The notes under the pieces: model-generated | Told to the model about the DNA's origin: nothing | Databases searched by the model: none | The model's input: the letters and a program-made list of their open reading frames with translations, nothing else | Shown here: piece after piece, positions 1 to 50,519 of the stretch | Layout of the letters: every line of letters begins with the position of its first letter | How positions within the stretch are numbered: the stretch's first letter is position 1 | Position numbers and translations under genes: made by a program | Source: Oligoflexales bacterium | GTDB lineage: Bacteria; Bdellovibrionota_B; Oligoflexia; Oligoflexales; Bog-1112 | Assembly (NCBI GenBank): GCA_045106415.1 | Contig: JBGCEP010000070.1 | Span: forward strand, 1-50,519 | Direction of reading: 5' to 3' | Length of the DNA: 50,519 nucleotides

Positions 1-502
1 AGAAATCTTTTGCATAAGTTAAGGTTTCTCCAAGTTGAGTGTTTTCATCAGGAACGAGAGCAAATAGCCCTGGAATAAACTGAGTTTGAATACAAACTTG
101 CTTAGAACTTTGTACACCATCAACCTTAACGGCATCACCACCATCTAAACGACTGACCTTAAGTTTTGATTCGACCTGTATACCCTGAGGGATATTGATA
201 CAAACCTTCACGTCTTTTTTGAAATCAGGAATTTCTAGCTGAGCATTCACCATCGTAATCATAAGTGAAGTTTCACCAGTATCTTGCAAATCAACTTTAA
301 CAGGAGATTCAAACGTATCCTTCGTAATGTCGATTGATCCATTTAATGTTTGAATATCTTTATCTTCAGTATGCGGAATCACTTTAGATTCATTTGATGA
401 AGAAACGCCAATTTCAACATTGCTCAATGAGCGAGAATTCGTAGATTTTTCACCTTCACAAGCTTGAAATAATACAAGAAAAAAAACCATACGAAACAGC
501 AT
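1..502 (-). CDS. Hypothetical lipoprotein, runs off the left edge
   Basis: Not in the ORF track. Manual translation from ATG at 502 (GGAG RBS upstream) gives MLFRMVFFLVLFQAC-EGEKSTNSRS..., a hydrophobic stretch plus lipobox Cys, open to the window edge. Confidence 0.75.
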   Translation of the reverse strand, partial: MLFRMVFFLVLFQACEGEKSTNSRSLSNVEIGVSSSNESKVIPHTEDKDIQTLNGSIDITKDTFESPVKVDLQDTGETSLMITMVNAQLEIPDFKKDVKVCINIPQGIQVESKLKVSRLDGGDAVKVDGVQSSKQVCIQTQFIPGLFALVPDENTQLGETLTYAKDF

Positions 503-937
503 TTTTGACTCCTAAAAAATAAGATCATTACTCTAATCGGTCTACCTCCAGTTTTAAATTAACTTTTTTCTTATTTCGTTGGACTTAATTAATTATTGAG
601 AAAATTTTAACGTGATATAAGGCGCTTATCTTCATTACCCAGTAAAGGAAAAATCACCATTTAATGCCTAAGACTTGCCCGCCTACAAGAACGAATTTTT
701 AATACAGCAAGGCAAATCTTTATTTACACACCCATAAATATCAGATATTACTTTAAAAAGTGGATTTATCAACTTTTCAAAACTCTTAACGCGTAAATAA
801 AATCATCTAATGCCGTATAAGCCACATATCTCTTGACGATTTCCTATATCTACCTCAGTATCCATGGCGATAACGGCCGCAGTAAAGCCTCAACAATAAT
901 GCCGTCATCAAAAATCTCTACTTGATAAAGGATTTTT

Positions 938-3319
938 ATGTATATGGTTTATTATTCAAGAATTATTATTATATTCACAGCATGCATTGCTACATTTGGA
1001 ATAGGGTCGAACATAAAGCTTCTTCCTCATCAGAAAAAAGTTCTCAATCACCTTCATACAAACACAAATCAACACGGCCTTATTCTTTATCACGCTCTAG
1101 GTGCAGGCAAAACCATTACTTCTTTAGAGTACGCAAAAGAACAACACTTAAGCACAATTGTTCTAGCGCCAGAAGTCCTCAAAGCACATTGGTTAAAAGA
1201 AATAGAGAAAGTTGGTATTCCATCAAAAAAAATTATGATTTTAAGCTACAACACCTCCGAGGGTCTTGAAAAATTAAAAAACACTAACTTATCAAAATCA
1301 TTATTAATTGTAGACGAGGTGCAAAAGTTTATAGAGCAAGTACGACACTCTACAGATAAATGCTCTCTTAACTTATACTGGGACCTTTTAAAATCACGAA
1401 AGATTCTACTCTTAACCGGAACCCCTATATTCAATGACGCAACTGATATTGCATATATTGGAAATCTCGCTTTTGGCGAGGAAAAATTCCCTTTTCACCC
1501 AGATGAATTTAAAAATAAATACATGAGCATCGATACCACGACCTCTCTTTTCCGTGGGTACCTCACAGAAAGCAAACTCATGAGCACCGCCTTGCCTCTT
1601 TACGCAAGTTTTATTGGAGCTTCTTTAATCGCCGTAAGCGGTACATTTTGGGCACTACCTGTTATGTCAATGGTGGGATCTTCAGCATTAAATTTTATTA
1701 ATGAACAAAACCCAGTTAATCATGTCAGTTTCCGGAAGTTTGATGCTGCTGAATTTTCAGAGTTCAGTAACCGCTATATTTCCTATTACAAAAAGACTCC
1801 GAAAGACTCTAGCGATTACCCTTCGACCTCGGTTCACCCAATGAAAGTTTCTTATACAAACTCTCAAGTTAGCTTTTTTATGGATTTTTTAGACGGTGTC
1901 CTTACAAAAGAAAATCTAAACTTACTGCTCAAAGACTACCCAAACACCTACTCTCCAGCTATGCTACACATCAATAGCTCAAAGATTCAACAAGATCTAC
2001 TTGCTCAACCTGGCGCCGGACGTGAAATAGGAAACCTCAGTTTAAGAGGGACTCAAAAATTAGAGGAACCAATTAAATTTTTAAAAATCAAAGACCTTAT
2101 TCATGAAAACCCAGGTAAAACTGTTATTTATTCATCGTATTATCACAATGGCATTTTAAAATTCGCAGACTTTCTGAAAAAAAACAACATCAACTATGAA
2201 ATATTAGAAGCAAAATCCAGCACTCAAGACGTCCGAACAACCCTTGACCACTTTAATTCAGGAAAAAATAAAGTTTTATTACTTCACCCAGAAATTACAG
2301 AAGGTGTTTCTCTTATCGGAGTTGAACAGCTTCATATTTTAGAACCCGTGAAGAATGCAGCTCTCGAGAAACAAATTATAGGAAGAAGTGCCCGCTACCA
2401 ATCCCACAAACACCTCCCAAAACACCGTCAAACAGTCGACATATTCTTATGGGAGTCAACTGTAGAATACTCGCACTTAGGGTTGCCAACTGAAGCTGGG
2501 TTAGTACGTAGAGATCATTGGAGAAAGAGACACAGAGAAATCAACCCAAATCTATGGACAAACGGGATTACTCAACTAGATTCACAATACTTTAAAAAAG
2601 ACCAAACACCAGATCAACGTACAAACATAGATAAAAACTTTATTGTTGCAGATATGAATAGTTTTCAAAATATATGTGAAGGTCACTCACTCGAAAATTA
2701 TAGTAATAATAAAGTGTCACAATACAACCTTGCAACTCAACTCCATTCTCCTTTTGCATCACCATTGTTGTATCTCAATTATACAAACTACCAATCTCAT
2801 CATCTTAAAACTTTTCAAAAAGGGACAAAAATTGGAGAAATAACTAATAAAAAATCGGCTAGTTTTGATATTGAAATCCCTCACACCAATGAGATGAATA
2901 TTGGCTTTGGTCTTCGTCACACTACAGGCTTATTACAACCTAAAATATTAACAATATCCAACATTCCTTATTCCATACTTGAAATGGACCTAGCCCTTTT
3001 AAGTCGCATACACTACGAACATGATCGCTTACCTGAGGTTTCCTTTTACTGGAAAAATGAAATCGATTTATCTGTTTCTTTTATGCAACTTACAAATGGT
3101 CTAGGAATAGGGTTGCGTCAGTCTCTAGGAGCTCAAATGTTTATTTCAAAACACATAGGAATCAATATTGAATGTGGTCTTGAAGGAAAAGCTATCAAAG
3201 ATACAATGACTTCACATCATGACAACAATGAAATGTTTGAGTCACAAGAAATCCAACACTCTGTGAGCCACCTCAACCATCCTTTTGTAAACATTGGAGT
3301 CTTTTCGACATATTTCTGA
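938..3319 (+). CDS. SF2 (SNF2/poxvirus D6-D11-like) helicase with N-terminal signal-like peptide and C-terminal beta-barrel-like domain
   Basis: Q motif LLPHQ; motif I GLILYHALGAGKT; motif II IVDEVQ; motif III LLLTGTP; motif V ITEGVSL; motif VI QIIGRSARYQSH. AAAGGA RBS. C-terminus FVNIGVFSTYF. Confidence 0.85.
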   Translation: MYMVYYSRIIIIFTACIATFGIGSNIKLLPHQKKVLNHLHTNTNQHGLILYHALGAGKTITSLEYAKEQHLSTIVLAPEVLKAHWLKEIEKVGIPSKKIMILSYNTSEGLEKLKNTNLSKSLLIVDEVQKFIEQVRHSTDKCSLNLYWDLLKSRKILLLTGTPIFNDATDIAYIGNLAFGEEKFPFHPDEFKNKYMSIDTTTSLFRGYLTESKLMSTALPLYASFIGASLIAVSGTFWALPVMSMVGSSALNFINEQNPVNHVSFRKFDAAEFSEFSNRYISYYKKTPKDSSDYPSTSVHPMKVSYTNSQVSFFMDFLDGVLTKENLNLLLKDYPNTYSPAMLHINSSKIQQDLLAQPGAGREIGNLSLRGTQKLEEPIKFLKIKDLIHENPGKTVIYSSYYHNGILKFADFLKKNNINYEILEAKSSTQDVRTTLDHFNSGKNKVLLLHPEITEGVSLIGVEQLHILEPVKNAALEKQIIGRSARYQSHKHLPKHRQTVDIFLWESTVEYSHLGLPTEAGLVRRDHWRKRHREINPNLWTNGITQLDSQYFKKDQTPDQRTNIDKNFIVADMNSFQNICEGHSLENYSNNKVSQYNLATQLHSPFASPLLYLNYTNYQSHHLKTFQKGTKIGEITNKKSASFDIEIPHTNEMNIGFGLRHTTGLLQPKILTISNIPYSILEMDLALLSRIHYEHDRLPEVSFYWKNEIDLSVSFMQLTNGLGIGLRQSLGAQMFISKHIGINIECGLEGKAIKDTMTSHHDNNEMFESQEIQHSVSHLNHPFVNIGVFSTYF

Positions 3320-3383
3320 AAAACAAGGCTACTACCTCATACCTAGATAGAGGTACAGTCCACATCACTAGCTAGCCCTCACC

Positions 3384-5171
3384 TCAAAGACGCCTGATGC
3401 TATAAACAGGCCCTGATATATTTGAAGATGCGCCATTATCTTCTCTATGTTGGCTATGCTCTAATTGAAAATGAAATAACGGCAGATTTTCACCGACTGA
3501 GTAATGGTCAAGCTTAGGGTCGAAGCCCAGCATGTAGCCAAAGAAATCACACCCAATACCATATAAATAGTCAACTTTTGTTGGATCTGTTGAATTTTTA
3601 CGAATCAAGTCAAAAACCCCAGGTTTTTGTGCGGTGACTTTTGTTTTCATCTTCGAACAATCTCTATTTTGACTGTTCGTATAAAGATCATGAAAAACAT
3701 CTCCCCAATTATTTGAAATCACAGTAAAATCACGATCATCATCAGGCATGCTACTAATAACTATTGGGGATCCATTTTGATCTGTCAGAATTGTTGTCCA
3801 AAAAGACACTGGAGTACCATCACACGCTTCTGTCTGACTAATCCCGTCGCAACCATAAGTCACCATTTCATAACCATATGCACGCCCGGGTTTCCCAGCA
3901 AATACATAAACAGATTGCTCGAAAATCGTTGTGAAAAAATGAGGACGAAGTGTTGGGAAACTAGGATTAGCGCCCTCATATGAAGTATTCGTAGAGATCT
4001 GATCTCCTTGATTATAAAAGCGAAGCATTCGATTTAAATCAAGAACCATCGAAAGATCCACCGAACTTCCCTCTGCAATCTCAAAATTGGCTGGCAACTT
4101 AAATGTTAAAGAAAACTGTTTCTCAGCATAATCTAAGGGCATGTAGCCTCTATTTTTATACTCAGAATCATTCCCTTTCACAAAACTTCTCTCTAGAGAC
4201 ACCTTCATAAGTTGAGGTTCTTGATTTTCAAAGTCAGTACCCGTAACAGTTCCTTCGTCATATAACGATTTTCCAGAACGTGTACAATATTTGTGGAGTC
4301 CAGGGTGAGCAGAATCAGCACTGAAATCTGCGCTTAAACAACCTTTCATAAGGGATGAGTGCTTAAATGTAACAATGAGACTATTGTACACACCTGGTTT
4401 TACAGAAAACTTAGCCCCTGCATCACCTTCTTCTGTTTCTGATGCTTTTGCAATTAATTCTGATAAATCGACATGACCAGACTTTACTATGATCGAAACA
4501 CCATCTTCATCATCAAACACCACAGGTGTAGGAATATTTGTATTCGCTAAATCTGAAAAAACATAATCAGATTTTAAAGTTGCCTCATCAAACGTTAAAA
4601 GGTCAAAATCACTCTCTTTCACACCTGCAGACATCAATGCAGAAATAAGCTCTTCTTGTCCACTATACACATGGCCAACAACATTTGCTCTTAACTGTTC
4701 AATAACAGAATCAGATAATCCATCCGCACTCCATAACTCCAAGTGCTCCGCCTTAATAGAAAGATCTCCAGAAAAACCCCCTTCCGCGTTATTACCACTA
4801 TTAGCAAACTCTATCTTATAGATTGTGATGTGCATTTCATCTGGTGGACCCGATGTAATTTGATTTGGCTTATCAGCAGGTAAAGCAGTTGCTAATGCAA
4901 AAGAATCATCATAGAACCTCTCTGATAAAAGCTCTGTGCTAATTGCCAAACTTCCCGATGAAGTACTAGTAAAAGAAGAAGACGTTTTCTCTACAGCAAC
5001 AGCATCAACAGAATTTAATGCTTTAATATCAAGATTTACATACGACGCATTCAAAGACAGTGTTTCTGAAGATACAACTTGAGATCCATCAGTAGAACTA
5101 TCACTGTTATTTTGTTCATCACATGCTGACAATATCATAAAAAAAATTATACAATAAGAAAAATTTCGCAC
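3384..5171 (-). CDS. Hypothetical lipoprotein
   Basis: 595-aa ORF, GTG start after AGGAG, lipobox ILSAC, Ser/Thr-rich linker. No recognised catalytic motif. Confidence 0.75.
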   Translation of the reverse strand: MRNFSYCIIFFMILSACDEQNNSDSSTDGSQVVSSETLSLNASYVNLDIKALNSVDAVAVEKTSSSFTSTSSGSLAISTELLSERFYDDSFALATALPADKPNQITSGPPDEMHITIYKIEFANSGNNAEGGFSGDLSIKAEHLELWSADGLSDSVIEQLRANVVGHVYSGQEELISALMSAGVKESDFDLLTFDEATLKSDYVFSDLANTNIPTPVVFDDEDGVSIIVKSGHVDLSELIAKASETEEGDAGAKFSVKPGVYNSLIVTFKHSSLMKGCLSADFSADSAHPGLHKYCTRSGKSLYDEGTVTGTDFENQEPQLMKVSLERSFVKGNDSEYKNRGYMPLDYAEKQFSLTFKLPANFEIAEGSSVDLSMVLDLNRMLRFYNQGDQISTNTSYEGANPSFPTLRPHFFTTIFEQSVYVFAGKPGRAYGYEMVTYGCDGISQTEACDGTPVSFWTTILTDQNGSPIVISSMPDDDRDFTVISNNWGDVFHDLYTNSQNRDCSKMKTKVTAQKPGVFDLIRKNSTDPTKVDYLYGIGCDFFGYMLGFDPKLDHYSVGENLPLFHFQLEHSQHREDNGASSNISGPVYSIRRL

Positions 5172-5204
5172 AATACTCCTCTATCTTACAGTAACCTTTC
5201 TGAT

Positions 5205-5231
5205 CTATCGGGATTTATCCAATAATTTTTA
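5205..5231 (-). promoter_or_regulatory. Putative sigma28 (FliA)-type promoter
   Basis: TAAAAATT-N11-CCCGATAG versus consensus TAAAGTTT-N11-GCCGATAA, about 34 nt upstream of the 5171 start. Confidence 0.55.
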
Positions 5232-5779
5232 ATTTTTTAACTCAAGACTATAAATAATGTGAATTTAAACACCTATTTTATTTGATATTTTAACTACTTA
5301 AGTTTTCAAAAACGCTTCAGTTATACTAATGCAGATAAACAACCATACCCAACGGTGATTGCACATTTTAAGCAGATGAGAGAATTATTTTACATACATA
5401 CCTGAAATTGATCAGTCCATGATGTTTTTGTAATTTGCATTTTATTTTAACAACCCCAGATTTGATACCTTGACTACGCTGCAAGATATGAGACTCGTTA
5501 AACCTAGTTCAAGCCCATTATTCAAGCTATTTGAGGATATCTGACAAAATCATAAGATATCGTTTTGGTCTGATCAGAGGCAGATATATTCCGTGTTTTT
5601 TGGAACTAAGTCAAAAATATTTTAGATAAACAAAATTGGTTTCAAGGAAAATTTTTTTGAATTTTACATATATCACCAAAGATCTCAATAAGTTCACTAT
5701 AAATAGTTTAAAATACAAAACCTTGACAAGGATTATTTTCTTCTCTACTTTCCACCTGATTATTCTTTCTGGAGTTATT

Positions 5780-6682
5780 ATGTTTCTCAGAACACTTTGT
5801 CCCGCTCTCGCTCTTACCTTACAGTCCTTTCAACCAACTTTGTGTGCTCCTGGTGAAGAATTTTTTGATTTTTATATAAAAGAAACAACACCCTTGCACA
5901 CGACTAAAAATAGCTCTGTCTTTCTTTGTACACATAAAAAAACTGGTCACCAAAAAATTCTAAAAGAGTTCTTTCTCAAGTCTTACGACAAAAATCCTGA
6001 CCATGAATTACAAATGATGCATCTTTTACAACAAAAACCGCATCCACATCTTATTCATTTAGAAGATGAATTTATTACTAATTCTCTGCGACGTTTTATA
6101 TTTAAGCGATATACACGGGATCTTTTCGACCAGATTTTTTCATCCCCTCTAACTTCATCTCAACAAAAAAATATTTTTTTCAATATTGCTTCAGCCGTTG
6201 CTCATCTGCACAGAAATGAAGTTGCTCACCGTGATATCTCTTTAGAAAACATCCTTATCAATCGTGACTTAGAAGGGTGCCTATGTGATTTAGGAGCAGC
6301 ATCCTACAAAGAAGATATGACTTCTACATTTTGTGGTAAAAGAAATTATGCTGCCCCTGAAGTTTTCCACTCTCTGAAATACAGAACCCCATATGACCCT
6401 TATAGCGCAGACATTTGGTCTTTGGGTATTACTTTTTATGTTGCAGCATTTCAGAATTTTCTATTTGATGAAGCAAATAATCAATCGCTAGATTTTAAAA
6501 TATTTAAAGAGGCACTTTATCCAGAAAAATTTATAAAAGAAAAAGAGTCTGAAAATATTGACCCGTTATTTCTTGATCTTCTTGTGAAAATGCTGAGAAT
6601 TAATCCAGAGGAAAGAATAGATATTGAAGGCGTTCTCATACATAAATGGTTTTCTCATGAAGAGGGATCTTTAAAACTTTAA
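5780..6682 (+). CDS. Eukaryote-like Ser/Thr protein kinase (CAMK-like) with predicted signal peptide
   Basis: ATG 5780 follows GGAG (preferred over 5636). Motifs: ILK Lys, HRDISLEN, DLG, CGKRNYAAPE, DIWSLG, PEERI. N-terminus MFLRTLCPALALTLQSFQPTLCA. Confidence 0.9.
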   Translation: MFLRTLCPALALTLQSFQPTLCAPGEEFFDFYIKETTPLHTTKNSSVFLCTHKKTGHQKILKEFFLKSYDKNPDHELQMMHLLQQKPHPHLIHLEDEFITNSLRRFIFKRYTRDLFDQIFSSPLTSSQQKNIFFNIASAVAHLHRNEVAHRDISLENILINRDLEGCLCDLGAASYKEDMTSTFCGKRNYAAPEVFHSLKYRTPYDPYSADIWSLGITFYVAAFQNFLFDEANNQSLDFKIFKEALYPEKFIKEKESENIDPLFLDLLVKMLRINPEERIDIEGVLIHKWFSHEEGSLKL

Positions 6683-6803
6683 TACAATCACCATATTTAT
6701 TTCATATAACACCCGATCAGCTCTTTTGAACAAAAAAACTTGATTTAAAATTGCCTTTTACTTATAAGATGAATAACTACGCATTTGTAAACGCTTACTC
6801 TAT

Positions 6804-8420
6804 ATGCCCAGAAAAATGACTGTCGAGAACAAAAAAAATAAAAAAATCAGAAAAATTACAGCCATCTGCATCTCTTTGATTTTTCTAAACCCTACAGTGA
6901 AGGGGCAACCTTCTTCTAAAAACTTAGCTATCACCAGCAGTGCTTTATGTCTTGGCGCTTTAATAATGCACAGCTTTCTAAAAAAAGCAGAAGACAGCAC
7001 TTCAACAGAGGACATTCTCCTCCCTCCAACAAAAAATAAAATACCAATAAAAAAAGATTATTATGAAGAAATAAATATTGAGAATTCAAATTTTTGTTCC
7101 CAAGAAATCAGAGAAGAAGGTCTAAAACCTTTAAATGCAATTTTAAAGTCACACATAATTTCATCAAAAAGCTCACAAGCATTGAAAAGCCTCATTAAGT
7201 CCCTGCAGAGCACTTTGAATGTACTTAGGATCCAACAGATTGAAAGTCAAAACTCTGGAATATATGACTGGCACTCTCAAATTAGACACGCAAGAACAGA
7301 ATACTTTAGCCATCTTCCATATAAGCTGACACAGATTGAGGATCAAGATTGGGAACTTATCCCAGGGCTGCCTTTTTTAACACAACACGGTACTATTGAA
7401 CTTGCTTCTGTCACTCCGTTAAAAGCGACCCACCCAGGAATCGCTGGTTTTATTGTCATACCACAGAAGTTTACAAGTGATAATGAAATTATTGTTTCAT
7501 TTACAGGAACACAGAGTCGCGCGAGTCAATGGCGAGACACTGAGGGCTTTACTAACTTTTCAACAAACCCAGGGTACAAGAGTATTCTTGGTTCCCAGGA
7601 TCTCATACTCCATCAGGTTTGGGAAAAAATAAGTCTCTATACCAAATCACCTTATACACTTATATTTGCAGGACACAGCTTAGGTGGTGCAGACGCACAA
7701 CACATAGCTGAAGCCTTTACACGCAGCTTATTAATAAAATCACAAGAAAACTCAGACCTTTTTCTTATATTTCAAAGAATATGGGTCTGCATGAGCAATT
7801 CAGCAGGTATTCCTCTTCATTTATCTACTCAGAGTTTAGAAACATTAAAAAAAATTCAGATATTTAGCAATAAAGCCAGTCATGTCATTAACTTAAGAAT
7901 TTCCGCGGTTCTCATTGATGGTGACGGTGTTCAACTCACAGGTGAAGGAACTTTATGGCAATCTTTAAAAACAAAAAATGTCGACATCGAAGTTTTTAAA
8001 ATTCGCTATTTTTCCGAACAAAATTCACCCCGATGGATTCATAGAATATTAAAACCTGCTATCATAACTAGTGGAATCATCATGTTTCCATTTACGACAG
8101 TATTTACTCATATTGGCTCAACAACGATAGAAATGTTAAGAACAACAATAACAAGTCACCGTCTTAAATATTATGCACACTCTTCTGCTCTGCAAATTTC
8201 TAGCTTTGCTGAAATTGAACTTATCCAAGGTCAAGATGCTATCAAACTTTTAAGTAACAAAATATGTACATATCATTGGTTTGAATTTTTACTTCCAAAC
8301 ATACCCCTTGCTCAAAACCTTTCTTTATCTCAAACATCTAAAAAAGGCGAATTTCAAAAAATGAACTCTCATGATTGGGAAATATTACACGACCCTTGGG
8401 AAAATCAAAAATATGAATAA
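6804..8420 (+). CDS. Lipase class 3 family protein
   Basis: IIVSFTGT lid motif and FAGHSLGG nucleophile elbow. Basic then hydrophobic N-terminus, plus a second hydrophobic segment near the C-terminus. Confidence 0.8.
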   Translation: MPRKMTVENKKNKKIRKITAICISLIFLNPTVKGQPSSKNLAITSSALCLGALIMHSFLKKAEDSTSTEDILLPPTKNKIPIKKDYYEEINIENSNFCSQEIREEGLKPLNAILKSHIISSKSSQALKSLIKSLQSTLNVLRIQQIESQNSGIYDWHSQIRHARTEYFSHLPYKLTQIEDQDWELIPGLPFLTQHGTIELASVTPLKATHPGIAGFIVIPQKFTSDNEIIVSFTGTQSRASQWRDTEGFTNFSTNPGYKSILGSQDLILHQVWEKISLYTKSPYTLIFAGHSLGGADAQHIAEAFTRSLLIKSQENSDLFLIFQRIWVCMSNSAGIPLHLSTQSLETLKKIQIFSNKASHVINLRISAVLIDGDGVQLTGEGTLWQSLKTKNVDIEVFKIRYFSEQNSPRWIHRILKPAIITSGIIMFPFTTVFTHIGSTTIEMLRTTITSHRLKYYAHSSALQISSFAEIELIQGQDAIKLLSNKICTYHWFEFLLPNIPLAQNLSLSQTSKKGEFQKMNSHDWEILHDPWENQKYE

Positions 8421-8567
8421 AAACGTGCAAATCAAATAAAACTAAAGTGAAAAGTCTCATTACACATGACCCATTCTATCTGAAAAAGAAAGTAAGTATC
8501 TGAATATTTTATGGAAAAAATTTAATCCACACTAAGACATCAACATTTAAGATAAAAAAGTCGATCC

Positions 8568-8594
8568 CTCTTTTATAACTTATTTATAAAAGAG
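8568..8594. promoter_or_regulatory. 11-bp perfect inverted repeat upstream of the 4-gene operon (possible operator)
   Basis: CTCTTTTATAA-cttat-TTATAAAAGAG, ending 46 nt before ATG 8641. Confidence 0.35.
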
Positions 8595-8640
8595 ATTTCG
8601 TATTAAAAAAGTAAACGAACAACTTTATCTTATTGAGGAT

Positions 8641-9669
8641 ATGGATGAGTGCGACTTATCAAATGCTCAATATGACCCACACCTTTCCCAGGCTAACTAT
8701 GAAAACGATACTCAACTTTTCTGGGCAAGCCTCGACTACATTCAAAATCAAAGTTTAATCGATATTATAGAAAAAATCCTCACAGCTCACGGGTTTGAAA
8801 TTAATATAGAAAACTGTCTATCATGCTTAGATAGTTTTCAAATAAGCCTTCTGATTAAAATGAAATCTACTTTACTCTCAGAACCAAAAGCTCAAAAATT
8901 CATACCATGCATAAGCTTTAACCTTCCTTCCAAACAAAGAAAAGGTGGTTTTTTAAATCTTTTCTACAAAGAAATTGAAGGTTTTGAAAAAAAAGAAGAG
9001 AAATCTGAAAAATCAAAAACCACTAGTGAAGATAAAGATAAAATTATTTCAGAACAAAAAAAAGAAATTAAAATTCTCGAAGAAAAAAATCGTTATTTAG
9101 AAAATATTTTAAAAAAACAAACTCCTAATATTCATGTCATTACAGAAAACACAGGTCTCCAAGATCTTGAAGTAAGAGAAGGATTTGTTTACAAAATTAA
9201 TTACATGCAAAGACACCTTACCCTGAAATCAGGAAGGCAACATTTTAAAATTTCTTTTTCTAATTTACCAAGCCTTCCTCTTGAAAAAGAGATTTGTTTG
9301 ATAAAAACAAATCATAAAAAAACACAAATAGATTTAATCCCTTTGGAAAGTACTCCACATCATTTTGATTATGTCATAGGAATAGTTGTATCAAAAAAGA
9401 ACAATACTATAAAAATAAAAATACCTGAAAGAGGTTATTGGCAAATCAAAGCTATTCACCAAAAAGAAAAAGATGAAATAAACAGAGTACATAGAAACCA
9501 AAACATCTTAGTGGTTATGGTTGCAGATAAGATTATACGGATACATCATATAAAAAAATCACATCATAGTATCGATGAAATAAAAGAAGAGATAATTATG
9601 CATGATATCCATACCACCCAAGAGACTTTAAATATTGAGGATAATGACATTGAATATGCAAGAGTTTAA
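8641..9669 (+). CDS. Hypothetical protein (coiled coil followed by beta-rich, possibly OB-like repeats); first gene of the MotAB-helicase operon
   Basis: 342-aa ORF with GAGGA RBS and a central E/K-rich heptad region. The stop overlaps the start region of the MotA-like gene. Confidence 0.8.
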   Translation: MDECDLSNAQYDPHLSQANYENDTQLFWASLDYIQNQSLIDIIEKILTAHGFEINIENCLSCLDSFQISLLIKMKSTLLSEPKAQKFIPCISFNLPSKQRKGGFLNLFYKEIEGFEKKEEKSEKSKTTSEDKDKIISEQKKEIKILEEKNRYLENILKKQTPNIHVITENTGLQDLEVREGFVYKINYMQRHLTLKSGRQHFKISFSNLPSLPLEKEICLIKTNHKKTQIDLIPLESTPHHFDYVIGIVVSKKNNTIKIKIPERGYWQIKAIHQKEKDEINRVHRNQNILVVMVADKIIRIHHIKKSHHSIDEIKEEIIMHDIHTTQETLNIEDNDIEYARV

Positions 9670-10435
9670 ACAACAAAGCTATATTCAGACTTCTGTGAAA
9701 AAGTCTGACCCATTTTCTTTCTTTCTAGGTACAGGACTTATTTTCTATCTGATTTATTCCATAGTAGGTTCTGTCAGCTTAGATTTTTTTTGGGATCTTA
9801 AAAGTTTTGTCATCGTTTTTGGTGGTACTCTTGGTAGCTTAATTATGCAATATGATTTTTCTTCTTTCTGGCAAGTCTTCGTCGATATTAAAAATTCTTT
9901 TTATAATAAAACAGAACAATCTATGAAAAATTCTTTACAAGATCTTGATAAAGCAATTTTAGAAGGTTTGGATATTTTTGAATTAAGAGAAGGAAATGAA
10001 ATAAATGGAGATCTTTTAAATGATTCTATTTATATGATTAAGCAAAACCTAAATTACGAGGAGATCACAGAATTTATATCTGTTAAAATTGAAAATATTT
10101 ATTCAAAAAGAAACCATAGCGTTATCGTTTTGCAAAGAGCAAGTATTCTCGCACCTTCTTTAGGTCTTTTTGGTACAGTGATTGGCCTAGTTTCTCTTTT
10201 AAAATCCTTAAGTGATCCTAGCCTCATTGGTCCTGCAATGTCACTTGCTCTTTTAACAACTGCTTATGGTTCTGGTCTGTCTTCACTCATTATAAGCCCT
10301 CTTGCAGGTCGAGTTGAGCATAGTAATCGTAAATTTTTAGATCTTCACCACCAATTCATGAGTAAGATATCAATCCTTATCAAAAGGTATGAAAAATTAA
10401 TGAATGAAGATCAACAAGGAAAGCTTTCGTTATGA
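9644..10435 (+). CDS. MotA/PomA-like (MotA/TolQ/ExbB) ion-channel stator subunit
   Basis: FVIVFGGTLG; APSLGLFGTVIGLV...LSDPSLIGPAMSLALLTTAYG; four hydrophobic segments. Start could be 9644 or 9656. Confidence 0.9.
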   Translation: MTLNMQEFKQQSYIQTSVKKSDPFSFFLGTGLIFYLIYSIVGSVSLDFFWDLKSFVIVFGGTLGSLIMQYDFSSFWQVFVDIKNSFYNKTEQSMKNSLQDLDKAILEGLDIFELREGNEINGDLLNDSIYMIKQNLNYEEITEFISVKIENIYSKRNHSVIVLQRASILAPSLGLFGTVIGLVSLLKSLSDPSLIGPAMSLALLTTAYGSGLSSLIISPLAGRVEHSNRKFLDLHHQFMSKISILIKRYEKLMNEDQQGKLSL

Positions 10436-11076
10436 AAGAACACCATAAGCCACAAGATCAATATGCTATGAATAATACCACAGCATTTTATATGAGTTTT
10501 GGTGATCTGATGGTCATTCTTTGTTGTTTTTTTGTTCTCATCCACAGTGTTAGTAAAGTTGAAATAGGCTCTTTTGAGAGAATACGGACTCAATTCACAG
10601 GAACCTCTAAAGGAAGCCTTGTTGAACTTTCAGAGGATTTGCAAAAAATAATCAAATTAAGCAAGATGGAAGACATTCAAGTCAGTTACGACTCCGATGG
10701 AGTGCGACTTAATATGGAAACAACTTCTTTATTTGAAGTAAGCTCTGCCATTGTAAAAAAAGAAGCACTTCAACCTTTGGAAAAAATCCTGCTCAAAGTT
10801 AGAGAAACTCCCTATACACTTGATATTGAAGGTCACACTGATGACCAAGGACTCTATAGAGTAAGAGACGATCTCCTTGAAACAAATTGGTCATTAAGTG
10901 GCTTAAGAGCAAGTTCTGTCTTACATCACCTTATCGCCCTTGGTTTTAAAGAAACAAGAATGCGAATAGTTGGGTATGCTTCCAATAGACCTAAAATTGG
11001 AATATCAGGGAAACAAGGATTAGAGCTCTCACAAGCACGGGCTGCAAACCGCAGAGTTTCAATTTTGATCCATTAA
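10432..11076 (+). CDS. MotB-like protein with OmpA peptidoglycan-binding domain
   Basis: TM helix FYMSFGDLMVILCCFFVLI with the conserved ion-binding Asp; IEGHTD, NWSLSGLRA, NRRVSI. ATGA overlap with the motA-like stop. Confidence 0.9.
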   Translation: MKEHHKPQDQYAMNNTTAFYMSFGDLMVILCCFFVLIHSVSKVEIGSFERIRTQFTGTSKGSLVELSEDLQKIIKLSKMEDIQVSYDSDGVRLNMETTSLFEVSSAIVKKEALQPLEKILLKVRETPYTLDIEGHTDDQGLYRVRDDLLETNWSLSGLRASSVLHHLIALGFKETRMRIVGYASNRPKIGISGKQGLELSQARAANRRVSILIH

Positions 11077-11090
11077 AATTGCGAGGAAAT

Positions 11091-14000
11091 ATGTCCATCT
11101 GGAACAAAAAAAATAAAGCATCAATAAAAATTAATAAAGATTTCCACCTTCAATTATCTAAAAACCATCATGACTCGGGTTTTTCGCTACTCTCTATTGA
11201 AAACATTTCAAAAAAAGAAAAAATATATATAGAAGAAGATATTATTCAAAAATTAGAAAATTTCTTAGATAGATCAAAAGATATTATTACAAATGGAAAG
11301 ATTTTTCACAATGGAAAAATATATTTATCGTGTTCGCAAGATAATGATGACAGTAATTTTTTTATTTTAAAAAATGAATACCACTCTAAATATGGATTTA
11401 TCAGTCTTCAACAGCAGATGATACCAGGTTTTATATCAGTGTTAAATGACCACCGCCTTAAAACCCATCACGACACACTTACAAAAATCATCAATTACCA
11501 TCGTCTTTTTCAATTTACTTTTGAAGATCAACAAGAAAGTATGAATAGCGACTTATCTATGAGAAGGAACATATTAAGTCATCTAACACAATATACACCA
11601 CGTATAAAACAACAAACTGGTAAAGAATTACTACAGAAATCGGTAGCACACATTCAAGATTATAAAAACACTTCAGAATTAAAGAACAATCAAACTCATA
11701 ATAAATTTCAGTCAAAACTTGGGGTGAGATCAGCAAATAGCCCATACGAGATCGACTACAATCATTTATTACAATCATCTTCTCATCCAGGTAAAAACCC
11801 TTTAAAAAAAGAAGAACATTTTGACCCTGAATCTTCTATTTCTTATTATCCCATACAATTAACTTCATCTACTATAAAACAATATCAACACAAACCTTAT
11901 GAGTGTGATATTTCTTCTGAAGAAATGAAAAACATCAAAAATCACTTTATTTCTCATAATAAATTTGATTTTTTTCTTGGTTTTGAAATGATGCAAGCAA
12001 TTTTCAAAAAAGACAAAAAACAAAAAAGCTTTGTTTTTCCATTGTATTATATGAAAGTTGAAATTAATCACATCGACAACACACTTCAAATAAAGCCCAT
12101 TGAGAACGGGCGTTATTATCTTAACTACATCGCAATCATTAATCTCATTGAGACTTTCAGTAGAAATCAAAGCAAAGATGATTTTGAATCTTTTTTCAAC
12201 GGTTTATTGCAACATCGATTTGAAGTTGATCAAAAAGAAAATCGTCTTAATCTTTCTCGCACATTACCTGTAAAAGAAGAGTTTTTTAAGAAATATCGTG
12301 ATTATCTTCTTGGTGACATCGAAAAAGATGATCAAAAAGGAATTTTTTCAGATTTAAAAATTGCTGGTGTCGAGTGTGATGTTGAAGATGTTTATTTATA
12401 CCGAACTCAAAATCACCTTAGTATTGCATCTCAATGCTTGAATTTAGATCTTGGTTTTATTGAAGAATTATCTGAAAAACAAAAAAACAAATTCAATTCT
12501 TCATTACTAGGAAAATTTTTAGATAAAAAATTAGCAAAGATAGAAAAAAATCAGGAAAAAAACTCTATAGCTTGGATGCCAGGAGCTCTTCCTCAGAGCA
12601 TGAAGAATTTAAATAAAAAAATAAAAGAACATGATCTTCTTGTTCTACAAGGTCCGCCTGGGACAGGGAAGACTCATACAATAAGAAATATTCTGATTGA
12701 TGCTCTTTGTCATGATAAAAAAATCATGATCGTGAGCGATCGAGGTTCGGCCATTGAGGCAGTTATGGACAAAATGGAATCTTACTTCTTACAGCATACT
12801 AACGATGAGTTTAATAAAAAAATTATACAGAATTTTTGGAGAAGATGTATCCCATGTATTCCAGAGTTATCTCAAGATCCATCACAACTTCGAACGTTTA
12901 TAAAAACTATTGTTGATCAACTTTTTTTAAAAAACTCTGATACTTACGACCACATTGATTCGGACATTAAAAATCTTGACAAAGAATTCGAACAATTAGA
13001 ATTAAAACGGAAAAAGATGCGTGATGAACTTGATTTTATTCTCAAAAATCAAATAACTTCATCTCCTCATGATTTTATTGGAAGCGCAAATCGCAAAGGG
13101 CAACCAACCAATAAAGAAGATATCGATCAAATAATGATATTTAAAATATTCTTGGATAAAAAAATTAAAGATAAAGAAGAGGGATCGCAAGAATATCTAA
13201 AAGGGCAGGAAGTTCTTTCTAGTTTTATTCAGCGTCTTTGTGAAATCCAAAAAGGAATATTCCATGAATTTTATATCTTTTTCCATATTAATAAAGAAAA
13301 AGATCTTTTTTTATTAGAAAAATTTTGCGATACAATAGAACAAATAAAACCAGAAACATGTGATGATCTTATTGAATGCCTTGAAGACCTTGATAATACA
13401 TTTCTTACAAAATTATTTTCAAAAAAATTCAATCAAAAACAACCTCCTGACGCTGGGGTTTTTCAAACTATACCTTTAAAAATAAGGAGAAAGTTTAAAT
13501 ATCCTTTGTATGACTTCATTACTAAACTCCAACTTTACATTAAAGAACATAAACTCTTCCTAGATATTATTAGAAATGAAGATTCTTCAATATGGAATGA
13601 ATCTTTGAAAATTTATGATTTTTTTCACAAATCATCGAAAAGAGAATTGTTTCCGTTTTCTTTGGAGTTAATTTTTTATAAATCTGCTTTAAAAGAAAAA
13701 TTAAAATATAAAGAGCACAAATCCTACCAAAAAACTCCACACTATATTTTAAATGAATTAAAAATTTTACAAGATCGTAAAGATTCAATTATTCTAGAAA
13801 AATCAATACTTAAACTTCAACACATAGCAGATAAATTAGATCACACTTCAGAAAAAGATTCTCAACCCTTGAAATCAAAAATTCTCTATCTTTGTGATCA
13901 AATTTCTGAGAAAGAAAACCTATCTTTATGTATCCCTCTCTTACAAGACTTACAAAAACATCTCATACAAAGTTTTCCAGTATGGGTATGCCGCAAACAA

Positions 14001-15323
14001 GCTATTCCTTTTCTTATCCCATGCCAAAGTCAAGTTGTTGATCTTATTATCATAGATGAAGCTACTCAATGCAGAGTCGACGACAGCCTCCCTTTATTGA
14101 TGAGAGCTAAAAAAATTATGGTTGTCGGTGATGATAAACAGACCGTTCTCAATAAAAATTCGATAATCGATGATTATTTATTTAATGAACTTAATTTAAA
14201 AGAACACCTTGCTTCAACACAGTCAGCAAACCTAAAAGGTGGTGGTTCCCATATTTTTGGGCTTTTAAAAGATATTCAACAAGCAGAAATTTTACTAGAT
14301 GAACACTATCGATGTCCTCCTGATATTATTTCATACTCAAATGAATACGTGTATCACAATCAACTGAAAATTATGCAATGGGAAAAAGAAAGTCAACACG
14401 AGTCTGTTCATATTGATTACAGTGAAAAAGATTTCCCTCTAGGAAAAAGACAAGTCGCCGGTCCTTATAAGGGTTTAGACACGGGAATGATCGACCGATT
14501 TCTAGATTATGTGTGCAATGAAATTGAAAAAATAGAAAAACAAAAAGGTATAAAAGTCAACGTCGAAACCGATGTTGCACTTTGTTATTTTCTTCTTAAA
14601 AACAACTCTTATTTTGATGATATAAAATCAAAATTTTTAACTCGTCTAAATCGAGGTCACTCCATTCTTAGTGGTGCTGGCGCTGCACTCCAAGGAAAAG
14701 AACGAGATTATATCTTTTATTTTTGGGATTGTTATCGTGGAAATTTTGCTTCATTTAAACAAGGTGATGATGAAAACAAAAGAAAAGGTGAACTTAACGT
14801 TCTCATGAGCCGCCCCAAAAAAAAAGCTTATCACTTCTTACACCATAGCTTTCAAGATTTAGCACATAGTAAATCATCTATTACAGATTATCTATGGAGC
14901 CGATATCAAAAAAAATTTGATATCTCGGAGAAAAAAACATACCAGGTGCGCCAGCAACATCCTGGGGAATCTTATCCTCAGAATAGGGGAAGTGGACAAC
15001 TTATGCTCTCACTAATTCAACCGGCTTATAGTCAGCTCATAGCCCAAACATCATGCCAGTTCAGTAAACATGTTGGAAATCCAAGATACCAAGTTGACTT
15101 AATTTTAGAAAACAAAGACCCTCATAAAAAATCTTTATGTTTTAAAGACTTAAGCCAATTTTTATATCATGACACATCTGTTGATGAGGTTATAGATTAC
15201 TTTTTTCAGCTACAACGAGCACAGCCATCACTAAATCCCGTCTTTTGTTTTCTGCACCATTTTCTAGACACAGATGGCGACGTCGTTGCAGAAATCAAAG
15301 AATTTCTGAATGATTCACTATAA
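11091..15323 (+). CDS. Large SF1 (DNA2/NAM7/Upf1-like, AAA_11/AAA_12) helicase with possible degenerate C-terminal restriction-endonuclease-like domain
   Basis: ATG 11091 after GAGGA. Motifs QGPPGTGKT, IIDEATQ, VVGDDKQ, LDEHYRC, LQGKERD, LNVLMSRPK. Tail VGNPRYQVDLIL resembles Vsr/MTES-type YRIDL domains. Confidence 0.9.
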   Translation: MSIWNKKNKASIKINKDFHLQLSKNHHDSGFSLLSIENISKKEKIYIEEDIIQKLENFLDRSKDIITNGKIFHNGKIYLSCSQDNDDSNFFILKNEYHSKYGFISLQQQMIPGFISVLNDHRLKTHHDTLTKIINYHRLFQFTFEDQQESMNSDLSMRRNILSHLTQYTPRIKQQTGKELLQKSVAHIQDYKNTSELKNNQTHNKFQSKLGVRSANSPYEIDYNHLLQSSSHPGKNPLKKEEHFDPESSISYYPIQLTSSTIKQYQHKPYECDISSEEMKNIKNHFISHNKFDFFLGFEMMQAIFKKDKKQKSFVFPLYYMKVEINHIDNTLQIKPIENGRYYLNYIAIINLIETFSRNQSKDDFESFFNGLLQHRFEVDQKENRLNLSRTLPVKEEFFKKYRDYLLGDIEKDDQKGIFSDLKIAGVECDVEDVYLYRTQNHLSIASQCLNLDLGFIEELSEKQKNKFNSSLLGKFLDKKLAKIEKNQEKNSIAWMPGALPQSMKNLNKKIKEHDLLVLQGPPGTGKTHTIRNILIDALCHDKKIMIVSDRGSAIEAVMDKMESYFLQHTNDEFNKKIIQNFWRRCIPCIPELSQDPSQLRTFIKTIVDQLFLKNSDTYDHIDSDIKNLDKEFEQLELKRKKMRDELDFILKNQITSSPHDFIGSANRKGQPTNKEDIDQIMIFKIFLDKKIKDKEEGSQEYLKGQEVLSSFIQRLCEIQKGIFHEFYIFFHINKEKDLFLLEKFCDTIEQIKPETCDDLIECLEDLDNTFLTKLFSKKFNQKQPPDAGVFQTIPLKIRRKFKYPLYDFITKLQLYIKEHKLFLDIIRNEDSSIWNESLKIYDFFHKSSKRELFPFSLELIFYKSALKEKLKYKEHKSYQKTPHYILNELKILQDRKDSIILEKSILKLQHIADKLDHTSEKDSQPLKSKILYLCDQISEKENLSLCIPLLQDLQKHLIQSFPVWVCRKQAIPFLIPCQSQVVDLIIIDEATQCRVDDSLPLLMRAKKIMVVGDDKQTVLNKNSIIDDYLFNELNLKEHLASTQSANLKGGGSHIFGLLKDIQQAEILLDEHYRCPPDIISYSNEYVYHNQLKIMQWEKESQHESVHIDYSEKDFPLGKRQVAGPYKGLDTGMIDRFLDYVCNEIEKIEKQKGIKVNVETDVALCYFLLKNNSYFDDIKSKFLTRLNRGHSILSGAGAALQGKERDYIFYFWDCYRGNFASFKQGDDENKRKGELNVLMSRPKKKAYHFLHHSFQDLAHSKSSITDYLWSRYQKKFDISEKKTYQVRQQHPGESYPQNRGSGQLMLSLIQPAYSQLIAQTSCQFSKHVGNPRYQVDLILENKDPHKKSLCFKDLSQFLYHDTSVDEVIDYFFQLQRAQPSLNPVFCFLHHFLDTDGDVVAEIKEFLNDSL

Positions 15324-15401
15324 AAAACTATGTGGTTGTTTTTTATACATCATCACTATATGTTCTTGACGCAATAATTTTAAAAAACGTCCGGAGCCAC
15401 T

Positions 15402-16934
15402 ATGCTTAAAATCCTTATGATTTGCATCACATTATGCTTACCTTTTTTTTCCTCTGTATCTCACAGTCAAAATAACAATCCTCTTCATGTACTTATGATT
15501 GACGCCTGTTTCTTACCTGATCATTTTGAGCTTTTTAAGAATCAAAAAATAATTGTTGAGCTCATGACTTCTGCTAGTCCAGTTCTCCAGTATGTTCATT
15601 CCCCAAAACCTTGTGTTGAGCAATATGAAAACGCTGTCAAACCACATGGTGAAGTACTCAATGTACATTCTCATTTTTTCGGTGATTCTTTATCTCAATT
15701 AAACAAAATCAGACGCTACACGGATAAAATTATCAATAAACGGGGGGCCTTTGACCTTGTTATTTCAAACAACAGTGACTTAGCAACATATGTTGCTCAG
15801 GATTTAAGAGCTCATTTAAATATGCTCCCTCATTCTCGAAAATGGGACATTGAATCTAGTGATCGTTTTTATGATAAATACATTATGAAAAAAACTCTTA
15901 CAGCGAATGATAGCAGTATCTATACAGCTGCATTTATTGACTTATCGTCCCCTAGGGAAGAAATTGATGCTTTTTTAAAAGAAAATCATTTTCCTCATAA
16001 TTCTATTGTACTAAAAAAGAAAAGATCAGCAGGAGCAGTTGGAGTTGAGATCATCCATACACGCCGCGATTTTGAAAGAAAGTATAGGAAAATAAAAGAA
16101 CTTGATCATTATCTTATTGAGCGTTTTATTGACGGTAGTTCTTTTCGTTTCAACGGTTTTGTAACTAATGACACAATACCTATTGTTATCAGCGCATTAC
16201 ACAGAACGTCACCACTCGACCATTACCAAGGCGGGAAATCTCGTATTACAACAACACTTGATGAAGACTTGATTAAAAAAGAAAATGTCCAAGAATTTAC
16301 CACACGTGTTTTAAAAGCCTTAGGAATGAAATCTGGTACTTTTCACCTTGAAGGAATCCTTTCTAATATTGACAACAAAATGTACTTCGTAGAGATTGCT
16401 GCACGCCCTGGAGAAGGTAATGTTGAAGAAGTCTACAATACTACCTATGGATATGACCCTAAAAATACTTTTTTCTATCAGCAGACACCTGAAGGTTTTT
16501 ACACAAATGAAGAAGAAAAATTGATGGATTCTCGATTTTTTGAAAATACTCACGAATCTCAGGGCCAAGTTTTCGCAAACCTTGTCTACCCTTATTTAGA
16601 TGCAAATCGTTTTACATTCCAACATATCCAAACAAATCTTTCTCAAAATTTAAAGAATGGACACCCTGATTTTCCAACTTTTCAAGGATGTGTATTTGAA
16701 AAGTCGTTCGAGTCTTTAAATGAAGAAAAACTTGAAAACTCCGGTTTATCAATCATAAGATTAACGTTCCAAGCAGGTCTTAAAGCCGTTGCCTGTCGCT
16801 TTCAAGGGTCCAGGGAAGACGTTGATCATGATCTCAATCTTTTCCAGCAGCGATATTACTTCAAGGCTAAAAAGAATCACACTCTTATCAACTCTTTAGT
16901 TCCTCGCTCGCTCTTTAAGGCGGGAGGAGTTTAG
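15402..16934 (+). CDS. ATP-grasp domain protein with N-terminal signal peptide
   Basis: FYDKYIMK, IVLKKKRSAGAVGV, YLIERFIDG, GTFHLE, YFVEIAARPG. Signal MLKILMICITLCLPFFSSVSHS-Q. Confidence 0.8.
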   Translation: MLKILMICITLCLPFFSSVSHSQNNNPLHVLMIDACFLPDHFELFKNQKIIVELMTSASPVLQYVHSPKPCVEQYENAVKPHGEVLNVHSHFFGDSLSQLNKIRRYTDKIINKRGAFDLVISNNSDLATYVAQDLRAHLNMLPHSRKWDIESSDRFYDKYIMKKTLTANDSSIYTAAFIDLSSPREEIDAFLKENHFPHNSIVLKKKRSAGAVGVEIIHTRRDFERKYRKIKELDHYLIERFIDGSSFRFNGFVTNDTIPIVISALHRTSPLDHYQGGKSRITTTLDEDLIKKENVQEFTTRVLKALGMKSGTFHLEGILSNIDNKMYFVEIAARPGEGNVEEVYNTTYGYDPKNTFFYQQTPEGFYTNEEEKLMDSRFFENTHESQGQVFANLVYPYLDANRFTFQHIQTNLSQNLKNGHPDFPTFQGCVFEKSFESLNEEKLENSGLSIIRLTFQAGLKAVACRFQGSREDVDHDLNLFQQRYYFKAKKNHTLINSLVPRSLFKAGGV

Positions 16935-16952
16935 CTAAGATACCTTTTAAGA

Positions 16953-18284
16953 TTACTTTGCCCAATTTTGAGTTTCACTTTGGAACTCAAAATTTTGCAT
17001 AGGATCTCTTAAAAAAGAGCTTACAAGACCAGGAGCATTTTGATGTTTAAAAAATACACCATGGCCTACATTTAGTTTTACATTTTGCATATAATTCATA
17101 TTATTTTTTTCAATAAGATTTTCTGCTAATTCTGAATTTGTTCTCACATCATAATATCCTGATAAAAATAGAACAGGAACTCCAGGATTTACAATAGGTT
17201 TTGAGGTCATATCTACTTTACCATTTGAAAGAATTTCATTGCACACATCATCATCAATATAAGGTTTTTTAATCAGAGTTTCATTACAAACAACAGTGAA
17301 AAAAAGTAAATCGTTCTTATCACGAATTTTACTGAGATGTTCATATTCTGCATTTTCATCCTCTGCGAGAATTTTTTCAACATTGTTAAAAAATTGATCT
17401 TTGCTTTGATAAAAATCATATGAATCGAATATAGAAAATAGTTTTCCTCTCAAAACGGTCATTTTAAATTTTTTAAATTCTTCTCTTTTATGAAACTCAG
17501 ATAAGTGAGGATATGCTGCCGCACAATCCATATCTGAAAAACATAACCTTGACAAGCGCTTTGCCGCTATCCACAAAGCTTTTTGAGGAGGCCAATACTC
17601 AGCTTCATAAGGAACAACACTATCAAGTATCACTCCTTTTAAACCCGTAGAACGAGGATGTCGAAGAAGATGTTGACCAATTAAGGTTCCATAGGAAACA
17701 CCATAAAACCAGTAATATTGGATTCCTGTCATTTCCATAAGAGTCACAACATCACCAGCAAATTCTCGGCTATTAAATCCTCGCATATCAAATCGCTTTT
17801 TCCAAAAAGATACACATTTTTCATATGAAATATGAAGACAATCTAAAGGAACAGAAGAGTTTTTAGTTCCTCGATATTCGAAAGCAAATAAACCATGTTC
17901 ATTTACAATGTCACTAAAACGATCTCTGGTATGAAGGTATAAGCTAAGACTGCTACTTCCTGGCCCACCTTGACTCATCACAAAGGGCGCTGGAAGAACT
18001 TTGTTCTCTGGATAGCTTTTAGGAAAAAGATAAAAATATTTCAATTTTATTTTAGTAGAAGACCTATCTGTATAAATCTCTGGGACCTCAATTTCTCCAC
18101 ATATAAACTCCGGGGTTTTCGGGTCATCATCTTCAATGTCTGACCATGAAGATAAACTCTGGATAACCGAAACAGGGCATAAGACTTGGTGAATGAACAT
18201 TTTTTCTTCGTCAATAGAGCTTCTTCTCTTGAAGAACAAACAAGATGTGAATAGAAAACTCAATAAAATCAAATAAAATTTCAT
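16953..18284 (-). CDS. Alpha/beta hydrolase (TAP/tripeptidyl-aminopeptidase-like) lipoprotein
   Basis: CGEIEVPE, QGGPGSS, YRGT, YGVSYGT, VILDSV, DVRT, GHG. Lipobox LFTSC from ATG 18284 (GAGG RBS). Confidence 0.85.
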   Translation of the reverse strand: MKFYLILLSFLFTSCLFFKRRSSIDEEKMFIHQVLCPVSVIQSLSSWSDIEDDDPKTPEFICGEIEVPEIYTDRSSTKIKLKYFYLFPKSYPENKVLPAPFVMSQGGPGSSSLSLYLHTRDRFSDIVNEHGLFAFEYRGTKNSSVPLDCLHISYEKCVSFWKKRFDMRGFNSREFAGDVVTLMEMTGIQYYWFYGVSYGTLIGQHLLRHPRSTGLKGVILDSVVPYEAEYWPPQKALWIAAKRLSRLCFSDMDCAAAYPHLSEFHKREEFKKFKMTVLRGKLFSIFDSYDFYQSKDQFFNNVEKILAEDENAEYEHLSKIRDKNDLLFFTVVCNETLIKKPYIDDDVCNEILSNGKVDMTSKPIVNPGVPVLFLSGYYDVRTNSELAENLIEKNNMNYMQNVKLNVGHGVFFKHQNAPGLVSSFLRDPMQNFEFQSETQNWAK

Positions 18285-18506
18285 TTTAGGCCTCGTCATG
18301 CTCACATCTAACTATCGGTTCTTCAAACATTATTCATCAACGCATACAAGATACTAAGGTATATTCTGATCTGTTTTAAAAAACCTCTGATTTGATAATA
18401 GCTTGATTTTTATCTTTTTTTAGAGAGTGTAGAAAAAAAAATTTATTTATCCATCAAAATACCGATGAGATATCCTGGGTCTTAAGATCAACTTAGAGGG
18501 ATATTT

Positions 18507-20069
18507 ATGAAACAGCATTTATTTCAAATAGTAATGTGTTTAATATGGACTTTTTTAAGTGCAGGTTGCGCTGCTAAAAAAAAATCTTCCCCGACAGTTG
18601 ATGACCATCAAAAAAAAGAACTTCCACAAATTTCTGGTCAAGTTGATGCTGATGACGCTTTCGGGGAAAATATCTACTCTTCAGATGCTGTAAAAAATAT
18701 AAATCAAGGTACATCAATTAGTCGTTCACGCTCTTCTCAATCTTCCAATAGTAATTCAAATAACACGAATGATTCAGCAGGAAAGGCAGGACTTCCTGAT
18801 GATATCAACACCGTTCCTTCAAGTGGAAGAACTATATCTGCAACCTATTTTACAGAGTGGTCTATCTACGGCCGAGGATATGAAGTCAATCAAATACCAG
18901 GGGAAAAACTCACTCATATTCTTTACGGGTTTATTCCTATTTGTGGTGACGCTTCTGAAGATTATTGGAATAAATCTCTAAAAGATGTTGGATCCACAGG
19001 GTATTCTGCTTTAGTAAAGGAATGCACAGGGAAACAGCCGGGAGAAATCACTATTCATGATCGATTTGCTGCTTTAGAAAAAAGCTTTGATGGTGACACT
19101 TTTGATCAGCCTCTTAAAGGAAATTTTCACCAACTCGCGCTTCTCAAAGAAAAACACCCTCATCTAAAAGTTGTTCCTTCTATTGGTGGTTGGACTTTAT
19201 CAGATCCTTTCTTTTACCTTGTAAAGAACCCAACCGCTCGAGCAAACTTTCTTAATTCAATTAAATCCTTCTTAATCACTTATCCTATGTTTGATGGCAT
19301 TGATATTGATTGGGAGTTTCCTGGAGGTGGAGGTGCAAACAGTGAATTAGGATCGCCCGATGACGGTGTTGAGTTTGCCAAACTTATGCAAGATATTCGT
19401 AGAGTTCTTGATGAAATTCAACCTGAAAACAAAGACCGTTATGAACTCACAGCTGCTATTGGTGCCTCGCCTGAAAAAATTAGAAGAGTTGATTATGAGT
19501 CTGCACACCCTTATATGGATTATATTTTTTTGATGTCCTATGATTACTACGGTGCTTGGAACACACAAACAGGCCATATGACGGGGTTATTTGAAGGAGA
19601 CAATGCTATATCAGAAGGTTTTGATACTGATAATAGTGTCCAAATTCTAAATGAACAAGTTCCTGCAAATAAGATAGTATTGGGATATGCGGCATATGGT
19701 CGTGGCTGGAAAGGAGTAAATGGACAATCCGGTGATGATCCTTTTTCAGCCAAAGAGTATACCTGTAACCTGGGGTCTTGTGCTATAGCTGGTACCTGGG
19801 AAGCAGGTGTTTTAGATTATAAAGATATTGCTGAAAATTACCTTAATAAAAATGGATTTGTATATGGCTATGACCAAAAAGCAGAAGCCCCTTATTTATG
19901 GAATTCTGTTACTGGTGAACTCATTAGTTACGACGATCCAACATCGATTCAAGCAAAAGCAAATTACGCAAAACAAAAAGGATTAGCAGGAATGTTTTCA
20001 TGGAGTATTGACTCTGATGACGGCAGTTTAATTAATACCGTTATCGATGTTCTTGGTCCTCTTCAATAA
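18507..20069 (+). CDS. chiA: GH18 chitinase, lipoprotein
   Basis: YFTEWSIYGR, SIGGWTLSD, catalytic FDGIDIDWEFP, MSYDYYGAW, ISYDD. Lipobox LSAGC and Ser/Asn-rich linker. Confidence 0.93.
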   Translation: MKQHLFQIVMCLIWTFLSAGCAAKKKSSPTVDDHQKKELPQISGQVDADDAFGENIYSSDAVKNINQGTSISRSRSSQSSNSNSNNTNDSAGKAGLPDDINTVPSSGRTISATYFTEWSIYGRGYEVNQIPGEKLTHILYGFIPICGDASEDYWNKSLKDVGSTGYSALVKECTGKQPGEITIHDRFAALEKSFDGDTFDQPLKGNFHQLALLKEKHPHLKVVPSIGGWTLSDPFFYLVKNPTARANFLNSIKSFLITYPMFDGIDIDWEFPGGGGANSELGSPDDGVEFAKLMQDIRRVLDEIQPENKDRYELTAAIGASPEKIRRVDYESAHPYMDYIFLMSYDYYGAWNTQTGHMTGLFEGDNAISEGFDTDNSVQILNEQVPANKIVLGYAAYGRGWKGVNGQSGDDPFSAKEYTCNLGSCAIAGTWEAGVLDYKDIAENYLNKNGFVYGYDQKAEAPYLWNSVTGELISYDDPTSIQAKANYAKQKGLAGMFSWSIDSDDGSLINTVIDVLGPLQ

Positions 20070-20091
20070 AATTTTGATTCCTCTTTGAAAC

Positions 20092-20121
20092 AAAGGCTAT
20101 CTTTAGATAGCCTTTCATTTT
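20092..20121 (+). terminator. Rho-independent terminator after the chitinase
   Basis: AAAGGCTATC-ttta-GATAGCCTTT followed by a T-rich tract. Confidence 0.65.
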
Positions 20122-20138
20122 ATTTCTTAAATTTTTTT

Positions 20139-20182
20139 ACTGAGCCTCAAACCTTATTTTATTAAAGGGTTTGAGGCTCAGT
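20139..20182. repeat. 15-bp perfect inverted repeat
   Basis: ACTGAGCCTCAAACC-N14-GGTTTGAGGCTCAGT. Confidence 0.8.
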
Positions 20183-20290
20183 TTTAAACCGGGAATTGGT
20201 TATGGTAACTGACTTATATTGTTTGATGTTATTCAGAGATAAATCCATTAACATCTCTTTGCAAATTTAAATATTGCTGGGAGCCTTGTA

Positions 20291-21766
20291 TTGGAAAATC
20301 GCATTTTTCGTTCTTATATCAACGGAAGTTTTCTTAAATCACCTAATCAAACAAATCATGACATTATATTTCCAGCAACCGGAAAAGTTGTGTCCTCTTG
20401 TGAGTATGCAAGCGAAAAAAATCTAGATGAAGCTGTTCAAGGCGCTACGAAAGGCCAAAAACAATGGGCTGCACTTCTGCCGAGTGAGCGCTCTCGTGTG
20501 TTGCATAAAGCAGCTCTTCTTATCCGAGAAAGAAACTCTGAACTGGCTATGATTGATGTTCTTGATACAGGAAAGCCTATCCAAGAGGCCGATGCTGTTG
20601 ATATATGCTCTGGGGCAGATGCTGTTGAGTATTTTGCTTCAGCGACAGCAACCATGAAAGGTGATTTTTACACCCTAGGTCAACAGTATTCATATACAGA
20701 AAGAGAGCCTCTTGGAGTTGTTGCTGGAATTGGAGCATGGAATTACCCTTTTCAAATTGCGTGTTGGAAATCAGCTCCTGCCCTCGCTGCTGGAAACTCT
20801 ATGATTTATAAGCCAAGTGAACTTACACCCATGAGTGCCTGCTTTCTTGCTGAAATCTACACACAAGCTGGGCTTCCTGATGGTGTTTTCAATGTTGTGT
20901 TAGGTGATGCAGAACTCGGTAAAAATATTGTTAAACATGCTGGCATCAAAAAAATATCTTTAACTGGAGAAGTTGAAACTGGCCAAAAAGTCTATACATC
21001 ATGCGCTGAACAGCTTAAACATGTCACTCTCGAACTTGGGGGGAAGAGTCCCTTAATTATTTTTGAAGATGCTGATATTCCCAATGCTGTACGAGCTTCT
21101 ATGGTTGCCAACTTTTATACACAGGGCCAGATTTGCTCAAATGGCACTCGAGTCTTTGTTCACAAAAATATACAAAAAAAATTCGAACAACAATTAGTTG
21201 ATGCAACAAATCGTATCCGTATTGGTGATCCTCGAGATCCTAACGTTCAGTTTGGATCTTTAATAAATTTTGAACACAAACAAAAAGTCGCAAGCTACAT
21301 CGAATTAGGCTTAAAAGAAGGAGCCAAGCTCTTGTCTGGAGGCAAAACGCCATCATTCCCAAACAAGCCCGACATTTCTTCCGACTGCTATATAGAACCT
21401 ACGATCTTTACAGACTGTCATGATGACATGAGCATCGCCAAAGAAGAAATTTTTGGTCCAGTGATGTCTACTTTAACATTTAATGATCAAGAAGAAGTTC
21501 TCAATCGAGCAAACAATACTCGGTTTGGTTTAGCTGCGGGTGCTTTCACACAAGATATGAATCGAGCGAGAAGAGTCAGCAGGACTCTTGAAACAGGTAT
21601 CTGCTGGATCAACAACTACAATATTACTCCAATTGAAGTTCCTTTTGGTGGAGTGAAAAATTCTGGCTTAGGGCGAGAAAATTCATTAGCTGCTCTCGAG
21701 CATTATACGCAAATTAAAACAGTATATATTGAAACACAAGATGTTGATTCTCCATATGAGGTCTAA
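20291..21766 (+). CDS. betB: Betaine aldehyde dehydrogenase
   Basis: [50 protein letters not shown]. Adjacent to betA. Confidence 0.93.
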
Positions 21767-21768
21767 AA

Positions 21769-23415
21769 ATGACAAATTCTAAAATATACGATTACATTAT
21801 TGTTGGCGGCGGCTCTGCCGGATGCATCCTAGCAAACCGACTGAGCCAAGATCCAAAAAATGAAGTTCTAGTCCTTGAAGCAGGACGAACAGATTCCCTA
21901 TGGGACCTCTTTATTCACATGCCTGCCGCTTTGACAATTCCGATTGGTAACAAAAACTACGATTGGTGCTACAACTCTGAACCAGAGCCTCACATGAATA
22001 ACCGCAGAGTGTTTCATGCTCGAGGAAAAATATTAGGTGGATCCAGTAGTATTAACGGCATGATTTTTCAACGAGGCAACCCTCTTGATTATGAAAGATG
22101 GGCATCAAACCCAGGCCTTGAACAATGGGACTATGCACATTGCCTGCCATATTTTAAAAAAATGGAAAACTGCCTTGCTGGTCCTGATGACTACCGTGGA
22201 GGAGAAGGACCTCTCAAGTTAGAAAGAGGACCTGGCACAAATCCTTTATTTTCAGCTTTTTTAAACGCAACAAAAGAAGCTGGCTACCCTCAAACAAAGG
22301 ACGTGAATGGTTATCAACAAGAAGGTTTTGCTCTTTTTGATCGCAATGTTTATAAAGGCCGTCGTCTCAGTGCGGCGAGAGCTTATTACCATCCTGTCAA
22401 AAACCGCCCAAATCTGACATTAATCACAAAAGTTCTCACCTCAAAAATAATTTTTGAAGGAACAAAGGCTGTTGGAGTGACTTATCAAGACAGTTCTGGA
22501 AAAAGTCATACAGCAAAAGGCAACGATACGATTCTGTGTGCAGGAGCATTCAACTCACCACAACTCCTTCAGCTTTCAGGAGTCGGAGCAAGCCAAGATC
22601 TTGAGGGTCTCGACATCAAAACCATTATAGATCTACCGGGAGTTGGAGAGAACTTACAAGACCACCTTGAGGTCTATATTCAGCATAGCTGTACAAAGCC
22701 TGTTTCTATGAATCCTGCCATGAAATGGTGGCGAAAACCTGGTATTGGATTACAGTGGCTTTTTGGAAAAGGTCCTGCAGCAACAAATCATTTTGAAGCT
22801 GGTGGTTTTATCAAAGGAAACGAACAGGTTCCATACCCTAACCTTATGTTTCATTTTTTACCCTTAGCAGTCCGTTACGACGGTACAGCACCTGCAAATG
22901 GACATGGTTTTCAAGTTCATGTTGGTCCAATGTTTTCAGATGTCCGTGGTCATGTAAAAATTCAATCAAAAGATCCCAAACAGCACCCGAAGGTTCTTTT
23001 CAACTACCTCTCTACTGAAAATGACCGTAAAGAGTGGGTTGAAGCTATTCGTGTCTCTCGAAAAATATTGAACCAGCCAAGTTTAAAAGAATACAGCGGT
23101 GGAGAAATATCACCAGGTCCAGAAATCCAAACAGACCAACAAATTTTAGATTGGGTCGCAAAAGATGCAGAGACAGCCTTACACCCATCATGCACTTGTA
23201 AAATGGGCACAGAAAAAGATGCGGTTGTTGACCCTCAAAACTTAAAAGTCCATGGAGCAGAAGGCCTAAGAGTCGTTGACGCTTCGGTGATGCCTCATAT
23301 TACAAATGGGAATATTTATGCTCCAGTCGCCATGATTGCAGAAAAAGCAGCAGATTTAATATTAGGGCACACTCCACTGCCTCCAGAACATAACAAGATC
23401 TTCGCTTCATCGTAA
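21769..23415 (+). CDS. betA: Choline dehydrogenase (GMC oxidoreductase)
   Basis: [52 protein letters not shown]. Confidence 0.95.
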
Positions 23416-23461
23416 GAAAAGCCTCTGTAAGAGGCCTTCCTTCCTTTTATTTTTTTAAACT

Positions 23462-23516
23462 TTAAAATTGAGAACATAAAACCAAAAAAATCTATGTTTT
23501 ATGTTCTCAATTTTAA
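23462..23516. terminator. 21-bp perfect inverted repeat between convergent betA and GH16 genes (probable bidirectional terminator)
   Basis: TTAAAATTGAGAACATAAAAC-N13-GTTTTATGTTCTCAATTTTAA. Confidence 0.55.
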
Positions 23517-23550
23517 TCTGCTGTTTAGCAAATACATATGGTTATGGTTC

Positions 23551-25191
23551 CTATATTTTTTCTACTCGGACTTGATCGATTTTGACTGACCAAGCACCTT
23601 CTTCAACAGGTTCAATGACTATGGGATTCACGACATAGCTTGGATTTAATTTCGACCCTGGTTCAACACTATTGTCGTTATCAAAAAGATCTTGAATAGG
23701 TATACGAAGAGTTTTCCACACACCTGATGAGATATTATCAACTATAAGATCACTGGTTTGAGGCCATCCACTATCTATTTTTATTCGTACACTAGGATTC
23801 ACAGAGTTCACCTGGAGATCCATGACAAGTTGTCCTTCGCTCCATGTAGAAAAATCAGCAAAAAAACCATCAACAAAATGTGCATAAACATTCGCAATTC
23901 CACGGCCTCCTTTTTTAACCTCGATGACTTCTCCTCGTTCTGTGTCTTGAACTTCTTGTGCGATAATGTTTATACCTTCGCTACCATAAGTTAAAATCTC
24001 AAAATCATCATCAACACCATCATCACCGTATACAATGAGTTCCTCAACATCTTGAAGAGGATATAGTAGTGGCACATCAGGTACAGAAGCCCCTTCTAAA
24101 GGTTCTATATTTGTTGGTTTTTTACATCCTTTACCTGTTTGGGAGTCTTTTAAACATTCATAAACACGAACCCAGTCGATCGACATAGTCTGTGGAAAAG
24201 AGCTCTGAGCATCCGGAGGGCCTGGCCAAGCACCACCAACCGCTACATTCAAAAGGATATGAAACTCTTTATCAAAAGGTTTTGGGAATTCATGTAGAGT
24301 GATTTGGCCATTACTCTGTGTTTTTGAATACCATTTATTCTGGGTAGCATAATGTTCATCATCGATAAACCACCGGATTTCTCCCTCTTCCCACTCGACA
24401 CAGTACTCATGAAATGTAAACCCTGGGTGAAACTTCTCAAAAACATACTCTTGGCCTGAGTGAACATTGTCTGGCCAAGAACCCCCATAGTGTAAGGTGC
24501 CATGCACAGATGCGTTTTGAGCAGAATCCGCAGAAAGATTGACTGCTTCCATAATATCAATTTCACCACTTGCAGCCCATACCCCTTGTACCGGATCTGT
24601 AGGAAGCATCCATATTGCTGGCCATAACCCTTGACCATATGGAAGCTTTGCTCGAGCACAAATTTTTCCATATAAAAAATCTGCCTGGCCTTTTGTACGA
24701 ATTCGGCCTGAGGTATACTCCATTGTTTTAGGCCCGCCATCACCATTTGCTCCATCTGAACCCGTAAAACTTTCTTTTATAGCGGTAATATTTAAAAAGC
24801 CATTTTTGACATAAACATTATCTTTTTTATCTGTATAACATTGAAGTTCACCGTTACCACCACCCCAACAATTTTGCTCATAGCTCCACTTTTGAAGATC
24901 AAGATCACCTTCTTCAAACTCATCACTCCAAACCAAGTTCCAATCAGAGTTATTCTCATGGTTTCCGTCTATAGTATTCTGAGCGCTTATCACCTGAGAG
25001 ATTTCTGGTTCATCTAATTTTTTTTTCTGCAAATCATCAGATCTTTCTTCAGCAGCTTGATTTCTATATATTGTCGTATAATTTCCATTTTGGGAGGCAG
25101 AGGGTGATCTTTGCTCTCGTTTGCAAGAGAGTGAAAAAAAAACAAATAAAAGATATAAAAAAAAGGTCTTAGGAAAAAAAGCGAACATCAT
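23551..25191 (-). CDS. GH16 beta-1,3-glucanase (laminarinase-like) lipoprotein with C-terminal putative carbohydrate-binding domain
   Basis: WNLVWSDEF, WGGGNGELQCY, WPAIWMLP, catalytic GEIDIME. Lipobox SLSC. Confidence 0.92.
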   Translation of the reverse strand: MMFAFFPKTFFLYLLFVFFSLSCKREQRSPSASQNGNYTTIYRNQAAEERSDDLQKKKLDEPEISQVISAQNTIDGNHENNSDWNLVWSDEFEEGDLDLQKWSYEQNCWGGGNGELQCYTDKKDNVYVKNGFLNITAIKESFTGSDGANGDGGPKTMEYTSGRIRTKGQADFLYGKICARAKLPYGQGLWPAIWMLPTDPVQGVWAASGEIDIMEAVNLSADSAQNASVHGTLHYGGSWPDNVHSGQEYVFEKFHPGFTFHEYCVEWEEGEIRWFIDDEHYATQNKWYSKTQSNGQITLHEFPKPFDKEFHILLNVAVGGAWPGPPDAQSSFPQTMSIDWVRVYECLKDSQTGKGCKKPTNIEPLEGASVPDVPLLYPLQDVEELIVYGDDGVDDDFEILTYGSEGINIIAQEVQDTERGEVIEVKKGGRGIANVYAHFVDGFFADFSTWSEGQLVMDLQVNSVNPSVRIKIDSGWPQTSDLIVDNISSGVWKTLRIPIQDLFDNDNSVEPGSKLNPSYVVNPIVIEPVEEGAWSVKIDQVRVEKI

Positions 25192-25217
25192 TCAAACTCC
25201 ACAGAAAGCTCTTTGCC

Positions 25218-25245
25218 TTATCGAACCTTATCAGTTGAAACTTTA
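25218..25245 (-). promoter_or_regulatory. Putative sigma28 (FliA)-type promoter
   Basis: Perfect TAAAGTTT, then N12, then TTCGATAA, about 27 nt upstream of the GH16 start. Confidence 0.55.
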
Positions 25246-25305
25246 GGCTTTTCTATGGTTTTACATTGAATAACAATAAGCATTTTGTAGAATTCAAAAA
25301 CTTTA

Positions 25306-25864
25306 GAAGCTGTCTGACCTTTTTTGAAGACCTTTTATGACAATTGAGATGTTTTTTTCATGGCAATCCTGAGGCTTCCAATGAAATTCATAGATTCTTG
25401 ATGGTCAGAGTTTTTTTCATAGTTCCTGACAAGTCTTCTTTGACGATTCAGCCATGCAAATGATCTCTCTACAACCCAACGGAAAGACTGTGGAACAAAG
25501 CCTTTTTCTCCCTCTTTTCTACAGTCCGCTTCGATAGAAGCAGGAACTCTGCATGATATCCCAACATCTCTATAAGCCTTATCCCCAAGGATTTTCTCAA
25601 GTCTGGGAAAATTTTCATCGTCATTGAGCTGTGCAGTGATAACTTCTCCTGCATGTCGATCATGTTGGTTAGCTGACGTCACAACGCATGACAAAAGCAT
25701 CCCCATGACATCTGTGCCGTTTACGACCTTTAACCTTTTTATTGCAATCCAAACCTCGACCCCAAACACCAGGCTCTGCCGTATAGAGATTGAGAGTCAA
25801 CAGACACGAGTGATAATGATCGCTCCCTTCCGACTTTTTCTCTCGCTATTTCCACTAAATGAGG
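25306..25864 (-). mobile_element. IS5-family transposase remnant (3' half, frameshifted) with right end
   Basis: Minus-strand frames give REKVGRERSLSLVSVDSQS / GLDCNKKVKGRKRH / DVMGMLL...GDKAY...RWVVERSFAWLNRQRRLVRNYE, with two frame breaks. Probable terminus GAAGCTGTCTGA after TTA at about 25306. Confidence 0.85.
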
Positions 25865-26159
25865 TTTTCAATGCGTATCTTGAGAAGATTTTAAGCCCAC
25901 ATTTGGATGGAAATACAGTTATTGTGCTTGATAATGCTTCATTTCATAAGTCTTCAAATATAGTTCAAATAGCTCAAGAGTATGGGGCAGAAGTTCTATA
26001 TCTTCCCCCATATAGTCCAGATCTCAATCCTATCGAACACAAGTGGCATCAAGTTAAAACAAAAATACGAAAAATTCTCAGAGATGGATGTGACTCTATT
26101 TATGATGCTGTTTGTGCGGCTATGAAGATGTTGAGCAAGTAAATGTAGCCAATGCTATA
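25861..26159 (+). mobile_element. IS630-family transposase remnant (3' part) with right end
   Basis: VIVLDNASFHK and YLPPYSPDLNPIEHKW (DDE_3). Ends ...CCAATGCTATA at a TA. Confidence 0.9.
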
Positions 26160-26343
26160 TCAATGCTGACAGCCCTCGTTACGATAAAACTTTTGCACGA
26201 CTTAAAGCTTTGCCTGACAGAGAAAACATCGACTGATGTTCACAGCAAGGAGATAGAAACATCTTCTTGCTAACCTCCTCTCTAAGTATCTGCAGGTCTC
26301 AACACCATAAATTAAAATAATTAAATTCCTTGTTTATCACACC

Positions 26344-27348
26344 TTACATTTGAATTGTGTCTAGACCAATTTTTCGTATTACTTGTATTGAAACAAGAGT
26401 TCTCAGCACTGTTGTTGCATTTATAGAGATAGCAGGTTGATCTTCATGAGTCACTTTTTGCGCTAATAAGTAAGGCTCAATTAAATCAAAAACACTTTCA
26501 TCAAAAACTTCACCAACTTTCTTTTCGAAATCTTTTCTTAAATCTTCTAAGAGATAAAGGCTCATTGCACTTTCATCAAGACCAGATTCTTGAGCATAAT
26601 TCCTCATTTTCATTAAAGTCATTTTTTGCTTATTAGTAAAAGAAACTTGCAAGAGTTTTTTATTTTTCCCATATTCACACGACTTAAAAAAAGACGCAAA
26701 CCAGTCTAACTTCTGTATTTGAGAAATCTCACAAACCTCTCTGTGTTTATCTGGTTCTTTTTCTGTTTTTATAAGACCTTGTTGAACAAAAACTTCTTTT
26801 ATCTCTTCTATAATTTCTTCTGGATAACCTGTGAGCACCTGTATTCTCGCCAACACATCTGGGATCAAAACAACACATCGTCCATCGTCTAAATCTAAAG
26901 TATGCAATTCACTTAAGTTTGATAAACTATAAGCCATCTGTATTGCGACTAAAGATTTTGTCAGCATTTTTCCTCTATTGATTTTTGCATCTTGCAACGA
27001 CTTAACATATTGGTCATTCATTTGAGAAAGACGGAGTGTACATTCTTTCATAACAATACCGACCCAATTTGGAAGACCTTGGACCAATTTTTTAAATTGA
27101 TCCGATGTAATATAACGCGCAATAATATCAGTTTTAGCTCTAGCTGAAGCTAACCTTTTCCCTCCAGTTAAACACGTTAATAAACCAACTAGTTCACCTG
27201 GATTTAAAGTCGCAAGCACAATATCTTGATGATCTTCTGTAATAAAAATCTCCATAGTTCCTTGTTCTATAATATATACAGAACCACCATGGTCACCCTG
27301 TGAAAAAATTGTGGAACCTTTTACAAAACTTGTTTGCTCATCACTCAC
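26344..27348 (-). CDS. Cyclic-nucleotide-binding (Crp/Fnr-like) domain protein
   Basis: GSTIFSQGD...VYIIEQG...LNPGELVG...RLASARA. Confidence 0.85.
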   Translation of the reverse strand: MSDEQTSFVKGSTIFSQGDHGGSVYIIEQGTMEIFITEDHQDIVLATLNPGELVGLLTCLTGGKRLASARAKTDIIARYITSDQFKKLVQGLPNWVGIVMKECTLRLSQMNDQYVKSLQDAKINRGKMLTKSLVAIQMAYSLSNLSELHTLDLDDGRCVVLIPDVLARIQVLTGYPEEIIEEIKEVFVQQGLIKTEKEPDKHREVCEISQIQKLDWFASFFKSCEYGKNKKLLQVSFTNKQKMTLMKMRNYAQESGLDESAMSLYLLEDLRKDFEKKVGEVFDESVFDLIEPYLLAQKVTHEDQPAISINATTVLRTLVSIQVIRKIGLDTIQM

Positions 27349-27355
27349 ATCTACC

Positions 27356-27691
27356 TCAAAACTTTGTTGTCTCTAACCTTCCATAAGCATCCAAAAGCTT
27401 TTGTGCTTCGACTTCTAAAATTTTTTTAGGAATCTCTTTATCAAAAGTCACCATAACTGATTTGGAAACGATTCGAACAACTTTGCATTTACAACGATAT
27501 TTCGTTTTTGAAAAAAAATGTATTTCAGCATCAAAAACACTGTCTGCAACAGGAACTTCCTCAGCACATAAAAATTTCAGTCCAGATTCCGAAAGATCTT
27601 GAATCAAAAATGTATATTTATTCACAACTAAAGACGGCAACGCATCTTGAGGATAGCGGATACGAAAATGCCGACGATCTTTTACACTCAT
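27356..27691 (-). CDS. PilZ domain protein
   Basis: RRHFR (RxxxR) and DLSESG (DxSxxG) c-di-GMP motifs. Confidence 0.85.
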   Translation of the reverse strand: MSVKDRRHFRIRYPQDALPSLVVNKYTFLIQDLSESGLKFLCAEEVPVADSVFDAEIHFFSKTKYRCKCKVVRIVSKSVMVTFDKEIPKKILEVEAQKLLDAYGRLETTKF

Positions 27692-27836
27692 TCAAACCTC
27701 TCTACTTAAAAACCTATAACTGCTATTTTCTCTCGTATCCTTATTTTCACAAAACTTTTAATTCTATCACAACTCTACTTACATACTTTTTATCAGTTAA
27801 GCTATTATAAGCACATGTAATTACTCTGGAGACATA

Positions 27837-28229
27837 ATGCAACACGAGATATCAACACAAAGCCTCTACGTCACTACAACTTCGAATAAAGGACGAGGTG
27901 TCTACACAAGAGAAAAAATATCGAAAGATACTATTATTGAAATTTCTCCCATTATGATTCTCTCGAAACAAGACACCATTAAAATCCAAGACACCAATCT
28001 ATCCAACTATATTTATGAGTATCATGAACAGCAAGACGCATTGTCTCTTGGTTATGGTTCTCTTTATAACCATTCTTATACACCAAATGCTTATTATCAA
28101 TTTGACATCGATCACCAGATTCTTGAGTTTATTGCACTTTCAGATATTTTAAAAGACGAAGAAATCACCATTAACTATAACGGTGATCCTCAAGACAAAA
28201 CTGAATTATGGTTTTCTGTTAAGGCTTGA
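27837..28229 (+). CDS. SET domain protein
   Basis: KGRGVY, YNHSYTPNA, EEITINY. Confidence 0.9.
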   Translation: MQHEISTQSLYVTTTSNKGRGVYTREKISKDTIIEISPIMILSKQDTIKIQDTNLSNYIYEYHEQQDALSLGYGSLYNHSYTPNAYYQFDIDHQILEFIALSDILKDEEITINYNGDPQDKTELWFSVKA

Positions 28230-28288
28230 CTCCTCTTTTAAGTCACCTTAGTGTACAAAATCGTACGTTTCTTATTTTAGAGGTTCAC

Positions 28289-28732
28289 ATGCTTAAAATA
28301 ACAGATCTTCCCCTACTTAACGCCAGCTTAAATACATTCAGCGCTATTCTTCTGATCATGGGAAAAAGAGCGCAATCGACGGGGCGTATCAACGCACATA
28401 AAAAAATCATGAGCGCCGCACTATTTACTTCCACTCTTTTCTTAACAAGCTATCTTATCTACCACTTCCAAAGCCATATTATTACCAAGTGGGAAGTTGA
28501 TGGCGCTCTACGTTGGTTCTACTATACAATGCTTTTCACTCATATTGTGCTAGCTATACTCATCGTCCCTGGAATCATACAAGGGGTTTGGATGATTATC
28601 CAAGGTCGTATTGAAGACCATCAAAAAACGATGAAAATTGTGTGGCCCGCATGGCTTTACGTTTCAATCACTGGTGTTTTGGTTTATTTATTCTTATACC
28701 AACTTCAACCTTGGTTACTCAGCGTATCTTAA
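28289..28732 (+). CDS. DUF420 family membrane protein
   Basis: LPLLNASLN...HKKIM...FLTSYLIYH...HIVLA...WLYVSITGVLVY. ATG 28289 after GAGG. Confidence 0.85.
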   Translation: MLKITDLPLLNASLNTFSAILLIMGKRAQSTGRINAHKKIMSAALFTSTLFLTSYLIYHFQSHIITKWEVDGALRWFYYTMLFTHIVLAILIVPGIIQGVWMIIQGRIEDHQKTMKIVWPAWLYVSITGVLVYLFLYQLQPWLLSVS

Positions 28733-28810
28733 GTAAAAAAATCATGAACCTTTTTTCAAATCCTTAAAATTCTTTTTATTCTTCCTCTAAAACACTGGGT
28801 TTTACTCATC

Positions 28811-29779
28811 ATGGATATTAAAGTCGCAAAAAAAAGAGCAGAGCTCTTCCAATGGGTTCGCACTTATTTTCATCAAAAAGACTTCCTTGAAGTAGACACA
28901 CCTATTTTAGTGCCATGCCCTGGCGCTGAAGTGCATATGGAGTACTTTAAAACCGAATGGAAAGACTTTCAAAACACACCACACTCTGTCTGGTTAAGAT
29001 CAAGCCCAGAGCTTCACCTCAAACAAGCGTTAGCAAGTGGTGCTTCAAATGTTTTTGAAATAGCAAAATGTTTTCGAAACCATGGAGAACTCACACGACT
29101 ACATCAACCTGAGTTCACAATGCTTGAATGGTATCAAACAGGTCAGACATATGAAGATATGATTGACTTCACAGAGAAATTTATTCAAGAATGCGCGGCT
29201 TATTTTAACGTCAAGATCCCTAAAATGACGAAATTCACTGTGGCTGAAGCTTTTTTAGAGTTCGCACAAATCGAACTGATCGACCTTGACTCAGGGCTTG
29301 CAGAAAAAGCTGAAAAAGCTGGTGTTGTTTCCGTATCAGCAACAGATGATTTTGAAACAGCCTATTTTAAAACTCTTATTGAAGTCATTGAACCTCAACT
29401 TCACAATCTTGGGAACACGGTTCTGTATCACTTCCCAGCTTCTCAATCTGCATTGGCTGAAATTGAAAATGGAGTAGCAAAACGTTTTGAATTTTACATC
29501 CATGGAGTTGAACTTTGTAATGGCTACCAAGAACTGACTGACTTACAAGCAAACATCAGGCGCTTCAATGACATCAATACACAGCGCTCTAATATAGGAA
29601 AAGATCCCCTTGCCTTTGACCAAAACTTCATCAAAGCTTTGAAAAAAGGGATTTCTGCATGCTGTGGGAACGCACTAGGTCTAGATCGGCTCTTGTCCAT
29701 ACTTCAAGGCAAAAAAGATCTCGACTACGCGATTGCTTATCGTCAGCAAGAACCCTTTCATCACATATGGGATCAATAA
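28811..29779 (+). CDS. epmA: EF-P lysine aminoacylase (EpmA/GenX)
   Basis: FLEVDTP, LRSSPELHLK, CFRN, HQPEFTMLEWY, RFEFYIHGVELCNGYQEL, ALGLDRL. Lacks a LysRS anticodon domain. Confidence 0.9.
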   Translation: MDIKVAKKRAELFQWVRTYFHQKDFLEVDTPILVPCPGAEVHMEYFKTEWKDFQNTPHSVWLRSSPELHLKQALASGASNVFEIAKCFRNHGELTRLHQPEFTMLEWYQTGQTYEDMIDFTEKFIQECAAYFNVKIPKMTKFTVAEAFLEFAQIELIDLDSGLAEKAEKAGVVSVSATDDFETAYFKTLIEVIEPQLHNLGNTVLYHFPASQSALAEIENGVAKRFEFYIHGVELCNGYQELTDLQANIRRFNDINTQRSNIGKDPLAFDQNFIKALKKGISACCGNALGLDRLLSILQGKKDLDYAIAYRQQEPFHHIWDQ

Positions 29780-30900
29780 TTTTTAGGTTTCAAACGGCTC
29801 AATCGGATGAATGTCCCGGGAATATGTGGGTCAAATCGCCCCCAATCTGTTCCTTTTGACGTTGGTAGATCACTCCCGCTTGAGACATCAAGTATAAATT
29901 TATCTAAACCATCTCGAATTTTTGTGACTACTCTCTTCGTTTTTGATGTATATACATTTTTTTGAAACTCACCAACAATATCGCCATTTCGAACATGATA
30001 ATAGCCCAGAATTTGATCAGGAGAAATCTTCCCATATACGTCAACAAGTTTAAGCTTCTGCTTTGGGTCTTGTTGATTTCCTCCACGTTCAACGCCTTGT
30101 GATTGTTTAACCTTGAGCTTAAATACAACTTGTTCAGCAAGTCCTGTTTGACGTGGAGCCCCCCCTTTATCAGCTTCAGACTGTAGAACAGCTGTTACAA
30201 CTTTAAGTGAAGCCGTCGTATATAAATGGGGGTCATTCACCTCGGAATCATAAGTCCCTTCACCTTTTTCGTTCACTTCAAAACGAGGAGCCTCAAAACC
30301 TTTTAGAAGCCGATTTCTCAAAACTCCACTATTAGGTAAATACACACCTTGATAAACAACTTGTCCTTCATTAAGGACCAATCCCGGATCTACTTTGTTC
30401 TCAATTTGTGTTTCATTCGCTGGAGAAGGAAATAATTTAGAAAAAAGGCCATTATTTTGCTTGATGGTTTGTTCTTGCTTTAAAGTCACATCGCTTTTGG
30501 AGTGAGACAATGTTTCCACTGAGGAATGATCTTTCTTTTCGGGAGACACTCTTACAGGCTTCAGCACTGTCGAATCAGAAGCTCGACTCGCATCACCTTG
30601 CTTCACACCAACAGAAGACCCTCGGTTCAAGAGAAGAGACTCTTCTTGATTAATTTCAAAATCCACATCGTTCACTTTGACTAAAAAAACGACATGGTCT
30701 TCCAGGCCACTCATTGCAAGCGAAAGATCCTTCGAAGGCTTGTCTGCCATATCGATAGATAAATACACTAAGTTCTCTGTCTTTGCTTTTTCTTGATCAG
30801 AACTGGGAAATATCGATTTTTCGACATAAGAAGATCTAGACTGCGACCCCCCACAACCGATTACAATCAAAAGTAAAAAAGAAACAAATATGTTTAGCAT
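29773..30900 (-). CDS. Lipoprotein with possible degenerate ADP-ribosyltransferase-like C-terminal domain
   Basis: Lipobox IVIGC from ATG 30900. C-terminal pattern VYQG...KGFEAP...LYTT...GKISPDQILGYY. Confidence 0.6.
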   Translation of the reverse strand: MLNIFVSFLLLIVIGCGGSQSRSSYVEKSIFPSSDQEKAKTENLVYLSIDMADKPSKDLSLAMSGLEDHVVFLVKVNDVDFEINQEESLLLNRGSSVGVKQGDASRASDSTVLKPVRVSPEKKDHSSVETLSHSKSDVTLKQEQTIKQNNGLFSKLFPSPANETQIENKVDPGLVLNEGQVVYQGVYLPNSGVLRNRLLKGFEAPRFEVNEKGEGTYDSEVNDPHLYTTASLKVVTAVLQSEADKGGAPRQTGLAEQVVFKLKVKQSQGVERGGNQQDPKQKLKLVDVYGKISPDQILGYYHVRNGDIVGEFQKNVYTSKTKRVVTKIRDGLDKFILDVSSGSDLPTSKGTDWGRFDPHIPGTFIRLSRLKPKNY

Positions 30901-31101
30901 TTTCAAAAACCAATACAACAAAAAAGTAGATAGCCACTGCAGTCTCATCGGTATAAAATCTAATAAATTAAAGACAATCATGAAAATTATGTGTTTTCAG
31001 ATACTTATCTAAACTTTAATGAACTAAGTTAAGTCATAAGAACGGCAAGAATTCGCTGTCATGTCAAAAACAAACTCATGGGAGCAATGATAGCAGCCAA
31101 C

Positions 31102-31138
31102 CAGCTCGCGCATAAAAATTTCCTTTACGCGCGAGCTG
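31102..31138. other. GC-rich intergenic hairpin
   Basis: CAGCTCGCGC-N17-GCGCGAGCTG, 10-bp perfect stem that can be extended inward. Confidence 0.5.
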
Positions 31139-31181
31139 TGATAGAAGAGCCAAATCTACGGCACTAAGAAGGCATAAACAC

Positions 31182-31565
31182 ATGAACGACTTTATTCAAC
31201 AGGCACAAACAATTCATAAAAAATTCGTACAAGAAAGGGATTGGGAGCAGTTTCATACTCCTAAGAATCTCACTATGGCTCTTTCTGTTGAGGTCTCAGA
31301 ATTGATGGAGAATTTCCAATGGGTTTCTGACTCTCAGGCTTCACACATCTCTACTCCAGAAACTCAACAAAACATCAAAGAAGAAATCGCTGACATCTTC
31401 TGCTACCTCGTACGACTCGCTGACGTTCTCGATATTAATATTCAAGAAGCTTTCATGGAAAAAATGGAACTCAACCGAAAAAAATACCCTATTGAGTTAG
31501 CAAAAGGCCGCATGACGAAATATACAAGGCTCACTCAAGACTCAGCAAGCTTTGAAATAAATTGA
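31182..31565 (+). CDS. MazG-like nucleotide pyrophosphohydrolase (dCTP pyrophosphatase-like)
   Basis: ERDWEQFHTPKNL...EVSELME.FQW...EEIAD...KYP. Confidence 0.9.
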   Translation: MNDFIQQAQTIHKKFVQERDWEQFHTPKNLTMALSVEVSELMENFQWVSDSQASHISTPETQQNIKEEIADIFCYLVRLADVLDINIQEAFMEKMELNRKKYPIELAKGRMTKYTRLTQDSASFEIN

Positions 31566-32047
31566 AACTCTTCTTTCAGACACGGCTGGATGGAAAGCCG
31601 CTGCCCCTTTTGGATCAACAGCATATCAGAAAGCTCGGAGTAGCTCTTTATCTGCTCCAGAGTCACTATTTTTGAAAATTTTTTCTCAAACTGAATTTGA
31701 ACCATAAACCATCGTGGGTTTTCTTTTGTGTGCTTAGAGTCATAGTATTTGCTTTTTTTATCGAGAGCCGTGTCATCGGGAACCACTGAGGCAACAACTT
31801 TCGCAAGACCAACAACCCCTGGAGGCTGCGTTGAAGAGTGATAAAATAACACTTGATCACCAATCTCCATATTTTTCATCATAAAGTTACGAGCTTGATA
31901 GTTACGTATCCCATCCCAATAGGATCGTTTCTCTTTCTTCAAATCATCAATGCTATATGCGTCAGGCTCTGATTTCATGACCCAATACGCAGGTCTTTCT
32001 TGGGTTGTGACCTCTAAAACCTCTTTCGCCGTTGTCCTTTTCTCCAT
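31535..32047 (-). CDS. EVE domain protein
   Basis: YWVMKSEP, WDGIRNYQARN, FYHS, RLSIQP. Confidence 0.93.
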   Translation of the reverse strand: MEKRTTAKEVLEVTTQERPAYWVMKSEPDAYSIDDLKKEKRSYWDGIRNYQARNFMMKNMEIGDQVLFYHSSTQPPGVVGLAKVVASVVPDDTALDKKSKYYDSKHTKENPRWFMVQIQFEKKFSKIVTLEQIKSYSELSDMLLIQKGQRLSIQPCLKEEFQFISKLAES

Positions 32048-32140
32048 AAAACTCTCCTTAAGGTGACGAAAACAAAACTATTCCTCGACGCCGAAGGGAA
32101 ACACGTTTACAATCCGAGCTCCATTTTATGGGGAGGAACC

Positions 32141-33169
32141 GTGCAAAATCCTTGGGGCGACGAACAAACTCAATATTTCTATGAACTCACACCTGATAAA
32201 ATCTTCCAAGCTTTTGATTCTATTGGCTTACGTTCGACAGGTCGTTGTTCGACCATGTTTAGTATGGAGAATCGCGTTTATGATGTCGAGCTGCAATTGC
32301 CGGACACCCCTAAGCATAGATGGGAACACCATAGAATTGTCAAATTCTATCGCCCCGGCCGCTGGAGCCAGGAACAGATCCAGGAAGAGCATGATTTCTT
32401 AAACGACCTCTGTGAAGCTGAAGTACCAGTTATTGCTCCCTTAGCTCTTTCAGACAACCAAACTCTTGTAAAAGACTCTGCAACGGAACTTTTCTTTACT
32501 TTATTCCCGAGGGTTGGAGGTCGAACTCCTGATGAGTTCTCACTAGAGCAAATTCCTCAGGTTGCACGATTCATGGCTCGCATGCATGCTGTGGGATCAA
32601 AAAAAACTGCGCTCCACCGCATGTCAATCACACCTGAAACCTATGGACTCAATCACTTAGACACCCTTTTAAGTGGCCGTTTTATGCCAAACGACCTTCA
32701 TGCTGAATACAAAGCAACCGTTGAAAGCATATGTCAAATGACAGCACCTTGGTTTGAAGAGACAACCTTTCAGAGAATTCATGGCGACTGCCACAAAGGC
32801 AATATTCTAATGACACCTGAAGGCGCAACATGGCTCGACTTTGACGACATGCTCATGGGACCTTGCGTACAAGACATGTGGCTTCTCATTCCAGGATTTG
32901 AAAAACCTGGAATCATAAGAGACACGTTTTTAGAAGCTTATGAGAGCATGTTTAACTTTGACTATAAAAGCCTTCGTCTTATCGAGCCTTTAAGGGCTTT
33001 ACGTTATATTCATTTTAGTTCATGGATTGCTAAAAGATGGGACGATCCTGTTTTCCCTGCAACCTTTCCTCATTTTAATGAGCGTGGTTATTGGGTTGAG
33101 CAGCTGAACGACCTTAAGGAGCAACTCCATTTGATAGAACAGATCGCAAAAGGACCTTCACACTTATGA
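32141..33169 (+). CDS. srkA: Stress response kinase SrkA/RdoA (YihE)
   Basis: SMENRVY, KFYRPGRWS, EEHDF, RIHGDCHKGN, DFDD, QDMW, ARRW-like AKRWDDP. GTG 32141 after GGAGG. Confidence 0.9.
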   Translation: MQNPWGDEQTQYFYELTPDKIFQAFDSIGLRSTGRCSTMFSMENRVYDVELQLPDTPKHRWEHHRIVKFYRPGRWSQEQIQEEHDFLNDLCEAEVPVIAPLALSDNQTLVKDSATELFFTLFPRVGGRTPDEFSLEQIPQVARFMARMHAVGSKKTALHRMSITPETYGLNHLDTLLSGRFMPNDLHAEYKATVESICQMTAPWFEETTFQRIHGDCHKGNILMTPEGATWLDFDDMLMGPCVQDMWLLIPGFEKPGIIRDTFLEAYESMFNFDYKSLRLIEPLRALRYIHFSSWIAKRWDDPVFPATFPHFNERGYWVEQLNDLKEQLHLIEQIAKGPSHL

Positions 33170-34437
33170 ATCAAGGCTGGAAACATCGTTCGGGCTTTCT
33201 TCTTGCTGCTGCTGGGTCGGCTATTGGCCTAGGTAACTTATGGAAGTTTCCGTTTATTGTTGGACAATCAGGTGGAGGAGCTTTTCTAGGCTTTTACTTA
33301 TTATGCGTTCTCCTTGTAGGATGGCCTGCTCTCTACGCTGCTGTATCCCTAGGGCATCGAAGTCGCCAGTGCGCATGGGCTACACTTGAAGAATTTCCTC
33401 AAGGTGTATGGATTGCTCGCATCAGCTTTCTGGCTTGTAATCTTGTCCCAGCTTTTTATTCAGTCGTTGGAGGCTGGATTTTAGGAGTGTTTTGGGAATG
33501 GCTATCCATGCTCCCTAAAGTTCCCCTTCACCCAACTAAGACACAAATTCTTATTTCAAAAAGCTGGTTTTATTGCTCAAACTGGCAATTTTGCTTTCTC
33601 CTACTGTCTTCTCTCCTTGTTCTTTGCGGTGTTCAAAAAGGTATAGAGAGAGGCAATCGCATCATGATGCCTATTCTGTTTGTTTTACTGACATCTCTTC
33701 TCACCTATAGTCTCACCTTATCTGGCGCAAATAAAGCCATCGCTTTTCTATTTTCTTGTGATTTTTCAAAGCTCACACCCAAAGCTATGATGGATGGTTT
33801 AGGTCATTCATTTTTTACACTGAGTGTCGGCTGTGGAAGCATGATCACTTTTGGAAGCTATTTACCGAAAGAAGCAAAAATAGCTAAATCTTGCGCATCT
33901 GTTGTTGTTATGGACACAGTCATAGCTGTGATGGCTAGTCTTCTTATTTTTTGTTGTGTCTTTTCTTTTGAAGGACAAGTTCAAGCAGGCCCAACTTTAT
34001 TATTTCAAACTCTTCCGAAACTGTTTAGCTCGATGACTCACGGATCTTTTATTGGAACTTGTTTTTTCTTACTTGTTTCACTCACTGCGATCACATCTAT
34101 GATTTCATTACTCGAAGTTTTAGTTGCCAATTGGATGTATCGAAAAAAATGCTCTAGGGAAAAAGCAATGCTTATTTCTCTTGGGTGGGTCACTCCTTTG
34201 GCTATTATCAGTAATTTTTCTTGGAATGTATTCTGGAATGTCAAAATTTTTTCAAAACCTATTTTCCATTTTTTAGACTTCATAACAGCTTCTTATCTGA
34301 TGCCTATATCAGGAATTTCTTTCATTCTTTTTTACGGGTGGCATGTCGCACCTCCAGGGCTCATCAGATGGTTATGCAGAATCATAACTCCCGGTCTTTT
34401 AGTTTTAAGTTTAACAGCATCATGGCTGCTCTCTTAG
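33166..34437 (+). CDS. Sodium-dependent transporter, NSS/SNF family (copy 1)
   Basis: GFLLAAAGSAIGLGNLWKFP, GGGAF, GHSFFTLSVG. Confidence 0.92.
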   Translation: MNQGWKHRSGFLLAAAGSAIGLGNLWKFPFIVGQSGGGAFLGFYLLCVLLVGWPALYAAVSLGHRSRQCAWATLEEFPQGVWIARISFLACNLVPAFYSVVGGWILGVFWEWLSMLPKVPLHPTKTQILISKSWFYCSNWQFCFLLLSSLLVLCGVQKGIERGNRIMMPILFVLLTSLLTYSLTLSGANKAIAFLFSCDFSKLTPKAMMDGLGHSFFTLSVGCGSMITFGSYLPKEAKIAKSCASVVVMDTVIAVMASLLIFCCVFSFEGQVQAGPTLLFQTLPKLFSSMTHGSFIGTCFFLLVSLTAITSMISLLEVLVANWMYRKKCSREKAMLISLGWVTPLAIISNFSWNVFWNVKIFSKPIFHFLDFITASYLMPISGISFILFYGWHVAPPGLIRWLCRIITPGLLVLSLTASWLLS

Positions 34438-34448
34438 GTTTTTAAATT

Positions 34449-35723
34449 ATGGCTCATTGGAAACATCGATCAGGTTTTATTCTTGCTGCAGCAGGATCCG
34501 CTGTTGGATTAGGTAACCTATGGAAATTCCCTTATGTAGTAGGCACGCATGGAGGCGGAGCTTTTGTTCTTCTCTACCTAGCTTGCGTCTGTCTTCTTGG
34601 AGTCCCAGCTCTGAGCTCTGAGGTTACAATAGGACACAAAAGTCAAAAAACTCTTTGGCCTACCCTCGGAGAGTTCCAAGGCGGGAATATGCTGGCCGCT
34701 CTTGCCTTTATTGCATGTACTTTTATACCCGCTTTTTACTCCGTAATCGGAGGCTGGATACTCGGTTTTCTGTCATCATCTTTTACCGGAGATCTTAGCC
34801 AAAATATCGAGTACACAAAACAATTTCAAAAACAACTCAGCACATCTTTTATTGGAAGCTTTTTTTGGCAGAGTTCATTCCTTATATCTAGCTTTGGCAT
34901 TGTGGCTTTTGGCGTCCAAAACGGCATAGAAAAAGCCAGTAAAATCATGATGCCTATTCTTCTCTTCCTTTTGTTGTGTTTACTCATCTTGAGCTCAACT
35001 ATGGAGGGATTCAAAGAAGCTATCATGTTTTTATTTGAACCTCGCTTCGACAGACTCACTTCCTTAGGCGTCTATGAAGCTCTTGGACACTCTTTTTTCA
35101 CATTAAGCGTCGGCTGCGGCGTAATGCTAACTTACGGAAGTTATATACCGAAACAAAACGACATTTTAAAGTCCGTCTTAGCAGTCATCATCATGGATAC
35201 AACAATTGCTCTATGCGCTGGATGTATTATCTTCACCTGTGTTTTTTCATACAACATCCCGCCTGAATCAGGACCAGGTCTCTTATTTGAAACTTTACCT
35301 GTCTTGTTTACCCACATGCCTATGGGCCGGTGGATAGCTACAAGCTTTTTTATCTTGGTCGCGATTACCGCCTTCACATCAATGATTTCTCTACTTGAAG
35401 TCCTCATCACTTCTTTTGTTTACTTCACGAAATCAAATCGAAAAAAATCGCTGCTTTACAGCTACCTTTGGCTACTTCCCTTTGCGACAGCAGCAAATCT
35501 TTCTTGGAATATATGGTCGCATCACAGCTTCTTCGGGTTTAACTCATTTTCTTTTATGGACTTTATAGCATCCAATATCTTACTTCCTACAGGCGGTGTC
35601 GCTTTTTTATTACTTTATGGTTGGGTATTAAAGCCAAAAGGAGTCATTGGATTCTTAAGTCGGTATGTCTCACCATTTACACTCCTCATAATTTGGATGC
35701 TATCTTGGGTGTTTAGAAACTAA
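34449..35723 (+). CDS. Sodium-dependent transporter, NSS/SNF family (copy 2)
   Basis: GFILAAAGSAVGLGNLWKFP, GGGAF, GHSFFTLSVG. Confidence 0.92.
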   Translation: MAHWKHRSGFILAAAGSAVGLGNLWKFPYVVGTHGGGAFVLLYLACVCLLGVPALSSEVTIGHKSQKTLWPTLGEFQGGNMLAALAFIACTFIPAFYSVIGGWILGFLSSSFTGDLSQNIEYTKQFQKQLSTSFIGSFFWQSSFLISSFGIVAFGVQNGIEKASKIMMPILLFLLLCLLILSSTMEGFKEAIMFLFEPRFDRLTSLGVYEALGHSFFTLSVGCGVMLTYGSYIPKQNDILKSVLAVIIMDTTIALCAGCIIFTCVFSYNIPPESGPGLLFETLPVLFTHMPMGRWIATSFFILVAITAFTSMISLLEVLITSFVYFTKSNRKKSLLYSYLWLLPFATAANLSWNIWSHHSFFGFNSFSFMDFIASNILLPTGGVAFLLLYGWVLKPKGVIGFLSRYVSPFTLLIIWMLSWVFRN

Positions 35724-35851
35724 AATCACACCGCTCACAATAACTTTTAACACCCATGGCATAGTTTTTATCAACATCAACCACAGCATATTAAAAATAA
35801 TTTAATTTTCCTCTAAACAGTCACTATAACTTATGAGCGTTTACGCAAAAC

Positions 35852-37141
35852 TCACGTCGGTCTCACTTTAGGAGAAACTGAAGTGATCTTCTCACCTTGA
35901 TAATTGCGATTTCCCTGCACAACCTCACAAACCAGCGAATCCCAAGAAGCCTCTATTTGCTCCCAAACATAGTGCTGTTGAACATACCTATAACCATTCT
36001 CACCTAACAATTTAACTTCTTCTGGAGAGCAAAGAAGGTGGTGCAAATGATTAATAAAAGACTCCGTTGTGTCATACACCATTCCACCTTGACTTCTTTC
36101 ACACTGCCCCACCAGCACTTCACACGCTCTGGTCACAAGACAAGGTGTTTTCACACTCCAGGCCTCAAGCAACACAATAGACAAACTCTCAAAAGCAGAA
36201 GGCATAATCAAAATTTCAGCTGCAGCCATAGCATCAATCTTGCATTGTTCGTCAACAAATCCCAGTGGGATAATATCCTCAAATTTTGGTAACGACCAAA
36301 ATTCTTTCCCTATCACAACAAGTTTTAGGTCACTAGGGTATTTCTTTTTATATTCTACAAAATGATGCACCATATCAGGGCACCCTTTTTGTTCCTCGAC
36401 TCTTCCAACATAAAGCACAAAAGAAGCAAGAATACCTGTTTGAGAACGAAATCTTTTTCCATCAGCATCCTCGGGGATCTCGGTACCTAAACTCGCGATC
36501 ACATCTCTTTTTTGTGTTAAACAAACCCGTTGTTCCACGAGTATCTTCTCTTCTGGGGTTAAAAAAATAAAATTTTCAGTATCTTGAAAAGTTTGATCAT
36601 AAACATTTAAACGATAAGCCACATCATCATGAGCCATTGGGAGAACAATCGATTTATGCCTCACAGCCGGAAGACTGTACCAAGTTGTTGCATACGTATA
36701 TGTAAAAAATACAAAAATATCATATTCTTTCTCATGCTTACGAATATAAGATTGTAACGAGAGAGAATACGGTCCCTGTAGCAACATCCAAACACGCTCC
36801 ACCAGCCACTGAAAACCAGTTTTTTGATATATTTTGTGAAGCAAACGCCAGCCTCGCCCTCTCAAACGAGCTTGTTCTGTCATCGCAACAAAATCATAAC
36901 ACCTTGAAAACAACCAAGGGTTTCGTTTAAAAGTCACAGGGAAACGCTTTAATGTCACTCCATTTAAACGGGACACACCGCCTTGGTACTCATCTTGCCA
37001 TGTCATATAGTCTTGTGCACACGTGGTCAAAACATCAATATCCCACAATGAAGAAAAACGCTCTGCAAGTCTTCTGCATAAAAGTTCTGCGCCTCCGTTC
37101 ACTTCTGATCCGTATCTTTGTACAACAAAAGCTATTTTCAT
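35852..37141 (-). CDS. Glycosyltransferase family 4
   Basis: MKIAFVVQRYG.EVNGGAE, LYVGRVE..KG, PSAFESLSIVLLEAW. Confidence 0.9.
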   Translation of the reverse strand: MKIAFVVQRYGSEVNGGAELLCRRLAERFSSLWDIDVLTTCAQDYMTWQDEYQGGVSRLNGVTLKRFPVTFKRNPWLFSRCYDFVAMTEQARLRGRGWRLLHKIYQKTGFQWLVERVWMLLQGPYSLSLQSYIRKHEKEYDIFVFFTYTYATTWYSLPAVRHKSIVLPMAHDDVAYRLNVYDQTFQDTENFIFLTPEEKILVEQRVCLTQKRDVIASLGTEIPEDADGKRFRSQTGILASFVLYVGRVEEQKGCPDMVHHFVEYKKKYPSDLKLVVIGKEFWSLPKFEDIIPLGFVDEQCKIDAMAAAEILIMPSAFESLSIVLLEAWSVKTPCLVTRACEVLVGQCERSQGGMVYDTTESFINHLHHLLCSPEEVKLLGENGYRYVQQHYVWEQIEASWDSLVCEVVQGNRNYQGEKITSVSPKVRPT

Positions 37142-37289
37142 TGCAGGCTCCTAAGGTTTCTATGTAAGATCATTCTTATCAGTTTGTATCAATGAATAGA
37201 GTCATGACGCAATCCATCATCCAATCGATGATATGATCATTATGAATGATTTCACTTCATCTTCATAAACCCAAAGAGGAGACTGTAAG

Positions 37290-38333
37290 ATGGGATTACA
37301 TCACACTCGCTCATGCACAGAGTGCGGAACAGAGTTCAACGGGCGTGAAGATTATCTCCTCTATGGTACACGATGGCGCCTCTCATCAAATCAAATCCTT
37401 TGGTTTGATTGCCATTGCGGAAACACATTACAACTCCCAGCAGGGGAAGCCAGCTGGTTCTCACCAAGTTTATTTATGTCGGAAGAAACATCAAAGGTTT
37501 ATTCTTCCATCGGCGCTAGCCTAAAATTGCCAAGAATCTCACCCCAGATCCTTCAACTCCAGCAAAACATTCGCAACCCCAACACCGACGCTTCACATAT
37601 TGCTGAAATTTTAAAAAAAGACCCTCTTATCAGCGCCAGAGTCATACAACTAGCTAATAATTTAAGCCCTCAGGCATCAATCCAGACCCTCCACCATGCT
37701 ATAGGGTACGTTGGAAGAGACTTATTAAGTGAGTTCATTACAACTTCTTTTCTCAAACAAATACCTTTCAACACGCAAATATATCGTCCTCGTCAATTTT
37801 GGGAAGAGTCTTGTCTTAAAGCACACATCACTCAGCGGCTCATGAGTGAGTTCGGGGAAGATATAACACAAGATCCCTGGCTTTTTGGAAGCTTGAAAGA
37901 TATAGGAAGACTTGTTGGCTCTGTTCTCATTCCTGATAAAATCGATGAGATCAGCAGTAAAATCAAAGACCCTAAAACACAAAACCGATGGGATTACATT
38001 GAAACATCCTTAGGGGTTCCCTCACAAAAAGCTTTAGGAGAAATAGGAACTATCATCTGGGGGCTGCCAGAGCTTTTAAAATCCGCTCTTCTTTTTAATC
38101 CAGATTTCAAAAGAACTCACCAAAAACTCAACCTAGAAGAAGCCATTGCTATCGCAAACGAAGCGGCTTACTGGCTTCTACTTGAACCTCACCGCGTCAA
38201 TATGCAAATCATGCAGTGGGGCTTAAAACGTATAAATATGGATGAAGATCATTTTATCGTTTGGTTGAAAAAAAACCCTAACCTTATAACCCTATCAAAA
38301 GAAGAAGCTCTACAGGCAACAGCAACATCATAA
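37290..38333 (+). CDS. HDOD domain protein with N-terminal Cys-pair (Zn ribbon-like) region
   Basis: CTECG...CHCG; LPRIS...DPLISARVIQLAN...AIGYVG...LKDIGRL. Confidence 0.85.
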   Translation: MGLHHTRSCTECGTEFNGREDYLLYGTRWRLSSNQILWFDCHCGNTLQLPAGEASWFSPSLFMSEETSKVYSSIGASLKLPRISPQILQLQQNIRNPNTDASHIAEILKKDPLISARVIQLANNLSPQASIQTLHHAIGYVGRDLLSEFITTSFLKQIPFNTQIYRPRQFWEESCLKAHITQRLMSEFGEDITQDPWLFGSLKDIGRLVGSVLIPDKIDEISSKIKDPKTQNRWDYIETSLGVPSQKALGEIGTIIWGLPELLKSALLFNPDFKRTHQKLNLEEAIAIANEAAYWLLLEPHRVNMQIMQWGLKRINMDEDHFIVWLKKNPNLITLSKEEALQATATS

Positions 38334-38358
38334 AAAAACGACTGCCTTTTTTCAAAAT

Positions 38359-39204
38359 TCACAACACAAAAAAGAAGTATATCCACACACCATGCATACC
38401 CAAGACAAGGCTTATAAAAAGACCTATCGACAACTGTTGTTTTATATTGGCAGTGGAAGACAAAAGTCCAACACTAGAAAACAATGTACACAATGATAAA
38501 AAAAGACAGCTCCTCCCCTCAAGAAAACCAAACCACAGGGCAACACACCAAGCTGCTATAGCCACCATACACAACCTAAACACCGTCTTCTTTGGCCCCA
38601 GCCTCACCGCAATAGCATTTTTATCAGCGACAGTATCTCCTTCAACATCAGGAAGCGTCGTAACACAAGCTAAAGAGTAATGAAGTGGAAGCAACACTGA
38701 CAACCACTCACCATGAAACAGTCGCCAATCTTTCAAAAAGCTCCAACCTATTATAGGGAGCACACCTCCCATTCCTAGGGCTTGCAACCACTCTCCGTAA
38801 CCTCTATACGACATCTGAAATGGCTTTAAGCAATAAAGAGCTAAGAGTACGTAGCCCACAACAGCCAAGACAACAACAGAGTGTCCCACTGCATTCGCTG
38901 TCCACATAGAGAGAAAAAACATCACTAAAACTGCAATATATATCGATTTTTTTGTCAATTTTCTTTCAACAAGAACACGAGAACCACCCGAAAAACACGT
39001 AGGGTGAGGATTTATTGTATCGGCCTCTACATCCACTAAGTCATTCACACAAACCGTCACAAAATGAAAACAAAATCCAAACAGCATAAGTTGAGATAAA
39101 GAAACAGTGCTCCCTGCTCCAGCCAAAAACCAGCCAAAAAAGAGAGGTATCAAAATATAAAGCTGGGAAGGAGGCCTAGACAGTTGAAGCCAATCACGCA
39201 TCAT
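38359..39204 (-). CDS. UbiA-family prenyltransferase (MenA-like)
   Basis: NDLVDVEAD, FSGGSRVL, PDVEGD...K, multiple TM segments. Confidence 0.85.
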   Translation of the reverse strand: MMRDWLQLSRPPSQLYILIPLFFGWFLAGAGSTVSLSQLMLFGFCFHFVTVCVNDLVDVEADTINPHPTCFSGGSRVLVERKLTKKSIYIAVLVMFFLSMWTANAVGHSVVVLAVVGYVLLALYCLKPFQMSYRGYGEWLQALGMGGVLPIIGWSFLKDWRLFHGEWLSVLLPLHYSLACVTTLPDVEGDTVADKNAIAVRLGPKKTVFRLCMVAIAAWCVALWFGFLEGRSCLFLSLCTLFSSVGLLSSTANIKQQLSIGLFISLVLGMHGVWIYFFFVL

Positions 39205-39911
39205 AAAGAAGTTCTCTGCGAAATCTCTTTTCTTTTTTCCTCAAAATCTTTATCCCACACAGCCTTAAAGTTCATGTCCCAAAAAGGTACCGGGATGTAG
39301 TCAATCAATGCAAGTCGTTCCATCAAATCTTTTTCATCCTCAAAATTTCGAGAGAACTCAAATGGATTCCTATAACCTTGACCATGGTCTAACCCTGCCA
39401 CATATGGGTAACGTGACGAAGAACGTTTTTCAACCTCTTCCACGAGTTCATCATGCCTTTGAGACATTCTATTTAAAAAACATTCATCAAAAGGTCCAAA
39501 ATCAACATGATTTTCTGGGTCTTTTTGAACCCATCGAGCCCAATCAAAACCATAAATCAAGTCATGAGCGTATTGAAAACGAGTTTGCCCTCGACTAAAT
39601 GCTTTATATAACTTCTGAAAATGCTCTACACAGGCACGCTGACTTAAAAAATCTGTTTTTTTTAACAACACAGACACAAAGCCATCAAAATCCCAAAAAA
39701 TATTCTTAGGAAAACACTCTAACTGTGTCATCGCAATAGATGTAAGACTCTGCATAACAGCATTTTGCTGTTCGTGGCTCAAGCTCGTCTGCAGCCTTTC
39801 TCCGATATCCTCTAAAGTATGAGCACAATCTCGATTTGGACATAAACTTCTTGGCTCTGGCCATTTTAACTTTAAAGCAGCATCAAATTCTCGAGCTTTT
39901 TTTTGCCACAT
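39201..39911 (-). CDS. Hypothetical protein, translationally coupled to the prenyltransferase
   Basis: 236-aa ORF, GGAGG RBS, 4-bp overlap with the next gene. Conserved-looking motifs NIFWDFD and FQYAHDLIYGFDWARWV. Confidence 0.75.
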   Translation of the reverse strand: MWQKKAREFDAALKLKWPEPRSLCPNRDCAHTLEDIGERLQTSLSHEQQNAVMQSLTSIAMTQLECFPKNIFWDFDGFVSVLLKKTDFLSQRACVEHFQKLYKAFSRGQTRFQYAHDLIYGFDWARWVQKDPENHVDFGPFDECFLNRMSQRHDELVEEVEKRSSSRYPYVAGLDHGQGYRNPFEFSRNFEDEKDLMERLALIDYIPVPFWDMNFKAVWDKDFEEKRKEISQRTSL

Positions 39912-40089
39912 GCCGACCTCCCACTCACAAACAACCTGCGCACGCTATCATATTCCTCACCCACAAACATGGCAAAATATTAAACAATTTGACTATAAAG
40001 ATCACGAGACTACAAAAATAATGATTTAATATTAGACACTTATAAATGGCACAACTCTTGCTCTCTCACCTATATAAAGAAATCACATT

Positions 40090-40857
40090 TTGTATATGGA
40101 TACCATGACTATGACAGCATTAGCATTTTTCTCGGTACGAAAGAAAATATTTATTTCTATATTCTGCGCCACAGGGTTTAGCTCACTAAGTTTTGCTTCA
40201 CCCGTTTGCTTTCCTGAGAACTTGCAACCCTTAGACTTAGAAGAAGCTTTTACAAATGAAGATCTTTATACTTTAAAAGCTTCATCATGTTTTGAAAAAA
40301 TTTCAAAAACAAAAACCCCTGAAGCACAAGCTATTCGCGCTGTCACAACAGGTCGGTCATCAAATCCAGTTCTTCTTTTTGGTTATCAATGGCAAATTCA
40401 ACGACCTGAAATTTACAAATCAAAATATGGCATTACCGTTAAAGGCACTCTTTATCATGTTGGGAAAATTCAACGACCTAGCAAAATTGAATACCAATTC
40501 ACATACTCGGGCGATGGGGCAAACACCGTAAAACAGAGCCTTAAAATCCTACCGGGAAGCAGTGAGAAAAATCCTTTTACATACTTAGACAATGCTGGGA
40601 AAACAAAAAAACTAGCCTGGTTTGTTGACTTAGGACTACAAACTATTGGACTTTCTAATGTGTTTATCAATAGAGAGGTTATTGAAGACTTAGGAAAAAC
40701 AATTCTTGCAAACAGTGGTGAAGAAGAAAAAGAGCTTACATGGCAAGAACACACACCAAGCCTTGTAAAAGCACTCGCAGATCGTTCTTACTTATGGCAT
40801 CTTTATCTTTTAAACAAAGCAAAATTATCCCCTAAAAGCGGTTTCCATATCCGCTAA
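40090..40857 (+). CDS. Hypothetical exported protein
   Basis: Signal-like RKKIFISIFCATGFSSLSFA-S. Exact start uncertain. Confidence 0.7.
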   Translation: MYMDTMTMTALAFFSVRKKIFISIFCATGFSSLSFASPVCFPENLQPLDLEEAFTNEDLYTLKASSCFEKISKTKTPEAQAIRAVTTGRSSNPVLLFGYQWQIQRPEIYKSKYGITVKGTLYHVGKIQRPSKIEYQFTYSGDGANTVKQSLKILPGSSEKNPFTYLDNAGKTKKLAWFVDLGLQTIGLSNVFINREVIEDLGKTILANSGEEEKELTWQEHTPSLVKALADRSYLWHLYLLNKAKLSPKSGFHIR

Positions 40858-40948
40858 TAAAAAACCTTTTCAAGGCTCACCTTGACTCTTAAAAGGGAGT
40901 CAGCATATATTCCCAAATTCTTGGGACTTATGCAATCGGGAGCCTCCT

Positions 40949-42199
40949 ATGTCAAAATCTATTCAAAGCGCCTTCGGAATGGCTCTTAGCAGCGCATTTC
41001 TCCTTTGGGGATATGAAATCCTCAGAAGTAGTAGCATGGCTATGATCAAAGGCGCCTACGGCAGCTCTATCGTACTTATCCTTTTAATGCTAAGCCCTAT
41101 CGTTCTCACTTGTACACTCCTACTACAATCTTATATTTTACGCCGGATCGGCCCACGCAAAACGTTCTTAACCCTAGGTCTGACAGCAGCTGTCAGCATT
41201 TTGTGCTGTTGGGTTGGTATTCAATATCAATGGAAACCTTCTTTCATAGGCTTGGGCCTTCTTCAAGAGTGCTATGGACTGTTGCTTATTGAGCAATACT
41301 GGAGCCATATCAATTCGATAATGACTGTACCTGAGGGAAAAAAATTCAACGGCCGCATTATGGCCATTTCCACCTTGGGCGGCATTAGTGGTGGTTTTTG
41401 CCTTAAGTTTCTCGTCCAATCCTTCGGCAGTGAAATGATGCCTCTAATTACCGCTGGATCAATGATCCCAACCCTTCTATTAGCAAACTTTTGCTTTAAA
41501 TTATGCCCTGTCACGACAAACAAATTTGACTCTCATAAAGAACAGCAAAAGCCTCAGTGGGTTTTATTTAAAGAAAACCGTTTGCTGCTATCTTTACTTC
41601 TTATGGTAGGTGCAAGTCAAATCTACTCAGCTGTGGTTACAGTTCATTTCCACACAGCGTTGCAAGATGCTATTCCCAACGTAGATGAACAAACAGCCTG
41701 GGGTGGCCTGTTTTTTTCAAGCCTTCATATTGCAGCTTTATTCTCACAACTTGTGCTCAGTCCTCTTTTACTCAAATCACTGAAGCCTAAGCAAATTCTC
41801 TGGGGCATACCCATTGTCCAAGGATTCGTCTTTTTTCTTTCTCAGAGCACAAATCTCGCACTCCCTGCAGCAGCGAGTGCAATGATGCTTTTTAAATGCT
41901 TTGACTATTCTATTTTCAGAACCTCTAAAGAAACTTTATATATCCCCATGAACTTTGAAGAACGTTATATTGCTAAGGGCTGGATTGATGTTTTAGGTTA
42001 TCGTTTTGGTAAAGCTCTTGGATCTCTCGGCATCTCTGCCTTTACAGCTCTAGGATTTACTCACCCCTTCATCATCTCAGCCTTAGGTTTTACAAGTCTC
42101 GGACTCTGGTTTAAAGGAGCAACAAATACAAAATGTTCTCACAACGCAGCAGAGTCCTACGCAGCCACAAACCTTGAGCCAGCCACATCAACATCTTAG
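40949..42199 (+). CDS. Npt/TLC-like (ATP/ADP translocase-related) MFS transporter
   Basis: YEILRS, FWS-like YWS, DYSIFRTSKETLYIP...KGWIDVLGYRFGK; about 11-12 hydrophobic segments. Confidence 0.75.
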   Translation: MSKSIQSAFGMALSSAFLLWGYEILRSSSMAMIKGAYGSSIVLILLMLSPIVLTCTLLLQSYILRRIGPRKTFLTLGLTAAVSILCCWVGIQYQWKPSFIGLGLLQECYGLLLIEQYWSHINSIMTVPEGKKFNGRIMAISTLGGISGGFCLKFLVQSFGSEMMPLITAGSMIPTLLLANFCFKLCPVTTNKFDSHKEQQKPQWVLFKENRLLLSLLLMVGASQIYSAVVTVHFHTALQDAIPNVDEQTAWGGLFFSSLHIAALFSQLVLSPLLLKSLKPKQILWGIPIVQGFVFFLSQSTNLALPAAASAMMLFKCFDYSIFRTSKETLYIPMNFEERYIAKGWIDVLGYRFGKALGSLGISAFTALGFTHPFIISALGFTSLGLWFKGATNTKCSHNAAESYAATNLEPATSTS

Positions 42200-42213
42200 A
42201 CAAAAGAGATACT

Positions 42214-42618
42214 GTGATTGCTTTACTTCTTTATTTACTGATTCTGATTGTCGCTCAAACTTTTGTAGCTCCATGCCTTCGCTACATTCACTCTGGTCTC
42301 AGTTTTAGAGAGATTTTACATATAGGTCTTGGATCAAGAGATCAAATGCCTCCTATGTCGATTTTCTGCGAAAGAGCCGCTCGCGCACAAAAAAATATGC
42401 AAGAAGCTATTCCTATTTTACTCTCTCTTTTTTTCTTGTGTATCATCTTAAAAATAGATTCCCAACAAGCTCAGGACAGTGCTTCTCTTATTCTTGTTTC
42501 TCGCTTACTTTATATTCCTGCATACATTTCTGGCCTAAAAGGACTCAGGAGTTTTTTTTGGGTCACAAGCTGGATCGGCATTGCTATCATGCTTTCTTGT
42601 ATTATTGCCCACATCTAA
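42214..42618 (+). CDS. MAPEG family membrane protein
   Basis: RAARAQKNMQE...SRLLYIPAY...LRS. Confidence 0.85.
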   Translation: MIALLLYLLILIVAQTFVAPCLRYIHSGLSFREILHIGLGSRDQMPPMSIFCERAARAQKNMQEAIPILLSLFFLCIILKIDSQQAQDSASLILVSRLLYIPAYISGLKGLRSFFWVTSWIGIAIMLSCIIAHI

Positions 42619-42639
42619 AGACACAATAACAAACACACT

Positions 42640-43266
42640 CTACTTTTTAATAATAAGGTTCATTCCATCTCGAACTGATAACAGAACATTTTCAACACGC
42701 TCATCTCGCACGATCTTTTCATTTAAACTTGCAATTGCATAGTCAGCTGATGTTTTCGGGTCAAGAACATTCCCACTCCACAGAGCATTATCAACAACAA
42801 TAGCTCCACCTCTGCGTAGCTTTTCTAGTGCCAATTCATAATAAGTTGAATATTTTTCCTTATCTGCATCAATAAAAACTAAATCAAAGTCTCCATCTGT
42901 TTGTTTTATAGAGTGATCAGCAGAACCTTCTAAAATCTTAATTTTGTGATGATAAGGGCTTTGTTTAAAAAATCTTTTTGCAAAATCAATCGCTTTTGTA
43001 TCAATCTCACAACAAAACAACTGCCCATCATCAGGCAAAGACTCCGCCATAGACAAACTGGCATAGCCAGAAAACATTCCAATTTCAAGAATTTTTCTCG
43101 CATTCATCAGCTGTACTAAAATCTTTAAAAAACGACCACTCACACGACTGCTCATCATTCCCGCGTCTTGAAACTCTTCACAAGTCTTACGAGAGAGTTC
43201 TTGCAACAGTTCTGGCTCATTTTTTGTCATACGGTCTATATACTCTTCTAGAACGTTTGATAGCAT
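42640..43266 (-). CDS. Class I SAM-dependent O-methyltransferase (caffeoyl-CoA OMT-like)
   Basis: ILEIGMFSGY, FDLVFIDADK, VVDNALWSG, RDG. ATG 43266 after GAGG. Confidence 0.92.
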   Translation of the reverse strand: MLSNVLEEYIDRMTKNEPELLQELSRKTCEEFQDAGMMSSRVSGRFLKILVQLMNARKILEIGMFSGYASLSMAESLPDDGQLFCCEIDTKAIDFAKRFFKQSPYHHKIKILEGSADHSIKQTDGDFDLVFIDADKEKYSTYYELALEKLRRGGAIVVDNALWSGNVLDPKTSADYAIASLNEKIVRDERVENVLLSVRDGMNLIIKK

Positions 43267-43413
43267 CAAAAACCTCTTTTTTAAATACCGATACACCATC
43301 TTGTCTATAAATCAAAAATTTCTCAAGACAACAGCGCTCATTTTTTATACAAGACCCATAAGCCCTTACACAAAACGGGCCATCACACATGACTTCTAAA
43401 CATATGGCTTCCT

Positions 43414-43977
43414 ATGAAAACGATCGTCTTTGACCTTGAAATGAACCAACCATCAGGAACAATTATTGAAATCGGCGCCGTCAAAGTTGATTTAAAAAAC
43501 CGTCGTATCGAAGATCGTTTTCAAAGTTTTTGCAGACTCGACAATGAAGATTTGAATCCAGAGATTACAACTTTGACAAATATTCAACCAGAAGACTTAA
43601 CCAAAGCACCTCATTTTAAGGATGCAAGCCTTCAGTTTTGGAAATGGTTTTCAGAAGCTGGTTGCGGAAAGCGTCTAACCGCCTGGGGTCATGATACAGA
43701 TATTTTGAAAAAAGCGTGCGACAAACAATCCATTCCATACCCAGAAAAAATCAAAGTATTTGATCTTTGCTCAATCAGTGAAGTTTTTCGATTTGCAGCT
43801 GATTTTCCTAAAAAACACCGCGGTGGGTTAAAGTCTTCTCTCGAAGGCTTCCAAATCCCCTTTGAAGGAAGCCAGCATAGAGCTCTAGATGATGCTCAGG
43901 CGACAGCGCAACTGTTCATCCACCTCTATCAAATGGCCCGAAAAAGTTTTCAAGTACAGTCTCTATTTAAAAGCTAA
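43414..43977 (+). CDS. DEDDh 3'-5' exonuclease
   Basis: VFDLE, IIEIGAV, HRALDDA. Confidence 0.9.
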   Translation: MKTIVFDLEMNQPSGTIIEIGAVKVDLKNRRIEDRFQSFCRLDNEDLNPEITTLTNIQPEDLTKAPHFKDASLQFWKWFSEAGCGKRLTAWGHDTDILKKACDKQSIPYPEKIKVFDLCSISEVFRFAADFPKKHRGGLKSSLEGFQIPFEGSQHRALDDAQATAQLFIHLYQMARKSFQVQSLFKS

Positions 43978-44084
43978 CATGCAGTTTCGCCGATAGATAT
44001 AAAACGCATAACTTCTCTCATCAAAAAAATTGATGATTTTACATCACTTATCCAGCCTTATAAGCGACAGAAGTCATTAGGTTT

Positions 44085-44816
44085 TTAGTGTACTGCTGTC
44101 AACCCCATGAGATTTACTTGAGGCTCAGGACAATAAATATCACGCCGAGCCTCTAAATCTCTCACGACTGCTCGCGTAAATTCCGCAGGAGCTGTCGCAA
44201 TCTTATTTTTATACTCAGAAATCGTAAAAAGCTCCATTCTCACCGAAATTTTTTTAAAAACCCTCGGTAATCTTTGTCCTGGGGCATAGACATGATGCAG
44301 ACCACCACTATACAGCATAAGCATACGACCGTGACTCATCTGTTGAATCACATCCGCAATACCACCTTTTACAGTCATAGGTTGCCCATTTTTATCTAAA
44401 CCATCCAGGCGCCTCATGCGGCCTTCTGGAGCTATAGCAACAACCGCCTTGTCACAAACCTGATCCATAAAACCACTCCAAGTCTTATCTCTTTTTCGAG
44501 TCAACCGGACAGCCTTTGGAGCTAAGGTTTTCAAAAAACGACCAATAAGAGGGCGATCAAGCGTCACATCAGCAATCGGCACAACCGCTTGCTTAGCAAG
44601 AACCCACAACATTCTATTTGGGAGGAGACATAAGTAGATTGGCTCAAACAAACTAGTGTGATTCAAAAGTGTTAAGACACGGGTTTCTTTAAGTTGTTTT
44701 TTCAGATCATAGCTATTGACATGGCCACAATCACCAACCCAATCAACAGAAAACTTATAAAACACACGACCAAACGCTTTTACTGCCAAAAACAGAAAAA
44801 AACGAAGAACAGCCAT
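44085..44816 (-). CDS. Lysophospholipid acyltransferase family protein
   Basis: NHTSLFEP (HX4D/E) and IAPEGR. ATG 44816 after AGGAG. Confidence 0.8.
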   Translation of the reverse strand: MAVLRFFLFLAVKAFGRVFYKFSVDWVGDCGHVNSYDLKKQLKETRVLTLLNHTSLFEPIYLCLLPNRMLWVLAKQAVVPIADVTLDRPLIGRFLKTLAPKAVRLTRKRDKTWSGFMDQVCDKAVVAIAPEGRMRRLDGLDKNGQPMTVKGGIADVIQQMSHGRMLMLYSGGLHHVYAPGQRLPRVFKKISVRMELFTISEYKNKIATAPAEFTRAVVRDLEARRDIYCPEPQVNLMGLTAVH

Positions 44817-45212
44817 TGTCTTTCTCCTAACCAAAAAGGTCGTACGCCATAAAAAACGCTACAACTTTACTGAGGCAGCCTCTAAAACAATCAAAAGTAT
44901 TTCAGAGACTCTGGTGCTTATATGAAAAAGAAGAACATCATGTCAAGACCACTCTACAAAAAAGACTTTATAATTCCCGATGTTTTCAGTCACATGTGAC
45001 AATAAGAGCTGGGAATTTTTCTCACCTACCTTATATTAATAATACGTTGCTCAAAAAAATAGAATATAAGTGTCAAGTCCAGACCTCAAACAATTGCCCT
45101 TTCCACAACAATTTTAAATACGATGTATTTTACAGCTAGAGGCAGATCGATTTATGATAAAAAGATAAGTTTGAGAACACACGTAATAAACACTCTTTTC
45201 ATTCAAGGGAAC

Positions 45213-46259
45213 ATGATGATGAATTTTAAACCCTCGCTCAACATTCACCATTTTCTAACCTTTGTTTATCTCGTCATATGCCCTCAGCAACTCTTACACG
45301 CTGCAGCCCCTTGGGTTGAACATCGACCAGGTGGAGAGACTCGGTGCGCTCGAGGAGAGGCTTTTTCCTTTTTCCATAATCCTGGATCTCAAAATAAAAT
45401 TATTATCGATTTTATTGGCGGTGGTGCTTGCTGGGATGGAATGACTTGCCAACCAGGTTCACAGACATTTTTTGACAGTATTGACGCCGTTCGAGAGGAA
45501 CAAAAAAATGGACTCGACGGTATATATCGTAAAGACTCTTCAGACAACCCCTTTAAAGACTGGACTCATGTTGTCATCCCTTATTGCACAGGAGATGTTC
45601 ACTGGGGAAAAAATGACATCAGCTATGAAACCATGCGCGGTGAAGAGTTTGTCATTCATCACCGTGGTGCAAGTAATGCAGCTGCTGTAATCCGGTGGGT
45701 TGCAGACAACTACCAACCGGAAGATGTTTTAATTACAGGATGCAGCGCTGGAGCCTACGGATCAGTCTTCTGGACTCCTGAAATCAGAAAAGTCTTTCCA
45801 AATGCAAACATGGCTCAATTTGGAGATAGCGGTGCAGGAATTATCCCAGAGTTATTTTTTGAACATCTCAACCAAGTATGGAAGCCTTTTTTATCGGCAC
45901 CGGAATGGATTCCAGGAGTCAATCCAAACAACATCGACTGGTCACACATGACTCTAAATCAATATTATGAAGCCGTACTTGCATCTCACTCTGATGTTTT
46001 TATGTCACAATTTCATCATACTGAAGATCAAATTCAACAATTTTTCTATGAACTTATGATGGGAGACCCTCAAGAGTGGGCAACTCAACTCAAAGATTCG
46101 ATGTCAGAACTACAGCAAAACTCCCACTTCAAGGCCGTTATGCGACCAGGGCGTACTCACTGTGTTCTTCCTGAAGCGGAGTTTCTAGAATCAAAAGATG
46201 GGAAACCAAGCGTTGCAAACTGGCTCTATGAATACATGCAAATCCAGAATAAATCTTAA
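45213..46259 (+). CDS. Pectinacetylesterase/Notum-family hydrolase, secreted
   Basis: GGGACWD, NPFKDW, IPYCTGDVH, TGCSAG, DSG. Signal-like N-terminus from ATG 45213. Confidence 0.88.
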   Translation: MMMNFKPSLNIHHFLTFVYLVICPQQLLHAAAPWVEHRPGGETRCARGEAFSFFHNPGSQNKIIIDFIGGGACWDGMTCQPGSQTFFDSIDAVREEQKNGLDGIYRKDSSDNPFKDWTHVVIPYCTGDVHWGKNDISYETMRGEEFVIHHRGASNAAAVIRWVADNYQPEDVLITGCSAGAYGSVFWTPEIRKVFPNANMAQFGDSGAGIIPELFFEHLNQVWKPFLSAPEWIPGVNPNNIDWSHMTLNQYYEAVLASHSDVFMSQFHHTEDQIQQFFYELMMGDPQEWATQLKDSMSELQQNSHFKAVMRPGRTHCVLPEAEFLESKDGKPSVANWLYEYMQIQNKS

Positions 46260-46275
46260 AAAAGTTTGTTCACGC

Positions 46276-46971
46276 CTACTCGACCTGCACTTCCACATCT
46301 TGGATATTTTCACCCCTCATCACTTTCATCATAGCCTCCTTATCTCCTCGCATACTTTTGAGGAGACGGACCGCTTTTGCAACATTATCCAAGCGAATAC
46401 CATTCATTTCTGTGATAATATCTCCATCCACAAGCCCCATTTTTTCATATATACTTCCGGGTTCAATACGAGAAATTTCAAATCCTGTAATTCTCCCACC
46501 CGAAAACATCGGTACTACAGATGCTTGCATCAAAATTTTCCCCAGCTGATTATCAAGCATTTCAGTCTTATAAGCCGAGGTCACTCGAATCTTTCCAGCA
46601 ACCCGCTCAAAACCTTCTTCAGAATATCGATCTTGATGGATGGTTTTGGTTTTCATTGGTCTTTCTATTTGAACTGTTTCTGGTGCTCGAAACCGATCTT
46701 TAAATATATCGATTTTCTCTTCACCTTTTTGTAGCCTCATTTTCTCTTCAGAAATAGCCAGAACTTCCCAGCCTTCTATGTCGTGCCCGACACGCAAAGC
46801 CATCACTCGACTTGTTTCTACATTTTTAATCAATACGACGTTGTTTTTCGGACCGTTTCCGACGATACTTCCCATAATTAATATATTAGGTCCGGCTGCA
46901 TCACTTTGAGCAAAGAGATGTGTCAAAATAAGGAGCCCGAACCATATGGATCGCATGAATGTCATATTCAC
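46276..46971 (-). CDS. Type II secretion GspC-like protein with PDZ domain (stand-alone)
   Basis: N-terminal hydrophobic segment, HR-like domain, then GFEISRIEPGSIYEKMGLVDGDIITEMNG. Confidence 0.75.
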   Translation of the reverse strand: MNMTFMRSIWFGLLILTHLFAQSDAAGPNILIMGSIVGNGPKNNVVLIKNVETSRVMALRVGHDIEGWEVLAISEEKMRLQKGEEKIDIFKDRFRAPETVQIERPMKTKTIHQDRYSEEGFERVAGKIRVTSAYKTEMLDNQLGKILMQASVVPMFSGGRITGFEISRIEPGSIYEKMGLVDGDIITEMNGIRLDNVAKAVRLLKSMRGDKEAMMKVMRGENIQDVEVQVE

Positions 46972-47052
46972 CTTCTCTACAACGTCCTCTCATGCTCATC
47001 GGACAAAACACAAAACAATTAAAAATCTTTATTTCCTAAGGGGAAGTCGGCT

Positions 47053-47763
47053 ATGGAAAAAGTAAATCGTAAAAACATTAGAAAAACACTCTCCAAAAAA
47101 GTAGGTCAACTCAATGATATTGTTGCTGATTTCGATGAAATCCTCTCTCTCCTAGAGGTTGATTTTTACCGTGTTGCTATTTTTGGGTCAGCAAGACTAC
47201 AACCAGAAACAGAGCTTTATCGCCAAGCTTATGATTTAGCCTACAAACTCGGTACCATGGGAGTCGATGTTGTGACTGGCGGAGGGCCAGGACTTATGGA
47301 TGCGGCAAATCGTGGAGTCAAAGCAGGTGGGGCTGAAAGTCGCTCTATTGGCCTTCCTATCTCTTTACCTTTTGAGTCGGACGCGAATAACCACCTTGAC
47401 GTCAAACATGAGCACAGACGATTTTCCTCACGTCTTGATGAGTTTATGCGGATTAGCCATGCTGTAATTGTTACCCCAGGGGGTATTGGTACAGTTCTTG
47501 AGCTGATGTACACATGGCAGCTCATACAAGTGAAGCACATTCAGCCTCGGCCTTTCTTCTTAATTGATTCCGACGGTATGTGGGCAGATTTTCTGAAATG
47601 GTTTGAAGAGCATCCTGTTCAAAAAAAGCTCATGTCACAAACAGACATGGATATGATTACTGTCTGCTCGGATGTTGATGAAGTCATTCAAATTCTTCAG
47701 CCGAAAATATCAGAATTTGCAGTCTCTCGTCACAAGCACGGATCCCACAGCAACCCTCTATAA
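47053..47763 (+). CDS. LOG family (Rossmann-fold nucleotide-binding) protein
   Basis: IFGSAR, TGGGPGLMDAAN, PGGIGTVLE. Confidence 0.9.
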   Translation: MEKVNRKNIRKTLSKKVGQLNDIVADFDEILSLLEVDFYRVAIFGSARLQPETELYRQAYDLAYKLGTMGVDVVTGGGPGLMDAANRGVKAGGAESRSIGLPISLPFESDANNHLDVKHEHRRFSSRLDEFMRISHAVIVTPGGIGTVLELMYTWQLIQVKHIQPRPFFLIDSDGMWADFLKWFEEHPVQKKLMSQTDMDMITVCSDVDEVIQILQPKISEFAVSRHKHGSHSNPL

Positions 47764-47775
47764 ATAAAAATAAAA

Positions 47776-47807
47776 AATCAGCTTAGTTCAATAAAACTAA
47801 GCTGATT
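47776..47807 (+). terminator. Hairpin after the LOG gene, probable terminator
   Basis: AATCAGCTTAGTT-N6-AACTAAGCTGATT. Confidence 0.55.
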
Positions 47808-47879
47808 CATCTTTTCCCTTAAGATTATGGGCTCATGTGACGAAAAAAGTCATGAGTTACGGCTCTTAATGGAGGAATT

Positions 47880-48335
47880 ATGGAAGACCGCAGACGAGAA
47901 ACCAAGAAACAAGCCCCTCGCTTTTCTTTTTCTGAAGATGAGATTAATGTTTCAGCAAAAACCATCGGCAGCCTTGAAAGTTTCCAGCTCACAGCTGAGA
48001 ATGTTTCAGACACCGGTCTCTTAATCACCTGGAATCGTGATCCATCTATTCCATTCTGCCAGAGTACAATTCTAGAAATCAATATTGATCCTGTTGGGGA
48101 ATGGTTACTTGAGCCTTTACAGTGCTTGGGAAAAGTTGTCCGCAGAGAAGACGACTATGGAGAAGTTCGATTCGGTATTAACATTGTCCAAATGGGCGCC
48201 GAAGAACAAGAGCAATGGGAATCATGTGTTCGCCACCTCAGCGATAGTGGGAACCCTGCTGTTTGGTTTGATGGACAACAAGAACAAGAGTATGAAGAAG
48301 AGGCAACGCAGCTTGTTGCACCAGTTCAAGCATAG
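47880..48335 (+). CDS. PilZ domain protein
   Basis: GGAGG RBS; KQAPRF, NVSDTGL, GKVVR, FGINI. Confidence 0.75.
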   Translation: MEDRRRETKKQAPRFSFSEDEINVSAKTIGSLESFQLTAENVSDTGLLITWNRDPSIPFCQSTILEINIDPVGEWLLEPLQCLGKVVRREDDYGEVRFGINIVQMGAEEQEQWESCVRHLSDSGNPAVWFDGQQEQEYEEEATQLVAPVQA

Positions 48336-48474
48336 TCGCTCTTCTGTAAAAAACCCTCTTTTCCTCGGTTTCAAAACCTTCAGATAGACAGCTTCTCTCA
48401 ATTCACTTAAAATTGAATAAAAATACGTCGTAACAAAAAAGACTTACACCATTTGTAAGCTTTAGGAGATACTC

Positions 48475-49437
48475 TTGAAACACAAGACTCCTGAGGTTCG
48501 CCTCTTCTGGTCTGGTTTGACACTGCTTTTTGTTTCTATGTTTACAATTGGTGTTTTACGCTATTCCCAGCCTGTCGCAAAAACAACGACTTTAACAAAA
48601 ACAACTTACACCCCCCCTCAGTCTGCTCGCATAAGAGAGTCACCCTTCCCTCAAAAACCAGATGAACACCCAAAGAAAAAAAGCATAACCCCTTCACACT
48701 CTAAGTTCACAGTTCACGCACCGACAGTGACATCTCCAACCAGAGACATCCAGCTACAAACAATCCGCAGAGAAGTTGACAAAGGAAATTCAGATCACGC
48801 TATTGAACTGTTAAAAAGATTCCTTGAAGACGACCCTTCCCATGAAGTTGCTCTCATGGAGCTAGCCATGATTCAACTCATCGATCAACAATCTCCACGA
48901 ATGGCACAAGAAACTTTTGAATCTATCTTACACATTAATCCAAACCATCAAATGGCACTCATCGAGCTTCTCGGTTTGTATGAAGATAACGATCTTATTG
49001 ATGAAGGTTGTCAATTTTTAAAAGAAATTTACGAGAGAACACCTCATGCATCTAAAATTGCCTTAGCACTTGGTCAATTTTACGCGCAAGAAAACAACCA
49101 AGACGAAGCTCTTATTTGGTTGGAGCGAGCAGCTCTTCAAGATGAAGAAAAACCCACAGCTTTATCCATGCTTGCAGATATTTGGTTAGAAATGGGATAT
49201 TTTCAAAAATCATGGGATATATTCGAACGACTCATCGATTATTACCACAGCAGCAAAGAAGAGTCCTTTCATGAACAAGCGATAGCAACACGTATTGGAC
49301 AACTTGAAATGTTAATCCATTTGAATCGTTTTGAAGAAGCAAAAGATAACCTTTCGGCTTGGATACAAAACTCACCACCCGAAGAACAAGAACCCCTCTC
49401 AGAACTCATGGTCATTTTAAAAAAAGCACAGGGATAG
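48475..49437 (+). CDS. Membrane-anchored TPR protein
   Basis: N-terminal TM, Pro/Thr-rich linker, several TPR-like repeats (AIELLKRFLEDDPSH; FESILHINPNH; ALGQFY). Confidence 0.82.
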   Translation: MKHKTPEVRLFWSGLTLLFVSMFTIGVLRYSQPVAKTTTLTKTTYTPPQSARIRESPFPQKPDEHPKKKSITPSHSKFTVHAPTVTSPTRDIQLQTIRREVDKGNSDHAIELLKRFLEDDPSHEVALMELAMIQLIDQQSPRMAQETFESILHINPNHQMALIELLGLYEDNDLIDEGCQFLKEIYERTPHASKIALALGQFYAQENNQDEALIWLERAALQDEEKPTALSMLADIWLEMGYFQKSWDIFERLIDYYHSSKEESFHEQAIATRIGQLEMLIHLNRFEEAKDNLSAWIQNSPPEEQEPLSELMVILKKAQG

Positions 49438-49810
49438 CAATAAAAAAAGAGGAAAAAGGTCTTATGATTAACAATAACCCAAAGATTTTAGAAGTGCTAC
49501 GCCTACAAGTTCAAATTTTTACTGAGCTCGGGTCATTCGAAATGTCTGTACTGTCTGATGGGATCTTGGATTTGAACCACTAAAATCTGAAAATTTTAAT
49601 TTCATTACCACAGACTTTTGCATACCAAATATTGATGACTCACAAGTGATTAAATTATTACAACCCACACTGCCTCACAATCAAAACACTCCTACTCTAG
49701 GCTTGAGCGCTCACCTTCCTCTTATTCATGATTTTCGGCCATCTCGATAGTGTCCAGTTTCAAAGCGAACCGCATCAATGTGATTCATCAGAAGGTATAA
49801 TTTTCATTTT

Positions 49811-50365
49811 GTAACCCCTCACACCTATTGATCTAGCTACAAAATTATCATTTGCAAAACATTGCATTTTGGTGCAGTTTTTCGTTATGAAAAAGGAATC
49901 AATTCGAAAAAAGATAGACGACTTAAAGGTCGATGAAGACAAGATACTGGGTTCAGATTCTCTGAACAACGAGGTTCGTCTCTTCATTAAATCAATGCTG
50001 ACAATTATCGACATCATTGTTGCGCTTCTCTTAGAAAAGAAGACGCGGAAAAACTCTAGTAATAGCGGCCTTCCCCCATCACGCAACAATGGACCAAATG
50101 GCAACAGAAATAACCCTGATGGAGGTCACACCAGCTTGAAAACACACGCAAGGTGGAGAGCTCATCCACAGTCTCGGTTAGTGATTATGTGAAGTGCGGC
50201 ACCAGTCTCACTGAGATTGAAGCATCTGATGTTGAGGAACGGGCTAAAATTGATATTGTCTACGAAATTACCGAGCATACCGTTCAATCTGAGATCAAAG
50301 AGTGTCCGCCCTGCGATCTTGAGAATAAGGGTAAGTTTCCGGCTGGAATGGATGGCAAAATTCAG
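49811..50365 (+). mobile_element. IS66-family TnpC transposase remnant (5' part, frameshifted, interrupted by IS630)
   Basis: Probable left end GTAACCCCTCAC at 49811. RKNSSNSGLPPS, then in another frame CG...ITEH...KECPPC...KGKFP...IQY. Confidence 0.8.
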
Positions 50366-50519
50366 TATAGCATTGGCCGCATTTATTTACTCAACATCTT
50401 CATAGCCGCACAAACAGCATCATAAATAGAGTCACATCCATCTCTGAGAATTTTTCGTATTTTTGTTTTAACTTGATGCCACTTGTGTTCGATAGGATTG
50501 AGATCTGGACTATATGGGG
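50366..50519 (-). mobile_element. IS630-family element, right end (second copy, inverted), runs off the window
   Basis: Reverse complement of 26006-26159 with 4 mismatches seen by eye. Begins at a TA. Confidence 0.92.

Follow-up and report, generated by a model that had tools for sequence, protein, structure and literature searches.

The gene and its ATPase core

The window, meaning the whole stretch of DNA that was analysed (50,519 nucleotides from a contig of an Oligoflexales bacterium), contains a complete gene at 938..3319. According to the list of open reading frames and the translation it comprises 793 codons plus stop, and it putatively encodes an exported NPH-I/D6-like SNF2 ATPase-barrel fusion. 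The gene and all of its features described below lie on the forward strand. A ribosome-binding site, AAGGA (928..932), was read from the sequence 5 nt 5' of the ATG. A promoter and terminator scan performed at chance level (10 promoter-like sites versus 9.3 expected), and among the public runs listed with the gene none was an RNA run. The frame agrees exactly with the 793-aa protein described in an earlier note on this DNA, and the strings quoted there were all found in it: SRIIIIFTACIATFGIG at residues 7-23, GLILYHALGAGKT at 47-59, LPLYASFIGASLIAVSGTFWALPVMSMVGSSAL from residue 219, EGVSLIGVEQLHILEP at 455-470 and QIIGRSARYQSHKHLP at 479-494. The full-length protein, which terminates in ...FSTYF, was modelled by AlphaFold2 with a mean pLDDT of 92.3 and a pTM of 0.87.

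The first RecA-like lobe (residues ~25-200, 1010..1537) is matched by the Pfam families SNF2-rel_dom and ResIII, and holds the Walker A motif GAGKT (residues 55-59, nt 1100-1114), motif II as DEVQ (residues 126-129, nt 1313-1324) and motif III as TGTP (residues 161-164). The second lobe (residues ~380-510, 2075..2467), with the Pfam family Helicase_C at 380-487, contains motif V as TEGVSL (residues 454-459) and motif VI as QIIGRSAR (residues 479-486, nt 2372-2395). Both lobes scored above the Pfam thresholds (SNF2-rel_dom, PF00176, E 5e-10, 39.4 bits versus a cut-off of 24.9; Helicase_C, PF00271, E 5.5e-11, 43.1 bits versus 23.5) and motifs I, II, III and VI are intact, which places the protein in the SNF2/Swi2 group of SF2. 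In an alignment of 114 sequences, G55, G57, K58, D126, E127, T162, E455, G456, Q479, R483 and R486 are invariant. Motif II ends with Q in the subclade of this gene and with H in most relatives. The ATPase module is completed by a helical C-terminal region (residues 519-593, 2492..2716), for which AlphaFold2 gave helices at 519-531, 543-547, 552-555, 558-583 and 585-593, followed by a linker at ~590-600; the block 591-600 was modelled with low confidence (average pLDDT 57).

With all its ATP-binding and hydrolysis motifs conserved, the core belongs to the SNF2 ATPases of the poxvirus NPH-I and giant-virus D6-D11 type. A kinship with giant viruses and poxviruses had been suspected from the letters, and profile, Foldseek, BFVD and a rooted tree all agree with it. 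When the single protein was searched against PDB sequences, the sole match was vaccinia NPH-I (E 4.3e-9). The family profile matched vaccinia NPH-I at E 6.5e-31 and vaccinia VETF-S at 3.3e-15, as compared with 1.1e-14 for the best cellular SNF2 protein (Rad54-like) and 5e-5 for RapA. Foldseek placed NPH-I chains at ranks 1-6 in the PDB, and the best named matches in BFVD were giant-virus D6-type/VETF helicases (E 1e-27 to 1e-22). The nearest ESM Atlas clusters, at ~0.81, were viral SNF2 helicases, a value too low to be taken for anything but a lead. With cellular SNF2 proteins as the root, the tree placed the bacterial family within the viral rows. In sequence as well as in fold, cellular SNF2 proteins are more distant from the protein than NPH-I/D6. 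We regard it as a relative rather than an orthologue of NPH-I, because NPHI_C (PF08469) was not listed in the Pfam scan of the protein at E <= 0.1, a barrel occupies the C-terminus and the genome is bacterial.

Searches of the protein in PADLOC, NCBIfam and PHROGs yielded generic, partial SNF2 matches only. Identity with DrmD, DpdE or PbeA was rejected: DpdE scored 34.9 bits versus a cut-off of 500 and DrmD 16.9 versus 950, and the PADLOC matches covered lobe 1 only.

N-terminal signal, hydrophobic hairpin and C-terminal barrel

Residues 1-23 (MYMVYYSRIIIIFTACIATFGIG; 938..1006) form a hydrophobic, putatively Sec-type N-terminal signal with the highest hydropathy of the protein. Kyte-Doolittle averages over 19-residue windows reached 1.2 or more only here (~10-21), at ~222-245 and at the isolated position 679, which lies within the predicted barrel. 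The signal has a strong h-region and one Arg, lacks a clear AxA, and has weaker n- and c-regions than those of the orthologues. Its cleavage site is ambiguous, either between GIG and S or at a lipobox-like FTAC, while orthologues have canonical cleavage sites (e.g. between SFA and E). By our own heuristics (regular expressions and hydropathy) together with comparative evidence, 94 of the 114 aligned homologues carry a hydrophobic N-terminal signal; by regular expression, these divide into 67 SPase-I-like ones and 27 with a lipobox, the latter number including the ambiguous FTAC of the gene itself. The signal or lipobox of the homologues is often followed by a tether of 20-40 aa. The 20 sequences without signal include the 12 of a distant group (P0105-P0120); among the other eight, at least P0011 was called in truncated form. 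The export signal proposed earlier is supported by these heuristics as a property of the family, with Sec-type and lipobox N-termini throughout, whereas the gene's own n- and c-regions are weak and atypical. The genome encodes LspA and two Omp85-family proteins.

Between the two lobes, AlphaFold2 secondary structure indicates a hydrophobic helical hairpin (residues 213-257, 1574..1708) with helices at 213-234 and 239-257, in keeping with the hydrophobic insertion first noticed in the translation. It includes a run of 42 residues without D, E, K or R, and this charge-free run is conserved family-wide. The maximum of the 19-residue hydropathy average is 1.7 in the gene and ~2 in most relatives. 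The hydrophobic insert was found only in the clade of the gene; in other SNF2 proteins, viral or cellular, its place is taken by 4-26 residues. A hairpin of ~40 hydrophobic residues could also act as a stop-transfer sequence that retains the protein in the inner membrane, which counts against an outer-membrane location.

The C-terminal domain (residues 600-793, 2735..3316) is predicted by AlphaFold2 and Foldseek to be an 8-stranded, OmpW/OmpA-like beta-barrel. The beta-strands that the earlier note had seen in the last ~190 aa correspond to eight strands in the model (610-625, 631-648, 653-668, 678-694, 701-716, 720-735, 740-754 and 776-790), 15-18 residues long and with pLDDT mostly >90. A model of the domain by itself (pLDDT 85.1) also has eight long strands. 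Foldseek returned 41 PDB matches at E <= 1e-3, and among the matches listed all were outer-membrane proteins; the top ones were OprG (2.4e-6) and OmpA (3.4e-6), and the others included NspA, OmpW, OmpX, Ail and PagL, with TM-scores of 0.5-0.63. A type Va autotransporter was considered and rejected, as eight strands are predicted and Hbp and NalP ranked only 33rd and 49th in Foldseek (TMq 0.31-0.39).

Besides the motif FDIEIP (643-648), the domain is marked by its terminal ...STYF. The Y-F end had been taken for a BAM signal; the last residue is aromatic, and the spacing is not the canonical one: neither ...STYF nor ...TTYL follows the G-x-x-Y-x-F of E. coli beta-signals. The last residue is F, Y, W or L in most of the fused and stand-alone barrels examined (...STYF, ...TTYL, ...KLGF, ...KIAY) and I or A in three (...RTTI, ...KTTI, ...KTTA). 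None of 11 barrels (the fused domain and 10 stand-alone ones) reached the threshold of a Pfam outer-membrane family, the best match being OMP_b-brl (PF13505) at E 0.22, and one stand-alone barrel that was also scanned against NCBIfam and PADLOC had no match in either. A phmmer search of the C-terminal domain against 1.84 billion representatives returned only two fused helicases, and in a word-indexed search of shorter proteins for a stand-alone version none of 71 candidates scored. The partner barrels described below were found solely via gene neighbourhood and profiles.

Recurrence of the fusion, partner barrels and carriers

Since the gene comes from a MAG contig, and helicase and barrel are often separate genes in relatives, one might suspect that assembly or gene calling had joined a helicase gene to that of an unrelated outer-membrane protein. 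The chance of this is practically negligible, and the reading is refuted by the comparative sequence data. The frame is open throughout, and the same fusion occurs in seven orthologues of ~790-810 aa with different origins, in a paralogue (47% identity) that this genome carries on another contig, in three more divergent forms of the same size range and, independently, in other clades. A Logan contig of 1219 nt from one public run bridges positions 1928-3146, and so the helicase/barrel junction, with one difference. It is not independent support, because the run may be the source sample of the MAG; indeed, the two public DNA runs with the gene belong to one study, possibly that source. The fusion is real and recurrent in evolution. 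Chance is ruled out, since conservation across the 114 aligned homologues extends to the signal at the N-terminus, the hairpin without charges and the motifs of the ATPase, and the fused C-terminal domain recurs. What might have undone the earlier proposal was not encountered: signal and barrel are both predicted, the nearest homologues are not ordinary cytoplasmic helicases, and the fusion is no assembly error.

A barrel HMM identified a fused or adjoining barrel in 22 of 27 unique loci: eight fused, 10 with a divergent upstream barrel gene and four with a downstream one. At three further loci the neighbour is barrel-like and begins with a signal-like segment, giving 25 of 27 in all, and the remaining two have no flanking sequence. 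By hhalign, the stand-alone barrels are homologues of the fused ones (probability 98.2%, E 6e-14 over 184 columns), and the stand-alone barrels examined start with a hydrophobic signal-like segment of their own. For one natural split pair (locus L014, helicase residues 13-581 and barrel residues 81-274), complex prediction gave ipSAE values of 0.47, 0.23 and 0.01, with a median of 0.23, below the 0.32 mark, which speaks neither for nor against binding. We consider it very likely that the protein is exported and anchored by a barrel.

A competing reading is a cytoplasmic ATPase anchored in the inner membrane, in which the N-terminal helix and the hairpin would make three transmembrane helices, both lobes would face the cytoplasm and the beta domain would form no barrel. 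ATP would be available to such a protein, and signal-less giant-virus relatives, which presumably reside on the cytoplasmic side, have hydrophobic inserts at this point of the core too. It is nevertheless highly improbable. Positive n-regions (MKFKK...) and lipoboxes with long tethers indicate cleaved signals with the N-terminus inside, the partner barrels examined have signal-like segments and an aromatic residue or Leu at the end, and the C-terminal domain matches outer-membrane proteins only. Signal and barrel moreover co-occur: the barrel HMM had no match among 156 ORFs of the 15 giant-virus-like loci of the signal-less nearest relatives (0/15), as against the 22 of 27 loci (25 with barrel-like neighbours) above.

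Apart from the barrel, no gene cluster was common to more than three of the listed loci, some of which are duplicates of one place, and no nucleic-acid uptake or nuclease gene is conserved beside the helicase-barrel module. Nearby, the window encodes a lipase-like protein and a Ser/Thr kinase of eukaryotic type whose N-terminus is hydrophobic. A MotAB-like and large-helicase cluster with ZorB-like matches lies 5 kb downstream.

Some of these observations would suit a sentinel in the envelope, i.e. a tethered SNF2 ATPase that blocks incoming phage or other foreign DNA or passes it to nucleases. SNF2 helicases are common in defence systems, weak partial matches to PbeA (2.6e-11), DrmD and DpdE were obtained, the MotAB-like cluster is close by, and the distribution is patchy and accessory. 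We consider a defence role improbable, as all matches to defence families concern the generic lobe 1 far below the curated cut-offs, the only conserved adjacent partner is the barrel, with no nuclease, methylase or other defence gene, and the MotAB-like cluster is not conserved with the helicase in related loci.

By the labels of the MAGs, the helicase family spans several phyla. Among 131 genomes of the phylum the helicase was found in eight, all within the family of the window (8/16 there). Its carriers are small-genome MAGs, mostly 1.0-3.5 Mb, with one relative of 6.3 Mb. A TLC ATP/ADP translocase is encoded by all 16 genomes of the window's family, as compared with one of 115 elsewhere in the phylum. 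Because the translocase occurs in 16/16 and the helicase in 8/16, their link within this family amounts to a single clade event. Across the helicase-bearing genomes reached through loci, TLC was present in 11 of 15, or in 8 of 12 when three of the positive genomes that duplicate genomes of the window's family are left out. It was not found in the other four of the 15, which may be incomplete and one of which is only 1.1 Mb.

Proposed role and comparison with known systems

We infer the localisation and function of the protein from the architecture and distribution above. Our tentative proposal, which we hold to be close to evenly balanced, is a nucleic-acid motor of the cell envelope: a periplasmic translocase of viral origin, tethered to the outer membrane and driven by ATP of the host. 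The polypeptide would be exported by Sec and its barrel inserted into the outer membrane by BAM. As both ends of an even-stranded barrel are periplasmic, the ATPase module would hang on the periplasmic face of that membrane, and the ATPase is probably, although by no means certainly, located in the periplasm. In relatives, the tether would be a lipid anchor or a separate barrel partner. The hairpin may dip into a membrane leaflet or pack against the barrel. The periplasm by textbook contains no ATP. Since the carriers have small genomes and a TLC translocase, host ATP must cross the periplasm on its way into the cell, and we can only infer that it would be the supply of the motor. As SNF2 enzymes do, such a motor would move along DNA or RNA, and its most likely task would be to pull in, unwind or strip nucleic acid of a host or prey at the outer membrane, so that this can be taken up or broken down. 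This role in uptake or processing taken by itself is doubtful. The complete picture, in which an SNF2 translocase captured from a giant virus and paired with a dedicated barrel is fuelled by host ATP flooding the periplasm of energy-parasitic bacteria and reels in or dismantles DNA or RNA of host or prey, would be an envelope machine of a kind not yet described, and we offer it with reservation.

The same signal and outer-membrane anchor could instead belong to a delivered effector, displayed on the surface or packed into outer-membrane vesicles by its barrel or lipid anchor and acting on nucleic acids inside a host or prey cell, e.g. to remodel or strip them. There, ATP and chromatin or DNA would be available and the supply problem would not arise. 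The carriers look host-dependent by their small genomes and TLC, the kinase and the lipase-like protein are encoded in the window, and the core is derived from viruses of eukaryotes. We nevertheless find delivery unlikely: an 8-stranded barrel offers no channel for a passenger of 570 aa (the autotransporter barrels that are known comprise 12 strands), the two ends of such a barrel lie in the periplasm, no secretion-system genes are conserved beside the module, and no nuclear-localisation or eukaryote-targeting feature speaks for it.

To our knowledge, the accepted view confines helicases and SNF2 motors strictly to the cytoplasm or nucleus, given their dependence on ATP and nucleic acid. No description of an exported or barrel-linked SNF2 helicase was found among the papers listed (titles and abstract openings) or in family databases. 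If the envelope motor proposed here is real, motor-driven nucleic-acid handling takes place in the cell envelope, and the periplasm of bacteria living on host ATP becomes a testable case of an energised compartment. It would likewise show clearly how a gene of giant viruses can be put to new use by bacteria with which they have eukaryotic hosts in common. The helicase and barrel pair is a clean two-gene module, open to expression and testing.

Compared with known systems, the barrel shares its predicted fold of eight long antiparallel strands with OprG/OmpW, the transmembrane domain of OmpA, NspA, OmpX, Ail and PagL, and like other 8-stranded outer-membrane barrels it has an aromatic last residue. 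Unlike these, it has conserved motifs of its own (PQTSF, FDIEIP and W-GL-SY). The pairing of a barrel with a periplasmic domain is also known from OmpA, although in reversed order, the barrel of this gene being C-terminal. Type Va autotransporters have the same order of signal peptide, large N-terminal module and C-terminal outer-membrane barrel. They differ in a 12-strand barrel and a beta-helix passenger, as compared with the eight strands and two-lobe ATPase predicted here; the gene has no predicted pore-plugging helix, and in most of its relatives the barrel is a separate, often divergent gene.

For the ATPase, RapA-like bacterial SNF2 proteins, five of which are encoded in the genome, belong to the same superfamily and served as outgroup of the tree; signal, hairpin and barrel are all absent from them, and only 4-13 residues stand where the insert would lie. 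NPH-I (D11) and the small subunit of VETF (D6), which are enzymes of virus transcription, have the two-lobe SNF2 core and its motifs in common with the protein, and poxvirus NPH-I is the best match among solved proteins in sequence and structure. Unlike the bacterial family, NPH-I and D6 showed no hydrophobic insert in the alignments examined; typical viral relatives have 9-26 residues at this position versus a hydrophobic insert of ~40-190 residues in the gene's clade. A further parallel is Lig E, an ATP-dependent DNA enzyme of virus-like type with a signal peptide that is reported to be assigned to the periplasm, with roles in extracellular DNA and transformation (10.64898/2026.03.22.713542; PMC8455567). 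Its sequence is unrelated to the helicase, it has neither membrane hairpin nor barrel partner, and as a ligase it spends one ATP per adenylation, whereas the proposed motor needs ATP continuously. Lig E nonetheless provides, as reported, a precedent for what we propose here, a signal-bearing, ATP-dependent DNA enzyme in the periplasm.

The helicase-barrel gene and its surroundings

The helicase-barrel gene (938-3319, +) comprises 793 open codons and is preceded at 5 nt by the ribosome-binding site AAGGA on the same strand; in the ORF list, nothing gene-like was apparent for the overlapping small ORFs 922-1269 (+) and 1246-1434 (-). It lies on a complete 50.5-kb contig of a 2.95 Mb genome that is 94% complete. 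Pfam searches of the 793-aa protein gave SNF2-rel_dom, ResIII and Helicase_C, and no match for the last 200 residues. The earlier note had proposed a virus-like helicase with a signal peptide and an outer-membrane-like barrel, and all the sequence strings quoted in it were found where it had placed them. The probability that the fusion is an assembly artefact is negligible: orthologues, a paralogue found on another contig and a public Logan contig (1928-3146, possibly from the MAG's own source sample) running across the junction all refute it. The second copy in the genome (G000:C27:109876-112209; locus L002, ORF 1399-3837) encodes 812 aa with 47% identity, likewise with signal, hairpin and fused barrel, and ends in ...STYF. 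It adjoins a 465-aa ORF that by eye resembles class II fumarase, and its neighbourhood differs from that in the window.

Both flanking genes, 2-502 (-) and 3384-5171 (-), have lipoprotein-like signal starts (…LFQAC and …ILSAC) and no Pfam family, so the helicase gene is surrounded by genes whose exported products have no known function. Further along, a eukaryote-type Ser/Thr protein kinase (5636-6682, +; Pkinase E 2e-40) with long hydrophobic segments N-terminal to the kinase adjoins a gene for a 538-aa protein (6804-8420, +) with a hydrophobic N-terminus and a weak class-3 lipase match; each of the two resembles an exported effector. A cluster of four genes follows (8641-15323, +). It encodes an unknown ORF of 342 aa, a protein similar to MotA/ExbB (9635-10435), one similar to MotB/OmpA (10432-11076) that matches ZorB models at E 4e-13, and a protein of 1414 aa that contains AAA_11/AAA_12 and nSTAND3 domains and matches models of PDC-S37, Mokosh MkoA/MkoC and Hhe. 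The cluster resembles a candidate defence system, either Zorya-like or of another kind coupled to a proton channel. At 33166-35723 (+), a tandem pair of paralogous sodium:neurotransmitter-symporter-family genes (423 and 424 aa) is preceded by an aminoglycoside-phosphotransferase-like kinase gene.

ATPase core, export signals and partner barrel

When the single 793-aa sequence was searched against all PDB sequences, vaccinia NPH-I was the sole match (E 4.3e-9). A profile of 114 homologues matched NPH-I (6.5e-31), the vaccinia VETF small subunit (3.3e-15), Rad54-like (1.1e-14) and RapA (5e-5). The AlphaFold2 model built from this alignment was very confident (mean pLDDT 92.3, pTM 0.87), and Foldseek against the PDB ranked six NPH-I chains first, then ISW1, Mot1, CSB and Chd1. 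The best named matches in BFVD were giant-virus "early transcription factor 70 kDa" and D6R-type helicases (E 1e-27 to 1e-22), and relatives are encoded on over 530 viral contigs, a large share of which are giant-virus MAGs. The ATPase core is thus of giant-virus type. Residues of the ATP-binding and hydrolysis motifs (G55, G57, K58, D126, E127, T162, E455, G456, Q479, R483 and R486) were invariant in 114/114 sequences, indicating that selection maintains a functional ATPase site.

The N-termini of the 120 listed homologues were inspected, and the 114 aligned ones were classed by a simple rule set. An SPase-I-like signal, e.g. MKFKKMIRIIAVVSALLTSFSFA|AQ, was assigned to 67/114 and a lipobox-like Cys (FISC, ISSC, LVGC, LSGC and others) to 27/114, the latter often with a tether of 20-40 residues ahead of the first helicase motif. 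No signal was recognized by these rules in 20/114; 12 of these are the most distant matches (P0105-P0120), and the other eight include at least one truncated gene call (P0011), recognized from a longer ORF in its locus. Judged from these N-termini, the family is predicted to be exported. In the 793-aa protein the strongest hydrophobic core is that of the putative N-terminal signal itself, but its n-region is weak, a clean AxA site is missing, and FTAC is possibly a lipobox. The genome encodes two Omp85-family genes and LspA.

Residues 213-257, between the two RecA lobes, form two helices in the AlphaFold2 model and include a 42-residue stretch free of charged residues. A comparable charge-free run of ~40 residues, with a maximum KD19 of ~2, occurs in most exported relatives; the same position holds just 4-14 residues in 11/14 viral rows and in the four cellular SNF2 proteins from this genome. 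The hydrophobic insert thus characterizes the clade. In giant-virus relatives that lack a signal, the inserts are longer (~60-190 residues) and include hydrophobic stretches, and membrane association therefore seems older than export. The giant-virus-like helicases at loci L120-L134 (metagenome contigs, 19-34% G+C) are such signal-less forms with membrane-like inserts; in three of these loci (L123, L124 and L129) a 1468-aa protein contains the helicase as its C-terminal portion. Giant viruses may have membrane-tethered NPH-I-like helicases.

Eight strands of 15-18 residues were predicted for the C-terminus, whether it was modelled within the full-length protein or as a separate domain (pLDDT 85.1). 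Foldseek of this domain against the PDB gave 41 matches at E <= 1e-3, and those listed are all outer-membrane proteins: OprG, the OmpA transmembrane domain, NspA, OmpW, OmpX, Ail and PagL, together with larger outer-membrane barrels at poorer scores. The domain had no match in Pfam or among shorter proteins, and 1.84 billion representatives yielded two fused helicases only; by sequence it is an orphan.

Gene neighbourhoods at 27 unique loci provided the decisive evidence for a helicase-barrel partnership. The barrel is fused to the helicase in 8/27 (one, L032, without lobe 1 in the ORF found), encoded by a divergent upstream gene of ~165-275 aa in 10/27, and directly downstream in 4/27. Three more have a barrel-like neighbour with a signal-like start and a weak or absent HMM match, and two lack a usable flank. 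Eight of the ten upstream barrels were inspected in full or in alignment: seven have their own hydrophobic signal-like N-terminus (the exception being L020, in the ORF found), six carry the motif [FYV][DNE][ILMV]E[IV] with P, T or N as the next residue, and the C-terminus reads ...TTYL/F/W or ...STYL in all eight. With hhalign, the fused-domain profile from this protein's clade matched the stand-alone upstream profile at 98.2% probability (E 6e-14, 184 columns); the match to the more divergent downstream-type barrels was weak (44.6%). As a control, 156 ORFs at 15 loci of signal-less relatives gave 0 barrel matches. Fused forms stand beside unfused forms in three separate subclades of the tree, so fusion or fission occurred repeatedly, which by the Rosetta-stone argument implies that helicase and barrel work together. 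The predicted fold and these neighbourhoods indicate a C-terminal barrel of outer-membrane type that is a conserved partner of the helicase. In two Rickettsiales MAGs (L033, 3810-5078; L034, 7689-8933) a larger downstream gene encodes 414-422 aa with a signal-like start, ends in ...HVTF or ...ININF and matches the barrel profiles at borderline scores only; it may be a bigger or two-domain partner barrel.

A cytoplasmic ATPase anchored in the inner membrane is improbable, being contradicted by the lipoboxes of relatives, the signal-like N-termini of partner barrels and fold matches limited to outer-membrane proteins.

Viral affinity, carrier genomes and TLC translocases

A quick IQ-TREE phylogeny (LG+G4, 50 rows, 590 columns, SH-aLRT support only) was rooted with four ordinary SNF2 proteins that this genome encodes. 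A single clade (support 100) united the 19 rows of exported bacterial proteins; it was nested in another clade of support 100 with 11/13 signal-less relatives and two viral rows, while a further eleven viral rows branched outside. The contigs of 15 signal-less loci have 19-34% G+C and carry Rpb2, XPG-like and clamp-loader-like genes, and in this they resemble giant viruses. Capture of the helicase from giant viruses fits this tree, which has a small sampling and in which the origin of signal-less rows was assigned by gene context.

Related genome records are all MAGs, labelled Oligoflexales/Oligoflexia, Bdellovibrionia, Pseudobdellovibrionaceae, "Deltaproteobacteria", "Myxococcales"/Myxococcaceae and Rickettsiales, plus one "Zetaproteobacteria" and one Gammaproteobacteria MAG carrying three copies. 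Most of the carrier genomes measure 1.0-3.5 Mb, with one relative of 6.3 Mb. Within the phylum the helicase was found in 8/131 genomes, all in the window's own family (8/16). In chlamydiae and rickettsiae, TLC transporters are described as the hallmark of an energy-parasitic life (PMC1951785). Full-length TLC ATP/ADP translocases occur in 16/16 genomes of this family vs 1/115 others in the phylum, which suggests that the whole family consists of energy parasites; 14 control genomes had none. The window's genome has three full-length genes (G000:C83:9695-11140, C10:35617-37059 and C10:71538-73013), and an additional MFS protein at 40949-42199 in the window gave a partial TLC match. Among helicase-bearing genomes reached via loci, 11/15 have TLC, or 8/12 once three duplicates of window-family genomes are removed; as carriers are related rather than independent observations, this co-occurrence is a pattern, not a statistical test.

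A possible motor at the outer membrane

The helicase-barrel architecture is shown computationally, through predicted models, and from it we infer every step of the following mechanism. The chain would be exported by Sec, and its C-terminal barrel, or the separate partner barrel, would be inserted by BAM. Both ends of an even-stranded barrel face the periplasm, so the ATPase module would be tethered to the outer membrane on its periplasmic side. The lipid would provide the tether in relatives with a lipobox, and the hairpin may either pack on the barrel or dip into a leaflet. Host ATP en route to the TLC carriers could supply the energy, and the motor would translocate along DNA or RNA reaching the outer membrane.

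Several points count against a periplasmic motor. The textbook periplasm is without ATP, and no TLC was found in 4/15 carrier genomes checked. The signal of this protein is atypical, its hairpin could stall the chain in the inner membrane, and the terminal ...STYF lacks canonical beta-signal spacing. No uptake or nuclease genes were linked to the helicase/barrel module at the loci examined. Delivery as an effector, surface-displayed or in vesicles, would solve the ATP problem, but a 570-aa passenger cannot pass an 8-stranded barrel, and we regard this as possible though doubtful. An envelope defence motor is an unlikely further reading.

Among curated families, Pfam (beyond generic domains), NCBIfam, PADLOC and PHROGs held none covering the protein or the partner barrel, and none of the matches listed in searches of the open literature described the architecture. 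The type of ATPase is already known; what is new for this SNF2/NPH-I-like enzyme is its predicted location and its partner, and there is a real chance that the pair represents a new kind of envelope machine. A precedent is Lig E (10.64898/2026.03.22.713542, PMC8455567), a virus-like DNA enzyme that depends on ATP and is reported to be targeted to the periplasm.

Follow-up and report, generated by a model that had tools for sequence, protein, structure and literature searches.

The stretch of DNA analysed here, 50,519 nt from contig JBGCEP010000070.1 of an Oligoflexales bacterium ("the window" in the following), carries at positions 8641-15323 a rare four-gene module that is real, of which our literature searches turned up no description, and that is not a member of Zorya. 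It encodes, in this order, a soluble protein of a new family (orf1), a MotA/MotB-like pair (A and B subunits) and a giant helicase. Ion-driven 5:2 motors are known from flagella, Ton/Tol transport, gliding and Zorya immunity; in this cassette, a motor of the flagellar branch would have been recruited again, independently of ZorAB, alongside a giant helicase. As to its role, the reading that we favour, at a probability of roughly 40%, is that of one self-contained four-gene machine which would survey the cell for incoming phage or foreign DNA in a Zorya-like manner.

A tightly coupled and invariably linked cassette

All four ORFs lie on the plus strand (Table 1), and the overlaps and the 14-nt gap that a sequence-only reading had described were confirmed in the sequence. 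The orf1 stop codon (TAA, 9667-9669) falls within the motA-like ORF, which opens with TTG 9635 and has in-frame ATGs at 9644 and 9656, either of which is a likely start of the A subunit. An ATGA overlap (10432-10435) joins motA to motB. The motB gene stops at 11076, and while the longest helicase ORF (11079-15323) opens with TTG 11079, a GAGGAA at 11083-11088 is followed by ATG 11091, most likely the start of the helicase, which leaves the 14 nt; helicase residues are numbered from TTG 11079 (1414 aa) throughout. A consensus scan for promoters found 27 sites where 32.2 are expected from shuffles, and as this is no excess, no promoter was assigned in the leader.

Table 1. Features of the cassette (window positions)
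Feature	Position	Strand	Description and basis
Leader	8421..8640	+	Intergenic, AT-rich; GAGGA 8634-8638 ahead of the orf1 ATG; presumed operon promoter region
orf1	8641..9669	+	342-aa soluble protein, new family; profile search, AF2, structure comparison
A subunit	9635..10435	+	MotA/PomA/MotP-like ion-channel protein; PF01618, NCBIfam, tree
B subunit	10432..11076	+	MotB-like, 214 aa; Pfam MotB_plug and OmpA
Helicase	11091..15323	+	1410 aa; AAA_11, SF1B motifs
Walker A	12651..12674	+	GPPGTGKT, residues 525-532; invariant among 10 orthologues
Motif II	14055..14072	+	DEATQC, residues 993-998; invariant among 10 orthologues
REase-like C-terminal domain	14985..15320	+	Vsr/DUF559-like; invariant D1340, D1357, Q1377, R1380

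This arrangement goes far beyond what chance would give. The four genes occur in the same order, with orf1 upstream of the A gene, in 51/51 testable orthologous genome loci, a locus being testable if at least 2750 nt are available upstream of the helicase; this holds for 51 of 67 loci, and the other 16 are truncated at contig ends and contain whichever genes fit. Metagenome loci, found through the A subunit at 37% identity or more, contain motB in 56/56 cases, the helicase in all 41 with at least 1500 nt downstream of A, and orf1 in 53/57 (tblastn); L212, one of the four loci missing it, has an unrecognised 358-aa ORF in its place. The conservation of gene order that had been proposed as a check is thereby established. 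In contrast to the modular Zorya types, no alternative effector was seen with this motor among the metagenome loci.

A stator unit of flagellar descent

The A subunit, 266 aa when counted from TTG 9635, matches PF01618 (MotA_ExbB) with 63.6 bits, and its best NCBIfam matches, MotP (109.5 bits, cut-off 394) and PomA (102.9 bits, cut-off 341), stay far under their cut-offs; against TolQ it scores 28 bits. It had been described as short, PomA-like and devoid of the long ZorA tail, and this holds across orthologous loci, where the A subunits measure about 253-307 aa as longest ORFs and have no such tail; PADLOC's ZorA models give no match at E up to 0.01. The prolines equivalent to P173 and P222 of E. 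coli MotA are invariant in 11/11 aligned rows, eight of them cassette proteins, as well as in 43 cassette A sequences, in which the cytoplasmic loop with the torque face is strongly conserved and a Thr invariably occupies the position of E. coli MotA A180. Because of this TM3 Thr, which it shares with PomA-type units, the motor may be of the sodium type.

The B subunit has its ion-binding Asp in a TM helix, followed by a plug, a very short linker and an OmpA-type peptidoglycan-binding domain, with MotB_plug (30.8 bits, cut-off 24) and OmpA (41.6 bits) both over their Pfam cut-offs. The Asp of the FGDL motif, which had been singled out for mutation, is D25 (nt 10504-10506); it corresponds to D32 of E. 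coli MotB and is invariant in 11 aligned rows and in 43 cassette B sequences, in which the peptidoglycan-binding residues are also strongly conserved. In the linker, an alignment with E. coli MotB and the flagellar MotBs of the same genome leaves the cassette proteins with gaps over about 30-40 columns. The B subunit does not reach its NCBIfam equivalog cut-off (106.2 against 283), and its PADLOC ZorB match is weak and generic (best 4.4e-13), with OmpA-domain proteins of the flanks matching equally well or better.

In our tree, the A proteins of the cassette make up a separate clade (support 89) beside the flagellar stators, and a flagellar-type superclade takes in the cassette A/B pair, with support 100 for the joining branch. 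The pair is, on this phylogenetic evidence, a descendant of the flagellar-stator lineage and not of ZorAB; together with the lack of a ZorA match, this agrees with the earlier proposal that motor and helicase were coupled independently of ZorAB. With its sister lineage MotAB, PomAB and MotPS, termed the 'FIT' clade in the account of PMC12505986, the cassette shares an A subunit of four TM helices that has both prolines (P173, P222) and a B subunit with Asp, plug and OmpA-like domain. It differs from these stators in its constant company of orf1 and helicase, its gapped B linker and its NCBIfam scores.

Might the pair then be an ordinary additional flagellar stator, which just happens to sit in one operon with an unknown gene and a helicase of no relation to it? 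Its place in the flagellar-type superclade would fit, as would the best NCBIfam matches to MotP, PomA and MotD and a sigma-28-like motif 5' of orf1 in 7/43 loci. However, that motif is absent from 16/16 flagellin loci checked, the NCBIfam scores amount to no more than about a third of those set for the equivalogs, the A proteins keep to a clade of their own, and the genes are never apart in 51 genome and 41 metagenome loci. Moreover, some carriers of the cassette lack FliG or flagellin: FliG_C has no match in a Microbulbifer carrier (G041), and no flagellin was found in two carriers with single-contig genomes (G019 and G034), where FliG_C matches are marginal (24.3 and 22.6 bits). We consider this explanation highly improbable; in such genomes, the partner of the torque face would be a protein other than FliG. 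In addition to the cassette, two canonical stator pairs are encoded in the genome from which the window comes; two paralogues there reach NCBIfam scores of 244, which exceeds the cut-off of 237, and 217. By the evidence of its sequences and their distribution, the cassette A/B pair is a stator unit of flagellar descent that works apart from the flagellum.

A predicted OB-fold protein and an SF1B helicase

No match to orf1 was found in Pfam, PADLOC or NCBIfam, and a profile search among 1.84 billion representatives returned 145 clusters, in which long matches are mostly of 330-390 aa; a few much longer proteins match weakly, and in the helix region only. It models as an N-terminal domain, a coiled coil and two OB folds: the AF2 prediction (mean pLDDT 74.5) has a conserved N-terminal alpha/beta domain (~1-95), a long helix (103-160) and tandem OB-fold barrels (176-236 and 241-306). 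The barrels match EF-P, SSB, PriB, cold-shock and PAN N-domains with Z 6.2-8.4 (VIA-align), and Foldseek gives weak matches to the coiled-coil and OB region of Mpa.

The helicase comprises a cassette-specific N-terminal extension (~1-230), an SF1B core interrupted by some 400 inserted residues, and a C-terminal REase-like domain. AAA_11 matches with 34.5 bits (cut-off 27), and the GTGKT Walker A that had been noted is part of the full set of SF1B motifs (I to VI), all of them invariant in 10 orthologues (GPPGTGKT, DEATQC, VVGDxKQT, LDEHYRCPP, QGKER and NVLMSRPK). With IGHMBP2, Sen1, Upf1/Nam7 and DNA2 as the solved chains nearest in sequence, it is by its motifs an Upf1-like SF1B helicase with an intact core, as in the original assignment to SF1 rather than SF2. 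A search with residues 1-500 retrieved 55 relatives, mostly of 1372-1496 aa with two shorter; where the relatives are named at all, it is as 'hypothetical', 'AAA domain-containing' and once 'DNA polymerase III delta prime subunit'. The nearest PADLOC and NCBIfam models are defence helicases, namely PDC-S37 (6.7e-25), MkoA/MkoC, Hhe and ProA, all far under cut-offs (Hhe_antiphage: 56.5 bits against 2000); the PADLOC matches further include mad8 and no Zor model. The combination indeed fits no described Zorya type.

The closest architectural likeness is to Hhe-type proteins, single-gene defence helicases composed of DUF4011, an SF1B helicase and an MTES_1575/Vsr-like nuclease. Part order and length agree (four true members in the same class have 1355-1431 aa), AAA_11 is likewise split by a large insertion in the first RecA domain, and the cassette helicase is predicted to end in a REase-like fold as well. 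In contrast to Hhe-type proteins, it has about 200 additional N-terminal residues and a reduced catalytic motif, it never occurs alone, and its 49 orthologues lack Pfam matches to DUF4011 or MTES_1575, with profile-profile E-values of 0.03-0.04. Residues ~260-500 are possibly a DUF4011-like region: a protein-language-model score of 0.89 and a weak hhalign match (E 0.03) point to it, while the Pfam model (PF13195) matches 0/49 orthologues at E up to 1 and a genome-wide search for the DUF4011 family recovered other helicases but not that of the cassette.

A Vsr-like nuclease tail had been suspected, and it stands at the level of the fold. The domain is predicted by AF2 with pLDDT >90 and matches I-Bth0305I (Z 7.5, 92 aligned, rmsd 3.3), NGO0050 (Z 7.0) and Vsr (Z 6.0) in VIA-align; the top Foldseek rows are REase-like folds throughout, if weak (best E 7.6e-3), and its protein-language features are closest to DUF559/MTES_1575 clusters (score 0.93). 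The Pfam models MTES_1575 and DUF559 match 0/49 orthologues, and a weak hhalign match to MTES_1575 (E 0.04) aligns IDL with VDL and ECDG with V-D. The ECDG..H-type motif is reduced to one Asp, with E and H lost, so that a DNA-cutting effector is not assured.

This reduced tail bears on abortive infection as an alternative role, in which helicase and orf1 would sense foreign nucleic acid in the cytoplasm and unplug the A/B channel, and the ion leak would collapse the membrane potential and halt the infected cell. The helicase may then be sensor rather than effector, and the retained B plug would make for a gated channel. The same model was first proposed for Zorya but, in the account of PMC11946911, was rejected by experiment for type I; furthermore, the conserved peptidoglycan-binding residues of B and the torque face of A would be needless for a plain leak. 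We regard it as improbable.

Distribution and genomic context

Among Oligoflexales genomes at least 85% complete, the cassette is present in five families (14/16 in f15, 14/20 in f13, 4/4 in f5, and 2/3 and 1/1 in others); a defence system would not usually be near-universal in several families, as the cassette is. It is dispensable, as it is found in 2/12 genomes of the window's own family and in 0/27 and 0/9 genomes of two further families of the class (f17 and f12). A gammaproteobacterial family that we searched has it in 5/151 genomes, and in other phyla it is sporadic and whole every time, indicating transfer of the module between phyla. In one clade of about 8-12 species, flanking genes and chromosomal position are kept.

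A role in defence, together with the enrichment in defence islands proposed as a check on it, was not borne out by the context. The 136 flank ORFs of 19 loci are metabolic or housekeeping by Pfam, and their PADLOC matches are generic cross-hits (DbpA helicase, PolA, SufS/SufC, OmpA-domain proteins); widening the flanks to 6-18 kb in six genomes added one AbiE pair and one HipA with an SNF2 gene, 8-12 kb off. No defence-island enrichment was apparent in either set, no integrase or transposase adjoins the cassette, and a search of 72,556 plasmid records and 50,697 phage records, as well as of IMG/VR, returned no orthologue. The window is free of flagellar, Tol and Ton families, as had been stated, in a Pfam scan of 42 of its 44 ORFs of at least 120 aa; the other two (24249-24755 and 46198-46734) overlap longer ORFs. 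The cassette is as AT-rich as had been remarked, with 31.2% GC against 38.5% in the remaining window, and its GC tracks that of the host, with a median difference of -0.75 points in 38 loci.

These data lend themselves to a reading, which we hold to be possible but unlikely, of the cassette as a lineage-core machine of the Oligoflexales with no role in defence, occasionally passed to other phyla, in which the stator would power or gate a complex of helicase and OB-fold protein at the inner membrane. Its job could be to take up or process DNA from outside or from prey, or to exert a membrane-linked quality control of RNA or DNA. The presence in the five families, the kept chromosomal position with housekeeping flanks, the GC adjusted to the host and the absence from the plasmid and phage records searched are consistent with this, as are the OB folds of the orf1 model, which suggest single-strand binding, and the reduced nuclease motif, which fits a non-destructive role. 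However, the families that lack the cassette speak for dispensability, the gammaproteobacterial occurrence and the transfer of whole modules across phyla are typical of accessory, self-sufficient modules, GC is 7 points under the surroundings in this window and 5-14 points under in five other loci, and the flanks showed no gene known to act in uptake or competence.

Relation to Zorya and possible mechanism

In favour of surveillance we count the fixed linkage and tight coupling of the genes, the conserved motor residues, the independence from flagella, the defence helicases among the nearest models of the cassette helicase, and the sporadic spread of the whole cassette in other phyla. Against it stand the housekeeping flanks, the absence from the plasmid and phage records searched, the core-like presence in some families, the kept flanking genes of one clade, the GC close to that of the host, the reduced nuclease motif and the lack of alternative effectors. 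Zorya provides the precedent, and the likeness to it lies in an inner-membrane motor of the MotAB family whose ion-binding Asp is conserved, a peptidoglycan-binding B subunit with its anchor near the membrane, and an operon shared with soluble, nucleic-acid-acting proteins that include a large helicase. According to PMC11946911, Zorya types I-III combine ZorAB with ZorCD, ZorE or ZorFG, and the ZorA tail is conserved in all types and essential. The cassette A subunit, at about 260 aa, lacks this tail, a pentameric 70-nm coiled coil as described there (PMC11946911). Further differences are the MotB plug, which ZorB lacks, as it does a linker (that of the cassette B subunit is very short), the flagellar-stator descent, which ZorAB does not share, an SF1B effector in place of the SF2 helicase ZorD, the absence of ZorC, ZorE, ZorF and ZorG, a single fixed effector set without subtypes, and the lack of a defence-island context.

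By analogy with the solved MotAB, PomAB and ZorAB, A and B would form a 5:2 ion-driven rotary motor that is plugged at rest. In a Zorya-like surveillance machine, a local disturbance of the envelope would allow the very short B linker to bring the anchor to the cell wall, and the motor would be switched on. The conserved cytoplasmic face of A could then engage orf1, the cassette-specific N-terminal extension of the helicase, or both, which would position or activate the helicase at the membrane, its target being nucleic acid that enters or is located there; the REase-like tail might cut or not.

If the cassette is a defence system, envelope motors were coupled to nucleic-acid effectors on more than one occasion, and a tail-less version is available for studying motor signal transfer; if it is not, it represents a new cellular use of the stator unit. 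Along the latter line, we tentatively propose a second, flagellum-independent branch of stators, whose torque face would drive or gate the assembly of helicase and OB-fold protein as a standing machine of the Oligoflexales rather than an immune system, an ion-powered nucleic-acid device at the inner membrane. To our knowledge, this stator lineage was previously thought to serve the flagellum only. The module is directly testable, since there are cultured carriers: Microbulbifer rhizosphaerae, Pleionea sediminis and Exilibacterium tricleocarpae.

Organization and conservation of the cassette

The cassette is a fixed, self-contained module of four genes. In the window they are tightly coupled, as the sequence-only reading had claimed and direct reading of the junctions bears out: the stop codon of orf1 falls within the open reading frame of the MotA-like gene (A), an ATGA is common to A and the MotB-like gene (B), and 14 nt separate B from the ATG of the helicase gene. 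The GC content of the cassette is 31.2%, versus 38.5% for the remainder of the window. In a consensus scan, promoter and terminator sites were no commoner in the window than in shuffles, and a search upstream of orf1 found neither sigma-54 nor gamma-type LexA motifs.

Scanning with a helicase profile, in which each prokaryote species was represented by one genome, yielded 392 confirmed relatives; among the best 80 of these 392, 67 loci hold full-length-type orthologues (28-52% identity), the others matching the helicase core alone. The order orf1-A-B-helicase, whose conservation had been proposed as a check, was found in 51/51 of those loci whose sequence extends 2750 nt or more upstream of the helicase, the remaining 16 of the 67 being interrupted by contig ends. 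For the reverse test, metagenome contigs were found with an A-subunit alignment, and matches of at least 37% identity were counted. Here B follows in 56/56 loci, the helicase is next in all 41 with at least 1500 nt downstream, and tblastn detects orf1 in 53 of 57; three of the four loci without an orf1 match have less than 800 nt upstream, and the fourth (L212) has an unrecognised 358-aa ORF there. Weaker A-subunit matches (28-35% identity) come without orf1 and without helicase, and no cassette variant with a different effector was seen among these metagenome loci.

Coordinates of the cassette genes and of further features, in the window unless another genome is named
Feature	Position	Strand	Remarks
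orf1	8641-9669	+	342 aa
MotA-like gene (A)	9635-10435	+	ORF
MotB-like gene (B)	10432-11076	+	
Helicase gene	11079-15323	+	ORF from TTG 11079; likely start ATG 11091 behind GAGGAA
Variable-looking stretch upstream of the cassette	938-8420		
SNF2-type helicase gene	938-3319		within this stretch
Gene for unknown protein		-	595 aa, within this stretch
Ser/Thr kinase gene	5636-6682		PADLOC mad6, 3.8e-42, a generic kinase match
Orphan gene	6804-8420		538 aa
Two short overlapping opposite-strand ORFs	25335-26142		match parts of DDE_Tnp_1 and DDE_3 transposases
SET-domain protein gene	27837-28229		
Two SNF-family sodium symporter genes	33166-35723		
Transporter gene	40949-42199		weak TLC ATP/ADP-transporter match
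MazG-like gene adjoining EVE-domain gene	31182-32047		
FliG_C-like stretch, genome G000	G000:C27:76250-76570		
Locus L150, genome G034 (G034:C1:1079000-1089000)	2178-8797	-	includes a DUF4011-SF1B-MTES_1575 helicase gene (1378 aa)

The motor subunits and their relation to the flagellum

In Pfam, the A protein belongs to PF01618 and the B protein combines MotB_plug and OmpA. The NCBIfam models closest to A are MotP (110 bits) and PomA (103 bits), both far below the equivalog cut-offs, with TolQ at 28 bits, and the PADLOC ZorA models do not match it; its earlier description as PomA-like and devoid of the ZorA tail holds. PADLOC ZorB matches of B are weak and generic. A tree was computed for 80 A-type proteins, of which 43 are from cassettes, 7 are paralogues in the window's genome and 30 come from five carrier genomes. 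In it, the cassette proteins fall into a single clade (SH-aLRT 89) beside flagellar-type MotA/PomA paralogues, and a branch with a support of 100 and a length of 3.16 unites the two groups apart from all ExbB/TolQ types. The A/B phylogeny suggested earlier is thereby supplied in part, as a placement of A in its own clade beside the flagellar type, in a tree that derives from a quick search with few references, ZorA not among them.

In alignments with E. coli K-12 MotA and MotB, every row keeps the MotA prolines P173 and P222 as well as the aspartate that corresponds to MotB D32, and these residues are invariant in the 43 cassette sequences. Judged by its sequence, the cassette stator is of flagellar descent, and its ion-path residues are intact. 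At the position of E. coli A180, cassette A has an invariant threonine; since this matches the TM3 threonine of PomA, a residue required for sodium binding according to a figure legend of PMC11946911, the motor may be sodium-driven. Cassette B retains the plug, and about 30-40 columns of its linker are gapped relative to E. coli MotB and the window genome's own flagellar MotBs. PMC11946911 argues that the lack of a linker keeps ZorB short of the wall as long as the envelope is undisturbed; the gapped linker may be seen as a parallel to this, not as proof.

That A and B are a plain extra flagellar stator, as their place in the tree might invite one to think, seems to us highly improbable. Compared with flagellar stators, both proteins fall below the equivalog cut-offs, and the cassette is independent of flagella in some hosts. 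The window's genome (2.95 Mb in 89 contigs, the window lying on contig 70) has FliG and eight MotA/ExbB-family genes, among which NCBIfam recognises, apart from the cassette, TolQRA, ExbBD-like pairs and two canonical flagellar stator pairs. As the sequence-only reading had stated, no flagellar, Tol or Ton gene turned up in the window itself, in a scan of 42 of its 44 ORFs of 120 aa or more. A FliG_C search of a Microbulbifer carrier genome gave no match, and two single-contig carrier genomes (G019 and G034) show no flagellin match and marginal FliG_C scores of 24.3 and 22.6 bits. In a further genome, G018, the sole FliG_C match (39 bits) lies within a 696-aa open frame. Such weak FliG_C-like stretches (39-48 bits), in open frames of 696-811 aa, occur in G000 and at similar places in G027, G029 and G018, in long proteins distinct from the normal FliG of ~340 aa.

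A motif, TAAA-N13-17-CCGATA, stands ~20-80 nt upstream of orf1 at 7 of 43 loci, spread over about four lineages (L021, L022, L023, L032, L034, L068 and L075, in the last just inside the annotated start), where shuffles predict ~0.2 loci; the opposite strand has none. It resembles the sigma-28 (FliA) promoter consensus. A link to flagellar promoters did not emerge: in two genomes, 0/16 flagellin loci have the motif. Flagellin is missing from two of the motif's carriers, and the window is without the motif.

The orf1 protein and the helicase

The orf1 protein has no family match in Pfam, PADLOC or NCBIfam. Its profile, built from 43 sequences, finds 145 clusters among 1.84 billion representatives; long matches are mostly of 330-390 aa, and the few in much longer proteins are weak and confined to the helix region. 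The AF2 model (mean pLDDT 74.5) predicts an alpha/beta domain at the N-terminus, then a helix of 58 residues and a pair of small barrels, which VIA-align identifies as OB folds (Z 6.2-8.4). Foldseek weakly matches this model to the part of Mpa that comprises the coiled coil and the double OB fold, a hint that orf1 may form rings. A complex prediction for MotA and helicase residues 1-240 with orf1 as the partner (score 0.01, mark 0.32) carries no weight either way.

All SF1B motifs are invariant in ten helicase orthologues, and the closest solved chains by sequence are IGHMBP2, Sen1, Upf1/Nam7 and DNA2. On these motifs the helicase is an intact SF1B enzyme, in accord with the proposal of an SF1 rather than SF2 effector. 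Publicly it is named 'hypothetical', 'AAA domain-containing' and once 'DNA polymerase III delta prime subunit'. PADLOC and NCBIfam match it to the defence helicases PDC-S37, MkoA/MkoC, Hhe, ProA and PLuB, mostly in the P-loop region and far under cut-offs; compared with Hhe, it stays below the equivalog cut-off.

In none of 49 orthologues do the helicase termini (residues numbered from TTG 11079) match a Pfam family or, by sequence, a PDB chain; of the PDB profile searches, one returned a single chance-level row (E 0.19), the other none. By language-model features, taken as leads only, residues 1-500 come closest to DUF4011 (0.89) and the tail to DUF559/MTES_1575 (0.93). Four true DUF4011-SF1B-MTES_1575 helicases from the same class are solitary, without motor genes. 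They have the overall plan and a large insertion in common with the cassette helicase, whereas only the latter has the first ~200 residues. The hhalign matches of the termini to these four (E 0.03-0.04, probability <2%) are too weak to argue for homology. The N-terminal extension was found in no shorter protein at E up to 0.001, with a tool whose sensitivity is limited by shared words.

As to the Vsr-like nuclease tail proposed earlier, only the fold finds support, and the catalytic motif is reduced. The AF2 model of the last 177 residues exceeds pLDDT 90 across the C-terminal domain, Foldseek returns REase-like folds exclusively, as weak matches, and VIA-align gives middling yet concordant scores for I-Bth0305I (Z 7.5), NGO0050 (Z 7.0) and Vsr (Z 6.0). 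In the hhalign tail alignment, IDL stands opposite VDL and ECDG opposite V-D, so that the motif has lost its Glu and His, which leaves nuclease activity uncertain.

One of the carrier genomes also has, at locus L150, a solitary true DUF4011-SF1B-MTES_1575 helicase, preceded on its strand by a 376-aa unknown gene and a D12-class adenine methyltransferase; these may represent a separate Hhe-like system that includes a methylase.

Distribution and possible role

Enrichment in defence islands, which the sequence-only reading had proposed to look for, did not emerge: the flanks of 19 diverse loci (136 ORFs) hold metabolic or housekeeping genes, and the PADLOC matches among them are generic cross-hits. 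Flanks 6-18 kb out in six genomes added one AbiE pair and one HipA plus SNF2 gene. No cassette orthologue was found on plasmids, phages or IMG/VR contigs, and in one clade identical flanking genes are kept on both sides. Among genomes at least 85% complete, 38/104 in the class are carriers, with 14/16 in family f15, 14/20 in f13, 4/4 in f5, 2/3 in f4 and 1/1 in f3, as well as 2/12 in the window's own family, 0/9 in f12 and 0/27 in f17. The gammaproteobacterial family around Microbulbifer has the cassette in just 5/151 genomes. Cassette GC tracks that of the host over a range of 31-64%, with a median difference of -0.75 points in 38 loci, and lies 5-14 points below the surroundings in five loci and 7 points in the window. 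In the A-subunit tree the window's clade adjoins the gammaproteobacterial clade (support 87), which together with the low GC suggests acquisition by transfer in the window's genome.

What, then, could the cassette do? A and B would form a 5:2 rotary complex, activated at the envelope, and the conserved cytoplasmic face of A would couple this motor to orf1 and/or the N-terminal extension of the helicase. By analogy, we favour a Zorya-like defence role, with a probability of roughly 0.4. The likeness to Zorya, the Hhe-like helicase and the sporadic transfer of the whole module speak for it; the housekeeping context, the absence from mobile elements and the core-like presence in several families speak against it and would suit a non-defence machine of the lineage, which we consider somewhat unlikely. 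A reverse-logic abortive infection is a distinctly improbable reading. No described Zorya type fits, as had been supposed: the cassette is without the ZorA tail and the Zor effectors but has the plug. In the available portions of the full-text literature, including PMC11946911, PMC12505986 and PMC11232893, we found neither a description of the cassette nor a 'type IV' or 'Zorya-like' system of its build; supplementary files to the papers on Zorya, on PADLOC and on the evolution of MotAB could list it.

Surroundings of the cassette in the window

The cassette's neighbours in the window (the kinase, the 538-aa orphan and an ATP-grasp gene) are present at no other cassette locus, and the orphan is found in 0/15 other genomes of the family. 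Another SNF2 helicase, along with HipA, lies 8-12 kb from the cassette of a second carrier, G017. The transposase-like ORFs ~10 kb downstream of the cassette are probably insertion-sequence remnants, and the SET-domain, symporter, transporter and MazG-like genes beyond them have a eukaryote-like or host-associated flavour.
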